Source of the DNA: Escherichia coli | Lineage (GTDB): Bacteria; Pseudomonadota; Gammaproteobacteria; Enterobacterales; Enterobacteriaceae | Direction: 5' to 3' (one strand) | Assembly: GCF_002854065.1 (NCBI RefSeq) | Contig: NZ_CP024147.1 | Length of the DNA stretch: 64,000 nt | In this document: positions 1 through 64,000 of the stretch, piece by piece | How the letters are laid out: each line of letters opens with the position of its first letter | Position numbering within the stretch: the first letter of the stretch is position 1 | Notes under the pieces: generated by a model | The model's database searches: none | The model's input: the letters and a program-made list of their open reading frames with translations, nothing else | What the model was told of the DNA's origin: nothing | Made by a program: the position numbers and the translations under genes

Positions 1-451
1 CGGTGGTACGGTATGTCATGAAGACATCTTTCTGACTCCAGGTATCGCCACCAAATTCTGGCAACATATCAGTCCATGAACCAATGTCATAGCCGACACC
101 GTAGTTACGGCCATAGTCCAGAGAGCCAAATTCACTAATTTTTAAACCAGCATAGGCCAGACGGGTCTTGTTGCCGCGCGAGCCGTTGGCTTCATCGTTA
201 TAGCCTTTAAAATCATATTCCCAGTGACCAAAACCAATCATTTGATCATTGATTTGCGTTTCTCCTTTAAAGCCGAGACGGGCATAAGTTTTATCACCAT
301 CGTCACGCTTATCATCAGTAAAATAACGTAGAGCGGTAACCTTGCCATAAAGGTCGAGTTTATTACCATCCTTGTTATAGACTTCGGCAGCGTGTGCTAC
401 GTTCGCAGCTAACAAACCAGTTACAACCACCGCAACTATTTTTAATTTCAT
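1..451 (-). CDS. Outer-membrane porin of the OmpC/OmpN family, N-terminal ~150 codons; the gene runs off the window start
   Basis: Minus-strand translation from the ATG at 451 gives [38 protein letters not shown]...LDYGRNYGV...PEFGGDTW with no stop down to position 1. This is a typical porin signal peptide and first beta-strands. It is absent from the ORF track only because it has no stop inside the window. Confidence 0.6.
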
Positions 452-679
452 TTAACAGAATCCTTTTAATTATCGTTAAACGTATTTTCTAAACGAATTT
501 TAAACGGCGTCATTTATAAACGACATACTGTTTTTAAATTAGAATGGTGATTAAAAACAATGAGAAAAATAGATGAAATAATATTATTTATCGATATGTG
601 ATCGAAGTCTAAATGAGATATAAGGTGAATTACTGGTATTTGAAATTTATTTTTTAATATTGTCGGAGTTTATCTGATT

Positions 680-706
680 AATTGCCGGGCCGTAGACCCG
701 GCAATT
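680..706. terminator. Perfect 10-bp-stem hairpin immediately downstream of the yddG stop; possible terminator
   Basis: aattgccggg / cccggcaatt inverted repeat with a 7-nt loop, followed on the plus strand by a T-rich stretch. Lies between the convergent ends of yddG and the porin promoter region. Confidence 0.3.
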
Positions 707-709
707 ATT

Positions 710-1591
710 TTAGCCACGACGTGTCGCCAGCCAGCAGAGCAGGGAACCGCCGCAGACCATCAGCGCGCCTTGCCAGAACGAGAACGACAGCGGGGCGCTG
801 AGCAGCACGGCTGCAAGCGCTGAGGAAAGTACGGGCGTAAAATACGAACCTACCGCCATAATGGTGACGTTGCCATGCAATATACCGACATTCCATGCAG
901 CATAAGCAAATCCTAAGGTAAATGCCGCAGAGATGAGTTTAATTATGACGGGCATGCTAAATACCATTTCTGGTTGTGGCGTGAGAAAATAGTAAACCCA
1001 CAGACTTGCTCCCGTTAGCAGGACAAAAACGGTAATTCCGTTAAATCCGCGTGCGTATTTATTCGTTACTGTGCAGTAGGCTGCCCAGATAAACGCACCA
1101 ATGAACGCCAGGAAATAACTCAATGGGCTGGTGGTGATATTATTGATGATTTCATCATAATGTAACCCATTGTCACCGCCTAACACCCAGCAGACGCCGA
1201 CGAGGGCTAATAATAATCCTGGTACAATCAGCCAGTTGGTTTTCTGACCATTAAACAGAATGGCAAAGAGAATTGTCAGGCTGGGCCACAGATAGTTCAC
1301 CATACCCACTTCAATCGCCTGATGACGGGTCGCCGCATACCCTAAGGAAAGCGCCAGACAGATTTCATAGCTGACGAATAACAGACTCCCGGCGAGTAAA
1401 TAGCCTTTCGGGATTTGCCGAATACGCGGAAATCCAACCGTGAAGATTAACAGCAGCCCGCTTAATGAATAGATAGCAGCTGCGCCACCGACCGGGCCGA
1501 GCCCCTCACTGACACCGCGAATCAATCCTACCATCGTGCTCCACAGGACGATCGCTATTAGCCCTATGAGCGTTGCTTTTTGTCGTGTCAT
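710..1591 (-). CDS. yddG: Aromatic amino acid / metabolite exporter, DMT (EamA) family
   Basis: 293-aa ORF, strongly hydrophobic with about 10 predicted TM segments; position divergent from fdnG as in K-12. Confidence 0.85.
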   Translation of the reverse strand: MTRQKATLIGLIAIVLWSTMVGLIRGVSEGLGPVGGAAAIYSLSGLLLIFTVGFPRIRQIPKGYLLAGSLLFVSYEICLALSLGYAATRHQAIEVGMVNYLWPSLTILFAILFNGQKTNWLIVPGLLLALVGVCWVLGGDNGLHYDEIINNITTSPLSYFLAFIGAFIWAAYCTVTNKYARGFNGITVFVLLTGASLWVYYFLTPQPEMVFSMPVIIKLISAAFTLGFAYAAWNVGILHGNVTIMAVGSYFTPVLSSALAAVLLSAPLSFSFWQGALMVCGGSLLCWLATRRG

Positions 1592-1744
1592 GCTCGCTGT
1601 TTTGTCTCTCTTGCCGTTAAAAATTAAGCTGAATTTTATAGCATTTTTTTAACTGGCCTGTCAGGCAGTGGTGCGTTTTTCTACCGCTATTGAGGTAGGT
1701 CAATTTGCGCAGGCGGATTATTTTGTGGCAAACACGTGTTCTTT

Positions 1745-1758
1745 TTGATTTCGCGCAA
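1745..1758 (+). promoter_or_regulatory. Putative FNR half-site-type box (TTGAT-N4-CGCAA) upstream of fdnG
   Basis: ttgatttcgcgcaa lies about 70 bp upstream of the fdnG ATG. fdnGHI is known to be anaerobically induced via FNR and NarL; the match to TTGAT-N4-ATCAA is partial. Confidence 0.3.
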
Positions 1759-1822
1759 AAAGATTCAGAATTTTACTGTTAGTTTCCTCGCGCAGTAATA
1801 CCCCTGAAAAAAGAGGAAAGCA

Positions 1823-4800
1823 ATGGACGTCAGTCGCAGACAATTTTTTAAAATCTGCGCGGGCGGTATGGCTGGAACAACAGTAGCGGCATTGGGCTTT
1901 GCCCCGAAGCAAGCACTGGCTCAGGCGCGAAACTACAAATTATTACGCGCTAAAGAGATCCGTAACACCTGCACATACTGTTCCGTAGGTTGCGGGCTAT
2001 TGATGTATAGCCTGGGTGATGGCGCGAAAAACGCCAGAGAAGCGATTTATCACATTGAAGGTGACCCGGATCATCCGGTAAGCCGTGGTGCGCTGTGCCC
2101 GAAAGGGGCCGGTTTGCTGGATTACGTCAACAGCGAAAACCGTCTGCGCTACCCGGAATATCGTGCGCCAGGTTCTGACAAATGGCAGCGCATTAGCTGG
2201 GAAGAAGCATTCTCCCGTATTGCGAAGCTGATGAAAGCTGACCGTGACGCTAACTTTATTGAAAAGAACGAGCAGGGTGTAACGGTAAACCGTTGGCTTT
2301 CTACCGGTATGCTGTGTGCCTCCGGTGCCAGCAACGAAACCGGGATGCTGACCCAGAAATTTGCCCGCTCCCTCGGGATGCTGGCGGTAGACAACCAGGC
2401 GCGCGTCTGACACGGACCAACGGTAGCAAGTCTTGCTCCAACATTTGGTCGCGGTGCGATGACCAACCACTGGGTGGATATCAAAAACGCTAACGTCGTG
2501 ATGGTGATGGGCGGTAACGCTGCTGAAGCGCATCCCGTCGGTTTCCGCTGGGCGATGGAAGCGAAAAACAACAACGATGCAACCTTGATCGTTGTCGATC
2601 CCCGTTTTACGCGTACCGCATCTGTGGCGGATATCTACGCGCCTATTCGTTCCGGTACGGACATTACGTTCCTGTCTGGCGTTTTGCGCTACCTGATCGA
2701 AAACAACAAAATCAACGCCGAATACGTTAAGCATTACACCAACGCCAGCCTGCTGGTGCGTGATGATTTTGCTTTCGAAGACGGTCTGTTCAGCGGCTAC
2801 GACGCTGAAAAACGCCAGTACGATAAGTCGTCCTGGAACTATCAGTTCGATGAAAACGGCTATGCAAAACGCGATGAAACACTGACTCATCCGCGCTGTG
2901 TGTGGAACCTGCTGAAAGAGCACGTTTCCCGCTACACGCCGGACGTCGTTGAAAACATCTGCGGTACGCCAAAAGCCGACTTCCTGAAAGTGTGTGAAGT
3001 GCTGGCCTCCACCAGCGCACCGGATCGCACAACCACCTTCCTGTACGCGCTGGGCTGGACGCAGCACACCGTGGGAGCGCAGAACATCCGTACTATGGCG
3101 ATGATCCAGTTGCTGCTCGGTAACATGGGTATGGCCGGTGGCGGCGTGAACGCATTGCGTGGTCACTCCAACATTCAGGGGCTGACTGACTTAGGCCTGC
3201 TCTCTACCAGCCTGCCAGGTTATCTGACGCTGCCGTCAGAAAAACAGGTTGATTTGCAGTCGTATCTGGAAGCGAACACGCCGAAAGCGACGCTGGCTGA
3301 TCAGGTGAACTACTGGAGCAACTATCCGAAGTTCTTCGTTAGCCTGATGAAATCTTTCTATGGCGATGCCGCGCAGAAAGAGAACAACTGGGGCTATGAC
3401 TGGCTGCCGAAGTGGGACCAGACCTACGACGTCATCAAGTATTTCAACATGATGGATGAAGGCAAAGTCACCGGTTATTTCTGCCAGGGCTTTAACCCGG
3501 TTGCGTCCTTCCCGGACAAAAACAAAGTGGTGAGCTGCCTGAGCAAGCTGAAGTACATGGTGGTTATCGATCCGCTGGTGACTGAAACCTCTACCTTCTG
3601 GCAGAACCACGGCGAGTCGAACGATGTCGATCCGGCGTCTATTCAGACTGAAGTATTCCGTCTGCCTTCGACCTGCTTTGCTGAAGAGGATGGTTCTATC
3701 GCTAACTCCGGTCGCTGGTTGCAGTGGCACTGGAAAGGTCAGGACGCGCCGGGCGAAGCGCGTAACGACGGCGAAATTCTGGCGGGTATCTACCATCATC
3801 TGCGCGAGTTGTACCAGGCCGAAGGTGGTAAAGGCGTAGAACCGCTGATGAAGATGAGCTGGAACTACAAGCAGCCGCACGAACCGCAATCTGACGAAGT
3901 AGCTAAAGAGAACAACGGCTATGCGCTGGAAGATCTCTATGATGCTAATGGCGTGCTGATTGCGAAGAAAGGTCAGTTGCTGAGTAGCTTTGCGCATCTG
4001 CGTGATGACGGTACAACCGCATCTTCTTGCTGGATCTACACCGGTAGCTGGACAGAGCAGGGCAACCAGATGGCTAACCGCGATAACTCCGACCCGTCTG
4101 GTCTGGGGAATACGCTGGGATGGGCCTGGGCGTGGCCGCTCAACCGTCGCGTGCTGTACAACCGTGCTTCGGCGGATATCAACGGTAAACCGTGGGATCC
4201 GAAACGGATGCTGATCCAGTGGAACGGCAGCAAGTGGACGGGTAACGATATTCCTGACTTCGGCAATGCCGCACCGGGTACGCCAACCGGGCCGTTTATC
4301 ATGCAGCCGGAAGGGATGGGACGCCTGTTTGCCATCAACAAAATGGCGGAAGGTCCGTTCCCGGAACACTACGAGCCGATTGAAACGCCGCTGGGCACTA
4401 ACCCGCTGCATCCGAACGTGGTGTCTAACCCGGTTGTTCGTCTGTATGAACAAGACGCACTGCGGATGGGTAAAAAAGAGCAGTTCCCGTATGTGGGTAC
4501 GACCTATCGTCTGACCGAGCACTTCCACACCTGGACCAAGCACGCCTTGCTCAACGCAATTGCTCAGCCGGAACAGTTTGTGGAAATCAGCGAAACGCTG
4601 GCGGCGGCGAAAGGCATTAATAATGGCGATCGTGTCACTGTCTCCAGCAAGCGTGGATTTATCCGCGCGGTGGCTGTGGTAACGCGCCGTCTGAAGCCGC
4701 TGAATGTAAACGGTCAGCAGGTTGAAACGGTGGGTATTCCAATCCACTGGGGCTTTGAGGGTGTCGCGCGTAAAGGTTATATCGCTAACACTCTGACGCC

Positions 4801-4870
4801 GAATGTCGGTGATGCAAACTCGCAAACGCCGGAATATAAAGCGTTCTTAGTCAACATCGAGAAGGCGTAA
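1823..4870 (+). CDS. fdnG: Formate dehydrogenase-N alpha subunit (molybdopterin, selenocysteine-containing); in-frame UGA at 2408..2410 read as Sec
   Basis: Two ORF-track pieces (1823..2410 and 2459..4870) are in the same frame, separated only by TGA. The N-terminus has a twin-arginine motif (SRRQFFK) and the Cys cluster CTYCSVGCG. Combined length is 1015 codons plus stop. Confidence 0.95.
2408..2450 (+). other. Selenocysteine UGA codon plus downstream SECIS-type region
   Basis: TGA at 2408..2410 is followed by cacggaccaacggtagcaagtcttgctccaac, which can form a short stem-loop (gcaag/cttgc) in the position expected for a bacterial SECIS. Exact structure not verified. Confidence 0.55.
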
Positions 4871-4882
4871 GGGGGCGAACAG

Positions 4883-5767
4883 ATGGCTATGGAAACGCAG
4901 GACATTATCAAAAGGTCCGCAACTAACTCCATCACGCCGCCTTCTCAGGTGCGTGATTACAAAGCAGAAGTCGCAAAACTTATCGACGTTTCCACCTGTA
5001 TCGGCTGTAAAGCCTGTCAGGTGGCGTGTTCGGAGTGGAACGACATCCGTGATGAAGTGGGGCACTGCGTCGGGGTTTACGATAACCCCGCCGATCTGAG
5101 CGCCAAGTCCTGGACGGTGATGCGCTTTAGCGAAACCGAACAGAACGGCAAGCTGGAGTGGCTGATCCGTAAAGACGGCTGTATGCACTGTGAAGATCCA
5201 GGCTGCCTGAAGGCGTGCCCGTCTGCTGGTGCAATCATTCAGTACGCTAACGGGATTGTCGATTTCCAGTCGGAAAACTGCATCGGCTGTGGTTACTGCA
5301 TTGCCGGGTGTCCGTTTAATATTCCGCGCCTCAACAAAGAGGATAACCGGGTATATAAATGCACGCTCTGCGTCGATCGCGTCAGCGTCGGCCAGGAACC
5401 GGCTTGTGTGAAAACCTGTCCGACCGGGGCTATCCACTTCGGCACCAAGAAGGAGATGCTGGAGCTGGCGGAACAGCGCGTGGCGAAACTGAAAGCGCGT
5501 GGTTACGAACATGCTGGCGTCTACAACCCGGAAGGGGTCGGTGGTACGCACGTTATGTACGTGCTGCATCACGCCGATCAGCCGGAGCTGTATCACGGTC
5601 TGCCGAAAGATCCGAAGATCGACACCTCGGTAAGCCTGTGGAAAGGCGCGTTGAAACCGCTGGCAGCGGCTGGCTTTATTGCCACTTTTGCAGGGTTGAT
5701 TTTCCATTACATCGGTATTGGCCCGAATAAGGAAGTGGACGATGACGAGGAGGATCATCATGAGTAA
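4883..5767 (+). CDS. fdnH: Formate dehydrogenase-N beta subunit (4x [4Fe-4S] ferredoxin-like, C-terminal TM anchor)
   Basis: 294-aa ORF with multiple CxxCxxCxxxCP motifs; starts 13 bp after fdnG stop. Confidence 0.95.
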
Positions 5768-6413
5768 GTCGAAAATGATTGTGCGCACCAAATTTATTGA
5801 TCGCGCCTGTCACTGGACCGTGGTGATTTGCTTCTTCCTGGTGGCGCTGTCCGGGATTTCGTTCTTCTTCCCGACGCTGCAATGGCTGACGCAAACCTTC
5901 GGTACGCCGCAGATGGGACGTATTTTGCACCCATTCTTCGGCATTGCGATTTTCGTCGCACTGATGTTTATGTTTGTGCGTTTTGTGCATCACAACATCC
6001 CGGATAAGAAAGATATTCCGTGGCTGTTGAACATTGTCGAAGTATTAAAAGGCAATGAGCACAAAGTGGCGGATGTCGGTAAGTACAACGCCGGGCAAAA
6101 GATGATGTTCTGGTCGATCATGAGCATGATTTTCGTGCTGTTGGTGACCGGGGTGATTATCTGGCGTCCGTACTTTGCGCAGTACTTCCCGATGCAGGTT
6201 GTCCGTTATAGCCTGCTGATCCACGCGGCTGCCGGTATCATCCTGATCCACGCCATCCTGATCCATATGTATATGGCATTCTGGGTGAAAGGATCGATTA
6301 AAGGGATGATCGAAGGGAATGTGAGCCGTCTCTGGGCGAAGAAACACCATCCGCGCTGGTATCGTGAAATCGAGAAGGCAGAAGCGAAAAAAGAGAGTGA
6401 AGAAGGGATATAA
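5760..6413 (+). CDS. fdnI: Formate dehydrogenase-N gamma subunit (cytochrome b556)
   Basis: Start chosen at ATG 5760 ([19 protein letters not shown]...), giving 217 aa. It overlaps the fdnH stop (ATGAGTAA). Hydrophobic, His-rich heme-binding helices. Confidence 0.9.
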
Positions 6414-6434
6414 TCTCTATTGAACTTTAAGCTG

Positions 6435-6466
6435 AAAATGGCGCTGTAAGAAGCGCCATTTTCATA
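6435..6466 (+). terminator. Rho-independent terminator of fdnGHI
   Basis: aaatggcgc-tgtaagaa-gcgccattt hairpin followed by ttcat T-run, 22 bp after the fdnI stop. Confidence 0.55.
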
Positions 6467-6469
6467 TTG

Positions 6470-6600
6470 TAGACAACGTAGGCTTTGTTCATGCCGGATG
6501 CGGCGTGAACGCCTTATCCGGCCTACAAACCGTTCAAATCCAATAGATTGCAGTGAACATGTAGGCCTGATAAGCGTAGAGCATCAGGCAATGTTGCATT
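6470..6600. repeat. REP/BIME-type extragenic palindromic repeats
   Basis: gccggatgcggcgtgaacgccttatccggcctac and gtaggcctgataagcgtagagcatcaggc are classic REP consensus-like palindromes in inverted orientation. Confidence 0.6.
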
Positions 6601-6640
6601 TGTCATCAGTTTCAAATGGCGCTTTATAAGGTGCCATTTT

Positions 6641-6925
6641 TTATTGCGTAACCAGACGGCGTAATCGCGACACATCCACCGTTTTTTCAGCCTCTGCCAG
6701 ACTCCAGGCGTTTTGCAGATTCAGCCACATTTGCGGCGAACTGCCGATCACCACGGAAAGTTTAATTGCCATTTCTGGCGTCAAAGCTGCTTTTCCGGTC
6801 AGCAATCGGCTTGCCGTTGAGGGCGCAATTTCCATTGCTCTGGCAAACTCGCGCAGGCTGACATTAAGTTCGTCCAGTGATTCCTGAATAATGTCCCCCG
6901 GGCGGGGATGATTGGCCATTTTCAT
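6641..6925 (-). CDS. yddM: HigA-like HTH (XRE-family) antitoxin-type regulator
   Basis: 94-aa ORF; HTH region [34 protein letters not shown]. Start ATG overlaps the stop of the upstream toxin ORF (ATGA). Confidence 0.8.
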
Positions 6926-7203
6926 CAGTGATAGTCCTCGTAATCCAGTATGTATGCATCGCCATTGACGAATTCAAATGTGATTCGCCAGTTGCCCGAG
7001 ACAGATATCGCCCAAATTCCATCGCGATCGCCGCTTAACGGGTGTAGTCGGTAACCGGGCATATCGATATCAGCAAGACAGCTTGCTGCATCAATCACAG
7101 CGAGTCGGTGGCGTAATCGTTTGACTTGCGTCGGTATAACGCCGGAGGTTTTGCCGAGAAGAAACAAGTCACGCAATCCCTTGTGTCTGAAATTCATTAT
7201 CAT
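6925..7203 (-). CDS. HigB-family (RelE/ParE superfamily) mRNA-interferase toxin, intact 92-aa ORF
   Basis: [22 protein letters not shown]...[40 protein letters not shown] matches my recollection of HigB (plasmid Rts1 killer protein) along its whole length, including the C-terminal GDAYIL-YEDYH. AAGGA ribosome-binding site upstream; toxin-first arrangement typical of higBA. Confidence 0.75.
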
Positions 7204-7215
7204 CTCTTCATCCTT

Positions 7216-7232
7216 GTTCCCTCGAAAGGAAC
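7216..7232. promoter_or_regulatory. Palindrome GTTCC-N7-GGAAC just upstream of the toxin ORF; candidate operator
   Basis: gttccctcgaaaggaac perfect 5-bp inverted repeat 13 bp upstream of the toxin start. Confidence 0.35.
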
Positions 7233-7388
7233 ACTATCACTATTGTTCCGTGCAGCGCAACAAATTTCGCTACGTTTTCGCGAATTGTGAGGGGAAAGAT
7301 GGCGGAGGAAAAGAAGAAGAATGAAATTGCGGAAAGCGTCTCGCAAAACAGGCTGCGACCCGAACATGGGAGTCGCAGCAAAGGCCTC

Positions 7389-8399
7389 TTAGCGACGGAA
7401 ATCAATCACCATACGGGCACGGATTTTGCCTTCTTCCATCTCGGTAAAGATGGTGTTGATGTCCGCTAACGGACGCAGGGCGACTTTCGGCACCACTTTG
7501 CCTTCGGCCGCAAACTGGAAGGCTTCGGTTAGATCCTGGCGCGTGCCGACCAGCGAACCGACCACTTCAATACCATCCAGCACAAGGCGTGGGATGTCCA
7601 GGCTCATAGATTCCAGCGGTAGACCGACAGCCACAACACGACCGCCTGCACGGACAGCATCAACTGCCGAGTTAAACGCCGCTTTAGCTACCGCTGTCAC
7701 CACCGCGGCGTGAGCGCCACCGGTTTTATCCTGCACAATTTTGGCGGCGTCTTCGGTGCGTGAGTTAATCGCTAAATCTGCGCCCATTTCGGTTGCCAGT
7801 TTTAACTGCTCATCATTGACATCAATGGCGATCACTTTCGCGTTAAAGACATTCTTCGCGTATTGCAGGGCGAGGTTACCCAGACCGCCAAGACCGTAGA
7901 TAGCAATCCACTGACCGGGACGAATTTTTGACAGTTTAACGGCTTTGTAGGTGGTGACCCCCGCACAGGTAATGCTGCTGGCCGCCGCCGAGTCCAGACC
8001 ATCTGGCACTTTTACCGCGTAATCGGCGACCACGATGCACTCTTCCGCCATCCCGCCATCAACGCTGTATCCGGCATTTTTAACTGAACGGCAGAGCGTT
8101 TCGTTACCACTGTTACAGTATTCGCAATGACCGCATCCTTCGTAAAACCACGCCACGCTGGCACGATCGCCTGGTTTTAATGAAGTAACACCAGGGCCAA
8201 CTTCTGCCACCACACCGATGCCTTCATGGCCCAGAATTACGCCAGTTTTGTCACCAAAATCGCCATTCTTAACATGAAGATCGGTATGACATACACCACA
8301 ACACTCCATTTTCAGCAGGGCTTCGCCATGTTTCAGTGAGCGCAGTGTTTTATCCGTAACGTCAACATGATGATCCTTCGTAACAACTGCAGCCTTCAT
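7389..8399 (-). CDS. adhP: Zn-dependent alcohol dehydrogenase, propanol-preferring
   Basis: Start taken at [11 protein letters not shown] (336 aa). GHEGIGVV and CGHCEYC zinc-ADH motifs. Confidence 0.9.
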
Positions 8400-8532
8400 A
8401 GTTCCTCCTTTTCGGATGATGTTCTGCATAGCAGGTGAGGCAAATGAGATTTATTCGCCACTACCCAGTATGGATGAGATCTGAAAAAGGGAGAGGGAAA
8501 TAGCCCGGTAGCCTTCACTACCGGGCGCAGGC

Positions 8533-10230
8533 TTAGATGGAGGTACGGCGGTAGTCGCGGTATTCGGCTTGCCAGAAATTATCGTCAATGGCTTGTTGCA
8601 AAGCTTCGGCAGACGTTTTCACCGCCACGCCTTGCTGCTGCGCCATTTTGCCAACCGCAAACGCAATTGCGCGGGAGACTTTCTGAATATCTTTTAGTTC
8701 CGGTAGTACCAGACCTTCGCCGTTCAGCACCAATGGTGAATACTGCGCCAGCGTCTCACTTGCCGACATCAGCATCTCATCGGTGATACGTGACGCGCCG
8801 GAAGCAATAACACCCAGCCCGATGCCTGGGAAAATAAAGGCGTTGTTACACTGGGCGATAGGGTAGATTTTATCTTTCCATACCACTGGATTAAACGGGC
8901 TGCCCGTGGCGACCAGCGCGTTACCTTCGGTCCAGGCGATAATGTCCTGCGGTGTGGCTTCCACGCGTGACGTCGGGTTAGACAGTGGCATCACGATCGG
9001 ACGCGGACAGTGTTTATGCATCTCACGGATGATCTCTTCCGTAAACAGCCCGGTCTGTCCTGAGACGCCAATCAGAATATCTGGTTTTACATTGCGCACC
9101 ACATCCAGCAGTGACAACACATCGCTGTCGGTATCCCAGTCACTGAGGTTTTCGCGCTTCTGCACCAGTTTGGTCTGGAAAGGCAGCAGGTTCGGCATCT
9201 TGTCGGTCAGCAAGCCAAAGCGATCGACCATAAAGACTTTCTGCCGCGCCGCTTCCTCGCTTAATCCTTCGCGCTGGGTCTGGGCGATGATCATTTCGGC
9301 AATGCCGCATCCCGCTGAACCTGCGCCAAGGAAGACGATTTTTTTCTCGCTTAACTGACCACCTGCCGCGCGGCTTGCTGCGATCAGGGTGCCGACTGTT
9401 ACCGCCGCAGTGCCCTGAATGTCATCGTTAAAGGAACAAATTTCATTGCGATAGCGGTTAAGTAACGGCATCGCATTTTTTTGTGCGAAGTCTTCAAACT
9501 GCAACAGCACGTCCGGCCAGCGTTGTTTCACAGCCTGGATAAATTCATCAACGAATTCATAGTATTCGTCGTCAGTGATACGCGGATTACGCCAGCCCAT
9601 ATACAGCGGATCGTTAAGCAGCTGTTGGTTGTTGGTGCCGACATCCAGCACCACCGGAAGGGTATACGCCGGGCTGATGCCGCCACAGGCGGTATAGAGC
9701 GACAGTTTACCGATCGGAATGCCCATCCCGCCGATGCCCTGGTCACCAAGCCCCAGAATACGTTCACCGTCAGTCACCACAATCACTTTAATATTATGGT
9801 TCGGCACGTTTTGCAGAATATCGTCCATATTGTGGCGGTTCTGGTAAGAGATAAACACGCCGCGTGAACGGCGGTAGATCTCAGAAAAACGCTCACAGGC
9901 TGCGCCGACGGTTGGGGTATAAATAACAGGCATCATCTCATCAAGATGATTGTTTACCAGACGGTAGAAGAGGGTTTCGTTGGTGTCCTGGATGTTACGC
10001 AGGTAGATGTGTTTGTCGATTTCGGTTTTGAATCCCTGATACTGGATCCATGCTCGTTCCGCTTGTTCTTCGATGGTTTCGACCACTTCCGGCAGTAACC
10101 CCAGCAGGTTGAAGTTACGGCGTTCTTCCATGCTGAAGGCACTGCCTTTATTCAACAACGGAAATTCCAGCAGTACAGGGCCAGCGTAAGGGATATAAAG
10201 CGAACGCTGTTTTTTTGTTTTTGGTTCCAT
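8533..10230 (-). CDS. maeA: NAD-dependent malic enzyme
   Basis: Start taken at [18 protein letters not shown] (565 aa); malic enzyme family motifs present. Confidence 0.9.
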
Positions 10231-10320
10231 GTCACTCACTCTTTTTTGAATATCCATCCCTGGGGGCTTTTATCGTCTTTGCTTTACCGCCAGGGCGTCG
10301 GCCCCAAGTATAAAGCAGAT

Positions 10321-10355
10321 AAAAACAAAAACACCATTGCGCAGGCAATGGTGTT
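10321..10355 (-). terminator. Rho-independent terminator of sra
   Basis: On the minus strand: acaccattgc-ctgcgc-gcaatggtgt hairpin followed by UUUUUGUUUUU. Confidence 0.5.
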
Positions 10356-10385
10356 TAATCGTCATTGAGGACTGATGGTTATGAA

Positions 10386-10523
10386 TTACTTTTCAGCGGG
10401 GCGTTTTCTGCCGGTTGGGTTATTTACCACGCTAGATTTGTCACCTTCGGTAACTATTTTGCGCTGGTTAGATATTTTATGGTCCAGTCCAAGAATATGA
10501 CGTGCCTGACGGTTCGATTTCAT
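10386..10523 (-). CDS. sra: Stationary-phase ribosome-associated protein (30S protein S22), 45 aa
   Basis: Minus-strand translation [45 protein letters not shown]. Below the 60-aa ORF-track cutoff, so read by hand. Confidence 0.85.
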
Positions 10524-10624
10524 TTTAACTCCTCAATCCTGTTGCTAGTTTTAAGGACAACATCGCCGTAGCGAAGAAACACGTGCTAAACCCCTAAATT
10601 AGGTTGCCGATCAAGCATAGCACC

Positions 10625-10840
10625 TTAAAGCGTAGGGTGCTGGCCACTGACCACATAATTGATCGTTTGCTGGTAGATATCACTGAGGATGTCGTTATCA
10701 GAAGCTTCCACCCATTTGGTCAGCTCCATGAGAATGTCATCTTCAGTGACAACACCGTGCTCTGCCAGAAGGCCTTGCTCAATGGCATTAACCAGAGCGG
10801 GTTCTGCTGTTGAATTTTCTGCCTGATAATAAGTAAACAT
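10625..10840 (-). CDS. bdm: Biofilm-dependent modulation protein, 71 aa
   Basis: Start taken at MFTYYQAENSTAEP within the 92-aa track ORF. Confidence 0.8.
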   Translation of the reverse strand: MFTYYQAENSTAEPALVNAIEQGLLAEHGVVTEDDILMELTKWVEASDNDILSDIYQQTINYVVSGQHPTL

Positions 10841-11185
10841 AGTGATTCTCCGTGTCTGTGTATTTATGGTGTCTGCTACGGATCGCAGATTTATAAAGCA
10901 CATTCAGCATGGCAAATATTTGCCGCTTCGTTGTTGAGATTAGTCCTGGTTGATGATTTTTATATTTTAACCCTATGATATTGATAGGTATTATTATTGT
11001 GGTGAGTTGATTGATATTGATGCAATATCTCTTGAGATATATATTCCCGGTTATCTATTGTGGGAATTTAATTTAAGTGCAGAAGTAATATTTTCTGCCG
11101 GATTTTATTCGGAATATCCTGCTTATCCTCGTGCTGTTTCTCACGTAGTCTATAATTTCCTTTTTAAGCCCACAGGAGAGCAACA
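10841..11185. promoter_or_regulatory. AT-rich divergent bdm/osmC promoter region
   Basis: 345-bp AT-rich intergenic region between divergent bdm and osmC. osmC is known to have tandem stress-responsive promoters here; individual sites not resolved. Confidence 0.4.
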
Positions 11186-11617
11186 ATGACAATCCATAAG
11201 AAAGGTCAGGCACACTGGGAAGGCGATATCAAACGCGGGAAGGGAACAGTATCCACCGAGAGTGGCGTGCTGAACCAACAGCCGTATGGATTTAACACGC
11301 GTTTTGAAGGCGAAAAAGGAACCAACCCTGAAGAACTGATTGGCGCAGCGCATGCCGCATGTTTCTCAATGGCGCTTTCATTAATGCTGGGGGAAGCGGG
11401 ATTCACGCCAACATCGATTGATACCATCGCCGATGTGTCGCTGGATAAAGTGGATGCCGGTTTTGCGATTACGAAAATCGCACTGAAGAGTGAAGTTGCG
11501 GTGCCGGGTATTGATGCCTCTACCTTTGACGGCATCATCCAGAAAGCAAAAGCAGGATGCCCGGTCTCTCAGGTACTGAAAGCGGAAATTACGCTGGATT
11601 ACCAGTTGAAATCGTAA
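11186..11617 (+). CDS. osmC: Osmotically inducible peroxiredoxin (OsmC/Ohr family)
   Basis: 143-aa ORF with the conserved Cys pair (AAHAACFSMAL ... KAKAGCPVSQ). Confidence 0.9.
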   Translation: MTIHKKGQAHWEGDIKRGKGTVSTESGVLNQQPYGFNTRFEGEKGTNPEELIGAAHAACFSMALSLMLGEAGFTPTSIDTIADVSLDKVDAGFAITKIALKSEVAVPGIDASTFDGIIQKAKAGCPVSQVLKAEITLDYQLKS

Positions 11618-11672
11618 AGCGTTGCAGGATGACGCGTCAGGCGCGTGAATGCCTGATGCGTTGTTAGCATCT

Positions 11673-12599
11673 CTACAGCGCCCGCCAGCACCGGAGCTCA
11701 CGTCCGTCCTCCCTTATTGCTAATGATTGCCGGACTTCGCATCCGCTGGTTGCAAGGGGGCAACGTTCGCGGAAAAAACAGCCTTGCGGCAACGTGCGGT
11801 TTCCCGGCAGTTCCGTTTTACGTAATGCCCATTCTTCCTCCAGCGGTTTATCAATGGCGGGGAGGGAGTCCAGCAATAATCGGGTGTACGGATGTGCCGG
11901 AGCCGTCAGTACCTGTTGCGCGTCGCCCAGTTCTACAATCTGCCCGAGATACATCACCGCTACCCGATCGCTCATATGACGAATCACCGAGACATTGTGT
12001 GAGATCAGCACATAGGTCAGCCTGCGATTTACCTGTAGCGTTATCAGTAAATTGAGGATCTGCGCCTGCACGGAGATATCCAGCGCCGAGGTTGGCTCAT
12101 CAAGCACAATCACGTCAGGCTGCGAAGAGAGTGCTCTGGCAATGGCGATGCGTTGCCGCTGCCCGCCGGAGAACGCATGAGGCAGGCGGTCGAGATACTC
12201 CGGACGAATACCCACCTGCACAGCCAGCTCCTCTGCCAACGCTCGCCGCTGTTGTTCACTACTACGCTTAGCTATCCAGAGCGGTTCTGTGATGATGCGC
12301 CACACCGGTAAGCGCGGATTGAGCGAAGAGAGCGGGTCCTGAAACACCATCTGCATAATGCGTTGTGAGCCAGAACGGATGTACTGCCCGTGGCTCGGTT
12401 GCAGCATACCCATTAAAAGCTGTGCGAGGGTGCTTTTGCCGCAGCCTGACTCGCCGACGATCCCTAAGGTTTCACCACGGCGGATCTGTAAATCAATACC
12501 ATTAATGGCATGAACATGTTCCGTAGTTTTACCAAGCCAGTTTTTACGGGCCGGGAAATTGATATGGACGTCGCGTAACGTTAATAACGTGTCAGACAC
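11673..12599 (-). CDS. ddpF: D,D-dipeptide ABC transporter ATP-binding protein
   Basis: 308 aa; Walker A GESGCGKST and signature LSGGQRQR. Confidence 0.85.
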   Translation of the reverse strand: MSDTLLTLRDVHINFPARKNWLGKTTEHVHAINGIDLQIRRGETLGIVGESGCGKSTLAQLLMGMLQPSHGQYIRSGSQRIMQMVFQDPLSSLNPRLPVWRIITEPLWIAKRSSEQQRRALAEELAVQVGIRPEYLDRLPHAFSGGQRQRIAIARALSSQPDVIVLDEPTSALDISVQAQILNLLITLQVNRRLTYVLISHNVSVIRHMSDRVAVMYLGQIVELGDAQQVLTAPAHPYTRLLLDSLPAIDKPLEEEWALRKTELPGNRTLPQGCFFRERCPLATSGCEVRQSLAIREDGRELRCWRAL

Positions 12600-13578
12600 T
12601 TATGACCTCCTGCTGCGGATACCAACAGGCGCAGCGCTGGTTGTTGTCACCACACGCTGTCAGCGCCGGGACGTTTTCACACTGTGCACCTGCCGCATAG
12701 CAACGATCGCGAAAAGCGCAGCCGTCAGGCAAATGGGTGAGGTTTGGTACCGTCCCTGGAATGGCGGGTAATGGCTGGCGTGGTACTCCATGTTCTGGTG
12801 CGCATTGCAGCAAACCAATGGTATACGGATGCCGGGGATGATGGATAACGTCTGCCGTCACGCCGCTTTCAATTACGCTTCCGGCATACATCACGTAAAC
12901 GCTATCGCACAGTTGCGACACCACGGCCATATCATGGCTGATGAACAGTACCGCAGTTCCACTAGCGCGGGCTTTATGTTTAAGCAAACGCAGTACCTGC
13001 AACTGTACCGTGACGTCCAGCGCCGTAGTCGGTTCGTCGGCAATAATCAATTGCGGCTCGCAGGAGAATGCCAGCGCAATCATTACCCGCTGGCGCATAC
13101 CACCTGAAAGCTCAAACGGATAGCGCGACATAACTTCCACGGCATCCGGGATTTGCATCTCTTCCAGCAGGGCAATCGCTTTAGCTCTGGCTTCCCGACG
13201 ACTTATTGGTTGATGATGGCGGATCACGTCCATCATCTGAAGACCTATTCGACGTGTCGGATTGAGGGCGGTCATCGGTTCCTGAAAGATCATCGCCACT
13301 CGTGCGCCGCGCCACTGACGAAGCTGTTTTTCCCGAGCGTTAAGAACATCGTCTCCCAGCAGTGAAATCTGCCCCCGATGTACGCAATAACTGCCCGTCG
13401 GTAGCAGACGCATAATCAGCATTGCGGTGACTGATTTACCTGAGCCGGATTCTCCCACCAGACCGACAATTTCACCGCGGTTAATCTGCAAGGACACATT
13501 GTTGAGCGCGTGTACATCACCGTTAAAACCGGGGAAACTCAAATGCAGTTGTTGAATGTCCAGAACGGGTTGGGTCAT
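12592..13578 (-). CDS. ddpD: D,D-dipeptide ABC transporter ATP-binding protein
   Basis: 328 aa; Walker A GESGSGKSV, signature LSGGMRQR. Overlaps ddpF start by 8 bp. Confidence 0.85.
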   Translation of the reverse strand: MTQPVLDIQQLHLSFPGFNGDVHALNNVSLQINRGEIVGLVGESGSGKSVTAMLIMRLLPTGSYCVHRGQISLLGDDVLNAREKQLRQWRGARVAMIFQEPMTALNPTRRIGLQMMDVIRHHQPISRREARAKAIALLEEMQIPDAVEVMSRYPFELSGGMRQRVMIALAFSCEPQLIIADEPTTALDVTVQLQVLRLLKHKARASGTAVLFISHDMAVVSQLCDSVYVMYAGSVIESGVTADVIHHPRHPYTIGLLQCAPEHGVPRQPLPAIPGTVPNLTHLPDGCAFRDRCYAAGAQCENVPALTACGDNNQRCACWYPQQEVISV

Positions 13579-14471
13579 GACTGCTTTCCTCCTGCTTTCG
13601 GGTCAAGCAGATCGCGAATACCATCACCAAAGAGATTAAACCCGACGGCGGTAAGCAAAATCGCTGTCCCCGGAAATGCGCAATACCACCACTGATCGAG
13701 TACATAGTTGCGACCATTCGCTACCATCGCGCCCCATTCAGCACTCGGTTGTTGAGCACCCAGGCCAATAAATCCCAACGTGGCGGCCATTAAAATCGCG
13801 CTACCGATATCCAGCGATGCCTGCACGATCAGCGACGGCAGGGAGTTACGTAAAATATGCCAGTTGATCAGATGCCAACGCGACGCGCCAAAGGTTTTCG
13901 CCGCCTGAACATAGGTATACTGGCGTACAACTAATGCTTGCCCCCGCGCCAGGCGCACATAAAAGGGAATTCGCACAATAGCAATCGCCAGCATGGCGTT
14001 AAATAAACTCGGCCCGAGAGCGGCAGCCAGTGCCATTGTCAGTACCAACGAAGGAATCGACAGCATAATGTCCATGATGCGCATGATGATGGCGTCTGCG
14101 CGTCCGCCAAGCACACCGGATAGACATCCGAGTAGCGAACCAATCATACCCGCAATGGCGACCACCACTAATCCGGCGAGAATTGATTGCTGACTGCCGA
14201 CCAGTACGCGGCTGAACAGATCGCGTCCCACTTCATCGGTGCCAAACCAGTGCGCCGCAGAAGGCGGCAAAAGGCGGGCGGTTAAATCAATGGCGTTGGG
14301 ATCATGCGTCGCAAGCCACGGTGAAAAAATCATCATCAATAGCATTAATACAATGATGACTGCGCCGGTCACGGTGAGCGGACTGCCTTTCAGCATCCAT
14401 ACCAGTTTTGCACCGTTAAATCGCGTTTGTTTTTGTGGGCGTACGGCGGACGTTTCCTCGCTTAGCATCAT
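13575..14471 (-). CDS. ddpC: D,D-dipeptide ABC transporter permease
   Basis: 298-aa hydrophobic ORF of the DppC/OppC type; 4-bp overlaps with neighbours. Confidence 0.85.
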   Translation of the reverse strand: MMLSEETSAVRPQKQTRFNGAKLVWMLKGSPLTVTGAVIIVLMLLMMIFSPWLATHDPNAIDLTARLLPPSAAHWFGTDEVGRDLFSRVLVGSQQSILAGLVVVAIAGMIGSLLGCLSGVLGGRADAIIMRIMDIMLSIPSLVLTMALAAALGPSLFNAMLAIAIVRIPFYVRLARGQALVVRQYTYVQAAKTFGASRWHLINWHILRNSLPSLIVQASLDIGSAILMAATLGFIGLGAQQPSAEWGAMVANGRNYVLDQWWYCAFPGTAILLTAVGFNLFGDGIRDLLDPKAGGKQS

Positions 14472-15490
14472 TCACCACCTCCACGTCCGATACGCGGATC
14501 AATCCACAAATAGAGCAAATCCACCACCAGGTTGACCAGCACATAAGCAAATGAAACCACGACGGCAAAGCCCATCACTGCCGGGAAGTCGAGCGCCTGT
14601 ATTGATGTTACTACCCATGCCCCCATTCCGGGCCAGGCAAAAACGGTTTCGGTGAGCACTGCGCCATACAACAAATCGCCCAGCGCCAGACCCAATACGG
14701 TAATCGATGGGATCAACGCATTGGGTAGCGCATAACATAAAACGATATACCAGCCGGGCAAGCCGCTGGCCCGGGCGGTACGAATGTAGTCTTCACTCAA
14801 TTGTTCCAGCATCGCTGAGCGGATCTGGCGAGCGACAATTCCCAGGTGAACGAACGCCAGCGTTAATGCCGGTAAGATGAGATGTTGCAACGCATTGAAG
14901 AAGACTTCACTGTTGCCTTCAAGCAACGCATCGAGCAGATAAAAGCCGGTAACGTGCGTTGGTGGATCCAGCCAGTCATCAAGCCTTCCGCCGCCGGGAA
15001 GTATTTGCAGATGACCATAAAACAGCACAATGACGCCCAGCCCAAGCCAGAACGCAGGTGTGGAGATTCCGGTAATGGCCATTATTCGCACCAGATGATC
15101 CAGCCAGCGATTTCGCCAGACTGCAGAGAGTATGCCCAGCGGGATGCCAATCAAGAGTGCCAGCAGCAGGACACAAAAAGCCAGCTCCAGCGTCGCCGGG
15201 AAAAATATACGCAACTCTTCCAGCACCGGACGCCCGGTACGAATGGATGTCCCCAGGTCACCATGAAACAGATCGCTGACGTAGCGGTAAAACTGTACGT
15301 ACAGTGGCTGGTCCAGCCCCAGTTGCTGGCGAATATTTTCCACGATAGCATCGCTGGCGCGGTCACCTGCCAATAACCGCGCCGGATCGCCGGGGATCAG
15401 ATGCGAGATAATAAACGTAATCACACAGACCCCCGCCATCACGAGCACCAGCCCCCAACAGCGTTGGCGTAAAATACTCCAGAAGGTCAC
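14468..15490 (-). CDS. ddpB: D,D-dipeptide ABC transporter permease
   Basis: 340-aa hydrophobic ORF of the DppB/OppB type. Confidence 0.85.
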   Translation of the reverse strand: MTFWSILRQRCWGLVLVMAGVCVITFIISHLIPGDPARLLAGDRASDAIVENIRQQLGLDQPLYVQFYRYVSDLFHGDLGTSIRTGRPVLEELRIFFPATLELAFCVLLLALLIGIPLGILSAVWRNRWLDHLVRIMAITGISTPAFWLGLGVIVLFYGHLQILPGGGRLDDWLDPPTHVTGFYLLDALLEGNSEVFFNALQHLILPALTLAFVHLGIVARQIRSAMLEQLSEDYIRTARASGLPGWYIVLCYALPNALIPSITVLGLALGDLLYGAVLTETVFAWPGMGAWVVTSIQALDFPAVMGFAVVVSFAYVLVNLVVDLLYLWIDPRIGRGGGE

Positions 15491-15491
15491 G

Positions 15492-17042
15492 TTATTTACT
15501 CATGGTATTGATATTGAAGACCTGTTCCAGCATGGGATTGAACACAAAGCCTTTCACCTCTTTGTTCATCGCCAGTTGGTAGTTTTTCTGGAACAGGTAC
15601 ACATAAGCAGCGTCATCAATGACGATTTTCTGTGCCTGCTGGTAGTTCCGGGTACGCTGCGTCTGGTCGGTGGTCGCGAGCGCATTGCGCAGTAACTTAT
15701 CAACCTCACTGTTTTCATAGAACGAGCGGTTACCCGGCAGACCTTTTTTGTCGGACTCAAACCAGTAATTCATAAACATATACGGGTCGGCAAAATCCGG
15801 ACTCCAGTTGCCAATCGCAATGTCGTAATCACCTTTACCCACTCTGTCGCGCATGGTGGCGTTCGCCAGCTTTTCCAGCTTCACATTGATGCCCAGCTTG
15901 TTGAGACTGGATTGTGTCGCTAGAGCAATAGGCTCCCAGTTCGGATCATTATCAGAATAGAGAAACGTCAGGCTGGTGGGTTTGCTCTTCACTTTATCCC
16001 ATTCGGCTTTGGCTTTCGTTTCGTCATGGTTGTATTGCATTGCCGTCGCATCGTAGCCCCACATGCCTTCCGGAATCGGGCCGCGCATTTGTTTTCCGTT
16101 ACCACTCAGAATGCCGTTAACCATGCCCTGATAATCGGTAGACCAGGAAATGGCCCGCCGCAGCTCCGCCTGATTAAGTGGCGCTTTGCTGTTATTCAGA
16201 TACAGATAGGTGACGCGCAGTGACGGATACTCTGCCACATTGACTTTATTTTCCTACTTCAGGGCGTTGAGTTGATCCACCGGCAGCGCATCGGCAATGT
16301 CAATGTCGCCACGGGAGAGCTGCAGGCGACGGGAGGCACTTTCACCGATAATTTTTACCGATACTCGCTTAAAGTTCGGTTTATTGCCGGGGTAATGCGG
16401 ATTTGGCACCAGAACTAATTGCTGACCTTTTTGCCAGCTTTTCAGCATAAATGGTCCGGAACCGGCGGTATTTTGCGCGAGGAAGCCGCGGGCATCATCC
16501 GCCGCATGTTCCTTTAACACCGCCGGATTGATAATGGATGCACCGTCATTCGCCAGCGTGTAGAGGAACGGTGCGAATGGTTGGCTAAGGGTAAACTTCA
16601 CCGTATGTTCGTCGGGAGCATCAATCTTTAAATCTTTGGGAAATGCTTCTGCTGGCCCCTGGCCGATTTTTAGTAGCCGCTCAAAAGAAAGTTTTACTGC
16701 TTCGGCAGTGACAGGTGTGCCATCGGCAAATTTAGCATTATCTTTCAGGGTGAACGTCCACTCTTTTTGATCGTCAGACGCTTTCCAGCTACTTGCCAGA
16801 TCGCCTTCAACGTCGGTTGAGCCTTTATCACCGTCCGTTTTGTACTGAACCAGTCGCTGATAAGACGGGTAGGTCACCGTCCAGTCGTTATTATCTATTG
16901 TTACCGCCGGGTCGAGGGTTTGTGGATCGGCGGCCTTACCAATCACCAGCATATCTTTCGGTACGGCGGCGTGCGCAACCGGGAAAGTTGTGGCAAGGAC
17001 GAGCGCGAGCAATGTGGGACGAAACGATATCGATCTCTTCAT
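15492..17042 (-). pseudogene. ddpA: D,D-dipeptide periplasmic binding protein gene interrupted by a single in-frame TAG (codon 263 of 516)
   Basis: Track ORFs 16254..17180 and 15492..16238 are in the same frame, separated only by the TAG at 16254..16256 (…LDQLNALK * ENKVNVAEYPSLRV…). Signal peptide MKRSISFRPTLLALVLATTFPVAHA at the start; SBP family 5. Confidence 0.8.
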
Positions 17043-17055
17043 GACAGTTTCCTGA

Positions 17056-17637
17056 TTAACTGACGTGCTGTGTGCCAGGGGATATAAAACAAGAGAATTG
17101 ATCAGCGAGCAGTGGGTAACTCGCTGCCTGGGGTAATTCGAAGTGCCACCATTCGCTGGAGATACCGACAAAACCGCCACCAGTCATAATCGCATTCAGC
17201 AACAGCCGATTGCGCTGAGCGGCGGGCGGGACGGAAGGATGGTAAGCATGGGAGCGCTCGTGCATTTCATCGAACCCTGCGCCCATATCGAGGATGTTCC
17301 CGTGCTCATCACGAAGCGTCAGGTCGATCGCCGTGCCACGGCTGTGATTAGAACCGACCGTCACATCAACAACATATTGCGGGTCTGGGCAGGCTTGCCA
17401 CAACATCGCCTGCGCTTGTTGTGGGCGATACGCATCGTAAATCACCAGTTGTAAGCCTGAGAGCTGGGCGATACTGATACTTTTCGCCAGCGCGGTAATC
17501 GCATCCTTGTGTAACAGACAACGCGCTTGCTGATAAATAGCTTTACCTGTGATGTTATCAGCGCAGGCGTATTTCAATTCGATCTCCAGATCAGGGAAGA
17601 TTACGGCTAAATCAACCAGTTCGGTGGTATCCGACAT
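17056..17637 (-). CDS. ddpX: D-Ala-D-Ala dipeptidase (VanX homolog)
   Basis: 193-aa ORF with zinc-dipeptidase motifs (SNHSRGTAIDLTL, EWWHFE). Confidence 0.85.
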   Translation of the reverse strand: MSDTTELVDLAVIFPDLEIELKYACADNITGKAIYQQARCLLHKDAITALAKSISIAQLSGLQLVIYDAYRPQQAQAMLWQACPDPQYVVDVTVGSNHSRGTAIDLTLRDEHGNILDMGAGFDEMHERSHAYHPSVPPAAQRNRLLLNAIMTGGGFVGISSEWWHFELPQAASYPLLADQFSCFISPGTQHVS

Positions 17638-17680
17638 AAACGGTTCCTGTATAAGACAAAAATTGCTGCGCTTTCCGCTT

Positions 17681-17697
17681 ATGCAGATCTCATGCCA
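17681..17697 (-). promoter_or_regulatory. Sigma-54-type promoter (TGGCAT-N6-TGCAT) upstream of ddpX
   Basis: Minus-strand sequence tggcatgagatctgcat has GG and GC at the canonical -24/-12 spacing, about 45 bp upstream of the ddpX ATG. Fits the known nitrogen (NtrC) control of the ddp operon. Confidence 0.45.
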
Positions 17698-17894
17698 TGC
17701 CGGGATAAGCGCCAGAATGCTGGCTTAAAGTTATATTTTTTAACTTTTGATCAACATTTGTGCAGCGTAGTGCAGTTTTGGTGCAAGAGGGGAAGTTAAG
17801 GAAGGAATCTCCCGGAATCGTAGCTGAAATCACAGTATTTAAGTGACAGTGTCACGTTAAATGAAAACCCGCGAGTGCGGGCGAGAGGAATTTG

Positions 17895-20294
17895 TCAGAT
17901 TTTCAGCGGTAACACGCTGCTCATCCAGCCTGGAATTTCTTCGGCGGGCAGGGGGCGGGAAAAGAAATATCCCTGAATAACGCGACAGTGGATCTTGCGT
18001 AGCATCTCAAATTGCTCTTTGGTTTCGACGCCTTCCGCCACGACGGTTAAATTGAGGCTTTGCCCAATGCTGGTAATGGCTTCAAGTAAGGCAAGGATGC
18101 GTTTTTCCGTCAGACAACGATCGACAAAACTTTTGTCAATTTTGATTTCCGTTACCGGAAGACTGACTAAGCGGGATAATCCGGAAAAGCCCGTGCCAAA
18201 ATCATCTACCGATAAACCCACGCCCATATCACGCAGGATCTGAATGCGCTTAAAGATTTCGGTATCGTGTTCCATCATCATGCTTTCCGTGATTTCCACC
18301 GTCAGCTGGTGGCCGTCAATACCCCAGGCTTGCATTGCATCAGACACCTGATTAGGCAGTTGATTACTGCGAAAGTGCAGCGCCGACAAGTTCACGGATA
18401 ACGCCGGGATATGAATATTCTGGCTACGCCATTCTGCTAACTGACGGCAAGCTTCCGCGATGACCCTGCGCCCAATATTTTCGATTTCACCAATCTCTTC
18501 TGCGAGAGGAATAAACCGTGAAGGGGGCACATGACCATGCTGGGGATCGTGCCAGCGAGCAAGGGCTTCGATGCCGTACAGTTCACCCGTTTCTGCGAAG
18601 ATTTGCGGCTGGTAAACCAGTTTCAGTTGGTTATTGCTAATCGCTTCTTTCAGCGCTGCGCCTAAAACCAAACGCTCTTTTACCATTTCGTTCATCGCCG
18701 GGCTGAAGAACTGCCAGCCGTTACCGCCATTCTTGCGAATATAATCCATTGCATTGTGAGCAGTGGAGAGCAGGTAATCGCGGTTTTTACCCACGTCGTA
18801 GCTGATGCCAATACTCAAGGTAAGCGGGAAGGGTTTATCGTCAATCATTATCGGCTTGCTGACCACATTCCGTAGCTCATCGGCGATTTGGGTAATGTTA
18901 CTGACGTCGTTTTCCAGGCTCACGAGGACAAACTGCGTACCTTCGATACGACAGAGATACTGATCCGGTTTGAGTTTTTCACGAAAGCGATTGACCACTT
19001 CCAGCAATGCCTGATCGGCCCACGCATAGCCAAGGCTATCAATCACATCCTGAATATGGTCAACACCGATGAGATACACCACCGGAGAGACGGCTTTGTC
19101 GACCAGGTCATCGAGGTAATTGTGCAGGTTATTGCGATTTGGCAGACCGGTCATCGGATCAAATTGGATGAGTTGTTCAATATGCTGACGGCTTTTTTCC
19201 TGTTCCAGCGCCAGCGCGGCCATATGCTGGCTGATATCTGCCACGCGTTCGATAAAGGCGCTGGTTTCTGCTCCTGACGAGGTTTTAATTTGCAGGATCC
19301 CCGCAGGCGCACCATCACGCTGACGAATGGTCGCTGACCAGCTTTGCGCATTTTGAACTTCTGCACCGTGCGAAGATGACGCCCAGTGTATCGGCATCCC
19401 GTTGCGCAGTGCGAACAGCGAAACATGCGATTCGTTGAGAACAGATTCGATATTACGACAAATGATTTCCCCCATTTCATGAAATGGCGGGCTGCTGCAC
19501 ATGGCGGCGAGAATATTGCCTTCAAGCTGGCGGATCTGCCGTTCTTCGGTGATATCCGAGAAAGTCATTACCAGGTTCTGCAGATGCGCGAGCACGTCAT
19601 AAACCGGGCTGATAGAGGCTTTAATCCAGATTTTTTCACCGGTGCGCGTCAACAGCAGAAATTCGTCCTGATCGCGGGCGGTTTTCCATAGCAACTGTTG
19701 TAAACGAATGCGGTTATCGGCAGGGAATTCAGGAATGTTCAGGAGTGTATCGGGCTGCATACCGCTGGCTTCGCTAATGCAGTAACCAAACATTTCGGTA
19801 AATGCGCGATTGCACTGCACAATATGGCGTTCCGGATCGAGGACAATCACCGGTCGGTCGAGATGGTCAACGGCAATAATCAATTGTCTGGTCTGTTCTT
19901 TTTGCGCCATTTCTACGCTGGCATCCCGTACCAGCGCCAGGTAATAAACTTTCCCCTCGGCGCTCACTTTCGATAGCGCAAAACGGGTCCAGATTTTACT
20001 GCCGTCTTTTTTCTCCAGCTGCAGCTCCCGACTCATCCCCTCAACACGCGCTTTACCGCCTTCACGGTTATGACGAATGTATTCAGGATGCGCAGGACGC
20101 AAATCCCGCGGAATCAGCATATCAATGTTATTGCCAATGACTTCTTCACGTTTGTATCCCCAGAGCTTCTCTGCGGCGGGGTTGAAAAACATCACTTCAT
20201 CATTTTCGTTAATTAACACCGCACCCATCATATTTTGCTCAAGGGCGGGGAAAAAAATGCCATCGGCGGCATTATCCGCATCGGTTAGCTTCAT
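17895..20294 (-). CDS. dosP: Heme-regulated c-di-GMP phosphodiesterase (PAS-PAS-GGDEF-EAL), oxygen sensor
   Basis: Start taken at MKLTDADNAADGIFF (799 aa); degenerate GGDEF and an EAL domain (EALARW, DDFGTG). Confidence 0.9.
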   Translation of the reverse strand: MKLTDADNAADGIFFPALEQNMMGAVLINENDEVMFFNPAAEKLWGYKREEVIGNNIDMLIPRDLRPAHPEYIRHNREGGKARVEGMSRELQLEKKDGSKIWTRFALSKVSAEGKVYYLALVRDASVEMAQKEQTRQLIIAVDHLDRPVIVLDPERHIVQCNRAFTEMFGYCISEASGMQPDTLLNIPEFPADNRIRLQQLLWKTARDQDEFLLLTRTGEKIWIKASISPVYDVLAHLQNLVMTFSDITEERQIRQLEGNILAAMCSSPPFHEMGEIICRNIESVLNESHVSLFALRNGMPIHWASSSHGAEVQNAQSWSATIRQRDGAPAGILQIKTSSGAETSAFIERVADISQHMAALALEQEKSRQHIEQLIQFDPMTGLPNRNNLHNYLDDLVDKAVSPVVYLIGVDHIQDVIDSLGYAWADQALLEVVNRFREKLKPDQYLCRIEGTQFVLVSLENDVSNITQIADELRNVVSKPIMIDDKPFPLTLSIGISYDVGKNRDYLLSTAHNAMDYIRKNGGNGWQFFSPAMNEMVKERLVLGAALKEAISNNQLKLVYQPQIFAETGELYGIEALARWHDPQHGHVPPSRFIPLAEEIGEIENIGRRVIAEACRQLAEWRSQNIHIPALSVNLSALHFRSNQLPNQVSDAMQAWGIDGHQLTVEITESMMMEHDTEIFKRIQILRDMGVGLSVDDFGTGFSGLSRLVSLPVTEIKIDKSFVDRCLTEKRILALLEAITSIGQSLNLTVVAEGVETKEQFEMLRKIHCRVIQGYFFSRPLPAEEIPGWMSSVLPLKI

Positions 20295-20318
20295 GATTAC
20301 CTCTGCATCCTGGCGCAT

Positions 20319-21701
20319 CTAAAGACTGGCTTTCCAGAGTTCAACACGGTTTCTACCTCGTCTTTTGGCGATATACAGAGCTTCATCGGCTATTTGAATG
20401 AGGCGCTCATAGTCAGGATGACCATTAAACATGGCGGCACCGATGGAAAGTGAGAGGGCAATATCTTCGCCGTTTGCGGCTTTCAGTTTGGTTTTCTCCA
20501 CCCGACTGCGAATACGTTCTGCGGTACGTAACGTTTCGTTTTCAGAAGCTTCAGTCAAAACAATGATAAATTCATCGCCCCCGTAGCGGAAAACATAATC
20601 ACTACTGCGGACGTTGTCATAAAAGGCCTGAGAGACTTTACGCAGAATTTCATCGCCAGTGTTATGGCCCCACGTATCGTTGATCTCTTTGAATTTATCA
20701 ACGTCAATAATCAGCACTGACAGCGGTGTACCGGTCCGGTTGGCATGGGCAATTTCGCGTTTGAAGATAGTCGGCAGGAAACGGCGGTTAAGTAATTTCG
20801 TCAGTACATCCATACCGACTTCGTGGCGCGATACTTCTTCAAACAATTCACGCAGCAAGGTAATAATTTGCGATACGGTATTTCTTATCTGTAATAAAAA
20901 TTTCACCCGCAGACTTCTGTTATTCAAATTCCTGGTGTTACGCATGGTTTGATTGAAAATACCGTCGAAATCCTGAATCAGACGGGAGATATGGCCTACT
21001 TCGGCAATGCCACTAAAATAATGTCGACCTTTATGGTTAAACCACAGGCCAAAATCAGCCTGGCTTAAAGGCAAACTACTGCCTAAATCAGAATCCAGCA
21101 GGATTTTATAGATGATATCTATTTCCCATGAAAGTATTGAGGCTATTTGCCGTTCTTTTTCTTCTTCGGCGTTTTCCAGTAACGAGAAGATACGATAGTT
21201 TTCATCTTCTTTTGAGGCACTACTGTCACTAAAGGTAAACGCGCGGGTCATCACTTCCATAGCGATATCAATACTGTTAATCGAGAAATGGTAGACCTGA
21301 AGTTTTTCTGCGGCAGAATAATCCGAAGAGAAGATTACCGGATAGAGGATCTTTTTCAGCACCCGAAACCCCATCTCGACAATTTCTACCGGAATTCCTA
21401 TGCGGGCATGCACTTCCGCGACGGTATGCTGGATTTGTATTAGCCTTTCGGCATCGTCAACCTGGGCAGAAAGCACGTTAATAATCCAGCGTTCCATCGC
21501 ACTTTTCAACTGCCGCTCAACTTGTTCATTACCCAAGAATTCTTCGGCATGCGGGTCGATGCGGACAATTCGATAAAACTCGATACTCAGATAATGAGCA
21601 TGCGCAACGGCAATTTCCGCGGCTTTAGCACGAATGGGCGGATCTGCCTGCTCGACAAGTCCGGTCCACTCATCTTTCATTCTTTTAAAATACATCTCCA
21701 T
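20319..21701 (-). CDS. dosC: Globin-coupled diguanylate cyclase, oxygen sensor
   Basis: 460-aa ORF; C-terminal GGDEF domain (RYGGDEF) and N-terminal sensor globin. Confidence 0.9.
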   Translation of the reverse strand: MEMYFKRMKDEWTGLVEQADPPIRAKAAEIAVAHAHYLSIEFYRIVRIDPHAEEFLGNEQVERQLKSAMERWIINVLSAQVDDAERLIQIQHTVAEVHARIGIPVEIVEMGFRVLKKILYPVIFSSDYSAAEKLQVYHFSINSIDIAMEVMTRAFTFSDSSASKEDENYRIFSLLENAEEEKERQIASILSWEIDIIYKILLDSDLGSSLPLSQADFGLWFNHKGRHYFSGIAEVGHISRLIQDFDGIFNQTMRNTRNLNNRSLRVKFLLQIRNTVSQIITLLRELFEEVSRHEVGMDVLTKLLNRRFLPTIFKREIAHANRTGTPLSVLIIDVDKFKEINDTWGHNTGDEILRKVSQAFYDNVRSSDYVFRYGGDEFIIVLTEASENETLRTAERIRSRVEKTKLKAANGEDIALSLSIGAAMFNGHPDYERLIQIADEALYIAKRRGRNRVELWKASL

Positions 21702-22077
21702 AATTCACACCCTTATAAGGCTGGGAAATCAGACGGAATCAAAATGAAACGCAACGTGCGAGATCGACTAACTGCACCATATTCTCCTGAAATATGAAGA
21801 TATACTGAAAAGAAATAAGCGACTTAGGACAGTTTCAATCTACGCTACTGTTCTTCAGAAGAGTATAGCCCATCGTAATTATTTTTCGGTGACTGCGAAT
21901 ATCGTATGGTTTTTCATATTCATACATTTTTATTAGGGGGATTATGGCTGTTTAACTAAGTGTGGTTAATTGTGTGGTTAATTTGACTTATGTAAGCATG
22001 ATTACTAGTGGGATATTTCAAGAGGGTAACAAGCCAGTGGGTAAAGCACTGGCTTGTTACAAAGTAAAAATGGGAGT

Positions 22078-23397
22078 TCAACTGCCCCAACGACTTTGCA
22101 GATAGCTGACCGCTTGTTGAGTCTGCGGTTTATTCAGATAGTCCTCACGGAACAAGATGGTGCCGCTAATTTCTGGTACCGCATCGTTAAGATCGAGCTG
22201 CTTTTTCAGTTCCGGTACGCCGCCGTTAATCATCCAGTCTGGCTCTATCTTTGAAGGTTCACCCACTTTATAGAAGGCGATACCGATATACAGGCGGGTC
22301 CTGGTCGGTTTAACGACATCCGCCCACCATTTTGCCAACACGTCATAACGCGCGGCACTCCGTGAGAACGGCCAGTAAATTTGGGGAGCAATGTAATCCA
22401 GCAATCCTTGTTCCACCCATCGACGGGTGTCAGCGTAGGATTCGTCATAGGCTGCCGCGCCTCGGGTATCGGAACCGAGCGGATCGTGTGATCGGTTACG
22501 CCACACGCCTGCCGGGCTAACGCCAAATTCGACTCCCGGCTTAATGCTTTTAATGGTGTGCGATACTTTTGCAATTAACTGCTGAGTATTGTTGCGCCGC
22601 CAGTCTGCTTTTGACGCAAATGCGCCTCCGTATTTGCGGTACGTTTCGTTATCATTTAGCCGTGAACCCGGTGACTCAGTATAGAAATAGTCGTCAAACT
22701 GCACGCCATCTACCGGATAGCGGGAAACCACTTCTGCGACTATTGATGTGATCCAGTCCTGAACCTCAGGGATGCCCGGGTCGAGGACAAAGCGATCGCC
22801 AGACGTTCTGATCCAGTCACGGTGTTGTACATAGACGCTCGCCGGTTGTTGAGACAGAGTGCTATTCAGTTCCCTGATAGTACCGGGTTTCGTATTAACC
22901 GATACGCGATAGGGGTTAAACCAGGCGTGTACTTTCATCCCACGCTTGTGGGCTTCGTCGAGCATGAATTGCAGCGGATCGTAACCCGGATTTTCACCAA
23001 TCTTACCGGTCATAAGATCGGACCACGGCAAAATTTTCGATGGCCACAGGGCGGTACCGTCCGGCTTGACCTGGAAAAAGACCGTGTTTATACCGAGACG
23101 TTGCAGATGATCCAGTTTGTCGATCATCGCCTGTTGTTGTACACGGGCCCGGCTGGTGGGGTTACTAATGTTAACCGAGGAAACCGGTGGCCAGTCGAGG
23201 CGAGACACCGTGGCCAGCCAGATACCACGCATCGGTTGTGACGATTGTTGCGTCGTGGCTGGTGGCTTTGAACCCGCTGGTGGTGTCACCATGGACTCTG
23301 GAGGCGTGCTTTTACAACTACACAGTAAAAGTGCCAGTGCAACCAGTATCGCTGGTCTTCTAATCGTTAATTTCTCGTTTCGGGAGCAGATATCCAT
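22078..23397 (-). CDS. yddW: Outer-membrane lipoprotein, glycoside hydrolase-like (DUF187 / GHL10)
   Basis: 439-aa ORF with lipoprotein signal (LALLLCSC) and a Pro/Thr-rich linker. Confidence 0.85.
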   Translation of the reverse strand: MDICSRNEKLTIRRPAILVALALLLCSCKSTPPESMVTPPAGSKPPATTQQSSQPMRGIWLATVSRLDWPPVSSVNISNPTSRARVQQQAMIDKLDHLQRLGINTVFFQVKPDGTALWPSKILPWSDLMTGKIGENPGYDPLQFMLDEAHKRGMKVHAWFNPYRVSVNTKPGTIRELNSTLSQQPASVYVQHRDWIRTSGDRFVLDPGIPEVQDWITSIVAEVVSRYPVDGVQFDDYFYTESPGSRLNDNETYRKYGGAFASKADWRRNNTQQLIAKVSHTIKSIKPGVEFGVSPAGVWRNRSHDPLGSDTRGAAAYDESYADTRRWVEQGLLDYIAPQIYWPFSRSAARYDVLAKWWADVVKPTRTRLYIGIAFYKVGEPSKIEPDWMINGGVPELKKQLDLNDAVPEISGTILFREDYLNKPQTQQAVSYLQSRWGS

Positions 23398-23469
23398 ATG
23401 TGCTGGTTTCCGGTAAACAGATGTGCGCTCATTCTCGTACTTATCCCGGTTAAGTCAATACGACAGCAA

Positions 23470-23503
23470 GCACGAAAAAGGGAGCGATGAATTATCGCTC
23501 CCT
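23470..23503 (-). terminator. Rho-independent terminator of gadBC
   Basis: Minus strand: aagggagcgat-aattc-atcgctccctt hairpin followed by UUUUCGUGCUU. Confidence 0.5.
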
Positions 23504-23527
23504 TGTCTTATAACCATTCAGACATAG

Positions 23528-25063
23528 TTAGTGTTTCTTGTCATTCATCACAATATAGTGTGGTGAACGTGCACGCGGGTGCAGGAAGAAGTGACCTTTT
23601 GGTGCGTTCTGACTGTTGATTGGCTCCAGAGTGACGCCGGTATTCGCTTTGCCTTTACGATCATGAACAGCATAGAGAATAAAGGGCAGGGCAAGTACCA
23701 CCAGGAAACTAACGACCAGTAATTCAACATACATATCGGTAGAGTCACCCTGGATGTTATCCGGCGGCAGGAAGGAAACAATAAACGCCATAATTGAAGT
23801 CAGCAGACCGACAATTGCCACGACCAGTTTCACCCCTTTACCACCAGGGATATTAAATGTGCGTTTTAAGTCAGGATGTTTAAGAACCAACACAATGTAG
23901 CCAATAAACAGCATGAAATAAGCACACAGATAAATCACCACCGTCAGCGCCAGTGCGATCAGGAAGGACATGTTGTTACCGCCACCGGTATTGGTGAGGA
24001 TGATCAACGCGATAGAAGTAATCACCAGCTGTGAAATGACCAGCGTTACCGGTACGCCATTTTTGTTCATTTTAGCGAATGCCGCTGGCAGCAGGTTTTT
24101 CTGCGCTGTGACATACATCCCGCGAGAAGGACCAACAATCCAGGAGGCGATTTCCGCCAGAACACCCAGCAACAGCAGTGCGGAGATCACGCGAACCGTC
24201 CACTCAATTTCCGGTGCCACATGAGACATCAGAACGGTAAAGGTTTGCATTACCCCTGCGGAGAGGTTGATTTCATTACCCGGAATGACCATCGCAATAG
24301 ACAAACCACCAACAGAGCTTAAGCAGATTGCCGCCACCATCAGCAGTAACATAGCCAACGGATAGTCGCGCCCTGGGTTGCTCATTTCATTGACGTGGGT
24401 TGCGGATGCTTCTACGCCCATATAACTCAAAATGAAGGCAACAAATACAACCAGGGTGCCCACTTTAGAGAAGTCAGGGAAGAAGGTCTTCGAATCCATT
24501 TCGATAGCAACGGGGGCACCGGAGTGCAGATAAATAGCCGCTAATGCAATCAAAATAAATGCAGGTAACAGGATGCCGGCGAAGAAGCCAACTTTAGCAA
24601 TTCGCGCCGTGTATTTCGTGCCACCAAACTGCGTTAATGCCAGCGCCCAAAGAATGATGAGTGCTGCAATAGTTTTGGTAATGGGGTCTTCATTCAGCGC
24701 TGGCCATTTCAGGATGTAGGAGAGTGCCCCTAACACGAAATAGAGCATCGGAATAAAACCAATGGCGATTTGCAGATAGCCAAATGAGATCGCTGCAAAT
24801 CCCCATCTCGGCCCCAGAGTATTTGATACCCAGGCGAAGACACCACCTTCTTCCCAGCCGTCGACGGTGGCCATTTCCGCAGCACAAAGTCCCACGGGAA
24901 TAAACCATAAAATCCCGCCTAATAGCAGGAAGAAGACTAATGAAAAGCCCGATGTTGCGAAGGTAGGGTATTCATAAACAGCCATTACCATCGATGCCGT
25001 TATGGCAAAAAAGCCGAGTAATGTGAGCTGCTTAGCTTTACCTGTCTGTACTGATGTAGCCAT
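23528..25063 (-). CDS. gadC: Glutamate:GABA antiporter (APC family)
   Basis: 511-aa polytopic membrane ORF immediately downstream of gadB. Confidence 0.9.
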
Positions 25064-25162
25064 ATTATCCCCCTAAAACGGTATTCCTGTCGGAACCGCA
25101 CCTGTTTTGTTCTGAAGCGTATTCAGAACAATATTTTCCGTTGCTAATGCCAGTGAACAGAC

Positions 25163-25188
25163 TTTGGAAATTGTCCCGAAACGGGTTC
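25163..25188 (-). terminator. Hairpin between gadB and gadC (partial terminator / attenuator)
   Basis: gtcccgaaac-ggttc-gtttcgggac perfect 10-bp stem. Confidence 0.4.
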
Positions 25189-25218
25189 GTTTCGGGACAC
25201 CGTTACCGTTAAACGTTA

Positions 25219-26619
25219 TCAGGTATGTTTAAAGCTGTTCTGTTGGGCAATACCCTGCAGTTTCGGGTGATCGCTGAGATATTTCAGGGAGGCTTTGTAG
25301 TCTTCCAGCAACAGTTCAGCAAAGTCCATTTCGAAGCCGCGACGACACATAATGCGCATCACCACGATGTCGGTGGCTTCACCGCCGAGAGTGAAGGCCG
25401 GAACCTGCCAGCCGCGCAGACGCAGACGTTCAGAGAGGTCGTACAGGGTGTATCCCGGATCTTCACCCTCTTTCAGTTTGAAGCAAACCGCCGGGATGCC
25501 TTCGTCCGGGCGACCCGTACAGATGAACTCATACGGCCCCAGTTTGGCGATTTCATCCGCCAGATAAGCAGCAACCTGGTAAGAGGCGTTCTGTACTTTG
25601 GTGTAGCCTTCACGACCGAGGCGCAGGAATTCATAGTACTGTGCAATTACCTGACCTGCCGGGCGGGAGAAGTTGATGGCAAAAGTACCAATCTGACCAC
25701 CCAGGTAGTCAACGTTGAACACCAGTTCCTGCGGCAGCGCTTCTTCGTCACGCCAGATAACCCAGCCGCAGCCCAGCGGAGCCAGACCGAATTTATGGCC
25801 TGAAGCACTGATCGATTTCACACGCGGCAGGCGGAAGTCCCAGACGATATCCGGGGCGACGAACGGTGCCAGGAAGCCACCGCTGGCGGCGTCGATGTGC
25901 ATGTCGATGTCGATACCGGTGTCGGCCTGGAATTTATCCAGCGCATCGTGCAGCGGTTGCGGGAACTCATAGTTACCGGTGTAGGTCACGCCGAAAGTCG
26001 GCACCACGCCGATGGTATTTTCGTCGCAGGCTTCAATCATGCGTTTCGGATCCATAAACAACTGACCGGGGCGCATAGGGATCTCACGCAGCTCCACATC
26101 CCAGTAGCGGGCGAATTTATGCCAGCAGATTTGCACCGGACCGCACACCAGGTTTGGTTTATCCGTTGGTTTGCCTGCAGCTTCCATACGCTTGCGCCAA
26201 CGCCATTTCATCGCCATCCCGCCGAGCATACAGGCCTCGGAAGAACCAATGGTGTTGGTGCCAACGGCCTGACCATTTTTCGGCGCAGGCGCATGCCACA
26301 GATCGGCAACCATATTTACGCAACGCAGGTCGATGGCTGCAGATTGCGGATATTCTTCTTTGTCGATCCAGTTTTTGTTAATGGATAAATCCATCAACTT
26401 GTGGACATTTTCGTCGTCCCAGGTCTGGCAGAAAGTGGCCAGGTTCTGACGAGCGTTGCCATCAAGATATAATTCGTCATTGATAATCTGAAATGCGACA
26501 TCGTCGCGCATTTCGTGCAGCGGAAAACGTTTTGATTCTGCGATAGTGGAAATAGACTTCGCACCAAAACGTGAATCGAGTAGTTCCGACCTTAAATCCG
26601 TTACTTGCTTCTTATCCAT
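25219..26619 (-). CDS. gadB: Glutamate decarboxylase beta (PLP-dependent)
   Basis: Start taken at [22 protein letters not shown] (466 aa); PLP-lysine region [15 protein letters not shown]. Confidence 0.9.
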
Positions 26620-26698
26620 TTTAAACTCCTTAAAATGATTGGATCGCATTAAAAAAGTAGGATTTATCGATAAAGTAAGCAAGTGCAAAGGACTCGTG

Positions 26699-26718
26699 TT
26701 TAAATAACAAAATCCTAA
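26699..26718 (-). promoter_or_regulatory. GAD box (GadE binding site) upstream of gadB
   Basis: Minus-strand sequence TTAGGATTTTGTTATTTAAA is an exact match to the 20-bp GAD-box consensus, about 80 bp upstream of the gadB start. Confidence 0.65.
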
Positions 26719-26980
26719 TGTTATTTATCGTGAGATATTGTTGGAATAATATTTTTTCATTAAAAAACAATGCAATAGAGAGCTCTTGGGTGGTGGCAAG
26801 GTGTTCTATGTTGTTATTTTTATGCGCTTTCTGTGCCTCCTAAATTATCACGTAAAAATCAGACCTTAAAATATCACTATTAGTACTTGGTTATTATTTT
26901 GAACGCATTTATAAAATTATTACATAAAAATAGCGAATATTGCTAAAATCCCCGCCAACGATGTGTTGACGGGGCTGTTA

Positions 26981-29776
26981 TTATTTAGGTAATAATACTC
27001 CGGTATAAGTATTTACCGGATGAGAAAGATATTGTTTAACGGCAGTGTTAACATTCTCTACCGTCATTTGTTTCAACAATTGCTCCTGCTCAGTCCATGC
27101 TGCAGGATCGTCATATTGAATAAGACTATTTACAATGGTGTTCGCTAATTGTTGAACGCTACGCTGTTGGATATCGAGGCTGCGCTGAACGTTTTGCTGG
27201 TATTCATTCAGTTCTTGCTCACTGATCCCTTTAGCCAGACGCTTAACCATCACTTCATTCGCTAACGTTAACAGTTCATCATGTCGTTCTGGTTGACAAG
27301 TAAAAGCCAGCAAATGACTGATATCTTTGGCCTGAGGATCAACCGAGAGGCGAGAAGAAACGCTGTATGCTCCAGATGCCTGTTCACGAATATTAACGCG
27401 TAGATCTTTTGCCAGTGCGACGTTAAAAGCATCGAGCGCCATACGCGTCGCCAGATTAACAGGTGTCCGGGAATCATAACGCCTCCACTGTGAAACCTGT
27501 GCTACAGGTTCATTTTGTTCCTTTACAGTAACCGATGCGTTGTCCGTCGCGCGAGTTAATGGTTTACCTGCGGCTAATGGCGAATCAGAGTGTTTGATTG
27601 ATCCTAAGTAACGCGTAATTAACGCCACGAGTTTGTCTTCTGCGACATTACCGACAATGACAAACGTGATATCCGCTGGAGATGAAAACAACTGGCGATC
27701 GGCAGCCAGCGCATCTGCGGCAGTAAACTGTGCAATCTGATTTTCTTGCAGTAATTTCGTGCGGTCATCAGCATAGCGCGTCTCATACATCTGCTGGGCG
27801 AATTTCTCCGCTGGACGCTGGTCGAGCGTTTTCAACGCCTGAATTTGAGCATTTTGTAGCGATGCCCAAATATTGTCGTTAATCGTGCTGTGGGTGATTC
27901 GCTGGTTAATCAAGTGAAAACCAGGTTCAGGGTTATTAGTCCGCGCGCTAACGGAGAGCAACGTATTCATGCCACTGACTTTACTGCTCATGGTTACCGA
28001 GTTTTCCGCACTCCAGCGTTTCAGGCTGGAAGAGGAGAGTTCGCCAACGCCGCTTCCGCTAACTGCTTTATTTGCCAGCGCGATAAGTGATTTTTGCTGC
28101 GCAGGGAAACTTAAATCGCCTTTATTCGATACGGCAATAATTTGTAGCTTTTGCTCTTCACCCGCGGATTTTGCCAGAATAACCTTGGCACCATTGGAAA
28201 GTGTTAATGATGTCAGATTCTCAGCCAGCGTTTCTTTGCTGCTAATTTCCGCCTGTGGGTCAGCGTCTACTGTTAACGATAAATTTCTGCCTGGGAAGAT
28301 GTAAGCCGCCAGCTTTTTGTTAGCGTACTCTTTTTCCAGCGCCAGGATAGCCGCAGGAGACAATGCTTTTTTTGCGGCAAGCTCATTGTTTACCATTTGC
28401 TCCCAAAATGCGTCCTGGTTCTTTCTTAACTGCTGCCATTTTTCCGCCAGACTTTGCACGGTAATTTGCTGCCACAGACGTTTCGAAAGTTGATATGTCT
28501 CTTCCGGCGACAAGAACGGCGTATTATTTAATGAGCTGGATGCCAGGCGACTGGTCAGCATACGTAAATCACGCTCAGCTTGCTGATCAACCGCATTTTT
28601 CAGCCAGGTGAGGCGGGTAGATTTGACATCATCGAGTTCTTCAGCAGAAAAACCATGCTGATCAATGGTTGCCAACTCTGCCATTAATGCATTCGCAGCA
28701 TCCTGCATATTATCGCCTCGTGCATTTACACGGAAAAACAGCGACTGATAATCGGGTGCAATTTTAACGCTGCGCGCAGTGCCGCCAGAAATAGTCTTCA
28801 ACTCACCCGACTGTATACGTTCCTGCAGACGTTGATTGAACAGCTGAACTAACATGCTCCATTCAGCTTGTTCGATAAAGCTTTGCTCATCGTTCACTTG
28901 TACCATTGGCAGGCGATAATAGAGTGCGATGCCGTTCACCCGGTTTTCTTTATCATTAATGATATTAAAGCGCAGGTGGTTTTCGGCTTTTGTCGGCCAG
29001 ACGCGATTTTCAGCTGCTTTGTTAGCCGGAAGCTTACTTAAATTATCCTTTATCAGCGCCAGCGCTTCTTTACTGTCGATATCGCCGACCACGATAAAGG
29101 TCATATTATTTGGTTGATACCAGCGTTGATAAAATTGGCGCAATTGTGCCGGTGTGACCGTGGCGACAGTATCCATCAGGCCGATAGGTTCACGGTCTAA
29201 ATTACGGGTATTTGCCAGCAGGAAAGGGCGGCGCGCCTGAGAGGTGCGCCATTTCGTATCCTGATGGGCACGCCATTCCTCAGTAATTACGCCGCGTTCA
29301 GCGTCTACTTCGAGTTTTTCAAAGGTTGCGGCATTACTCCATTCACTGAAGATTGCCATCACTTGTTGCAGATTTTGTTTCTGCGTAGTTGGCAAACTCA
29401 CCTGATACACCGTTTCGTCATAGCTGGTATAGGCATTAACATCGCGACCAAAACGCAGGCCCATTGACTCAAATGTTTCGATGACTTTATTACCCGGCCA
29501 TGTTTTTGTGCCGTTAAACATCATATGTTCTACAAAATGAGCCACGCCGCGCTCATTGTCTTCTTCCTGCAATGAACCGGTATGAATTTGCAGCCATAAG
29601 TTTACCTGATCCTTTGGATGAGCATGCGGATAAATCATATATCGCAAGCCATTGTCCAGTTGCCCGGTAATTAACTTTTCATCCTGCGGTAAGGCGGCGG
29701 CAATCAGCCGCCCGGGGAGCAACAGAGTTGCCACTAACGTCAGTAAGAAACAGAGGTTTCTCATAATTATCTCCAT
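26981..29776 (-). CDS. pqqL: Periplasmic zinc metallopeptidase, M16 (pitrilysin) family
   Basis: 931-aa ORF with signal peptide and inverted zincin motif HFVEHMMFNG. Confidence 0.85.
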   Translation of the reverse strand: MEIIMRNLCFLLTLVATLLLPGRLIAAALPQDEKLITGQLDNGLRYMIYPHAHPKDQVNLWLQIHTGSLQEEDNERGVAHFVEHMMFNGTKTWPGNKVIETFESMGLRFGRDVNAYTSYDETVYQVSLPTTQKQNLQQVMAIFSEWSNAATFEKLEVDAERGVITEEWRAHQDTKWRTSQARRPFLLANTRNLDREPIGLMDTVATVTPAQLRQFYQRWYQPNNMTFIVVGDIDSKEALALIKDNLSKLPANKAAENRVWPTKAENHLRFNIINDKENRVNGIALYYRLPMVQVNDEQSFIEQAEWSMLVQLFNQRLQERIQSGELKTISGGTARSVKIAPDYQSLFFRVNARGDNMQDAANALMAELATIDQHGFSAEELDDVKSTRLTWLKNAVDQQAERDLRMLTSRLASSSLNNTPFLSPEETYQLSKRLWQQITVQSLAEKWQQLRKNQDAFWEQMVNNELAAKKALSPAAILALEKEYANKKLAAYIFPGRNLSLTVDADPQAEISSKETLAENLTSLTLSNGAKVILAKSAGEEQKLQIIAVSNKGDLSFPAQQKSLIALANKAVSGSGVGELSSSSLKRWSAENSVTMSSKVSGMNTLLSVSARTNNPEPGFHLINQRITHSTINDNIWASLQNAQIQALKTLDQRPAEKFAQQMYETRYADDRTKLLQENQIAQFTAADALAADRQLFSSPADITFVIVGNVAEDKLVALITRYLGSIKHSDSPLAAGKPLTRATDNASVTVKEQNEPVAQVSQWRRYDSRTPVNLATRMALDAFNVALAKDLRVNIREQASGAYSVSSRLSVDPQAKDISHLLAFTCQPERHDELLTLANEVMVKRLAKGISEQELNEYQQNVQRSLDIQQRSVQQLANTIVNSLIQYDDPAAWTEQEQLLKQMTVENVNTAVKQYLSHPVNTYTGVLLPK

Positions 29777-29820
29777 GCGAAAACCGGGCGAATTTACCCG
29801 GTTAAGTAAAATCCGAACTA

Positions 29821-32193
29821 TTAAAATTTCATGCTGACATCAAGCCAGAAAGTACGGCCACTGGCGTAGGTCGCCACACCGGTATTCGTTGTATCAACCG
29901 CGGTTTTGCTATCCAGTACATTGAGAATATCGGCACTGATCGTCAGGTTTTGTTGTTTCAGAAATTGTGGCGTCCAGGACAAGCGGGTGTCCCAGGTCAG
30001 GCTGCTATCCAGTTTTTCGTCAACATACTGCTTGTAATCTGAATATTCGCTGATGTGTTGCGCATTCGTCTTACCCAGGATAATGCGAGCTTTACGCGCT
30101 TCTTGCCAGGCCAGCGTATTCGCCCACACCAACCCGCTCGGTTGATGCGTGAAATCCATGTTTAAGGAGATCTTTAATGGGTTATTAAAATCCGCCACTG
30201 GAACGCTATCGTAAGAAACCAGATTGCCGTTATAAACCACCTGGTTATCACCGGTATTGCTCTCCTCATAACCATTGTTTAACGACAAGTTACCCTTGCT
30301 CTTGATATAGCTAAAGACAATTTGCGGGTTAATATCTACCTGGCGGATATGCAGGGGTTCGGCCAGTTCAAAACTGAGGTTGAACGAATGCGTTTTGGTT
30401 TTGCCGTCGTTGTTATATTCAGTAATGGTGGTTTTAGTCGCGCTGTCGGTACGACTGCTTTTGCTGATTTGATCATGCGCTTCACGGTAAACATAGTTTG
30501 CGCGCGCAATAACGTTCTTACCGATTTTTTGCTGCAATCCCATTGCCAGTTCATCGTTATAAGGCGTTTTCAAATCCTGATAACGCGTCAGGGTTTTATT
30601 ACCTGATACCGATTCCGTCCAGCTATTGCGGATATCACGTAATCCCATATCAAGAATATTCCCGCCATAGTAACGGTTATAACCTGCTGTAATCATTGAG
30701 GTTTGATCAGCAAAAATATCCCATTCCGTCATAAAGCGCGGGGAGATATTGTGGTTTGACAGATAGTTGTCATAGTCATACCGCACGCCGGGCATTAATG
30801 ACACATTACGCCAGCTAATGCGATCCGCCATATACAGTGTGTAGTTGTCAATTCCCAGGCTGCCTTTACCTTTATGGTAAATGGTATGGTTAGTTTTCTT
30901 TCCGGCAGCATTAATCACATAGGATTCAGACTGGTTATGGCGTTCAGTCCACGCATCGGAATAGATGTATTCCGCGCCGAAGTAGGGTTGATGCGAAACA
31001 TTACCCACGGCGAATTTTTGCCAGTCCAGGCGTGTTTTGAAGGTGTAATTATCTACAGCCTGGGAAATGTGTCCTAATCCGCCACGGGTGCAACGCCCTG
31101 TAATATCACCATATGTACATGAAAGTTCGGTGTACCAGATGTCATGATCGTGACGGGTATAATCACTAATATGATCCCAACCAACGGTGGTACGTAGTTT
31201 GGCCCATGCGAGCTGCGTATCCATATCCCATGCCAGACCATAGGATTTATTACCCATTTCGCGATCAGACTGCGGGAAGGTGCTGGTATTATAATCACGG
31301 CTGGAGCCGGTATATTTTAAGGTTAAATCGTGGGTAAAGCGGTCGCTGGCAAACCAGGTAAATTTGCTCAATGCAGTATCGATAACGTTTTTATACTGTG
31401 CCCGACCGGCGACAATGCCGTCATTCGAAACATAATCCGCGCGGGTGATATCTGACTGGCGGCGCGATAAACCGGCGGTAACGCCAAAGTTATCAGCGAG
31501 TTCCTGATTAAACGACAAGGTATAAAAGTTCTTTTTAAAATCTGGGGAGTAATAAGTACTTCCTGAAGAGCCTTGATTAAATGCGCTCTTGTTATTCTCA
31601 TCGATATGCGATGTTAACCAGTCCGAACGCGTAGTGCGATAACCCAGTTTCACGCTGCTATCATCAGCGTTGAAGCGTTTGATCTTTGCATCAATTACCC
31701 CGCCATTGAAGCGACCGAATTCAACCGGCACAAAACTGTCATAAAGCGTCACATTGTCCAGTAAGCTGACATCAAGATAATACCCCTGTGACATCCCGCT
31801 AATATTGGTTGCACTACTGGCATCGGACTCATTCGCTGGGTTCAGGTTATTAGTGGCACTAATACCGTCAATCAAATAGGCATTCTGATAGGGCGACGCA
31901 CCGTGAATAGAGATTTTCTCCGGGCGAATATCTCCCTGGTTCAACGAGGTACTTTGCGTTGAATCCATGCGTACCGCAGGGTTGGTTCTCAGCAGATCGC
32001 TGATATTGCCATTCCCGGTCGGTAAACGCTCGATGCTTTCACTGGTGTAATGCGTGTTGCCGTTTACGGGTACAGGGACAGGAGCATAGACCGTCATCTC
32101 TTCAAAAACATGCATGTACATGTTTTTGTCATCGACGGCCTGCGCCACATCAGCGCCACATAAAATGACGCCAGGAATAAGAACTCGCTTCAT
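29821..32193 (-). CDS. yddB: TonB-dependent outer-membrane receptor
   Basis: 790-aa ORF with signal peptide, plug region and C-terminal aromatic residue (…LDVSMKF). Confidence 0.85.
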   Translation of the reverse strand: MKRVLIPGVILCGADVAQAVDDKNMYMHVFEEMTVYAPVPVPVNGNTHYTSESIERLPTGNGNISDLLRTNPAVRMDSTQSTSLNQGDIRPEKISIHGASPYQNAYLIDGISATNNLNPANESDASSATNISGMSQGYYLDVSLLDNVTLYDSFVPVEFGRFNGGVIDAKIKRFNADDSSVKLGYRTTRSDWLTSHIDENNKSAFNQGSSGSTYYSPDFKKNFYTLSFNQELADNFGVTAGLSRRQSDITRADYVSNDGIVAGRAQYKNVIDTALSKFTWFASDRFTHDLTLKYTGSSRDYNTSTFPQSDREMGNKSYGLAWDMDTQLAWAKLRTTVGWDHISDYTRHDHDIWYTELSCTYGDITGRCTRGGLGHISQAVDNYTFKTRLDWQKFAVGNVSHQPYFGAEYIYSDAWTERHNQSESYVINAAGKKTNHTIYHKGKGSLGIDNYTLYMADRISWRNVSLMPGVRYDYDNYLSNHNISPRFMTEWDIFADQTSMITAGYNRYYGGNILDMGLRDIRNSWTESVSGNKTLTRYQDLKTPYNDELAMGLQQKIGKNVIARANYVYREAHDQISKSSRTDSATKTTITEYNNDGKTKTHSFNLSFELAEPLHIRQVDINPQIVFSYIKSKGNLSLNNGYEESNTGDNQVVYNGNLVSYDSVPVADFNNPLKISLNMDFTHQPSGLVWANTLAWQEARKARIILGKTNAQHISEYSDYKQYVDEKLDSSLTWDTRLSWTPQFLKQQNLTISADILNVLDSKTAVDTTNTGVATYASGRTFWLDVSMKF

Positions 32194-32230
32194 TTATTTA
32201 TATCTCCGTACAGCAGGGCTTTTATTGTTT

Positions 32231-33916
32231 TTATAAAACCGCGCTAATGTCACAAATATCATCTGCCAGGTTCCAGACACCGGGTTGATGTGTAACCATA
32301 ATGACGCCGCTTGTGGGTAGTTTTTCACGCACTAAACGCAGTAAGCGGATAGCCTCTTGTTCCTCAAGATGAGAGGTAGTTTCGTCAAGAAATATCCATT
32401 TCGGACGTCGTAAAATTAATCGTGCCAGGGCTATACGTTGTTTTTCGCCGCTGGAAAGAATATCTCCCCAGCGATCGTGGTCATGAATACGCGCAGCCAA
32501 TTTCCCCAGACCAACCTGATGCAGTACTTCGCTCAAGGATTTATCGTCTACGGGCAGGGGAAGTGCTTTACAAATAATCTCTTTCAGTAAGCCGGTTTTG
32601 ATTAACGGTGTTTGTGACACATACCAACTGTCAGCAGGAGAAGAAATATCACCTTTAAACCACGGCCAGCAGTGGGATAATGTTTTAAGCAGTGTGGTTT
32701 TTCCCGCACCAGAGTAGCCTTTCAGTAATAGCCATTTGCCTGGCGAAACATGAAAGTTCAAGTTCTCTAATATGATCTTATTATCAGGCGTACGAATACT
32801 CGCATCAGCCACTTGTACCGCATGTTGGCAATTTTTAGGCTTATTCGTAGGGCGATGTTCGGTGAGTTGATGGAACTCATACAAGCGATCGATAACCGCA
32901 GCCAGTTCAGCAAGTTCGTCATATTTATAAATAAACCAGCTTAAATTGTTCGATACCAGCATAAAGGCCTGGCGCGATTTCATCAGTCCGCCCAGATTGA
33001 TCTGTCCGCTAATAAACTGTGGCAATAACAGTAAGTAGGGAAGAACGCTAAGCGAGCGCGAATAAATATTCTGCCAGTAATCAAGCCACCGCTGACGATT
33101 CATTAAACGATGCCAGTTCTCTTTAATGGTATGAAAATTGTCGCTCAACTCCTGGCGTTGTAGAGACTCAGCATTGCTTAGCGCAATCAGTTCTGCCTGT
33201 TTATTATGCTGCACAAGATTAGTTCGAAATGTCGCTTCGCTACGTTGTTTTTCCACATTAAGCGGACGAATACGTTTACCCACCTTATGGGTAAATAAAG
33301 TTCCACCGATCACAATGAGCACGACGGTATAGACCATATACCCCTGGATATTCCATTCTGTTCCACCAACAGTGAATGAGAGCGTACCCGCGCTTTGCCA
33401 AAGAATAATGGTAAAGGTGATCAGCATGCTAAGTGACTGGATGAAGCCAAATGAAAGACTGAGCGTTTTGCTGATCAGTAAGAGAATGTCTTCAGCGATA
33501 CGTTGGTCAGGGTTATCTGTATTTTTATGCTCGCCGTAGATCTGCGTGAAGTAGTAGTTTTTATCTGCAAACCACCGATTAAGGTAGTAATCTGTTAACC
33601 ATTCGCGCCAGCGAATAGTCAGCAGTTTAATTAACCATGTTTTGTTTACTGATATTAATACAAAGATCCCCAGCAGGGCAGGGAACCAAAGGACAAGCTG
33701 CCAAAGCTTATCGGTTTCTTTCTGGCTTAGCGCATTGAAAAAATCATTATTCCAGTCGTTTAACCAGACCTGAATTTTAACCACGCCAAGGATCATGGCG
33801 AGGATAATAATGATTAACAACACTGAAGTTTTATTATTCTTACGCAGCCAAAAGGGCTTCAGCAGACAGAGATACTTTGCTATCAACATACAAAACGTAA
33901 TGGGAATGGTTATCAT
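32231..33916 (-). CDS. yddA: ABC transporter, fused permease/ATPase (SbmA/BacA-like TMD)
   Basis: 561 aa; N-terminal TM domain, C-terminal NBD with Walker A GYSGAGKTT and signature LSSGEKQR. Confidence 0.8.
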   Translation of the reverse strand: MITIPITFCMLIAKYLCLLKPFWLRKNNKTSVLLIIIILAMILGVVKIQVWLNDWNNDFFNALSQKETDKLWQLVLWFPALLGIFVLISVNKTWLIKLLTIRWREWLTDYYLNRWFADKNYYFTQIYGEHKNTDNPDQRIAEDILLLISKTLSLSFGFIQSLSMLITFTIILWQSAGTLSFTVGGTEWNIQGYMVYTVVLIVIGGTLFTHKVGKRIRPLNVEKQRSEATFRTNLVQHNKQAELIALSNAESLQRQELSDNFHTIKENWHRLMNRQRWLDYWQNIYSRSLSVLPYLLLLPQFISGQINLGGLMKSRQAFMLVSNNLSWFIYKYDELAELAAVIDRLYEFHQLTEHRPTNKPKNCQHAVQVADASIRTPDNKIILENLNFHVSPGKWLLLKGYSGAGKTTLLKTLSHCWPWFKGDISSPADSWYVSQTPLIKTGLLKEIICKALPLPVDDKSLSEVLHQVGLGKLAARIHDHDRWGDILSSGEKQRIALARLILRRPKWIFLDETTSHLEEQEAIRLLRLVREKLPTSGVIMVTHQPGVWNLADDICDISAVL

Positions 33917-34205
33917 TAGCGAAAATTGATTGTGCCATCCAATGATTATCTATGGCAATGATTTACTGATGAAATTTATTTAAGTATCATTTAACAATAT
34001 GAAATATATAGAAATATTTAATTTTCAGTGGTTATGGTTATGCTATTGATAATCAAGGGTATTGCTAATGCCCTGACGCATACCACGTATGCCAGGATTT
34101 TCGCAAGGGAAGATGATATGACGAAACACCCAACAGGAATTTATGTCGGGTGTCTTGTTAAGGCCATAAGAAGGAGGCTAAGACTGGAGCAAAGAGGGAG
34201 CGTTA

Positions 34206-35363
34206 TTAATTATTCTCCATTTGTTTTGCAACATCCATAATGTGGTAAAGCGGTACTCTGTTCTTAGCTAACTCCACCATGGCGTTCATATAAGGTACCA
34301 TGGTTGAAAAAAGGATTTTATAACCTTCGCAAAAATAAGAAACAGTCTCATTGTTTACTTTAGTAATACGATGCTTAGGACAACCGCCATTGCAGATAGG
34401 TTTATATACACATTTCAGACATTTCGCTGAAATCCGTTTTTTTTGCGCTGTCAGTTGTACACTGTTCGTCGTTTTGAGTTCAGATTTATTAATGTTTCCA
34501 ATTTTGTACTGTGGATAGACAAAATGGTCGCATTCGTAAATGTCTCCATTACTTTCAACAACCAGATTATCCTTGCAGGACTCCTGGAAAATACAACTGG
34601 TATGCCCATTCCCCAAAAAACGGCTGACAAAGCTTTCAAACTGACGGATGAAAATTTCACCCACATCGTTTTTAACCCATTGCATAAAAATGGTTGACAT
34701 AAACTTGCCATAAGCCGTGGGAGGCACAGAAAAATCAATGATGCGGAATGTGTTCTCACTATGACCACTGAAATCAATATTCGGCGTCCCGGTTTCGAGC
34801 AATTCGATAAATTGCATATGTTTACTGCCGATAGATTTTAAAAAATGATAAACCTCAAGAGGGTAATGGACATTAACGTTATTAATGACGGTTAACGTAT
34901 TAAACTCTACTTGATATGATTTCAGACGCTCGATGGCTGCTATCACTTTTGCAAAAGTACCGTTACCTGAATTACTGCGTCTGTAACGGTCATGTAGCTC
35001 CTGGGGTCCATCGATCGAGATACCAACCAGAAACTCATGTTCTTTGAGAAAGGCACACCATTCATTATTCAATAAAATGCCATTCGTTTGTAATGCATTA
35101 AAAATACGTTTTTGGCCTGCATAGCGTTGTTGATAGTGAATAACTTTACGGAAAAAATCCAGGCCAGCCAGAGTGGGTTCACCGCCTTGCCAGGTAAAAT
35201 AGACCTGATTGCCAGACGCTGCGATATATTGTTTGATGAACTCTTTCAGAGTGCTGTCATCCATCCATTTTTCATGAGTAAACTGCGACTCTTTTTCAAG
35301 GTAAAAACAGTAATCACATTTGAGATTACATTGAAAACTGTAGGGCTTGGCTGTAACGTGCAT
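34206..35363 (-). CDS. ydeM: Radical-SAM anaerobic sulfatase-maturating enzyme homolog
   Basis: CxxxCxxC motif (CNLKCDYC) near the N-terminus plus C-terminal Cys clusters; start taken at MHVTAKP (385 aa). Confidence 0.8.
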
Positions 35364-35414
35364 CGCTATCTCGCTCAATAAGGCGGCGGAAAAATCCGCC
35401 GCATGAAGGTTTAG

Positions 35415-37097
35415 TTATTTCGCTTCGCTTAGTGCTTTCTTGATATTGTTAAACTTCTCCTGATTTACCTCGCTAAGCGGTGGCTGGCTGCTGTCGATAA
35501 ACTCTCTTACCACGCCTTGCATCTCTTTAACGACCTGCGGATTGGCGGCGGCAAGGTTATCTTTTTGCTGTAGATCCGTCAGTTTGTAGAGACCTAACTG
35601 ATTGTTTTCTACTGTATAGACAAGCGAATAATCGTTATTTCTCACCGTATAAGAGAATTGGCTTAAGTCCTCAGTGTTGGGGTTATGCGGGTAATCGTCT
35701 GACTGATGACGGACAAATTTGTGGTAATTATCCCAGAATGGAATATTTTCCTCATCAAACCAGTGAGAATAAGAGGTTATCCAGGTCAGATTTTTATGTG
35801 GCTCGCCTTGTTTCTTATCTTGCAACCAGGGCAGCAAGGAAACGCCATCCAGCTTAAGGTCTTTTGGAATGCTGATATCGGCTGCATCAAGAGCTGTCGG
35901 GTAGAAATCCATTGCGGAAATCAGCTTGTCATAATTACCGGGTTGAAGTTTTCCTTTCCACCACATAAACATTGGGGTGTGAGTACCGCCAGGATAGGTC
36001 TGACTCTTATAGCCTTTTTGCGCCCCGTTCAGCGGCAGAGGGCCATCGATAACCGCACCATTATCGGAGGTAAAGAGAATAATTGTATTGTCATACTGTC
36101 CGTTTTTCTTCAGTTGTTCGAGAATGCGTTTTACACCCTGATCAACAGAATAAACGGAAGCGTAGTAGTTATCTGCTGTTTGACTACCGGTATTAAATTG
36201 CTTCTGATATTGCTCCGGTGCAGGATTATCATTTGGCAGGTGCGGAGCATTATAAGCCAGGTAAAGCATAAAAGGCTGGTCAAGTGTTTTGGCACGATCA
36301 ACAACGCCAATTGCCTCATCGGTTAACTGATCGCTGATATAACCTTTTGCGGGGACACGTTCACGATTTTTGAACAGTGAAGGGGAGTTGTAATATGCCG
36401 TTCCTGCAGCGTGGAATCCCATAAAGTAATCAAAGCCACGGTTTTGCGGTTGCCATTCTTCCGCAGAAAATGTGGTGAAGTTGTCATGATAGTCACGTGT
36501 TTGTTTATCTTCCGGTACCGGCACATTACTGATTTTTGACAAGTGCCATTTACCTACTGCTGCAGTGTAATAACCATGATTCTGGAATAATTCAGGCAAG
36601 AAAGTTTCTGTGAGCGGAATACCATCCTGAGCATCGGTATTGGAATAGACACCAAAGCGGGCGGGAGCTCGACCGGTCATTATTGCGGCGCGGGAGGGGC
36701 CGGAAACACCGTGTGCCACATAGCCGTTAGTAAAACGTACGCCTTCATCCATTAATGAAAGGAGCGTCGGCGTTGATTTTTGTGCAGCTTCAATGGCTTT
36801 ATCTATCCCTATTTTGTAGGTATCGACAACTTCACGATTTTCCATTGTTTTTGGGTCAAAAGATCCCTTATCAAAAGGAAGTTGTCCATAACCAAGATCA
36901 TCCATGGTCAGTACGATAATATTTGGCTTTCCTTTGGTACTGTATTCAGTCGGCGTAAAGTCTGAGAAAGCAACGTTTGTTTTGGTTGCTTTCAGCTTTA
37001 CATCATCTGCCGCATGAGCAGCAAATGCAGCCATACCAGATGCCAGTATCAAAGATATCGAGGTACTTACGACACTTTTCTTTAATGCAGACTTCAT
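35415..37097 (-). CDS. ydeN: Sulfatase (alkaline phosphatase superfamily), secreted
   Basis: Start taken at MKSALKKSVV (560 aa); signal peptide; sulfatase motifs (LTMDDLGYGQ, GKWHL). Confidence 0.8.
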   Translation of the reverse strand: MKSALKKSVVSTSISLILASGMAAFAAHAADDVKLKATKTNVAFSDFTPTEYSTKGKPNIIVLTMDDLGYGQLPFDKGSFDPKTMENREVVDTYKIGIDKAIEAAQKSTPTLLSLMDEGVRFTNGYVAHGVSGPSRAAIMTGRAPARFGVYSNTDAQDGIPLTETFLPELFQNHGYYTAAVGKWHLSKISNVPVPEDKQTRDYHDNFTTFSAEEWQPQNRGFDYFMGFHAAGTAYYNSPSLFKNRERVPAKGYISDQLTDEAIGVVDRAKTLDQPFMLYLAYNAPHLPNDNPAPEQYQKQFNTGSQTADNYYASVYSVDQGVKRILEQLKKNGQYDNTIILFTSDNGAVIDGPLPLNGAQKGYKSQTYPGGTHTPMFMWWKGKLQPGNYDKLISAMDFYPTALDAADISIPKDLKLDGVSLLPWLQDKKQGEPHKNLTWITSYSHWFDEENIPFWDNYHKFVRHQSDDYPHNPNTEDLSQFSYTVRNNDYSLVYTVENNQLGLYKLTDLQQKDNLAAANPQVVKEMQGVVREFIDSSQPPLSEVNQEKFNNIKKALSEAK

Positions 37098-37544
37098 AAA
37101 TGTTCCTCTTCTTATTGTACTTAATTCCAAAGTAATTTTACGAAGAGAAATAAGTGGATGTAAGTGAAGTTAGTCACATAAAGAGATAGCAGATTTAGCT
37201 AAAAAAAGGGAAATAACAGTCCATAAAGCGTTGACATTACTTTCTGTTCTACTAAGTAATTTCTCGCCGATAAACAACTAATCTATTGATATTTAATAAA
37301 TTATTGTATTTTACTGACAAAATGCCGAATTGAGATCATAAATAATCATGCAATAGGTTATGCAAATGCATAAATATGTGATGAATGTCACTTATTTATT
37401 TCAATAAATATATCGCCTAAAAACAACGCGGGGCAAGGAATGGCTGCCCCATTTAATTCTTACGTAGCGTGTGTGGTTGACTACCCGTTAGCAAATAATC
37501 AAATAGCTAAAGCACTCATCGTGTTGTCCGGTAATGACTCCAAC

Positions 37545-38048
37545 TTATTGATAGTGTTTTATGTTCAGATAATGCCCGATGACTTTGTCATGCAGCTCCA
37601 CCGATTTTGAGAACGACAGCGACTTCCGTCCCAGCCGTGCCAGGTGCTGCCTCAGATTCAGGTTATGCCGCTCAATTCGCTGCGTATATCGCTTGCTGAT
37701 TACGTGCAGCTTTCCCTTCAGGCGGGATTCATACAGCGGCCAGCCATCCGTCATCCATATCACCACGTCAAAGGGTGACAGCAGGCTCATAAGACGCCCC
37801 AGCGTCGCCATAGTGCGTTCACCGAATACGTGCGCAACAACCGTCTTCCGGAGCCTGTCATACGCGTAAAACAGCCAGCGCTGGCGCGATTTAGCCCCGA
37901 CGTATCCCCACTGTTCGTCCATTTCCGCGCAGACGATGACGTCACTGCCCGGCTGTATGCGCGAGGTTACCGACTGCGGCCTGAGTTTTTTAAATGGCGG
38001 AAAATCGTGTTGAGGCCAACGCCCATAATGCGGGCGGTTGCCCGGCAT
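37545..38048 (-). CDS. insB: IS1 InsB (transposase C-terminal part)
   Basis: 167-aa [19 protein letters not shown]... typical of IS1 InsB. A6C-type frameshift heptamer (minus strand AAAAAAC, plus 37985..37991) sits at the insA/insB junction. Confidence 0.9.
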
Positions 38049-38242
38049 CCAACGCCATTCATGGCCATATCAATGATTTTCTGGTGCGTACCGGGTTGAG
38101 AAGCGGTGTAAGTGAACTGCAGTTGCCATGTTTTACGGCAGTGAGAGCAGAGATAGCGCTGATGTCCGGCAGTGCTTTTGCCGTTACGCACCACCCCGTC
38201 AGTAGCTGAACAGGAGGGACAGCTGATAGAAACAGAAGCCAC
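37967..38242 (-). CDS. insA: IS1 InsA (transposition repressor / transposase N-terminus)
   Basis: 91-aa [27 protein letters not shown]... with zinc-finger Cys pairs. Confidence 0.9.
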
Positions 38243-38275
38243 TGGAGCACCTCAAAAACACCATCATACACTAAA

Positions 38276-39037
38276 TCAGTAAGTTGGCAGCATCACCGTG
38301 TTGTCCGTGTTCATACCGGTGTGCCTTTGACAACGGTACTCCTTAGAAACTCTCTTCGGACTGTTGCCGAAATGTTTGCGGAACGCATAAATAAAATAAG
38401 ATGTACTGGCATAACCACATTGTTCGGCAATTTTATTGACTGAACCTTCTACGCGTATCAAATTTTTTGCGTGCTGCATTCTGGCATCTAAAAGAATCTG
38501 TGAGAATGTCGTTTGCTCTTGCTTAAGTTTTTTCTTCAACAGGCTTTCACTGATGTACAGGCAGTCACAAATATCTTTCAGCTTCCATGGGTGCGCCAGC
38601 TTCATGTTGACAATATTTCTCACTTTCCCGGAAACGGATAGCACACCGTTAGTTAATAGTGTAATGAAACCTTTGCATGCGGCAAAAATAGACAGGCAAG
38701 AAAAAAGCAAAAGTTCTGAAAAATTATGATGATTGCGTTCTTCCGAGTTGAGATAAGCAATCATTTCATTAAGCAATCCAGTCGGTACATTAGAAGCACG
38801 TAAAAACTTCGCAGGAACAGGCACCGTCACTGTCTGGATGTTAGTGCATTGTAGATATTTTTTAATGGTATTTTCATTAAATCCGATTTCTTTAAAATGC
38901 CGCTCATAAGGTTCAAAATGCGTACGAACAGCGTTATCTACCATCAGGATCTCGCCGTCAGAGAAGGCGTAATCTTTATCTAAAATGTTAGCGTTGAAGG
39001 CATGATGAATAAATATAACAGAACAAACGAGCGACAT
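38276..39037 (-). CDS. ydeO: AraC-family acid-resistance regulator whose last 6 codons are replaced by IS1-encoded sequence
   Basis: 253-aa ORF. Reading frame crosses the right TSD into the IS1 end, ending …HTGMNTDNT-VMLPTY*. Skipping IS1 and one TSD copy, the uninterrupted frame would end …DNT-MSALAI*. Confidence 0.8.
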   Translation of the reverse strand: MSLVCSVIFIHHAFNANILDKDYAFSDGEILMVDNAVRTHFEPYERHFKEIGFNENTIKKYLQCTNIQTVTVPVPAKFLRASNVPTGLLNEMIAYLNSEERNHHNFSELLLFSCLSIFAACKGFITLLTNGVLSVSGKVRNIVNMKLAHPWKLKDICDCLYISESLLKKKLKQEQTTFSQILLDARMQHAKNLIRVEGSVNKIAEQCGYASTSYFIYAFRKHFGNSPKRVSKEYRCQRHTGMNTDNTVMLPTY

Positions 39038-39111
39038 TTTATCTCCTTAAAACAATAAAGTTTTTATCGATACTTTTTTAACATTTCATATTTATAATTT
39101 GCTGTTTATTT

Positions 39112-39309
39112 TCAGTCTTGCAAACTATTGATAATGAAATGTGTAAGATCTCTTGCAATGCGACCCATTTCTGAAATGCCCAGCTGATCAATTGCCGAAA
39201 AAATGGCTATCAACGTAAGGGTCAGTAATAAGACAACCACAATTACAAACATGATTTCTTTATAGTTGTCTCTTTGCGTGATTTTGTTTTTCACTGTGGT
39301 CGAATGCAT
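39112..39309 (-). CDS. safA: Small membrane protein, PhoQ-activating connector (65 aa)
   Basis: MHSTTVKNKITQRDNYKEIMFVIVVVLLLTLTLIAIFSAIDQ… with a single TM helix, upstream of ydeO. Confidence 0.8.
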   Translation of the reverse strand: MHSTTVKNKITQRDNYKEIMFVIVVVLLLTLTLIAIFSAIDQLGISEMGRIARDLTHFIINSLQD

Positions 39310-39420
39310 TTCAAATATGTTTATTTAGCGGATAACGTTAAAAATCGTTAATCAGTATGCTTAATATAACAGGCTGGAGAAAAGAGGAAATAGGACTGGT
39401 GCTTCAGTACTGAGCGGAGT

Positions 39421-39438
39421 TTCTTACAGCTGTAGGCA
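39421..39438 (-). promoter_or_regulatory. EvgA-type box upstream of safA-ydeO
   Basis: TTCTTACA-GC-TGTAGGCA resembles the EvgA inverted-repeat consensus TTCYTACA-N2-TGTARGAA, about 110 bp upstream of safA. Confidence 0.5.
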
Positions 39439-39556
39439 GAAGTTTATATCTTATAGTATGTAGTTTAATTTAATCCATGTGAGCAAATTGCGCGATAATA
39501 GTCAATGAGGAATTCTTCTGCTGTGCGGATGACAGCAGAAGAAATGAGAAGAGGCA

Positions 39557-41836
39557 TTAATTTGATGGTTCTAATTCAACCGGAATACTTTTATAGCCAG
39601 GAATGCCACTTAATGGATCGTGGTTATCAAGTGTTAGCATGTGATTCGATTCTGGAAAATAGGTCACCAGTGAGCGGTCAGCCATAGGGTAAATGACCAC
39701 TTTTAATCTATCCATGCGGCGTGAGCTGCGCTTACCGTCTGGCGTAAGCGCAATAAGATTAACTCTTTCGCCGTTTTTTACACGGCAAATTTTAGCTTGT
39801 TTAGCACTCATAAAGACCACATCTCGTTGACCGAATACCCCTCGATAACGATCATCCATACCATAAATCGTCGTGTTGTACTGATCGTGACTGCGTACTG
39901 TCGCCATGACCAGCTTACTGTTAAACGCTGAAGAGGGATCTTCTAACAGCCCTTTGCTGGTAATGAAATTAGCCTTACCTGACGGCGTCATCCAGCGCCT
40001 TTCAGCAGCTGCATTTATCAGGTGAAAACCTCCAGGATGTCGGATGCGCTGGTTATAATCGGCGAACTCTGGCAGCACAGCTTCAATGTCATTGCGAATG
40101 CGATCATAATCTTCCACCAGATACTCCCAGGCTACCACGCTCTGGGGTAGTGCTGCCTGCGCGATTCCCGCGACCACTGCACACTCTGATTTCAGCATTA
40201 CATCGGCGGGTTTTAACACGCCACGCGAGGCATGAATCATCGACATTGAATCCTCAACGGTTACCGCCTGCGCACCGCTTTTTTGCATGTCAATCTCGCT
40301 ACGTCCCAGAACCGGCAGAATATAGCTATGCCGTGCGGTCAGCAGATGAGAGCGGTTAAGCTTAGTGGCTACGTGTACCGCCAGATCTAATTGCGTTAAC
40401 GGTACAGCGCTCGCTTCCCGATCTGGCATTGCCAGTGCAAAGTTGCCCCCCATGCAGATCAATGCTCGAGCCTGCCCTGAACATATTGCTTGCATGCTGG
40501 CAATTGCAGCATGTCCAGGTGCTTGAGGTGGTGTGAAGCCATAGCGCTCACCCAGGCGAGCCAGAAACTCTGCAGACGGTTTCTCGGTGATACCGACGGT
40601 TCGGTCGCCCTGTACATTAGAGTGGCCACGTAGTGGGCAGATACCCGCACCAGGCTTGCCAATGTTACCTTTCATCAACAGCAGATTGACCAGTTGCTGT
40701 ACATTCTGGGTACCATGTTCGTGCTGAGTGATCCCCATTCCGTAACAGATAATGGTGCGTTCGGCAGCGGCATATGCATCAGCCAGTTCGGCGATTTGTG
40801 TCTGACTTAGTCCAGAAATACGTTCGATATCTTTCCACTCGGAATTGAGAACGTCACGGCGTAGCTCGTCAAAGCCGACGGTATGCGTTTGAATAAATTC
40901 GTCATCCAGCAATGAGGGCCGACCTGCGGCACTTGCAGCATCATCGCGCTCAATTAACAGGCGCATCATCCCCTTGAGCAACGCCATATCGCCACCAATG
41001 CGCACGTTGTAGTAGGCACTGGCCAACTGAGTCTCAGAGTTCGTCAGCATTTCAAACGGGTTTTGCGGTGCGGTAAATCGCTCCAGGCCACGTTCCTGTA
41101 GAGGATTGATGGCGATCATTTTCGCTCCCCGTTTCACTAAAGCGCGCAACGAAGTCAGCATGCGAGGGTGGTTTGTACCAGGGTTATGCCCAATGCAAAT
41201 GACTAAATCGCACTTCTCAAAGTCTTCCAGCAACACGGTCCCTTTACCTACACCGATACTCGCTGCCAAACCCACGCTTGTCGGTTCATGGCACATGTTG
41301 GAGCAGTCGGGAAAGTTATTGCTCCCGTATTCACGGGCAAAAAGCTGATAAAGAAAGGCAGCTTCATTGGAAGTGCGGCCCGAAGTATAGAATTCAACCT
41401 GATTGGGATCACTATAGCTTTGAAGGCGTGCGCCAATTTCATTGAAAGCTTGTTGCCAGCTTAATGGCTTGTAACAGTCGCTGACGGCATCATATTTCAA
41501 AGGCTGAGTGAGTCGCCCCGCAGCCTCAAGCTCGTGGTCTCCCCAGGTAAGTAATGATTGAACCGTATTCTCAGCAAAGAAAGAGGCGTTTACCTGCTTA
41601 TCCGTGACTTCCCAGGCGATTGCTTTTGCGCCGTTTTCACAAATGTCGAATGACGCACTGTGCTTAGGATCTGGCCATGCACAACCCGGACAGTCAAAGC
41701 CCTCTGGCTTATTCATGTCAAACATGGCAATAACATCCTGGCGTATATCCATCTGCTTACGTACTGCATTCGCTACGGATTTAACAGCACCCCAACCACC
41801 GGCAGCACCCTGGTAGGATTCAATTTTTTTCTTCAT
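39557..41836 (-). CDS. ydeP: Molybdopterin oxidoreductase (FdhF-like, acid-resistance associated)
   Basis: 759-aa ORF with an N-terminal Cys cluster and molybdopterin-binding domains. Confidence 0.9.
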
Positions 41837-42079
41837 CTACTTATCCTGTGTGGAAATGAATTATTAGGATTTGTAATAGCGATGATGCACAGTACATACA
41901 AAGGGATTATCGCCAACATGGATATATAAGAGTAGGGGACTACTCTCTTTCTATTTTTAATCTATTATCGTTAAACCATAGATTAAATACGATAAGGTAA
42001 GCATCATCTCTCATAGTGTTTAAATTAACATATTTTTCAATATAAAAAATAAGACTCTGGCTTCAATTGTGCGCGGATT

Positions 42080-42097
42080 TTCTTACAGGTGTAGGAT
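42080..42097 (-). promoter_or_regulatory. EvgA-type box upstream of ydeP
   Basis: TTCTTACA-GG-TGTAGGAT, about 245 bp upstream of the ydeP ATG; same half-site pattern as the safA site. Confidence 0.5.
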
Positions 42098-42169
42098 AAT
42101 AGCTTTCACAAAATAATTATCCGCGCAATTTTCGTGAATGGAGCGCATAGACTAAGGTCAAAATCACAA

Positions 42170-43084
42170 TTATTCATAGATAAAAGTGACACCAATGACT
42201 GACTGGACGGTTCCGGCTGAAACTTTGTTCCCTGTTTGTCCATAGGTTGCGCTTAAACCCAGAGGTACTTTGCTTTTATTTACTGTCCCCAGGGAGACAT
42301 TTTCTCCCGTAGCCAGTATTTTTCCATTACGCATCAGAGAGACACCCACTCCCGATGCTTTTGTTGCATCTGGTGCTGTGTTAGCAAACACTTGTTTAGC
42401 ACTGTCAGTGGTAGCACCCGAAAGATAAAATGAGAGCTTTTGTTCACTTGAGCAATATACGCCAAGGGGGATTTCTGCGCTTCCAGGAAAGTCCGGGAGA
42501 TTCACGGTGACATTACGACTATCAACAGTGCAGCCGCCTGTTGGCATAACAACACTGTTATTTGAAATAATATTCCACGTAAAATTACGCGGATTTCCGC
42601 TTCCTAACGTGGCAATTTTATACATATGAATACGGGCAATAACTTCCCCGGCTTTTATGACAACTCCACCGGCCGCCCCGACTGGGGTAATATAGAGTTT
42701 TAACGGTAATGGCATCGGTGTCTTATCACCAATATCCAATACGTTGGTATTTGTCGTCAACGGGAAGGGGTAGGTCACATTATTCCAGTACAGCGATCCT
42801 TTATATGACTGTAGAGAGCCTGCGAAAGCTGAGCCTTGTACCAGGTTTATATGATCAGTGTCGTACCAGCCGCCGTAATCATTCCAGCAACTTATATGCT
42901 GAGACAAGTCTACAACCAGATTCTGGCCCGGCTGTATTACAGGGTCGAGATTAACATAAACAGAGGTTGTACCAGCTCCAATACTTGACCCGCCATCGAC
43001 ATTACAACTGAAGGCAAAAACTTTGCCTGCCATTAATAGAAGATAAATACCGAACAGGACCTTTATACTGATTGTTTTACCCAT
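42170..43084 (-). CDS. ydeQ: FimH-like fimbrial tip adhesin
   Basis: 304-aa ORF with signal peptide, aligning along its length with FimH as I recall it (…[14 protein letters not shown]…, C-terminal …GVTFIYE). Confidence 0.75.
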
Positions 43085-43143
43085 GATATATCCTAAGGTT
43101 AAAAAATTGATTTAAAAAGAAGGCTAAGAAAATCGAATCGATG

Positions 43144-43647
43144 TTATTGCCAGGTGTAGATCACATTGATTAGCGCCTCGATCGTTCCCTGGCTTGCGTT
43201 TCCATTCACCGTGATAGCTCTTGCCTTAAGTGGAAACTGTGCATTACGAGTGATCTCATCAACAATAACCGTTTTGCTATCGCCATTTTTTAACGTCGCA
43301 TCCTGGTCATCCCTCAGCTCTATCTGAATATTTTCGGCAGTACCTTCATTTGTGTAATAACCCGTATTGTCAGTTGAACCTGTCACGATTGCCGTCACTG
43401 CACTTGTTTCAGCCGGACAATCGGTTAATGACAAAGTAATATTGTGCCAGCCAGATGCAGAACCAGGTTGTTGCAGATTGCGCGTATAAAGATCCCCGAG
43501 ATTAACGTTAGCTTCTTTGGTTTGAATAGTGCAGGGTTTAGCGACTACCCGACCATTAACAGTGATAGTGACATCGGCGACCTGGAGAGTTGCTGTGAAT
43601 AACGCGCAAAACGTAGCTAACAGGAACCTCTTGTGAAGTCTTTTCAT
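43144..43647 (-). CDS. ydeR: FimG-like minor fimbrial subunit
   Basis: 167-aa ORF with signal peptide and pilin C-terminus (…NVIYTWQ). Confidence 0.75.
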   Translation of the reverse strand: MKRLHKRFLLATFCALFTATLQVADVTITVNGRVVAKPCTIQTKEANVNLGDLYTRNLQQPGSASGWHNITLSLTDCPAETSAVTAIVTGSTDNTGYYTNEGTAENIQIELRDDQDATLKNGDSKTVIVDEITRNAQFPLKARAITVNGNASQGTIEALINVIYTWQ

Positions 43648-43782
43648 ATCTGACTCTGATTATTGAAATTCAAGGGTAAAGGTTGCCGAAGCCCTCACCA
43701 GTCCCGGATTGACGGACTTCTGAGTTGACTTCAGACGAGCGGAGTAAGGCAAAATATTGTTCTGTTCTGGTACCAGTGGGAT

Positions 43783-44874
43783 CTATAATGTCTGAATACT
43801 GCCGTCTGCCTCTTTTATGGTTACTTGCAGATCACCACCATTGGCCGCAGAGTTGATATCATCAATAGTAAAAGGGCCGGGTGGAACAGTAGTCTGATAA
43901 ACATCGTATCCGTTCTGTTTTACACTCACTTGTGCGGTGCCACGGGCAATACCATGAATCACCGGAGCGAAACCATGTTGGCTATCGGGCAACATCGCTT
44001 CTGTTGAATTTATTTTGAGGCCACGAAAGTTCACACTATCAAAAATATCGCCATCGGTATAACTATCACCTACCGTTAACCGTGAGCGTAAGGGAATAAT
44101 GTCACGTTCAGCCGACGTATTGATATGCTGCCATTTATTGCTGTCAGATGAATTGCTACTCCCACTGTTATAACTCCACGTTGAGTTATCGCGTAGTCGC
44201 CAACTACCAATGTTGATGCCACTCTGTAAATTCAAATATGCATAGTTTGATTTTCCTGCATTATGGTTACTACGATTATTAATAGAATTACCATTAAAAC
44301 TATAGTTTAGAAGCCCTGCATTTATTCCTTCTTCCCACAGATCAGGAGAAACATAGCCGCGAGCCATTCTGCCAACATAAATTTGCGGAACGGAGAGTGA
44401 CAGATGTTGCTGACCAACATCAAACTCAGTTGATGCGTCGACCAAACGATCCTGAAGTGGTGTGCATGCGCTGTTGTCCGGCACATGTTTTTCTGCTGAA
44501 TGTTCCTTATTGTCTAATAACGCAGATTTTTTTATGCCAAGACTGACAAGAAGATCTGTACTCAGGCATGGGATGAGATCTGCATTATTATCATCTGCAA
44601 TAAAAGTAATATCCCGACTAGTCATAAATTCGTCGTTCAAATAAATGTCGATCCGATATGTACCAGGTGGTGCCTCGCGTCCCTTAGTAAAGGCGGATAA
44701 ATCGACAGATTCAGCAAGATCATTGCTTAAAAACCGTGGATTAAAATAATACTCTGCGTCAACGGGAAATACCGCAGTTGCTAAGCCAAGGGCAATGGTA
44801 AGCCGTACAAAGCGAGGCAGTAGTAACACCTGATGCAAACGATATGCCTTAAATGCGGCACGAAAGGCTGTCAT
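43783..44874 (-). pseudogene. ydeT: Fimbrial usher, N-terminal ~363-codon fragment only
   Basis: Matches my recollection of the FimD N-terminal and plug region (…YFNPRFL…GINAGLLNYSF…RLRDNSTWSYN…GDLQVTIKEADGS) and then stops. The ~135 bp before ydeR encode only a pilin-like C-terminal tail (…ASATFTLEFQ*) in the same frame. The gene symbol is tentative. Confidence 0.7.
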
Positions 44875-44915
44875 TATTAATTCCGATTGAGTTTATTATT
44901 AATTAGGTCACTGGC

Positions 44916-45629
44916 TTACTGCATGGTTGCCTTAATACGCGGAGTTAATGCGCCGTAATCATTGATCGTCTGAAAACTGATATCCCCGGTGGCAGCATGC
45001 GGGATATCCACCGATACTTCACCTTTTGGCGGCACCATGGTGTTTGGGAGATTGCTATTTCCTGCTTTCATATTTGTTACGGTAATGAAGTAGGGCGTTG
45101 GATTAATAAGAGTGAGTTTGCTACCGCTGCGACGAAACCGAAGCATTGCAGGCGCTTCTTCAGGTGCCATTGCCAGGTTCGTGGGGCGATAAAACATTTT
45201 TATGCGGCTAATAATTGCCAGCTGTAATGTATTCTCATTCTTCTGGTCTTTTTCCATAGCAGGAATAGCTTTAACATTCACCCAGAACAGGCTTTCACGG
45301 TCGCCTGGTAACTGATGATTAGTGGCGTTGATTATCCGCAGCGTATTCTCTTTTTTACCTTGCATGGAAAAAAGCGGTGGGGTAATGACAAACTGGGTGT
45401 CTTTTTGGTCACCTGCATTTTCTATCTGAAGTGTTGATGGAAAGAGGGCGTGCTCATTTGCACGCGGTTTACCAGCTTGAGTCTTCAACGCTGGGAAGAT
45501 GCGGCAAACGGCAAATCTGCATACCAGCCAGCCTATATCCGGCATGCACAGGCCAATTATGAAAGAGGAGAGGCTTAAGTTCTGGAACCCTGAACGAATA
45601 ACGACTACCGGAAAATCACTTCGTATCAC
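44916..45629 (-). pseudogene. PapD/FimC-like periplasmic chaperone remnant with degenerate N-terminus
   Basis: C-terminal two-thirds align well with my recollection of FimC (…FVITPPLFSMQGKKENTLRI…DRESLFWVNVKAIP…INDYGALTP). The N-terminal ~60 residues lack a recognizable signal peptide. No major-subunit gene upstream: only ~120 bp to hipA. Confidence 0.6.

Positions 45630-64000: not shown

Follow-up and report, generated by a model that had tools for sequence, protein, structure and literature searches.

Selenocysteine recoding at UGA codon 196 of Escherichia coli fdnG and the SECIS hairpin that follows it

fdnG is one of three classic E. coli selenoprotein genes, and the ligation of molybdenum by Sec196 of its product, the binding of SelB and the roles of SelA, SelC and SelD are established knowledge. 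In the K-12 genome, fdoG carries its TGA at codon 196 and fdhF at codon 140. For K-12 fdnG itself, the 1991 papers of Berg, Li, Heider and Stewart and of Berg, Baron and Stewart (J Biol Chem 266:22380, 22386), so far as they are relayed in PMC13188914, established that the UGA encodes Sec and that the stem-loop is essential; in the same relayed account, Berg et al. 1991 excluded selenium-free FdnG, synthesis independent of selB and selC, and read-through independent of the minihelix. The determinants reported for recognition by SelB are a minihelix 11 nt past the UGA, a bulged U17 and the apical-loop bases G23 and U24 (PMC8659212), and a set of general constraints on bacterial SECIS elements (bSECIS) has also been published (PMC13188914).

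Here we describe fdnG in a 64,000-nucleotide stretch of E. coli DNA (the window, to whose first letter all positions refer). We consider it almost certain that the UGA at codon 196 of this gene is recoded co-translationally as selenocysteine by way of a SECIS and SelB.

The fdnG reading frame and its UGA codon

Translation of 1823..4870 on the plus strand gives 1016 codons, 1015 of them including Sec196 and the last a terminal TAA (4868..4870). The frame holds a single internal stop, the TGA of codon 196 at window positions 2408..2410, and translation thus reproduced what the original prediction had claimed, a 1015-codon fdnG with one in-frame TGA at that codon. The same prediction held that ordinary ORF callers split the gene, and the mechanical ORF list does break it, giving one ORF of 195 aa (1823..2410) and another of 803 aa (2459..4870). 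Over the 4.8 kb surrounding the TGA, the window shows 100% identity with E. coli strain CUWW06, where RefSeq annotates a single CDS of 3048 nt, 'formate dehydrogenase-N subunit alpha', that reads through the TGA.

When the product was compared with the PDB, with X replacing the stop, residues 1-1015 aligned with 1kqf_A (2401 bits), whose title is 'formate dehydrogenase, nitrate-inducible, major subunit' and whose residue 196 is non-standard (X). The displayed part of this alignment contains just two differences, F342 versus L and A666 versus S, and the best PDB matches after 1kqf_A are 'selenocysteine-containing' Desulfovibrio FdhA structures. An alignment of FdnG with Sec-containing formate dehydrogenases had been proposed as a check on the reading of the UGA as Sec; the alignment with 1kqf_A runs end to end with the X at 196, and this, together with the single RefSeq CDS, upholds that reading. 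The PDB match and the RefSeq annotation settle the identity of the gene, which by its sequence is FdnG of E. coli formate dehydrogenase-N. The coordinates of the features of the locus are collected in Table 1.

Table 1. Positions in the window of fdnG, the elements within it and its operon partners
Feature	Coordinates	Strand	Basis
fdnG, catalytic alpha subunit of formate dehydrogenase-N (Mo-bisPGD/[4Fe-4S])	1823..4870	+	Translation, RefSeq, PDB match
Tat (twin-arginine) signal peptide, MDVSRRQFFK...ALA, periplasmic export	1823..1921	+	S-R-R-x-F-F-K motif in translation
Bacterial SECIS (Rfam SECIS_3 model span)	2405..2463	+	cmscan; hairpin proper about 2411/2413..2453
UGA codon 196, selenocysteine (Mo ligand Sec196)	2408..2410	+	Sole internal stop; aligns with X196 of 1KQF
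Upper minihelix, predicted SelB-binding part, GGUAGCAAGUCUUGCUCC	2422..2439	+	Numbered from U of UGA; covariation
fdnH, Fe-S beta subunit, operon with fdnG	4883..5767	+	ORF list; RefSeq annotation of identical sequence
fdnI, cytochrome b gamma subunit, operon with fdnG	5760..6413	+	RefSeq annotation of identical sequence

The Tat motif SRRQFFK can be read from the translation at the N-terminus of FdnG, and its predicted cleavage position is one that we take from general knowledge. In the RefSeq annotation of CUWW06, fdnGHI is flanked by yddG and the yddM toxin-antitoxin pair, with adhP also a neighbour, an arrangement as in E. coli. Over its length, the window agrees with CUWW06 as far as position 37530, save for 12 scattered mismatches. 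From 37531 on, the position-by-position comparison fails in a way consistent with an insertion, a deletion or a divergent segment, and identity of the window with CUWW06 throughout was rejected for that reason.

At least 80% of the 4.8-kb fdnG query is present in 5407 of 5426 complete E. coli genomes, and the TGA at codon 196 is kept in essentially all E. coli genomes. Its counterparts are X196 in 1KQF, TGA196 in fdoG, TGA140 in fdhF and Cys196 (TGT) in a plasmid paralogue. Homologues were sought more widely with the DNA pattern R-V-UGA-H-G-P-x-V, one genome being taken per species, which yielded at least 120 loci; among the loci listed, 117, from many phyla, have open frames on either side of the TGA. 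Were the TGA a true stop, produced by a nonsense mutation or a sequencing error, fdnG would be a pseudogene left in fragments of 195 and 803 aa, and the mechanical ORF list does break the frame at exactly this codon. Against such an origin stand the near-universal presence of the TGA at this codon in E. coli genomes, its occurrence at codon 196 of fdoG as well, its recurrence in the 117 open-frame homologues among the matches listed, its alignment with the catalytic Sec of the 1KQF structure, and the conserved, covarying SECIS that lies directly after it (see below). On the conservation and the 1KQF structure we rejected a pseudogene or sequencing error, the probability of which we regard as negligible.

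The hairpin 3′ of the UGA

A search with cmscan placed the Rfam family SECIS_3 (RF01989) at 2405..2463, covering model positions 1-59 of 59, with 84.3 bits (E 1.4e-18) against a gathering score of 63 bits, a result that is not independent evidence because these very enterobacterial genes probably went into building the family. When the whole 64 kb window was scanned at gathering thresholds, SECIS_3 was the sole Rfam family to reach threshold.

A potential stem-loop had been predicted at 2408-2450. A SECIS hairpin does lie directly 3′ of the TGA, but its end falls at about 2453, some 3 nt further on than predicted. Folding of 2408..2455 (48 nt), which had been suggested as a check, formed the SECIS hairpin with its conserved apical G-U and bulged U, paired across 2413..2453 at a minimum free energy (MFE) of -13.8 kcal/mol; the MFE fold of the 59 nt from 2405 to 2463 has -17.4 kcal/mol. 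The folding energy of the hairpin is not significant relative to chance (z = -1.44), with 21 of 200 dinucleotide shuffles being equally stable. A z-score of this size can neither support nor refute a SECIS, and folding energy was discarded as a test of the hairpin; because stability alone is unremarkable, support for the SECIS comes from the covariance model, the covariation and the conservation at synonymous sites.

The lower stem of the Rfam consensus pairs poorly on the E. coli sequence, forming 7 of its 9 pairs at about -3.3 kcal/mol, and the lower stem of the E. coli MFE fold is one register off it. In view of the poor pairing and the shifted MFE fold, the consensus register was not adopted for E. 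coli. A shift of one register fits the report that the lower stem is non-essential and that only the upper minihelix is essential (PMC8659212).

Within the minihelix, the bulged U17 is at 2424 and the apical-loop G23-U24 at 2430-2431, with G23-U24-C25-U26 spanning 2430-2433. fdnG thus has the E. coli-type SelB determinants, U17 and G23-U24 standing at the fdhF offsets. The published bSECIS constraints (PMC13188914) allow the apical loop 3-9 nt, the upper stem 4-16 bp and the distance from UGA to loop 16-37 nt; they place a G at the first or second position of the loop, as a rule with G or U after it (pattern N1-G-[G/U]-N-N2), and ask for an MFE of -7.5 kcal/mol or lower. In fdnG, the apical loop has 3-5 nt (A22-G23-U24-C25-U26, in which A22 and U26 are able to pair) and begins with G23 followed by U24; the upper stem has 7 bp (5 + 2, broken by the bulged U17); and 19 nt (positions 4-22) lie between the UGA and G23. 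The -13.8 kcal/mol of 2408..2455 is below the -7.5 kcal/mol limit, which discriminates poorly because the fdnG fold is not better than that of shuffled sequence. Judged on sequence, then, the fdnG hairpin is a bona fide bacterial SECIS.

Covariation, synonymous sites and Cys-type homologues

Among the matches listed from the pattern search, 66 distinct FdnG-type 59-mers could be aligned without gaps. They come from Gamma-, Beta- and Alphaproteobacteria, Acidobacteria, Desulfovibrionales, Actinomycetota and Bacillota, and pairs were counted on the Rfam structure over all 66 distinct sequences. In the upper helix (2422..2439), 97.2% of cells are paired and compensatory double changes occur in four of the seven pairs; in the lower helix, 84.7% of cells are paired, with compensatory double changes in none of the nine, which leaves the lower stem weakly supported. 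The covariation score of the whole structure was reached by 0 of 500 shuffles, and slid registers all came out far lower, at 28-50% paired versus 90% for the whole structure.

The covarying bases are third codon positions, at which Ala GCN codons pair with Leu CUN codons. The wobble base U24 is invariant in the 66 sequences, in which its codon is AGU (40 sequences), GGU (24) or GCU (2), and the two Gly codons near it have all four third bases in use; G23 is present in 64 of the 66 homologues. The search pattern fixed alignment columns 1-2, 4-8, 10-11, 13-14 and 19-20, U17 being among them, so invariance in these columns, including that of U17, is at least partly a matter of ascertainment. We conclude that RNA-level selection acts on the upper minihelix of fdnG within the coding region.

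Homologues with Cys at the position of Sec serve as natural controls. One such protein is encoded, with TGT, by plasmid pN96-1 of E. coli as well as by plasmid pla1 of Escherichia sp. KS167_9B, and keeps 5 of the 7 upper-helix pairs; the copies on Providencia rettgeri pVCSW10.1 and Chelatococcus pCO-6, both with TGC, keep 3 and 4 of the 7, respectively. G23 is lost in two of these three distinct Cys-type homologues. The pN96-1 copy scores 44.7 bits with SECIS_3, below threshold, and over the SECIS segment its synonymous identity to fdnG (7/17) lies at the background level. The Sec-type plasmid copies of Enterobacter, Ensifer and Roseomonas retain all 7 of the 7 pairs. Going by these predicted pairings, the hairpin is lost in Cys-type homologues and kept in Sec-type ones. 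Homologues with Cys had been named beforehand as a finding that would count against the SECIS; they do exist, but they are without the hairpin, and the Sec homologues retain it.

The longest exact match between fdnG and fdoG, 71 nt at 2405..2475, spans precisely the UGA and the SECIS. Over codons 195-217, all 21 of the 21 degenerate codons that encode the same residue in both genes are identical, versus a gene-wide background of 58.4% (P ~1.3e-5 before correction for position); the next longest run of identical codons in the gene has a length of 12. The 59-mer of fdnG recurs without a change in Yersinia aldovae and on a plasmid of Enterobacter hormaechei.

These comparisons also bear on how the UGA is read. 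Decoding might in principle proceed without Sec, by a near-cognate tRNA-Trp or tRNA-Cys, with the conservation downstream of the codon reflecting only constraint on the amino acids, or else conversion between the paralogues fdnG and fdoG. High conservation is indeed seen in the peptide HGPTVASLAPTFGRGAMTN, and conversion could in principle produce the 71-nt identity, but the conservation and the covariation sit at synonymous third-codon positions, the pairing is gone from Cys homologues that encode almost the same peptide, and the SelB determinants are at their canonical offsets. The identity of the 59-mer in Y. aldovae and on the Enterobacter plasmid points moreover to purifying selection and not to recent conversion, making conversion unlikely as the sole cause of the fdnG/fdoG identity. 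We therefore regard read-through without Sec as highly improbable, and favour recoding as selenocysteine.

Ordinary purifying selection on the hairpin, which SelB would bind and which overlaps a conserved active-site peptide, accounts fully for the 71-nt identity. That the identity, shared also with Yersinia and Enterobacter, might reflect recurrent gene conversion that matches both genes to one SelB, or a second function such as translational pausing or selenium-dependent regulation, seems to us unlikely.

Mechanism and relation to known systems

For the recoding of UGA196 we envisage the following course. The mRNA directly 3′ of the UGA, within the reading frame, would fold into the bacterial SECIS hairpin, and SelB, a specialised elongation factor, would bind the upper minihelix (2422..2439) together with GTP and Sec-tRNASec. 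The latter would be the product of selC, charged with Ser and converted by SelA with selenophosphate from SelD. From its tether ~11 nt 3′ of the codon in the A site, SelB would bring Sec-tRNASec to the UGA, competing there with release factor 2, and translation would run on to the TAA at 4868..4870 to give a 1015-residue, Tat-exported catalytic subunit in which Sec196 would ligate molybdenum.

Delivery of Sec-tRNASec by SelB, and the need of the selC tRNA for SelA and SelD in its conversion from Ser-tRNASec, have been described (PMC13188914), and the dependence of expression on selABCD that the original prediction asserted is established knowledge on the same authority. The sel genes are absent from the 64-kb window; selAB is found in 5425, selD in 5425 and selC in 5424 of the 5426 complete E. 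coli genomes.

The gene, the codon, the RNA element, the mechanism and the structure are all already known, and no new biology is involved. The practical import lies in annotation: since a naive ORF caller cuts fdnG into products of 195 aa and 803 aa, the UGA needs to be flagged as selenocysteine, as RefSeq already does correctly. The recoding in fdnG is handled by the RefSeq PGAP annotation, and the split is limited to naive ORF callers. The comparative results also illustrate selection at the RNA level in coding DNA: the covariation is synonymous, Cys paralogues have lost the hairpin, and fdnG and fdoG share an identical segment.

A comparison with the SECIS elements of fdoG and fdhF had likewise been suggested, and it turned up the same SECIS_3 score in fdoG and the same determinant offsets in fdhF. 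Like fdnG, fdoG (formate dehydrogenase-O) has its TGA at codon 196, and SECIS_3 gives 84.3 bits in both genes alike. Unlike this shared element, the two genes as wholes agree in just 75% of their nucleotides and 77% of their amino acids, and fdoG differs further in its separate locus (fdoGHI-fdhE) and its different regulation.

With fdhF (formate dehydrogenase-H), the reference bacterial SECIS, fdnG has in common the first eight bases, UGACACGG, as well as G15, G16, the bulged U17 and G23-U24-C25-U26 at the same offsets, in a minihelix that starts 11 nt past the UGA. The fdhF element belongs to SECIS_2 (RF01988), with 87.1 bits, whereas that of fdnG belongs to the sister family SECIS_3, and scores across the families are below threshold (35.8 for fdhF on SECIS_3 and 28.1 for fdoG on SECIS_2). 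The stem sequences differ, the minihelix having 18 nt in fdnG and 17 in fdhF, and so do the loops, which in fdhF have 4 nt (GGUC) and in fdnG either 3 nt (GUC) closed by A22-U26 or, if that pair is open, 5 nt (AGUCU). The FdhF protein, unlike FdnG, is a cytoplasmic protein of 715 aa with Sec140.

Closest of all is K-12 fdnG with its Sec196 and SECIS (1KQF/1KQG; RF01989; Berg et al. 1991): gene and element are the same as in the locus described here, and the differences are confined to strain-level polymorphisms outside the SECIS (F342 versus L and A666 versus S relative to 1KQF).

Conservation of the UGA–SECIS segment

The longest exact identity between fdnG and its paralogue fdoG is 71 nt (window 2405..2475, against around 5171..5241 on the minus strand of L002, the K-12 fdoG locus), and the extent of this run matches the UGA plus SECIS exactly, while the overall identity of the two genes is 75%. 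The 59-mer of the SECIS within this run recurs unchanged in Yersinia aldovae and on an Enterobacter hormaechei plasmid.

An fdnG homologue on a plasmid of Paracoccus marcusii (see table) carries CGA in place of the TGA expected for selenocysteine (peptide ...ARRRHGPTV...). The SECIS hairpin is intact despite the CGA, with 7/7 base pairs of the upper helix retained. The local sequence reads CGTCGTCGACAC rather than the usual CGTGTCTGACAC, and this difference looks like a compensating indel pair. The likely origin of the CGA is either a mistake in assembly or polishing or a mutation that arose very recently.

Coordinates of features in the window and at comparison loci
Feature	Source	Position	Strand	Basis
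yddM, HigA-family antitoxin + RelE/ParE-family toxin	window	6641..7203	-	CUWW06 annotation of identical sequence
ddpA, D,D-dipeptide ABC transporter substrate-binding protein	window	15492..17042	-	
fdnG homologue	L135, Paracoccus marcusii pKGP2, NZ_CP143307.1	around 293.1 kb		
fdnGHI-like operon, plasmid-borne	L004, E. coli pN96-1	5520..10116		
fdnGHI-like operon, plasmid-borne	L132, Escherichia sp. KS167_9B pla1, IncFIA/FIB conjugative			
naRNA4 (CssrE) array	L003, K-12	804..1432		Rfam

Other features of the window and of K-12

A small toxin-antitoxin pair lies immediately downstream of fdnI. Codon 263 of ddpA is an in-frame TAG (about 16254..16256), and a near-identical RefSeq genome labels the gene a pseudogene ('internal stop').

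Compared position by position with E. coli strain CUWW06, the window is identical through 37530 except for 12 scattered mismatches, and agreement is lost from 37531 on, a break that an indel or a stretch of divergent sequence could explain. The top matches to 39001..64000 are patchy (98.6%, in 5-8 pieces) and hold ydeP, fimbrial usher genes, lsrK, an ECSE_1600-family autotransporter and a Tn3-like TnAs1 transposase; this is therefore a mosaic, mobile-element-rich region. At the corresponding place CUWW06 has an IS1 and two tandem filamentous (Zot/pII-type) prophage copies, which the window lacks.

Outside the window, six REP-type naRNA4 matches in tandem adjoin fdhF in K-12, downstream of fdhF/yjcO; they have no relation to the selenocysteine finding in fdnG.

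A plasmid-borne cysteine-type operon

The fdnG segment was matched at 25 places on E. coli plasmids. On pN96-1 and KS167_9B pla1, which have the protein WP_000395613.1 in common, an fdnGHI-like operon is bordered by remnants of IS66, IS21 and IS3, and the SECIS is absent from its fdnG homologue. The operon may encode a selenium-independent, mobile formate dehydrogenase. Its FdnG-like protein is ~70% identical to chromosomal FdnG and has cysteine (TGT) at position 196, where the chromosomal enzyme has selenocysteine.

Follow-up and report, generated by a model that had tools for sequence, protein, structure and literature searches.

Work on Escherichia coli K-12 treats YddM as a transcription factor, for which ChIP-exo sites (PMC6237786) and genetic interactions (PMC9283627) have been described. 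In the window analyzed here, which is the whole stretch of 64 kb of E. coli DNA, a reading frame of 92 codons lies directly upstream of yddM, and this arrangement raises the question of whether yddM encodes a lone regulator or the antitoxin of a complete toxin-antitoxin operon. An earlier note on this DNA had proposed the latter and had suspected that the toxin gene was novel or under-annotated. We analyzed the two genes, their upstream region and their distribution among related genomes, and compared the locus with toxin-antitoxin systems that carry similar names.

The toxin gene and its antitoxin partner

In the window, fdnH and fdnI are located on the plus strand, while yddM, adhP and maeA are located on the minus strand. 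The toxin ORF lies on the minus strand between yddM and adhP, with its ATG at 7203 and its TGA stop codon at 6927..6925. The features of the locus, in the coordinates of the window, are the following:

6614..6639, no strand assigned: hairpin right after the yddM stop codon, between the convergent genes fdnI and yddM; terminator-like site on the plus strand
6641..6925, minus strand: yddM, the higA antitoxin gene, 94 aa, with an N-terminal XRE-type HTH (TIGR02607, PDB identity)
6925..6929, minus strand: TGATG junction, in which the toxin stop and the yddM start share base 6925 (read from the sequence)
6925..7203, minus strand: intact higB-type gene for a toxin of 92 aa, predicted to be a ribosome-dependent mRNA endonuclease (ORF list, PF05015, Rts1 HigB alignment, RefSeq)
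7211..7215, minus strand: Shine-Dalgarno sequence AAGGA, 7 nt before the higB ATG (read from the sequence; AGG/GGA kept in most orthologues)
7215..7233, no strand assigned: proximal operator O2, perfect palindrome TGTTCC-N7-GGAACA, putatively bound by YddM
7231..7243, minus strand: putative -10 region of the promoter, which lies between the operators and overlaps them, gene-strand sequence ATAGTGATAGTGT
7244..7262, no strand assigned: distal operator O1, imperfect palindrome, TGTTCC-N7-GCAACA on the plus strand (direct-repeat family, pattern match)
7352..7379, minus strand: adhP terminator hairpin, the upstream limit of the hig leader (terminator scan)

The toxin is similar to HigB over its entire length. 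The Pfam profile PF05015 (HigB-like_toxin) matches residues 4-92 with E=1.5e-17, covering model positions 2-91 of 91, and Rts1 HigB (PDB 4mct_B) aligns with 92/92 residues of the toxin without a gap, 52/92 of them being identical (56.5%; E=8e-32). The Rts1 HigB structures 4mct, 4px8 and 4ypb are all ungapped over 92 residues with E about 1e-31; in the PDB ranking, matches 1-5 are HigB and match 6 is the HigB-like GraT. Because the alignment to the solved HigB chains 4mct_B, 4px8_A and 4ypb is ungapped over 92/92 residues at 56.5% identity, the toxin is predicted to adopt a RelE-type microbial RNase fold. In the NCBIfam scan of the toxin, the only match was a sub-threshold one to RelE_StbE (17.8 bits, cutoff 27.9).

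According to the alignment, the toxin keeps His54, Asn71, Arg73, Asp90, Tyr91 and His92 at the positions of Rts1 HigB. His54, Arg73, Asp90, Tyr91 and His92 are also invariant in the 11 orthologues compared, i.e., the toxin of the window, seven from Citrobacter, two from Buttiauxella and one from Cedecea. In the growth and kinetic assays of Schureck et al. (PMC5027501), His54, Asp90, Tyr91 and His92 were critical for HigB, and the contribution of Arg73 in Rts1 HigB was about 11-fold (PMC5027501). The toxin differs from Rts1 HigB at two ribosome- or mRNA-proximal basic residues, Lys57 and Arg48, which are replaced by Ser and Met, respectively. The backbone of Lys57 reads the second A-site nucleotide in Rts1 HigB, and single alanine swaps at Lys57 and Arg48 did not abolish its toxicity (PMC5027501). 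Our literature search found no experiment on growth arrest or mRNA cleavage by this toxin, nor one on its neutralization by YddM.

The product of the downstream gene matches the NCBIfam equivalog TIGR02607 (antidote_HigA) with 93.7 bits at a cutoff of 47.7, and is identical at 94/94 residues to PDB 2icp_A and 2ICT, entitled 'antitoxin higa'. Because of this identity to the solved 2ICP/2ICT, YddM is taken to be a folded XRE-HTH dimer. The crystal structure of CFT073 HigA was reportedly presented by Arbing et al. in 2010. The entries 2ICP and 2ICT represent YddM of E. coli CFT073 (PMC3968373), and this structure has been described as a HigA fold (PMC6393540, PMC6987408). Rts1 HigA (4mcx_A) matches YddM as well (E=1.3e-18).

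At the junction of the two genes, which reads CAC-TGA-TGAAAATGG, the overlap amounts to one base. The TGATG junction was found in 13 of the 15 orthologous loci in which both genes were read, the other two having an ATGA overlap, and it is consistent with translational coupling of the toxin and yddM. A true 4-base ATGA overlap of toxin and antitoxin genes is seen in Citrobacter sp. Awk 4 and NCU1, around 2776-2782 of the extracted loci. The toxins of these two strains have 93 aa, with an additional Ala following the catalytic C-terminal His92; the C-terminus of Rts1 HigB is sensitive to change (PMC5027501).

The hairpin at 6614..6639 is likely the end of the operon, its role for yddM being suggested by its position. 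On the other side, the adhP terminator hairpin is conserved in toxin-bearing and toxin-less alleles. In the fdnI-yddM intergenic region, positions 6487-6568 of the window gave sub-threshold Rfam matches to naRNA4 (38.2 bits, threshold 59.5) and ES036 (33.2 bits, threshold 37.6), which were taken to be a REP-type repeat; the Rfam scan of 6300-7600 yielded only such sub-threshold REP-like matches, all of them outside the operon. This intergenic region has a length of 406 bp in K-12 versus 227 bp in the window, i.e., it is ~180 bp longer in K-12.

Most of the description in the earlier note agrees with these results. An intact 92-codon HigB-family ORF is located upstream of yddM, on the minus strand, and is supported by both the profile search (PF05015) and the 92/92 alignment to Rts1 HigB; its C-terminal signature is as described, and the toxin appears undamaged, all of its catalytic residues being retained. 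The assignment of yddM as a HigA-like XRE-family HTH protein was likewise correct, and gene order, coupling, the HigA partner and an operator palindrome together make up the complete toxin-first type II module that had been proposed. What had been read as a 4-base ATGA overlap with yddM, however, is the one-base TGATG overlap at 6925.

Operators, promoter and predicted mode of action

The palindrome GTTCC-N7-GGAAC that the earlier note had placed just upstream of the toxin gene is present at 7216-7232, but it is one of two sites and extends a base further on each side. The full palindrome O2 ends 11 nt before the higB ATG and occurs once in the 64 kb window, versus 0.05 occurrences expected by chance. 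The second site, O1, reads TGTTGC-N7-GGAACA in gene orientation, and the spacing between O1 and O2 is 29 bp from start to start (direct-repeat family D2). The degenerate pattern TGTTSC-N7-GSAACA matches only O1 and O2 in the window, versus 0.01 matches expected, a count that is post hoc since the pattern was derived from the hig locus itself. The main support for the operators therefore comes from their conservation across genera and not from the window count.

To assess this conservation, 15 upstream regions from Escherichia, Citrobacter, Buttiauxella and Cedecea were aligned. Both arms of O2 are invariant in the 15 sequences from the four genera, while the 7-nt spacer varies, and in O1 the blocks TGTTGCG and G(G/A)AACA show little or no variation among the same genera. 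Since the four arms are constant or nearly constant while both 7-nt spacers and the surrounding leader are free to vary, O1 and O2 can be regarded as a phylogenetic footprint.

A scan of 6500-7450 for consensus sigma-70 promoters revealed no canonical promoter, and the promoter and the transcription start were therefore placed on the basis of conservation and analogy with Rts1. The 10-bp gap between O1 and O2 contains a conserved block, TGnTA..T, which is read as a putative extended -10 element (TGnTAGTGT); in the 15-region alignment, there is no variation at the T, G, T and T of TGnT....T. In Rts1, HigA dimers bind the hig operators, which overlap the -35 and -10 regions (PMC12266136). O1 and O2 would, by analogy, allow YddM to repress the operon that encodes it.

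The resemblance to the Rts1 HigBA system (Proteus vulgaris; PDB 4MCT/4MCX, 4YPB, 9CHL) includes further properties of the operon. The Rts1 system is likewise toxin-first, its toxin has 92 aa and identical catalytic residues, and Rts1 HigA carries an N-terminal XRE-HTH like YddM. The Rts1-type hig promoter, which was read on an IncT plasmid, consists of an imperfect distal and a perfect proximal palindrome, as is the case here; the spacing of the palindromes is 30 bp in the Rts1-type promoter and 29 bp in the window, and the proximal palindrome ends 11 nt before the ATG in both. However, the half-sites of the Rts1-type promoter are GTATTACA/TGTAATAC with a 5-nt spacer, whereas those of the window are TGTTCC/GGAACA with a 7-nt spacer. 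The antitoxins also differ in length (104 aa for Rts1 HigA versus 94 aa for YddM), and Rts1 is plasmid-borne, whereas the pair in the window is chromosomal and occupies a fixed site between adhP and fdnI.

Much more distant than Rts1 is the GraT-GraA system of Pseudomonas putida (PDB 6F8S), in which the toxin is HigB-like (E=3.8e-7) and the folded antitoxin is HigA-like (E=1.8e-11). The 92-aa toxin of the window lacks the disordered N-terminal extension of GraT. It has been reported that GraT displaces GraA from DNA (PMC12266136).

Taken together, the two genes and their upstream region very probably represent an intact and working chromosomal HigBA type II operon of the Rts1 HigBA type. By analogy with Rts1, HigB would enter the ribosomal A site and cut mRNA by acid-base catalysis involving His54, Arg73, Asp90, Tyr91 and His92, and the YddM (HigA) dimer would bind HigB and neutralize it. 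The YddM dimer, alone or together with HigB, would repress the operon via the two TGTTSC-N7-GSAACA operators, which are predicted to flank and overlap the -10 region and the transcription start, and the TGATG overlap would tie translation of the antitoxin to that of the toxin. For this module we infer toxicity, neutralization, DNA binding and the transcription start from the analogous system.

Distribution, selection and loss of the toxin

Among complete E. coli genomes, yddM is present in 5,412 of 5,426, and the toxin gene in 1,328 of 5,426 (24%). The E. coli copies of the toxin gene are always found at this one chromosomal site with 95-100% DNA identity, and the toxin is annotated as a CDS in every entry examined. 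Toxin carriers among the matches listed include 536, Nissle 1917, NRG857c, ST131 isolates and 042. About 75% of the complete genomes, K-12 included, have deletion alleles without the toxin gene in which YddM is kept, mostly with the operators; the toxin-less genomes retain the identical YddM protein WP_000781370.1, and the main K-12 and O111 toxin-less alleles keep both operators. The toxin is dispensable, since three quarters of the E. coli genomes do without it.

Two E. coli genomes show individual changes in the pair. In E. coli E1 from poultry, an in-frame 9-nt deletion in the toxin gene (locus extract 400-669) removes Gln26-Val27-Lys28, and the resulting toxin is annotated as the 89-aa protein WP_000605680.1. 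E. coli E6474 belongs to the few genomes lacking an intact yddM, the 5' end of the gene being cut off by insertion of the Tn3-family transposon TnAs1 (locus extract 929-1142).

In E. albertii, Escherichia sp. MOD1-EC7003, E. coli SCPM-O-B-8794 and two Citrobacter species, the pair is flanked by adhP and fdnI. Another ten Citrobacter loci have the pair adjoining fdnI, usually with maeA about 2.2 kb upstream, adhP lying outside the DNA examined. The protein identity of the toxin to the Citrobacter copies is 83-89%, while the copies from Buttiauxella and Cedecea, for which the DNA examined did not extend to adhP, fdnI or maeA flanks, are 62-64% identical. In comparison with seven Citrobacter orthologues, dN/dS was 0.04-0.11 for the toxin gene (dS about 1-1.6) and 0.04-0.06 for yddM, with dS about 1-2 for the two genes; for adhP, dN/dS was 0.03 in comparison with two other Citrobacter loci (dS about 1.3-1.5). 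Because dN/dS is low and synteny is maintained in other species, these comparisons indicate that the hig pair is old, has been passed on together with its neighbourhood and is subject to strong purifying selection.

A plasmid origin of the locus was rejected, as the plasmid homologues are at most 59% identical in a comparison that set aside chromosomes and chromosome fragments filed as plasmids. The PLSDB entries NZ_CP141089.1 (4.94 Mb), NZ_CP134663.1 (4.90 Mb) and NZ_OL790696.1 (4.80 Mb) are whole E. coli chromosomes, and such entries give rise to false 'plasmid' matches for the chromosomal hig locus.

These data also bear on the possibility that the module is domesticated or attenuated, with HigB being a weakly toxic or non-toxic passenger and YddM being kept as a transcription factor with other targets. 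The loss of the toxin in 75% of the E. coli genomes with retention of YddM would agree with this explanation, as would the study of K-12 YddM as a transcription factor (PMC6237786, PMC9283627) and the substitutions Lys57Ser and Arg48Met relative to Rts1 HigB. A non-functional passenger, however, would accumulate damage of the kind seen in a few decayed Citrobacter copies, whereas the toxin gene matches yddM in its low dN/dS (0.04-0.11) and comes near adhP, the catalytic residues are invariant in 11 orthologues from four genera, and both the tight coupling and the operators are conserved. We regard a non-functional or attenuated module as improbable and favour a working HigBA operon.

In Citrobacter, the toxin has decayed independently and in different forms. 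Citrobacter sp. FP75 has a 27-residue toxin remnant beside an intact YddM, the toxin of C. portucalensis A60 is frameshifted, and Citrobacter sp. On2M has a truncated toxin and no detectable YddM.

The toxin-less alleles of E. coli look derived. In MG1655, the gap between yddM and adhP is 145 bp long and contains no HigB-coding sequence, and YddM is 100% identical to that of the window. This K-12-type leader occurs in about 4,081 of the 5,426 genomes and carries TGTTGC-GTAGGAA-GGAACA and TGTTCC-CAGTGAA-GGAACG directly upstream of yddM. The leaders were compared using the MG1655 extract 2684-2828, a second K-12-type extract (3328-3472) and positions 6926-7388 of the window. Outside the operators, the K-12-type leader is ~45% identical to the toxin-bearing allele, the flanking genes being 97-98% identical. 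The deletion in K-12 may have arisen at the microhomology TAATGAA/TGATGAA, or it may begin immediately past O2 and reach almost to the 3' end of the toxin gene; the strong divergence of the K-12 leader beyond its operators hampers the choice between these two readings.

Other toxin-less alleles differ in their operator region. In the allele of O111:NM 08-4377, the O1 segment of 21 bp corresponds exactly to the reverse complement of its K-12 counterpart (TTGTTCCTTCCTACGCAACAA versus TTGTTGCGTAGGAAGGAACAA), which is a small inversion between the palindrome arms; this subtype probably accounts for the 1,061 genomes that fall between 80 and 90% identity. The SWHEFF_58 allele lacks 29 bp, i.e., one operator repeat unit including the putative -10 region, and retains a single hybrid site, TGTTGC-N7-GGAACG; the loss looks like a deletion between direct GGAAC repeats. 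In O157:H7 TR01, a K-12-type O1 half-site is joined directly to the final 46 nt of higB (extract 701-746), and the sequence upstream of the fusion is of the toxin-allele type. TR01 was the only chromosomal partial toxin match among the genomes searched, and another O157 genome, AR-0429, has an ordinary K-12-type allele.

The divergence from E. albertii NBRC 107761 was determined by pairwise comparison of extract 1305-3063 with positions 6641-8399 of the window. The DNA identities are 97.1% for higB and 96.5% for yddM, versus 87.7% for adhP and 88.7% for the leader; at the protein level, the toxins of E. coli and E. albertii NBRC 107761 are 100% identical. Since the toxin-antitoxin genes are far less diverged from E. 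albertii than their flank, these identities suggest an exchange between the species or an unusual constraint. In addition, the toxin has been lost repeatedly from this ancient fixed-site pair, by separate deletions that left the antitoxin unchanged. A possible though rather unlikely explanation is that the toxin-bearing allele is selfish and moves between lineages by homologous recombination, while the orphan YddM provides anti-addiction immunity. The orphan YddM would then be kept against re-invasion or against related plasmid toxins.

Earlier names of the locus and implications

The HigBA pair at this locus is already annotated and catalogued. RefSeq lists the toxin as WP_000605676.1, 'type II toxin-antitoxin system RelE/ParE family toxin', and yddM as 'HigA family addiction module antitoxin', and the UniProt/RefSeq names for the toxin are 'RelE/ParE family toxin' or 'Killer protein'. 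The pair of NRG857c is named higB/higA in TADB (TA027334; PMC11205521). Bustamante and Vidal (2020; PMC7232551) described the locus as TA20 'ParE-2/HigA-2' of AIEC NRG857c, which is common to CFT073 and represented by the antitoxin only in K-12 and HS (PMC7232551). The locus tags NRG857_RS07485/07480 were matched to the genes between fdnI and adhP, and the respective toxin is 99% identical to that of the window. NRG857c TA20, CFT073 HigA and TADB TA027334 are the same locus, with allelic DNA differences of only 1-2%.

The suspicion of the earlier note that the toxin was novel or under-annotated is refuted, since RefSeq, TADB TA027334 and PMC7232551 already cover the locus and the toxin is listed in RefSeq wherever it is present. 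This impression can be traced to K-12-centred papers, which still call yddM an orphan transcription factor. The description of yddM in K-12 work as a lone 'uncharacterized regulator' reflects the absence of a toxin gene from this locus in MG1655; the K-12 gene is deleted, and was not overlooked by annotators.

The published names could also suggest that the HigA antitoxin is paired with a gyrase poison of the ParE type, as the gene was placed under 'ParE_toxin Superfamily (cl21503)' and named ParE-2 (PMC7232551), and the RefSeq umbrella name is 'RelE/ParE family toxin'. This explanation is highly improbable, given that Pfam reports HigB-like_toxin only, that there is no ParE among the six top PDB matches, and that the toxin shares 56.5% of its residues, over the full length, with the ribonuclease Rts1 HigB and keeps the catalytic residues His54, Arg73, Asp90, Tyr91 and His92. 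'ParE' is a CDD superfamily name and not a functional assignment, the TADB name is higB, and 'ParE-2' is a misnomer for a HigB-type protein. That the ORF and the palindrome are chance intergenic features upstream of yddM can be dismissed, because, short as the ORF is and weak as a 5+5 palindrome alone would be, the family and structure matches range from E=1e-17 to 1e-31, orthologues in four genera are under purifying selection, and the operators vary in their spacers but not in their arms.

The HigBA operon of the window should also be distinguished from the K-12 HigB-HigA system (YgjN-YgjM), which is likewise toxin-first, named HigBA, a member of the RelE superfamily and found in E. coli. 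YgjN-YgjM, however, is encoded at another locus (fadH-rlmG) and belongs to another lineage, and the HTH is C-terminal in K-12 HigA but N-terminal in CFT073 HigA/YddM (PMC6987408). NRG857c and CFT073 have only an orphan higA at the YgjN-YgjM locus of K-12 (PMC7232551). The CFT073 ΔhigBA mutant of Norton and Mulvey (2012) was considered as a test of the locus studied here and rejected. Their four primers have no 14-mer match in the 64 kb window, and their HigB was reported to be 'truncated' in many ExPEC (Norton and Mulvey, 2012), so that this mutant concerns a different hig locus.

According to these results, yddM, an orphan transcription factor in K-12 systems studies, is the antitoxin gene of a HigBA module whose toxin gene has been lost in K-12, and the phenotypes and ChIP data of K-12 YddM should be read with the lost toxin partner in mind. 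For toxin-carrying strains, the analysis provides an explicit operator model with two TGTTSC-N7-GSAACA sites, and the published label 'ParE-2' is corrected to HigB. The remaining interest of the locus lies in its evolutionary pattern, i.e., the repeated loss of the toxin with retention of antitoxin and operators, and the low divergence from E. albertii. The presence/absence polymorphism at a fixed site would offer a convenient natural system for examining the anti-addiction idea.

Follow-up and report, generated by a model that had tools for sequence, protein, structure and literature searches.

An amber codon at position 263 of ddpA in an otherwise intact ddpXABCDF operon of Escherichia coli

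Background

The closest described counterpart of the locus analysed here is the ddpXABCDF operon of Escherichia coli K-12 (b1488-b1483), which is RpoN/NtrC- and stationary-phase-induced and codes for a D-Ala-D-Ala dipeptidase and a putative D,D-dipeptide ABC permease. A second point of reference is provided by the classical polar amber mutations of the lac and trp operons, which display nonsense polarity, a Rho-dependent effect.

Two public records are nearer still. The complete genome of strain CUWW06 (wastewater, Thailand; NZ_CP182139.1) contains a ddpA (locus ACNHKQ_RS11390) that RefSeq treats as a pseudogene, noting an 'internal stop', while UGBN01000001.1, an NCTC-type PacBio assembly (4.74-Mb; GCA_900449015.1), lists a pair of distinct 'ABC transporter substrate-binding proteins' and not a single pseudogene. 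Both carry the same allele, to which RefSeq and GenBank thus give conflicting annotations, one pseudogene in the former and two proteins in the latter.

The DNA examined here, hereafter the window, is a stretch of 64,000 nucleotides of an E. coli genome (GCF_002854065.1, contig NZ_CP024147.1). Its ddpA allele, already known in public annotation, is a pseudogene of an ordinary kind, made by a single-nucleotide nonsense change in an operon that can be dispensed with, and its sequence gives no hint of a new mechanism or element, or of recoding.

Gene layout of the ddp operon

The features discussed below are listed in the order of transcription, with window coordinates.

17682..17697, minus strand: sigma-54-type -24/-12 element TGGCATgagatCTGCA (TGGCAT-N5-CTGCA), 45 nt upstream of the ddpX ATG
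17056..17637, minus strand: ddpX, D-alanyl-D-alanine dipeptidase (Peptidase_M15), intact, 193 aa, upstream of the mutation
15492..17042, minus strand: ddpA, pseudogene of 516 codons broken at codon 263, for the periplasmic substrate-binding protein of the D,D-dipeptide ABC transporter
16254..17042, minus strand: N-terminal fragment ORF (TAG included), 262 aa, signal peptide and first part of the SBP_bac_5 fold (PF00496 match)
16254..16256, minus strand: amber TAG, ddpA codon 263, from CAG (Gln) by C-to-T at window position 16256 (G-to-A on the plus strand)
15492..16238, minus strand: C-terminal fragment ORF, 248 aa, without signal peptide, possible re-initiation product (PF00496 match)
14468..15490, minus strand: ddpB, permease, intact, 340 aa, GTG start, with the window-private change A107V
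13575..14471, minus strand: ddpC, permease, intact, 298 aa
12592..13578, minus strand: ddpD, ATP-binding subunit, intact, 328 aa
11673..12599, minus strand: ddpF, ATP-binding subunit, intact, 308 aa, with the window-private change V186I

Apart from ddpA, the operon is intact, as the earlier note had stated: ddpX, ddpB, ddpC, ddpD and ddpF are open and of full length, and their coordinates and lengths match the annotated genes of sister genomes and of K-12. The order ddpX-A-B-C-D-F between dosP and osmC, with its coordinates and products, is that of CUWW06, K-12 and two strains with an intact ddpA, XJ34 (bovine, China) and 100416 (human stool, Gambia). Collinearity with CUWW06 and 100416 extends over 34 kb, and the same arrangement is found in K-12 MG1655 (ompC-yddG-fdnGHI, maeA-sra-bdm-osmC, ddpFDCBAX, dosPC-digH-gadCB-pqqL-yddBA). 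The operon thus resembles that of K-12 in the order, lengths and junctions of its genes and in having dosCP upstream and osmC downstream.

The reading frames are as tightly packed as had been described. The ddpB/ddpC and ddpC/ddpD pairs overlap by 4 nt each and ddpD/ddpF by 8 nt, and the ddpA stop is separated from the ddpB start by one base (TAA C GTG).

The sigma-54-like promoter that had been proposed is likewise present upstream of ddpX. Since the window contains no excess of this pattern (17 matches versus 25 expected), the promoter was assigned from the 257-bp dosP-ddpX spacer and not from the motif count. The spacer is 100% identical to that of K-12, in which the ddpX promoter region is an experimentally confirmed RpoN/NtrC target (PMC8743547); its presence here is read from the sequence and its function is known from K-12. 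The Ddp transporter itself is still called putative in the literature (PMC3173086), and likewise in the K-12 annotation.

The amber codon and its origin

Minus-strand translation of window positions 15492..17180 yielded a long frame interrupted by just one stop, beginning MKRSISFRPTLLALVLA and ending NINTMSK before the terminator. The frame agrees with the earlier description of a single in-frame TAG at codon 263 of an otherwise continuous 516-codon ddpA: counting from the ATG at 17042, stops occur at codons 263 and 517, i.e. 516 codons plus the terminator. Codon 263 stands in the context AAG TAG GAA (TAG being window positions 16256, 16255 and 16254), and the plus strand at 16254..16256 reads CTA, ddpA being a minus-strand gene. 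With its stop at codon 263 the gene does not specify the full-length 516 aa DdpA of the ddpXABCDF operon; what is found is one in-frame stop in a frame collinear with intact orthologues, the usual picture of an 'internal stop' pseudogene. The 248-aa ORF on the far side of the stop begins at an in-frame GTG five codons past the TAG, with AGGA 13 nt upstream of this GTG.

The earlier note had proposed a comparison of codon 263 with reference ddpA, and this identifies CAG (Gln) as the ancestral codon. Over 1,551 bases, the window ddpA differs from the XJ34 and 100416 alleles, the two closest intact ones, at position 787 only (T versus C). Codon 263 is CAG in both and also in K-12 (b1487), to which the window ddpA shows 98.2% DNA identity, and the event was therefore a C-to-T transition that turned Gln263 into amber. 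Besides this codon, the window protein departs from K-12 DdpA by N19T, D293E, T352K, I386N and D466N. The sense codon is ancestral, and the stop is derived and lineage-restricted. These comparisons support the view that the TAG is a spontaneous, inherited nonsense mutation (CAG to TAG), that is, that ddpA is a young pseudogene here.

A Dcm hot spot as the source of the mutation finds no support, since the surrounding sequence, AAGCAGGAA, does not fit CCWGG.

Distribution of the allele

The identical TAG was found in seven other assemblies, namely CUWW06, UGBN01000001.1, the draft genome RRNV01000004.1, JAWJUB010000011.1, the SRA-run assemblies SRR8838601 and ERR10376543, and the metagenome ERZ28619825. 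Of these, JAWJUB010000011.1 and ERR10376543 are closest to the window (1-2 SNPs in 6 kb), and UGBN01000001.1, RRNV01000004.1, SRR8838601 and ERZ28619825 show 1-5 substitutions from it in 6.8 kb. CUWW06 has the TAG at the same codon within the collinear 34 kb, across which it differs from the window by 10 SNPs. It has changes of its own (ddpA R122W, a synonymous change at ddpA Q66, and ddpC G29S) and lacks the ddpB A107V and ddpF V186I of the window; these SNPs, the positions of its IS1 elements and a filamentous prophage identify it, on sequence grounds, as a strain distinct from the source of the window.

The two annotated proteins of UGBN01000001.1, STH35767.1 (262 aa) and STH35766.1 (248 aa), are identical to the products of the two window ORFs. 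In an exact-sequence look-up, the former product was present on 55 contigs and the latter on 77. UGBN01000001.1 differs from the window by several 1-nt indels in dosP and at the start of ddpD. The earlier note had held that a shorter annotated protein accompanying the TAG in a reference sequence would speak against a mutation. Such an annotation does exist in this record, yet what it describes in two parts is the same mutant allele, and it gives no reason to take the short form for the normal gene.

To measure the rarity of the allele we used a 55-mer centred on the mutant T as the query; a mismatch at the centre blocks the 28-base megablast seed, so that only carriers of the T are matched. 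One of 5,426 complete E. coli genomes was retrieved, and this was CUWW06. By these searches the ddpA TAG is confined to one small E. coli clade, of which it is a private marker. The members of this clade lie about 10 SNPs per 34 kb apart and were obtained by separate sequencing projects, from samples of different types and in different countries. The TAG arose after the split from strain 100416, the nearest relative that has CAG, which is 17 substitutions away from the window over 33 kb. The earlier suggestion of a recent nonsense mutation stands as regards the mutation, with CAG ancestral and the stop the sole difference from the nearest intact alleles. 'Recent' holds at the level of the clade and not of the isolate, because the rest of the operon is intact, yet the TAG is common to the whole clade. 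It is a clean single-base marker for this clade, of very little importance beyond annotation.

Predicted effect on DdpA and DdpX

With the stop repaired, DdpA can be aligned without a break, over residues ~31-509, to solved homologues that include E. coli DppA (1dpp, 1dpe), MppA, OppA and NikA, which implies that both halves are required for the fold. Residues 279-486 are matched by 3o6p, the structure of a C-terminal domain on its own, and the TAG therefore falls just before the second lobe. Translation would halt after residue 262, leaving a product with the signal peptide and first lobe and without the second lobe and C-terminal segment. Binding proteins of this class cannot enclose their ligand, or dock productively on the permease, with the first lobe alone. 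The 262-residue fragment should accordingly be unable to close round a ligand or hand it over to DdpBCDF, and the 248-aa product, if translated, would stay in the cytoplasm for want of a signal peptide. By analogy with these homologues, DdpA function, and with it DdpA-dependent D,D-dipeptide uptake, has most probably been lost, as the earlier note expected. The dipeptidase DdpX should be unaffected and still be made, since ddpX lies upstream of the TAG and its promoter spacer is identical to that of K-12.

Predicted effect on ddpBCDF

Termination at the TAG leaves 763 nt of mRNA untranslated before ddpB. Because the ddpB GTG lies one base past the ddpA stop, an arrangement typical of translational coupling, ddpB translation is probably coupled to that of ddpA. 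Ribosomes would no longer arrive at the ddpA stop, and expression of ddpBCDF would be lowered through the lost coupling and possibly through Rho-dependent polarity. In these features (an early stop in a gene near the promoter of a compact operon, followed by a long stretch without translation and then by a coupled start) the ddpA allele resembles the polar ambers of lac and trp; for ddpA, polarity is a prediction. Reduced expression of ddpBCDF is thus probable, with a Rho-dependent component possible, and the polarity suggested in the earlier note is a reasonable expectation. Downstream of the TAG the search for Rho-utilisation-like composition found no strong C-rich, G-poor segment (best 78-nt window C 0.32, G 0.18), a result that is uninformative on this point.

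Two considerations could make the polar effect smaller. Re-initiation at the GTG five codons past the TAG could keep ribosomes on the message and soften polarity. In wild-type K-12 under nitrogen limitation, ddpF was induced 2.2-fold and ddpX 104.5-fold (PMC8743547), which suggests that the permease genes are weakly expressed even in an intact operon and that any additional polar effect may be small. The allele would be convenient for studying nonsense polarity and coupling at the ddpA/ddpB junction, or whether DdpBCDF works without DdpA.

Explanations for the amber codon

We regard it as very probable that a C-to-T change arose in the ancestor of a small clade and was inherited, and that DdpA was thereby lost and ddpBCDF probably reduced, the loss being tolerated because the Ddp system is dispensable, and presumably neutral. 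The mutation itself, its ancestral CAG, its inheritance and its rarity are demonstrated; loss of function, polarity and neutrality are inferred. In a megablast search ddpA was found in 4,280 of 5,426 complete E. coli genomes, annotated as ddpA every time, and had no match in the remaining 1,146 (~21%). The gene appears to be accessory, outside the core of the species, and the genomes without a match indicate that the system can be dispensed with. A base-calling error, which the earlier note had offered as one possibility, would have CAG as the true codon of the isolate. A one-base difference from the nearest intact alleles is also what an error looks like. Against it stand the seven other assemblies, from different projects and technologies, that carry the identical TAG, two of which also have the V107 allele of ddpB private to the window; the stop is real in the DNA, and we give an assembly artefact practically no weight. 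Nor did we find support for the proposed amber-suppressor background, for instance a supE-type glnV, in which full-length DdpA would still be made. Such a tRNA would insert Gln, the ancestral residue, and a tRNA scan found no tRNA genes in the window, which is therefore silent about the suppressors of its own genome. CUWW06, however, bears the same TAG, and when its glnV-glnX cluster was located and scanned, both tRNA-Gln(CUG) genes proved to be wild type, with the anticodon CTG. A 55-mer with the supE44-type anticodon change (CTA) at its centre, on which megablast seeds solely with the mutant base, occurred in 158 of 5,426 genomes; among the matches listed (60 of 158) all were laboratory strains of K-12 type or isolates with a genome of this type, and the presence of C600, DH5alpha, DH1 and J53 among them served as a positive control for the query. 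Suppressor tRNAs are in general costly, and rare in natural isolates. With glnV and glnX of CUWW06 read as a proxy, the clade shows no sign of supE, and a suppressed allele seems very unlikely. Programmed read-through of the TAG, giving two isoforms by design, has nothing in its favour beyond an in-frame stop. The stop is missing from 5,425 of the 5,426 complete genomes, the nearest relatives and K-12 having CAG, and E. coli is not known to have pyrrolysine machinery. A stop limited to one small clade is not a conserved one, and its distribution effectively refutes recoding, to which we would assign hardly any probability.

Selection, as a further possibility, might have favoured the loss of DdpA or kept DdpBCDF and DdpX in use with another binding protein. 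The orphan binding proteins MppA and YgiS use OppBCDF in E. coli (PMC3173086). The genes ddpX, ddpB, ddpC and ddpF are open in every clade member examined, as is ddpD except in UGBN01000001.1, where a 1-nt insertion lies near its start. Across six clade members the ddp genes have accumulated about five non-synonymous and about five synonymous changes, a pattern that does not clearly look like free drift. On the other side, 5 of the 10 SNPs between the window and CUWW06 in 34 kb sit in the 6-kb ddp operon, four of them non-synonymous (binomial p = 0.019, post hoc and from tiny counts); this excess hints at relaxed constraint and leans against selection. Intact downstream genes carry no information in so young a clade; open genes are what a young pseudogene predicts and also what continued use of the permease predicts. 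The allele is, moreover, limited to one clade, with no convergent change at the site in the 55-mer search of complete genomes. We therefore think a selective explanation of this kind improbable, and the more specific idea that the clade retains ddpX and ddpBCDF under selection after the loss of DdpA, because another binding protein feeds the permease or because it is of advantage to lose DdpA and keep DdpX, slightly more so. If that idea were true, the TAG would mark a rewired scavenging of D,D-dipeptides and not the first step of operon decay.

Neighbouring variation

Relative to both CUWW06 and 100416, the window has three substitutions of its own in the 34 kb, at 10767 (bdm R25L), 12044 (ddpF V186I) and 15171 (ddpB A107V), all of them non-synonymous. 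V107 of ddpB is common to JAWJUB010000011.1 and ERR10376543, which do not have I186 of ddpF. Codon 119 of ddpX (GGC; 17281..17283) has changed independently twice, to the synonymous GGG in SRR8838601 and to GAC (G119D) in ERZ28619825.

The dosP gene (17895..20294) is intact in the window and codes for 799 aa. It is annotated as 'frameshifted' in XJ34, is split into 279 and 526 aa by a 2-bp deletion at window-equivalent positions 19478-19479 in RRNV01000004.1, and in UGBN01000001.1 has three 1-nt indels that may be PacBio errors.

Two IS1 copies are present in the window (37529..38297 and 52453..53221), each 100% identical to the IS1B of CUWW06 and located at different sites. In CUWW06 the copy is flanked by ydeQ and ydeR, and in 100416 an IS1A lies within yddA; these differing sites suggest that IS1 has moved repeatedly within this close group. 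CUWW06 also contains two tandem filamentous-phage-like elements of ~9.6 kb between a fimbrial chaperone gene and hipA (11670..30785 of the extracted region), encoding a II/X replication protein, a Zot-family protein, a DUF2523 protein and a GspD-like secretin. This element is missing from the window, where the sequence joins directly across the site at ~45653..45668. The part of the window from 45000 to 64000, which includes an ECSE_1600-family autotransporter, a TnAs1-family Tn3-like transposase, a methyl-accepting chemotaxis protein and lsr genes, has its best matches (95% coverage, 98.6% identity) in strains other than CUWW06, and the two genomes therefore differ structurally there. At the other end of the window, the annotation of sister genomes places a higA (yddM)/relE-family toxin-antitoxin pair at 6641..7203, between fdnI and adhP.

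Follow-up and report, generated by a model that had tools for sequence, protein, structure and literature searches.

The DNA analyzed here, referred to as the window, is a 64,000-nucleotide stretch of the Escherichia coli chromosome with the gene order gadC, digH, dosC, dosP, ddpXABCDF, osmC. The 1 kb around the site of interest matches two RefSeq E. coli genomes at 100% identity; there, the genes are annotated as dosP, ddpX, and ddpA. The open reading frame assigned to ddpX matches the NCBIfam model NF007557 (D-alanyl-D-alanine dipeptidase equivalog) with 335 bits, against a cutoff of 176 (E = 1e-100). The features of the operon and its promoter are as follows.

20318..17895, minus strand: dosP (open reading frame; annotation)
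17867..17885, minus strand: intrinsic terminator of the upstream dosCP operon, a GC-rich stem followed by a T run
17681..17698, minus strand: sigma-54 -24/-12 promoter element ATGGCATGAGATCTGCAT (weight matrix, identity to the published site, 12-genome alignment)
17671, minus strand: predicted transcription start, 19 nt downstream from the motif centre (17690), for a leader of 34 nt
17638..17670, minus strand: short leader without notable structure (RNA fold z-score 0.26; no Rfam match)
17637..17056, minus strand: ddpX, D-Ala-D-Ala dipeptidase, first gene of the operon (NF007557; annotation of the identical locus)
17042..15492, minus strand: ddpA, ABC transporter gene, interrupted in this strain by an internal stop (16256..16254)
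15490..14468, minus strand: ddpB, ABC transporter gene
14471..13575, minus strand: ddpC, ABC transporter gene
13578..12592, minus strand: ddpD, ABC transporter gene
12599..11673, minus strand: ddpF, ABC transporter gene

The terminator at 17885..17867 keeps ddp transcription apart from dosP. An Rfam scan of 17000-18200 gave no credible match.

Codon 263 of ddpA, which encodes the substrate-binding protein, is an in-frame stop (…LNALK*ENKV…) at 16254-16256 on the minus strand. The 201 nt around the stop are found with 100% identity in only 1 of 5,426 complete E. coli genomes, that of strain CUWW06 from wastewater in Thailand, where RefSeq annotates ddpA as a pseudogene with an internal stop. 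The operon that the promoter drives in this strain thus has a broken binding protein.

The first-pass annotation had placed a sigma-54-type promoter with correct GG/GC spacing at 17681-17697, about 45 bp upstream of ddpX. Both statements hold. On the minus strand, 17697..17681 reads TGGCATGAGATCTGCAT, that is, TGGCAT-N6-TGCAT (the reverse complement of window 17681-17697), and the stretch reaching one base further upstream, 17698..17682, reads ATGGCATGAGATCTGCA. The GG doublet lies at 17696/17695 and the GC doublet at 17684/17683, with the same spacing as in the consensus TGGCAC-N5-TTGC. The element is on the coding strand of ddpX, with 43 nt between its 3′ end and the ATG at 17637.

The pattern alone is not significant, since its counts are close to those expected by chance. 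The TGGCAT-N6-TGCAT pattern occurs twice in the 64-kb window (0.89 expected), and the sigma-54 consensus with at most two mismatches occurs 12 times (13.4 expected). Consensus counting cannot tell the site from chance and was rejected as evidence for it. We used a weight matrix instead, built from 134 other in vivo sigma-54 ChIP-seq sites (Bonocora 2015, Tables 1 and 2, PMC4591121), with the ddpX site omitted (leave-one-out) to avoid circularity. On this matrix, the ddpX site scores 14.8 bits, compared with a median of 14.3 for the real sites, and ranks second among the approximately 128,000 positions of the window. A score at least this high is expected 0.6-1.2 times per 64-kb window, whereas for the 257-nt dosP-ddpX spacer, read in the sense direction, the expectation is approximately 0.0012. 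Sequence and context are therefore suggestive of a sigma-54 site, while the decisive evidence for the promoter is experimental and already published.

Two other matches in the window deserve mention. The best matrix match of all is CGGGCACGGATTTTGCC at 7414-7430 on the plus strand (15.8 bits). It is antisense, inside the 3′ end of an open reading frame at 8429..7389 on the minus strand that corresponds to adhP according to the gene order of locus L082. Bonocora 2015 does not list this site in Tables 1 and 2, and neither adhP nor the 17-mer turned up in the accessible supplementary files of that paper. It could be a chance match or an unoccupied site. The second exact match to the TGGCAT-N6-TGCAT pattern, TGGCATTGCCAGTGCA at 40424-40439 on the plus strand, scores 11.4 bits.

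The motif is the already published sigma-54 promoter of the ddpX operon, and the annotation is thus correct but ordinary. Zhao 2010 (PMC2831329, Table 2) lists ddpX with ggcaTGGCATGAGATCTGCATAagcg at -60..-43, a sequence identical to that of the window, and reports that ddpX expression rose 2.7-fold 5 min after sigma-54 was induced and fell 2.1-fold when rpoN was deleted. Bonocora 2015 (PMC4591121) describes a sigma-54 ChIP-seq peak, OS16, centred at 1561149 with a fold-above-threshold score of 10. Its motif is again the 17-mer found here, with the motif centre at 1561153 and a predicted start 19 nt downstream of that centre, 34 nt before ddpX. The site was marked as predicted in EcoCyc and was confirmed by their ChIP. 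We placed the predicted start at 17671 from this motif centre (U00096.2 coordinates; window offset 1543463) and the distance of 34. In the accessible literature we found only this predicted start and no experimentally mapped 5′ end of ddpX. The 17-mer, the 26-mer listed by Zhao 2010, and the position relative to ddpX are all identical to those of the E. coli K-12 ddpX promoter (EcoCyc/RegulonDB; OS16). The promoter itself does not differ, whereas the window strain has the internal ddpA stop.

Control by nitrogen limitation, also proposed from the sequence, agrees with two further studies. Brown 2014 (PMC4066584) reports an NtrC ChIP-seq peak at ddpXABCDF in nitrogen-starved cells. In Shimada 2021 (PMC8743547), gSELEX with RpoN holoenzyme yielded the dosP-ddpX spacer, gel shifts were observed with NtrC and with RpoN holoenzyme as well as a supershifted ternary complex, and nitrogen depletion induced ddpX 104.5-fold and ddpF 2.2-fold. 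The primers of their probe map to window 17561-17970 (410 bp). The window strain is not K-12, and the published experiments are carried over by sequence identity: sigma-54 occupancy, NtrC binding in the region, rpoN dependence, and induction by nitrogen depletion have been demonstrated for the identical sequence. The precise positions of the enhancer sites, the geometry of looping, and the point at which transcription starts are inferred here. Taken together, we conclude with high confidence that the element serves the E. coli ddpXABCDF operon as its NtrC-activated, sigma-54-dependent promoter. This is textbook Ntr-regulon biology, already present in databases, and its confirmation adds nothing new.

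An additional sigma-S or sigma-70 promoter in the spacer, serving stationary-phase expression of ddpX, is conceivable, although we consider it rather doubtful; it would add to the sigma-54 promoter, not exclude it. Lessard and colleagues are said to have observed RpoS-dependent stationary-phase induction of ddpX in 1998. In a published list, ddpXA is among the RpoS-dependent genes of E. coli O157:H7, so that sigma-54 need not be the sole route of expression. However, this RpoS dependence could be indirect, and our scan of 17550-17950 found no sigma-70-type hexamer pair. In addition, gSELEX with RpoD holoenzyme (Shimada 2014) lists only an internal constitutive sigma-70 promoter between ddpA and ddpB (window ~15490).

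The sequence upstream of the sigma-54 promoter contains the following features, with the 17-mers scored against the published NtrC consensus TGCACCAnnnTGGTGCA.

17740..17785, minus strand: conserved upstream block TGCACCAAAACTGCACTACGCTGCACAAATGTTGATCAAAAGTTAA, proposed NtrC enhancer (consensus scan, alignment A1)
17785..17769, minus strand: NtrC-like 17-mer TGCACCAAAACTGCACT, 9/14, centre at -106 from the predicted start
17774..17758, minus strand: NtrC-like 17-mer TGCACTACGCTGCACAA, 9/14, centre at -95 from the predicted start
17764..17748, minus strand: NtrC-like 17-mer TGCACAAATGTTGATCA, 10/14, centre at -85 from the predicted start
17699..17739, minus strand: A+T-rich spacer between enhancer and promoter, sequence not conserved in the alignment

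The first-pass annotation had suggested looking for NtrC sites of the TGCACC-N5-GGTGCA type further upstream. A conserved cluster of TGCAC half-sites is present at -85 to -106, but perfect palindromes of this type are not. The scan found no good NtrC palindrome upstream of E. coli ddpX, the best boxes reaching 9-10/14. Their right halves are poor, whereas the left halves are good and are in fact exact NtrC half-sites (TGCACCA, TGCACTA, and TGCACAA). The three overlapping boxes thus amount to three TGCAC half-sites in the same orientation, 10-11 bp apart. Three same-strand TGCAC sequences within 30 bp occur only at this cluster in the window, with 0.045 such clusters expected.

The block is also strongly conserved. 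Of its 46 positions, 41 do not vary among Escherichia, Citrobacter, Enterobacter, Huaxiibacter, and a Pantoea MAG. In two divergent Escherichia, the promoter is unchanged and the block has 0 and 2 substitutions, whereas the adjoining 109 nt on its upstream side have 24 and 13. Alignment A1, which comprises 12 genomes (the E. coli spacer, Escherichia sp. E1V33, four Citrobacter, three Enterobacter, Huaxiibacter, and two others), contains just two invariant islands, the enhancer block and the -24/-12 element. The first reads TGCACCAAAA[C/G]TG[C/A]ACTACGCTGCACAAATGTTG..C...GTTAA (window 17785..17740) and the second TGGCA.G.....TGCAT (window 17697..17681). On these grounds, the 46-bp block 17785..17740 is likely the NtrC enhancer. 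The candidate is thereby narrowed to 46 bp, compared with the published 410-bp probe or 80-bp ChIP bin, which is a new element of the present analysis.

The 80-bp bins of Brown 2014 were considered for placing the enhancer and rejected. The NtrC peak bin at ddpX (1561101-1561181) covers the promoter and not the proposed enhancer. Judged against the sigma-54 motif centres of Bonocora 2015, however, the bins at glnK, nac, and astC also lie on the sigma-54 promoters. Therefore, these bins do not localize NtrC sites.

In the block of Huaxiibacter chinensis (locus L037, ~2060-2100), there is a 10-bp tandem duplication (CTGCACTACG twice). The duplication creates a fourth TGCAC half-site exactly one helical turn away, which fits phased binding sites.

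We propose that sigma-54 RNA polymerase binds 17698..17681 to form a closed complex, the occupancy of the site being published. Under nitrogen limitation, phosphorylated NtrC (NtrC-P) would assemble on the TGCAC block 17785..17740, about 85-106 bp upstream, loop over the A+T-rich spacer, and contact the closed complex, with ATP hydrolysis opening the promoter. Transcription would then start near the predicted position 17671, leaving a 34-nt leader before ddpX. The operon imports and cleaves D-Ala-D-Ala as part of nitrogen scavenging. The sequence between enhancer and promoter (17699..17739) contains no match to the IHF core consensus with at most one mismatch, so an IHF-assisted loop is unsupported by the sequence. 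Relative to Citrobacter and Enterobacter, the Escherichia spacer is shorter by 10-12 bp, about one helical turn; the centre of the proximal box is at -85 in E. coli, compared with -94 to -97 in the other genera.

The quality of the -24/-12 element is similar to that of the known Ntr promoters glnAp2, glnK, glnHp2, nac, and astC. With the matrix of Bonocora 2015 (Table 1, PMC4591121), ddpX scores 10.5 and the other Ntr sites 10.5-11.7. These promoters and that of ddpX are alike in being bound by NtrC in vivo under nitrogen starvation and in having enhancer-like sites approximately 100 bp upstream. Conversely, the classical Ntr promoters have two good 17-bp palindromes, whereas the candidate enhancer of ddpX consists of three TGCAC half-sites in the same orientation. 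Unlike those of the classical promoters, it is also rather near the promoter (-85 to -106) and without an IHF consensus.

To place the promoter in a wider context, species-representative genomes were scanned for DdpX, which gave 80 loci; the counts for other Enterobacterales are over 79 loci. The matches are without E. albertii, E. fergusonii, and E. marmotae. From the 400 nt directly upstream of ddpX, the sigma-54 site appeared to be confined to Escherichia, a reading that was overturned by the scan of 3 kb. In almost every other genus, a sense-strand sigma-54 motif lies 920-970 nt upstream of ddpX. Within this 3 kb, matches with 12 bits or more number 78 on the sense strand versus 19 on the antisense strand.

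The gene directly ahead of ddpX in 64 of the 79 other Enterobacterales loci encodes an RpiR-family regulator (for example, L004 2117-2986). The protein has HTH_6 and SIS domains and belongs to the RpiR/MurR family. Among NCBIfam models, it comes closest to SapR, a Burkholderia regulator in the literature, with 376 bits, below the cutoff of 500. All 64 loci have a TGGCA-N7-TGC motif at most 250 nt upstream of the rpiR-like gene. On the matrix, 60 of these sense-strand motifs reach at least 12 bits and the remaining 4 reach 10.5-11.6 bits, with predicted leaders of 40-89 nt. A strong motif immediately before ddpX is also present at some loci that lack the regulator, such as L039 (an Enterobacterales MAG) and L074 (Erwinia endophytica). 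A sigma-54-driven rpiR-ddpXABCDF operon is probably still intact in most Enterobacterales. We found no description of the sigma-54 promoter of the rpiR-ddpX-ddpA operon of other Enterobacterales in the literature searched.

NtrC-like boxes accompany these promoters. Between -200 and -60, boxes of at least 10/14 are present at 52 of 68 promoters, compared with 4 and 3 in equal-sized coding controls; for boxes of at least 11/14, the numbers are 22 of 68, compared with 0 and 1. Raoultella has TGCACCTTCTTTGTGCA at -120 (12/14) and Serratia TGCCCAATTGTTGTGCA at -133 (11/14); overall, the boxes of Raoultella, Serratia, and Pantoea score 11-12/14.

It could be argued that the block 17740-17785 is the operator of another protein, such as an RpiR-family regulator, and not the NtrC enhancer. 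The boxes match the NtrC palindrome at only 9-10/14, the block is best conserved in genera that have the rpiR-like gene, and the published binding data reach only the resolution of the 410-bp probe or the ChIP bin. However, the block is unchanged in Escherichia, which has no regulator gene at the locus, and its left halves are exact NtrC half-sites. Moreover, NtrC palindromes of 11-12/14 occupy the corresponding place in more distant genera, the block is at the usual enhancer distance, and the difference in distance between genera equals one helical turn. We therefore consider the operator explanation unlikely and favor the NtrC enhancer. As for the promoter element itself, a chance match without promoter function, with ddpX transcribed from another promoter, is extremely improbable: consensus matches in the window occur at chance frequency, a matrix score this high arises about once per 64 kb, and many of the sites bound by sigma-54 in vivo are not known to be productive (Bonocora 2015, PMC4591121), but the element is on the correct strand and at the correct distance in a 257-nt spacer (~0.001 expected), it has published sigma-54 occupancy, rpoN-dependent expression, and induction by nitrogen depletion, it is invariant across genera while its flanks have diverged, and no sigma-70-like promoter was found nearby (17550-17950).

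The published conservation scores for OS16 (Bonocora 2015, S5 Table) are 2.5 for Enterobacter, -3.9 for Raoultella, and 0.01 for Brenneria, which implies that the site is not conserved outside Escherichia. This result appears to stem from a comparison made at the position immediately before ddpX, which in the other genera is inside the rpiR-like gene. Sigma-54 control of D-Ala-D-Ala scavenging is widespread in Enterobacterales and not specific to Escherichia, which corrects an apparent "not conserved" score in the published table.

The rpiR-ddpX-ddpA operons of Citrobacter, Enterobacter, and other Enterobacterales share with E. coli a homologous enhancer block, the -24/-12 element, and ddpX and ddpA downstream. 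In contrast to E. coli, they have an RpiR/MurR gene between promoter and ddpX and a spacer that is 10-12 bp longer. Those genera also have conserved leader motifs, TAACAG...TGACAG...TAACAGCGAG, which E. coli lacks. In alignment A1, the homology of E. coli to the other genera ends a few nt past the -12 element. The 3′ part of the E. coli leader (CAGCAATTTTTGTC..ACAGGAACCGTTT) is similar to the 3′ end of the rpiR-like gene in Citrobacter together with the rpiR-ddpX junction. The local alignment covers L004 2959-3018, the last rpiR codons and the junction (aaCAGGAACCGTgcTATG), and its stretch upstream of the ribosome-binding region is short. A tblastn search for the rpiR-like homologue gave no match in the 64-kb window or in loci L002 and L003.

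Based on these comparisons, we propose that in Escherichia a deletion of approximately 0.9 kb, beginning a few nt after the -12 element, probably removed the RpiR/MurR regulator and fused the NtrC/sigma-54 region to ddpX. The present promoter would then be a relic of an ancestral, probably autoregulated, rpiR-ddpXABCDF operon, from which promoter and enhancer alike would have been inherited. If so, the Escherichia operon would have been left under nitrogen control alone, and the deletion would also explain the published "not conserved" score. The lost regulator would point to a second signal in the other genera, possibly related to sugar phosphates or muropeptides. What is new here, apart from the narrowed enhancer, is the membership of the promoter in a broader family of rpiR-ddp operons, whose regulator Escherichia seems to have lost.

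As a separate matter, the presence of the whole ddp unit varies within E. coli. The full dosP-ddpX spacer is found in 4,215 of 5,426 complete E. coli genomes, and approximately 22% are without the whole ddp unit. In strain CEA212U (locus L082, 5990-6200), osmC directly follows dosP. Similarity to the window stops at 17816, just upstream of the enhancer block, and resumes with a 62-nt remnant of ddpF at 80% identity (12164-12103), followed by 11661-11606. Given these breakpoints and the ddpF remnant, the absence of ddp looks like a joint deletion of enhancer, promoter, and operon.

Follow-up and report, generated by a model that had tools for sequence, protein, structure and literature searches.

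An IS1 insertion exchanges the last six codons of the acid stress regulator gene ydeO and leaves the length of its reading frame unchanged

In the 64,000-nucleotide stretch of Escherichia coli DNA analysed here (hereafter the window, meaning that whole stretch), a complete IS1 element is inserted in ydeO 18 nt (six codons) ahead of the native stop codon, and the ydeO reading frame runs on into the end of the element, from which it takes six codons and a new stop. The native C-terminal residues MSALAI are replaced by VMLPTY, 97.6% of the protein is kept, and the open reading frame (ORF) is again 253 codons long. We consider it likely that the allele arose when an active IS1 moved into ydeO by simple transposition, recently and in this lineage alone, that the chimeric protein is functional, and that any phenotype lies most probably at the level of the RNA.

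The IS1 element and the chimeric reading frame

The altered locus comprises the following features (window coordinates):

38276..39037, minus strand: chimeric ydeO coding sequence, 253 aa; residues 1-247 native, residues 248-253 (VMLPTY) and the TGA stop from IS1
38298..38306: 9-bp target duplication on the ydeO side (right), GTGTTGTCC, still inside the expressed ydeO ORF
37530..38297, minus strand: complete IS1, 768 bp, transposase genes co-oriented with ydeO
38275..38297, minus strand: IS1 left inverted repeat (IRL), GGTGATGCTGCCAACTTACTGAT, holding ydeO codons 248-253 and the stop
37967..38242, minus strand: insA (91 aa), beginning with GTG at IS1 nt 56
37545..38048, minus strand: insB frame, 167 aa as an ORF; the normal product is InsAB', made by −1 frameshifting
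37985..37993, minus strand: programmed −1 frameshift motif TTAAAAAAC (A6C), intact, IS1 nt 305-313
37530..37552, plus strand: IRR, the inverted repeat at the right end of IS1, GGTAATGACTCCAACTTATTGAT
37521..37529: 9-bp target duplication on the ydeN side (left), GTGTTGTCC, native ydeO codons D245-N246-T247 (minus strand)
37499..37520, minus strand: severed native ydeO 3′ end on the far side of IS1, with codons M248-I253 at 37519..37502 and the native TGA at 37501..37499

The ydeO event is a textbook IS1 insertion. The preliminary description of this DNA had placed an IS1 with its target duplication at 37521-38306; those coordinates are exact, and the 9-bp repeats on the two sides are perfect. 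The element has the length (~768 bp), the terminal repeats, the insA/insB′ layout with A6C motif, the 8-9-bp duplication and the reference identity that define the IS1 family. Specifically, both terminal repeats match the pattern GGTRATG...CCAACTTAYTGAT (~23 bp, imperfect) with 0 mismatches, where 0 chance matches are expected, and 8 of the element's 768 positions differ from K-12 IS1A (99.0% identical). IRL holds a promoter-like site for insA, and the insA start, with a GAGG Shine-Dalgarno sequence 7 nt 5′ of the GTG, lies 33 nt past the chimeric ydeO stop.

A second IS1, 100% identical to the copy in ydeO, is located ~14 kb away in the window (52454-53221) and is flanked by a 9-bp duplication of its own, AACCGTCCC (52445-52453 and 53222-53230). 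The large autotransporter-adhesin gene that it interrupts (47549-53746, minus strand) becomes a single 1,806-aa ORF when the element is removed, and the N-terminal fragment of the split gene ends in the IS1 frame-1 tail GDAANLLI, followed by a stop. Recombination between the two window copies was considered and is ruled out, since each has its own matching duplication.

The reading frame of ydeO passes through the right duplication into the IS1 terminus and acquires the six IS1-derived codons VMLPTY, as had been proposed and as the ORF confirms. In particular, IS1 nt 2-22 (window 38296..38276) encode ydeO codons 248-253 and the TGA stop, with the stop at IS1 nt 20-22, while codon 247 (ACG) straddles the junction, its third base being IS1 nt 1, which is the same as the native base. 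The chimeric protein ends ...MNTDNT-VMLPTY (...GMNTDNTVMLPTY, then stop); in-silico removal of IS1 and one duplication copy yields an ORF ending ...MNTDNT-MSALAI (...GMNTDNTMSALAI, then stop). The ORF is 253 aa long with IS1 and after excision, as the preliminary description had it. The restored protein is identical to WP_000060474.1 of strain CUWW06, and residues 1-247 of the chimera also match that protein exactly. Alignment to reference ydeO thus confirms MSALAI as the native C-terminus (MNALAI in K-12). Natural YdeO alleles end M[S/N]ALA[I/S] (12 alleles compared) and never VMLPTY, and the element begins ahead of the native stop, not wholly downstream of it.

IRL closes all three incoming frames: one with a stop at nt 5, one with VMLPTY and a stop at nt 22, and one with GDAANLLI and a stop at nt 27. 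VMLPTY is the generic frame-2 tail that IRL gives to any entering ORF, with nothing specific to ydeO, and the equal ORF length is a coincidence: IS1 landed six codons ahead of the native stop, and frame 2 of IRL likewise runs for six codons.

The claim that annotation pipelines would call the gene intact is borne out by the databases. The exact chimeric protein is public as WP_101969398.1 and AUJ96036.1, under the ordinary RefSeq/GenBank names 'acid stress response transcriptional regulator YdeO' and 'AraC family transcriptional regulator'. It scores 596.3 bits against the NCBIfam YdeO equivalog NF007407 (match to residues 1-248), compared with 606.2 bits for the native protein (residues 1-253) and a cut-off of 348. 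The chimera shows none of the usual marks of a pseudogene (internal stop, frameshift, substantial truncation), with 247/253 residues kept; the insertion lies so near the native stop, with the length the same, that the event escapes pseudogene calling. Judged from equivalog score, domain architecture and synteny, the locus is a bona fide ydeO. A literature search for IS1 in ydeO found nothing relevant; the allele is undiscussed there, though its sequence is public.

Two neighbours of ydeO bear on the reading of the insertion:

39112..39309, minus strand: safA, 65 aa, directly upstream of ydeO, intact
35415..37097, minus strand: ydeN, sulfatase, 560 aa, next gene downstream of ydeO, intact

The gene order ydeP-safA-ydeO-ydeN-ydeM is, in order and strand, that of K-12 and CUWW06, and ydeN, ydeM, safA, ydeP, gadB and gadC are all intact in the window. 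IS1 had been described as lying between ydeO and an upstream ydeN-ydeM pair. The placement stands, but 'upstream' is true in window coordinates only: ydeO, ydeN and ydeM share the minus strand, and ydeN-ydeM lie downstream of ydeO in the sense of transcription. The gap between IS1 and ydeN is 432 bp, the ydeO terminator included. The paper on the YdeO regulon does not mention ydeN, ydeM or safA. Elsewhere in the window, gadC and gadB (23528-26619, minus strand), the final targets of the EvgA-YdeO-GadE cascade, lie ~11 kb away from ydeO. An internal stop at codon 263 of ddpA (15492-17042, minus strand), which encodes a D,D-dipeptide ABC transporter binding protein, is common to CUWW06, where the gene is annotated as a pseudogene.

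Frequency, recency and related insertions

No complete E. coli genome (0/5,426) has a contiguous match to a 120-nt probe across the ydeO-IRL boundary; the only two full-coverage matches are IS1 copies several hundred bases from ydeO. Of the complete genomes, 5,335 have the rebuilt empty site, with 100% identity in all 15 among the matches listed. The chimeric protein is encoded on only 2-3 contigs, and the draft assembly GCA_035821435.1 has the identical junction, on a contig that matches the window at 100% identity and ends in 75 bases of IS1.

A Shigella origin, suspected because the junction is missing from the complete E. coli genomes, was dismissed, since the exact protein is recorded from E. 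coli and the window has a near-clonal E. coli relative. This relative, CUWW06 (10 mismatches, no gaps, over 34 kb), has an empty ydeO site; the site is also empty in strain 100416, which has 0 mismatches across 3.5 kb of the left flank. CUWW06 carries the identical IS1 isoform elsewhere, between ydeQ and ydeR (CUWW06 locus 8242-9010; window ~43039-43047), in a copy annotated as 'IS1-like element IS1B family transposase'. Because this near-clonal strain combines an empty site with an identical IS1 at another position, the insertion appears to be recent and the isoform active in the lineage; together with the genome counts, the comparison indicates an insertion that is recent, lineage-private and rare. 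The main differences between CUWW06 and the window are mobile elements, among them a tandem filamentous-phage-like prophage pair (zot, pIV/GspD-like, replication protein II/X; CUWW06 locus 792-19907) whose site is empty in the window (~45653-45668).

An assembler that misplaced IS1 at a repeat boundary could mimic such an allele, IS1 being multicopy with a second identical copy 14 kb off. Nothing specific points to this, however; perfect 9-bp duplications surround both IS1 copies, deletion of either element restores an intact ORF, and the independent draft assembly shares the ydeO-IRL junction, and we regard an artefact as exceedingly improbable.

ETEC1747 and AR_0086 resemble the window in having IS1 in or near the 0.4-kb ydeO-ydeN interval, in the same orientation relative to ydeO. 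Their IS1 is, however, another isoform, 6.5-6.8% divergent; these are independent events, and the native YdeO C-terminus is kept in both. Specifically, IS1 lies 278 bp downstream of the ydeO stop in AR_0086 and at the ydeN start codon in ETEC1747. The ETEC1747 element (ETEC1747 locus 2293-3060) has an 8-bp duplication, CATAAATG, that contains the ydeN ATG; ydeN is cut off there from its ribosome-binding site and promoter, yet is annotated as intact. IS1 favours AT-rich DNA, the ydeO-ydeN spacer has a GC content of 33%, and the two spacer insertions fit that liking. Recurrent selection at the locus was considered and rejected: there are only three independent IS1 events in >5,400 genomes, the spacer is AT-rich, and one orientation in 3/3 events (p = 0.25) is not evidence of selection.

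The exchanged tail and the DNA-binding domain

The exchanged residues lie outside the helix-turn-helix (HTH) domain. Pfam HTH_18 covers residues 157-231, with two HTH_AraC matches, and the swapped residues begin 17 past the HTH_18 boundary; the solved DNA-binding domain of GadX (3mkl) aligns with YdeO residues 138-238, and the model superposes on it at 0.9-1.0 Å. In AlphaFold2 models built from an 83-84-sequence alignment (mean pLDDT 92-93), the last helix ends at residue 240 in the chimera and at residue 243 in the native protein, and the rest of the tail is predicted as coil in both. The tail has the lowest pLDDT in the protein (native, 66-67; chimera, 68 for residues 241-250 and 78 for residues 251-253), values that are reduced, yet not very low.

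Comparison with homologues and with natural alleles points in the same direction. Among 82 homologues, ≤15% have any residue in columns 248-253, which show no conservation, and the median length past the conserved P227 is 13 residues versus 26 in YdeO; the tails of closer YdeO-like proteins are unrelated. In a non-random sample of 12 natural E. coli alleles, 5/16 of the last positions are polymorphic versus 13/237 of the first (Fisher p = 0.003). A YdeO with a C-terminal 3xFLAG tag, which shares an altered C-terminus with the IS1 allele, was found by ChIP-chip at the gadE promoter and at six more (Yamanaka et al. 2014, PMC4222967), although the tagged protein was plasmid-borne and over-expressed and the gadE PCR control is given as 'data not shown'; moreover, the tag follows a complete native end at I253, and in the IS1 allele residues 248-253 are exchanged. 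Since the swap is outside the HTH, in predicted coil, in an unconserved segment that varies among alleles, and since the FLAG fusion binds DNA, the six-residue exchange appears unlikely to disturb the HTH domain or to have an effect at the protein level.

Some doubt remains over a role for the hydrophobic YdeO C-terminus, for example in turnover, because M248 and A250-L251-A252 are invariant in the small, non-random sample of 12 alleles and the tail M[S/N]ALA[I/S] is largely kept in E. coli. The exchange itself might then alter the activity or half-life of YdeO, for instance if the native ...ALAI end acted as a protease signal that is absent from ...LPTY; we take the ALAI end to resemble ssrA-like C-terminal signals. 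However, the tail is missing or unrelated in homologues and is predicted coil, the substitutions I253S and N249S occur naturally, and C-terminal tagging is tolerated for DNA binding. Our literature search on YdeO proteolysis or the YdeO C-terminus, including links to Lon or ClpXP turnover, found nothing relevant, and we judge an effect of the exchange itself to be very unlikely.

Other alterations were seen in or near the same tail. Eighteen Logan contigs from different runs all stop at K-12-type ydeO codon 240/241 (locus 2220-2222), 13 codons before the stop; their ends carry no foreign bases, and the NCBI 'partial' YdeO WP_169017361.1 stops at the same point. These ends may mark another point in the YdeO tail at which breaks or insertions recur, or they may reflect mixed populations. 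A 241-aa frameshift variant was considered as a natural tail-less allele; it is a single-run 1-nt deletion in a T-run and was not used as evidence. Long 'YdeO' proteins of 402-426 aa are fused to PapD-like chaperone, FimH-like or molybdopterin (YdeP-like) domains, which suggests rearrangements or mis-calls at the locus in some assemblies.

Transcript-level consequences and known IS1 systems

A further feature bears on the ydeO transcript:

37419..37451 (hairpin 37451..37429), minus strand: native ydeO intrinsic-terminator-like hairpin and T-run, conserved in K-12

The terminator-like hairpin starts 48 nt past the native ydeO stop and is now ~825 nt past the chimeric stop, beyond IS1. No other terminator-like site was found on the minus strand in 37050-38400, which includes the inside of IS1. 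An Rfam scan of the ydeO 3′ region and the ydeO-ydeN spacer for known RNA elements gave only a chance-level match (E = 0.67). Because the only terminator-like site is beyond IS1, safA-ydeO transcripts would have to end in IS1 or run via insA/insB′. From transcription that arises in IS1, ydeN remains protected by the former ydeO terminator. On the layout of the locus, a transcript effect of the insertion appears more plausible than a protein effect.

The course of events that we favour is as follows. An active IS1 copy would have transposed into ydeO 18 nt before its stop, generating the 9-bp duplication; ydeO now reads through the right duplication into IRL, with MSALAI exchanged for VMLPTY at a constant 253 aa. 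The chimeric YdeO would still bind DNA and activate the EvgA-YdeO-GadE acid-resistance branch, because the exchanged residues lie in a non-conserved, probably unstructured extension past the last AraC-type helix. The ydeO message, having lost its nearby terminator, would end inside IS1 or continue as safA-ydeO′-insA-insB′ to the old terminator ~825 nt on, and the loss of the terminator could make ydeO mRNA more or less stable and let host transcription reach the transposase genes of IS1.

IS1 is classically polar. The allele could be hypomorphic through its transcript, with an mRNA that ends heterogeneously in IS1 by Rho-dependent polarity or that carries a long 3′ extension, is less stable, and leaves YdeO output and the EvgA-YdeO-GadE branch weakened. 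That polarity, and the position of the hairpin just after the native stop as the sole such site in the region, with none detected inside IS1 on this strand, argue for such an outcome; insA, however, is translatable on the read-through transcript, which would limit the access of Rho, and GadE is also inducible without YdeO, through multiple regulators (PMC10057817), so the phenotype could be small. A hypomorphic allele of this kind seems unlikely to us.

The main effect could instead fall on the element. EvgA-activated safA-ydeO lies in tandem with IS1, and mild acid would drive insA/insAB′ and alter the transposition rate of this copy. The same orientation, the lack of a terminator on the way from the ydeO stop to insA, and the insA Shine-Dalgarno sequence are consistent with this, but read-through would also raise the inhibitor InsA, 8 positions separate the isoform from the highly active K-12 consensus, and Machida and colleagues reportedly found in 1983 that read-through represses IS1 cointegration. 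Conversely, upstream host transcription into IS1A and IS1E raises insAB′ transcription and transposition, and transposition of both was lower when upstream transcription was blocked (Smith et al. 2025, PMC12428005). A main effect on the element is, on balance, quite unlikely. A bolder extension is that IS1 has been wired to an acid-stress promoter, so that mild acid boosts the transposase and mobility becomes stress-inducible, while the swapped tail or the lost terminator might also retune the dose of YdeO; this we put forward as speculation that is improbable in our estimate.

In biological terms, the allele is a single rare one, its acid-resistance circuit is redundant, and it would matter only if an altered YdeO dose or an acid-inducible IS1 activity proved true. 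For annotation, it serves as a caution that an insertion sequence can give a regulator a new end and yet leave a same-length ORF that passes the equivalog threshold and is deposited as normal. The suffixes VMLPTY, VMTPTY and GDAANLLI, each directly before a stop, offer a cheap proteome screen for cryptic IS1 chimeras.

Set against known systems, the ydeO allele follows the generic closing of reading frames by insertion-sequence ends: as elsewhere, the IS end gives entering frames short IS-encoded tails, with IRL here stopping all frames within 27 nt. It departs from generic IS-interrupted ORFs in that the insertion is so near the native stop that the length stays the same. The closest parallels are K-12 IS1E, in yrhA, and K-12 IS1A (PMC12428005), each, as here, a 768-bp IS1 in tandem in or behind a host gene, so that host transcription can enter insAB′; the elements share the same inverted repeats, the same insA/insB layout and the same A6C site. 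In contrast to IS1E and IS1A, the host here is the 3′ end of a regulator gene with an acid/EvgA-inducible promoter, and the isoform differs at 8 positions.

Follow-up and report, generated by a model that had tools for sequence, protein, structure and literature searches.

The NarL and NarP regulators recognize sites of the '7-2-7' type, and BvgA of Bordetella, the closest characterized homologue of EvgA, binds inverted heptads of the TTTCCTA type. These systems resemble the EvgA boxes in having inverted half-sites spaced by 2 bp, in using a phosphorylated NarL/FixJ-type dimer and in lying upstream of the core promoter, and the BvgA heptad in addition resembles the TTCCTA core of the EvgA boxes. 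They differ from them in half-site sequence and in regulon. For EvgA itself, the box is reportedly an 18-bp inverted repeat, TTCPyTACA-N2-TGTPuGAA, and is said to be found upstream of ydeP, b1500 (safA), yegR, yfdX, yfdW, and emrK. According to the secondary literature, every directly EvgA-regulated gene has an EvgA site. The same sources describe the regulation of ydeP and emrKY as direct, the safA-ydeO promoter as bound directly by EvgA, and yfdX and yfdWUVE as induced through EvgA binding of inverted repeats. Our full-text search of the secondary literature returned nothing relevant on the consensus or on exact site sequences. One further published site bears comparison: the 18-nt inverted repeat TGTAAG-N6-CTTACA of UvrY/SirA, found at csrB and csrC. 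It too belongs to a NarL-family response regulator and is an 18-nt palindrome of the hexamer CTTACA/TGTAAG, but its half-sites point the opposite way and are separated by 6 bp, as opposed to 2 bp in the EvgA boxes.

The DNA analyzed here, a 64-kb stretch from Escherichia coli referred to below as the window, can be aligned collinearly with positions 1.566 to 1.588 Mb of E. coli K-12 at ~98.5% identity. It carries two 18-bp palindromes, one in the safA-ydeO promoter and one in the ydeP promoter (Table 1). The original prediction had placed EvgA-type 18-mers with a common half-site pattern at these two positions, and both are found exactly there. The pattern is shared as well: TTCTTACANNTGTAGG, the 14 bases common to the boxes, has two matches with no mismatches on either strand of the 64-kb window, namely the boxes themselves, and there is no third match elsewhere in the window when up to two mismatches are tolerated. 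With two mismatches allowed, shuffled controls gave an expectation of 0.32 matches, and at least two matches were obtained in 6 of 100 shuffles. In gene orientation, the safA box reads TGCCTACA-GC-TGTAAGAA and the ydeP box ATCCTACA-CC-TGTAAGAA; they precede the ATG codons of safA and ydeP by 111 bp and 243 bp, respectively. Each agrees with the perfect palindrome at 14 of the 16 specified positions, and in both it is the perfect half-site that faces the promoter. The boxes had been described as paired, which is misleading: each is a single operator belonging to its own promoter, and 2.66 kb separate them.

Table 1. Positions of the operators, promoter elements, genes, and other features discussed in the text (numbering of the 64-kb window).
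Feature	Position	Strand	Details
EvgA-type operator, safA-ydeO promoter	39421..39438	(-)	Top strand TTCTTACAGCTGTAGGCA; matrix score 21.4 bits
EvgA-type operator, ydeP promoter	42080..42097	(-)	Top strand TTCTTACAGGTGTAGGAT; matrix score 23.6 bits
Predicted extended -10, safA promoter	39363..39371	(-)	TGtTATATT, 50-58 nt downstream of box
Extended -10, ydeP promoter	42022..42030	(-)	TGtTAATTT, 50-58 nt after box; -16..-8 of start 42014
safA module, box to predicted start	39351..39420	(-)	70 nt; in-register similarity to ydeP promoter
ydeP module, box to start	42010..42079	(-)	70 nt; counterpart of safA module
Hairpin just past ydeP stop	39513..39543	(-)	-17.5 kcal/mol, z=-4.1; between ydeP and safA units
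ydeP CDS	39557..41836	(-)	759 aa; molybdopterin oxidoreductase family; EvgA-activated acid-resistance gene
safA CDS	39112..39309	(-)	65 aa; first gene of safA-ydeO operon; Pfam SafA, 154 bits
ydeO reading frame	38276..39037	(-)	253 aa; AraC family; native down to 38298
ydeQ	42170-43084	(-)	
IS1 copy	37530..38297	(-)	768 bp; 9-bp target duplication GGACAACAC at 38298-38306 and 37521-37529
GAD box (GadE site)	26699..26718	(-)	TTAGGATTTTGTTATTTAAA; 79 nt upstream of gadB ATG

We scanned K-12 regions with TTCTTACA-N2-TGTAAGAA and found the box also upstream of emrK/evgA, frc, yfdX, and yegR. All of these comparator matches are intergenic, and every other EvgA-activated operon checked has one; yfdX has two copies, 20 bp apart, and the frc box is a perfect palindrome match (16/16). 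The search is partly circular, in that its palindrome was taken from the half-sites of the window boxes themselves; the locations of the comparator sites, upstream of exactly the EvgA-dependent operons, are independent of it. Symmetrizing the seven sites gave the consensus TTCYTACA-N2-TGTRGAA, which agrees in sequence, in the genes concerned and in upstream position with the EvgA box as reported. In K-12, the safA box is found at 1,584,071-1,584,088 with the same sequence, and the ydeP box at 1,586,730-1,586,747 with a different distal half, AGCCTACA as against ATCCTACA in the window (AGCC versus ATCC). The window allele is one base nearer the palindrome (14/16, compared with 13/16 in K-12); this is allelic variation and no new feature.

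A weight matrix built from five sites at other K-12 operons scored the ydeP box at 23.6 bits and the safA box at 21.4 bits. The original prediction had proposed such a scan of the window, and it separates the boxes clearly, the next-best position in the 64 kb reaching 7.9 bits. In 300 random 64-kb windows drawn from a first-order Markov model, 21.4 bits was never attained, the top score being 19.9. When one operon at a time was left out and 114 kb were scanned, the boxes withheld from the matrix still scored 21.7 (safA) and 23.7 bits (ydeP). With the full matrix, only one additional position in the 114 kb, within K-12 mdtE, attains at least 12 bits, and the region upstream of K-12 gadE has no position of 9 bits or more for an EvgA-type box.

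According to a published methods section, the 5' leader of ydeP begins at -178 relative to the start codon, which sets the transcription start at 42014 and the box at -83 to -66, centered at -74.5; the placement of the box at -74 hinges on this leader length. The conserved TGnTAATTT of ydeP then lies 7 nt upstream of the start. Across the six promoters examined, a -10-like hexamer is found 49 to 59 nt past the box in five (safA, emrK, yfdX, yegR, and frc). The exception is ydeP, where the TGn-preceded TAATTT at 53 to 58 nt agrees with TATAAT at just three of six positions. By its -10 element, safA transcription would start near 39356, for a predicted leader of about 47 nt. A consensus scan gave no canonical -35/-10 pair for safA and, for ydeP, one alternative sigma-70-like match, TTGAAG-16-TATATT, which would set the box at about -65 to -48. 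We disfavor this pair as the real ydeP promoter: its -10 is lost in a divergent Escherichia locus (L006, described below), where TGnTAATTT is kept, and the downstream -10 is further favored because the 178-nt leader fits TGnTAATTT too. The box palindrome was also considered as an RNA hairpin or terminator acting on ydeP read-through, and this was rejected because its arms are 2 nt apart, too short for a loop. A separate, stable hairpin lies just past the ydeP stop (Table 1). Its stem is conserved in L006; it is without a T-tract and was not called by the terminator scan.

The promoter segments are widespread in the species. A search of 5,426 complete E. coli genomes recovered the 96-bp segment of the safA promoter from 4,788 and the ydeP promoter segment from 5,311. 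The half-site cores are invariant in the five E. coli strains sampled, the most divergent ones included. In L006, whose YdeP shows 95% identity, the only change to the cores CCTACA and TGTAAGAA is a single A-to-G at core position 8, a substitution that is also present in the emrK site. Otherwise, the box substitutions in the sampled strains and in L006 are confined to the 2-bp spacer and the outermost distal bases, and both TGn-TAWWTT elements, at safA and at ydeP, vary in L006 solely at the 'n' base. Beyond Escherichia, no position above 9 bits was found at the ydeP homologue loci of Edwardsiella, Yersinia rohdei, Raoultella, Tatumella, or more distant bacteria. The Edwardsiella locus is without a box even though its YdeP homologue has 85% amino acid identity. 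This absence outside Escherichia fits the literature, in which evgAS and safA-ydeO are reported as specific to E. coli and Shigella.

The likeness of the two promoters is not confined to the operator. They are alike over ~88 bp in register, box included, and in the 70 nt downstream of the boxes 43 of 70 positions are identical in an ungapped alignment (z=7 against dinucleotide shuffles); no other non-self pair of 70-mers in the window matches better. The blocks in common are AnTCCGCnCA, TGAAGC, AGTCYTATTT, and TGTTAwwTTAA, the last containing the extended -10 TGnTAWWTT. TCCGCnCA lies at about -63 to -56, TGAAGC at about -51 to -46, and AGTCYTATTT at about -42 to -33. The emrK promoter has AGTCCT at exactly this offset, and the yegR promoter has AATCCT. 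The positions shared by the safA and ydeP copies are the better conserved ones in orthologues (77/86 compared with 38/54; Fisher p=0.006). We also considered the AGTCYT block, at offset 24 to 29, as an orphan third EvgA half-site and rejected this, as it scores about 1 bit on the half-site matrix, the level of background.

Such extended similarity raises the question of whether the boxes are alike by common descent only, a cassette having been duplicated on either side of ydeP with the palindrome carried along as a passive relic. The in-register match far past the box (43/70, z=7) and the arrangement of the two copies as direct repeats flanking ydeP speak for a duplication. However, the same palindrome is found at unlinked EvgA-dependent promoters whose flanks are far less similar or not similar at all, the cores of the boxes are invariant while the neighboring bases vary, and the positions that the two copies share are those preferentially conserved between lineages (p=0.006). 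Moreover, duplication and function can coexist, and we regard a purely passive origin as highly improbable. Chance occurrence in AT-rich intergenic DNA has still less to recommend it. With two mismatches, the 16-position pattern did give at least two matches in 6 of 100 shuffles, but both matches in the window are exact, their 21 to 24 bits exceed the maximum of 19.9 bits in 300 random windows, and both boxes precede known EvgA targets, with a conserved -10 at one and the same distance; we give this explanation almost no credence.

That the boxes serve another regulator of the LuxR/NarL family, such as UvrY, RcsB/GadE, or NarL/NarP, and not EvgA, is an idea with some initial appeal, given that the UvrY site is built from the same hexamer and that acid resistance involves several members of the family, among them GadE, which has its GAD box in this very window. 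Yet the UvrY arrangement is everted with a 6-bp spacer, and TGTAAG-N6-CTTACA has no match in the 64-kb window with up to two mismatches; UvrY-type operators were rejected on the ground that this arrangement is not present in the window. The GAD box, for its part, is an unrelated asymmetric 20-mer. In contrast, CTTACA-N2-TGTAAG recurs specifically upstream of EvgA-dependent operons, and the lineage distribution of the box tracks that of evgAS. An assignment to another family member thus appears very unlikely.

The 18-bp palindromes are almost certainly the already described EvgA operators of ydeP and safA-ydeO, a reading to which we attach a probability of roughly 0.93. We favor it because the motif recurs at all other EvgA-activated K-12 operons checked, because the box is sensibly placed with respect to the ydeP transcription start, because the cores are kept and variation falls on the spacer and outer bases, and because the ydeP homologue loci outside Escherichia are without a box. 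Motif recurrence, position, core conservation, and lineage distribution all support the original assignment of EvgA-type boxes to the two transcription units. The regulation is textbook-level and already known, and the boxes add nothing to knowledge of EvgA.

On the best reading, the ydeP and safA promoters would be activator-dependent sigma-70 promoters with a weak -35, switched on by a phospho-EvgA dimer. EvgA is a response regulator of the NarL/FixJ type with a LuxR-type helix-turn-helix and is phosphorylated by EvgS at mildly acidic pH. A presumed phospho-EvgA dimer would then occupy the 18-bp repeat, each subunit contacting one half-site (TTCYTACA / TGTRGAA). The target would be a sigma-70 promoter in which the -35 is poor and the -10 is of the TGn extended type, with the center of the repeat ~74 bp ahead of the start. 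Bound there, EvgA would recruit or stabilize RNA polymerase, most likely in class I fashion through the alpha C-terminal domain. The separate boxes would serve one ydeP and the other safA-ydeO. Downstream, YdeO would activate gadE, elsewhere in the genome, and GadE would act at the GAD box of gadBC in the window; SafA would activate PhoQ.

The original prediction held that the window contains much of the acid-resistance cascade. This is true of ydeO, safA, ydeP, and gadBC but not of evgAS and gadE, neither of which is in the 64 kb, and the window therefore represents the middle tier of the cascade (ydeO and safA) together with outputs (ydeP and gadBC). The SafA protein has the role of a connector from EvgS/EvgA to PhoQ/PhoP. 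The GAD box predicted at gadB was confirmed in position and equals the published site, matching at 20 of 20 positions TTAGGAttTTgTTATTTAAa, the asymmetric 20-bp sequence (GadE/RcsB site) described upstream of gadA or gadB.

An IS1 lesion in ydeO had also been predicted. There is indeed an IS1 in ydeO, but it merely swaps the last six codons, downstream of the helix-turn-helix. The element sits six codons ahead of the ydeO stop and supplies the last six codons and the stop itself. The fused YdeO comprises 247 native residues and a replacement tail, VMLPTY, with its length still at 253 aa, and it wholly retains the helix-turn-helix domain (Pfam match to residue 231). The insertion lies downstream of both promoters and leaves the boxes untouched, and its junction with ydeO was found in none of the 5,426 complete E. 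coli genomes. Because IS1 changes only the last six residues of YdeO, the acid-resistance cascade is probably still wired up in this strain.

The identification of the boxes is useful for annotating the window, and it means that, at ydeP and at safA-ydeO, the cis-regulatory inputs to the EvgA branch of exponential-phase acid resistance are still intact in the strain. A more tentative proposal is that the two promoters share an entire ~88-bp cassette, within which the operator, three blocks, and a TGn extended -10 keep a fixed register. We consider this possible, though rather doubtful. The AGTCYT block in particular may be what is left of a cassette duplication, or else an unrecognized element. 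If the cassette reading is true, the EvgA regulon may have expanded partly through the copying of promoter cassettes, and at least one of the blocks may be an unrecognized cis-element, a second contact for EvgA or for RNA polymerase. Feedback repression by YdeO and PhoP has been reported in the literature for the ydeP and safA promoters, and a block may alternatively serve such YdeO- or PhoP-dependent repression. The blocks of the cassette are concrete targets for mutation in dissecting EvgA activation, or feedback, at ydeP and safA.

A module roughly 88 bp long is common, in register, to the safA and ydeP promoters; it comprises the 18-bp EvgA-type operator (the box) and the 70 nt downstream of it. 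Of these 70 bases, 43 are identical between the two copies (z=7), and the bases common to both are preferentially kept in L006, a locus from a divergent Escherichia lineage (p=0.006). The copies are arranged as direct repeats, one on each side of ydeP. The hexamer that follows each box is found at the identical offset in the K-12 emrK promoter, as AGTCCT, and in the yegR promoter of the same strain as AATCCT; its matrix score ruled it out as an EvgA half-site. At the ydeP box itself the window differs from K-12 by a single base, 42096, in the distal half-site (ATCC vs AGCC in gene orientation), and the ATCC allele is one position nearer to a palindrome than the K-12 form.

Features at the minus-strand genes ydeO, safA and ydeP
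Feature	Coordinates	Remarks
IS1 in ydeO	37530-38297	768 bp; target duplication GGACAACAC
Direct repeat TTAACG-N4-TTAACG	39336-39351	10-bp period; immediately downstream of predicted safA start
Promoter module, safA copy	39351-39438	
Hexamer AGTCCT/AGTCTT, safA	39392-39397	24-29 nt downstream of box
Hairpin after ydeP	39513-39543	3' of ydeP stop; stable, -17.5 kcal/mol; lacks a T-tract
Promoter module, ydeP copy	42010-42097	
Alternative sigma-70-like promoter match TTGAAG-16-TATATT	42039-42066	upstream of ydeP
Hexamer AGTCCT/AGTCTT, ydeP	42051-42056	24-29 nt downstream of box

When 114 kb of DNA was scanned with the weight matrix, the sole match of at least 12 bits outside a promoter was TTCTTACGCATGAAAGAA, an EvgA-like, 16-bit sequence in the mdtE coding region (K-12 3,659,886-3,659,903; 7887-7904 of the extracted K-12 region L004). 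The matrix scan gave no site comparable to this one upstream of gadE.

Each of the two promoter segments (safA and ydeP) matched six plasmid records. On plasmid pKFu015_2 (NZ_CP147132.1, L026 1-1611), ydeP has just 34 bp of promoter, around the start and the -10, and an IS3000/Tn3-like transposase gene lies directly upstream, at the place expected for the EvgA box. No EvgA-type box was found at the ydeP loci of Edwardsiella species (L007, L008 and L016), where YdeP is 85% identical. Contig JARKOR010000108.1 (L005), binned as 'Candidatus Nanosynbacter', carries a ydeP-safA locus that is 99% identical to that of E. coli and has both boxes, and is therefore probably a contaminant of the bin.

The IS1 insertion point is 6 codons short of the ydeO stop. 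With this insertion YdeO retains its length and HTH domain, the only change being the gain of a VMLPTY tail. A search of complete E. coli genomes (n=5,426) did not find the junction in any, which places the source strain outside this collection; it might belong to an IS1-rich lineage resembling Shigella. The counterpart of the ydeP hairpin in L006 (about 6290-6320) has a stem identical to that of the window, with a 7-nt loop that is nearly the reverse complement of the window loop (CATCCGC against ACGGATG); from the sequences, this looks like an inversion of the loop inside the palindrome.

The -10 of the alternative ydeP promoter match is absent from L006. The TTAACG repeat near the predicted safA start is mostly kept there, and could be a site for a winged-helix response regulator, e.g., PhoP, for which repression of safA has been reported.
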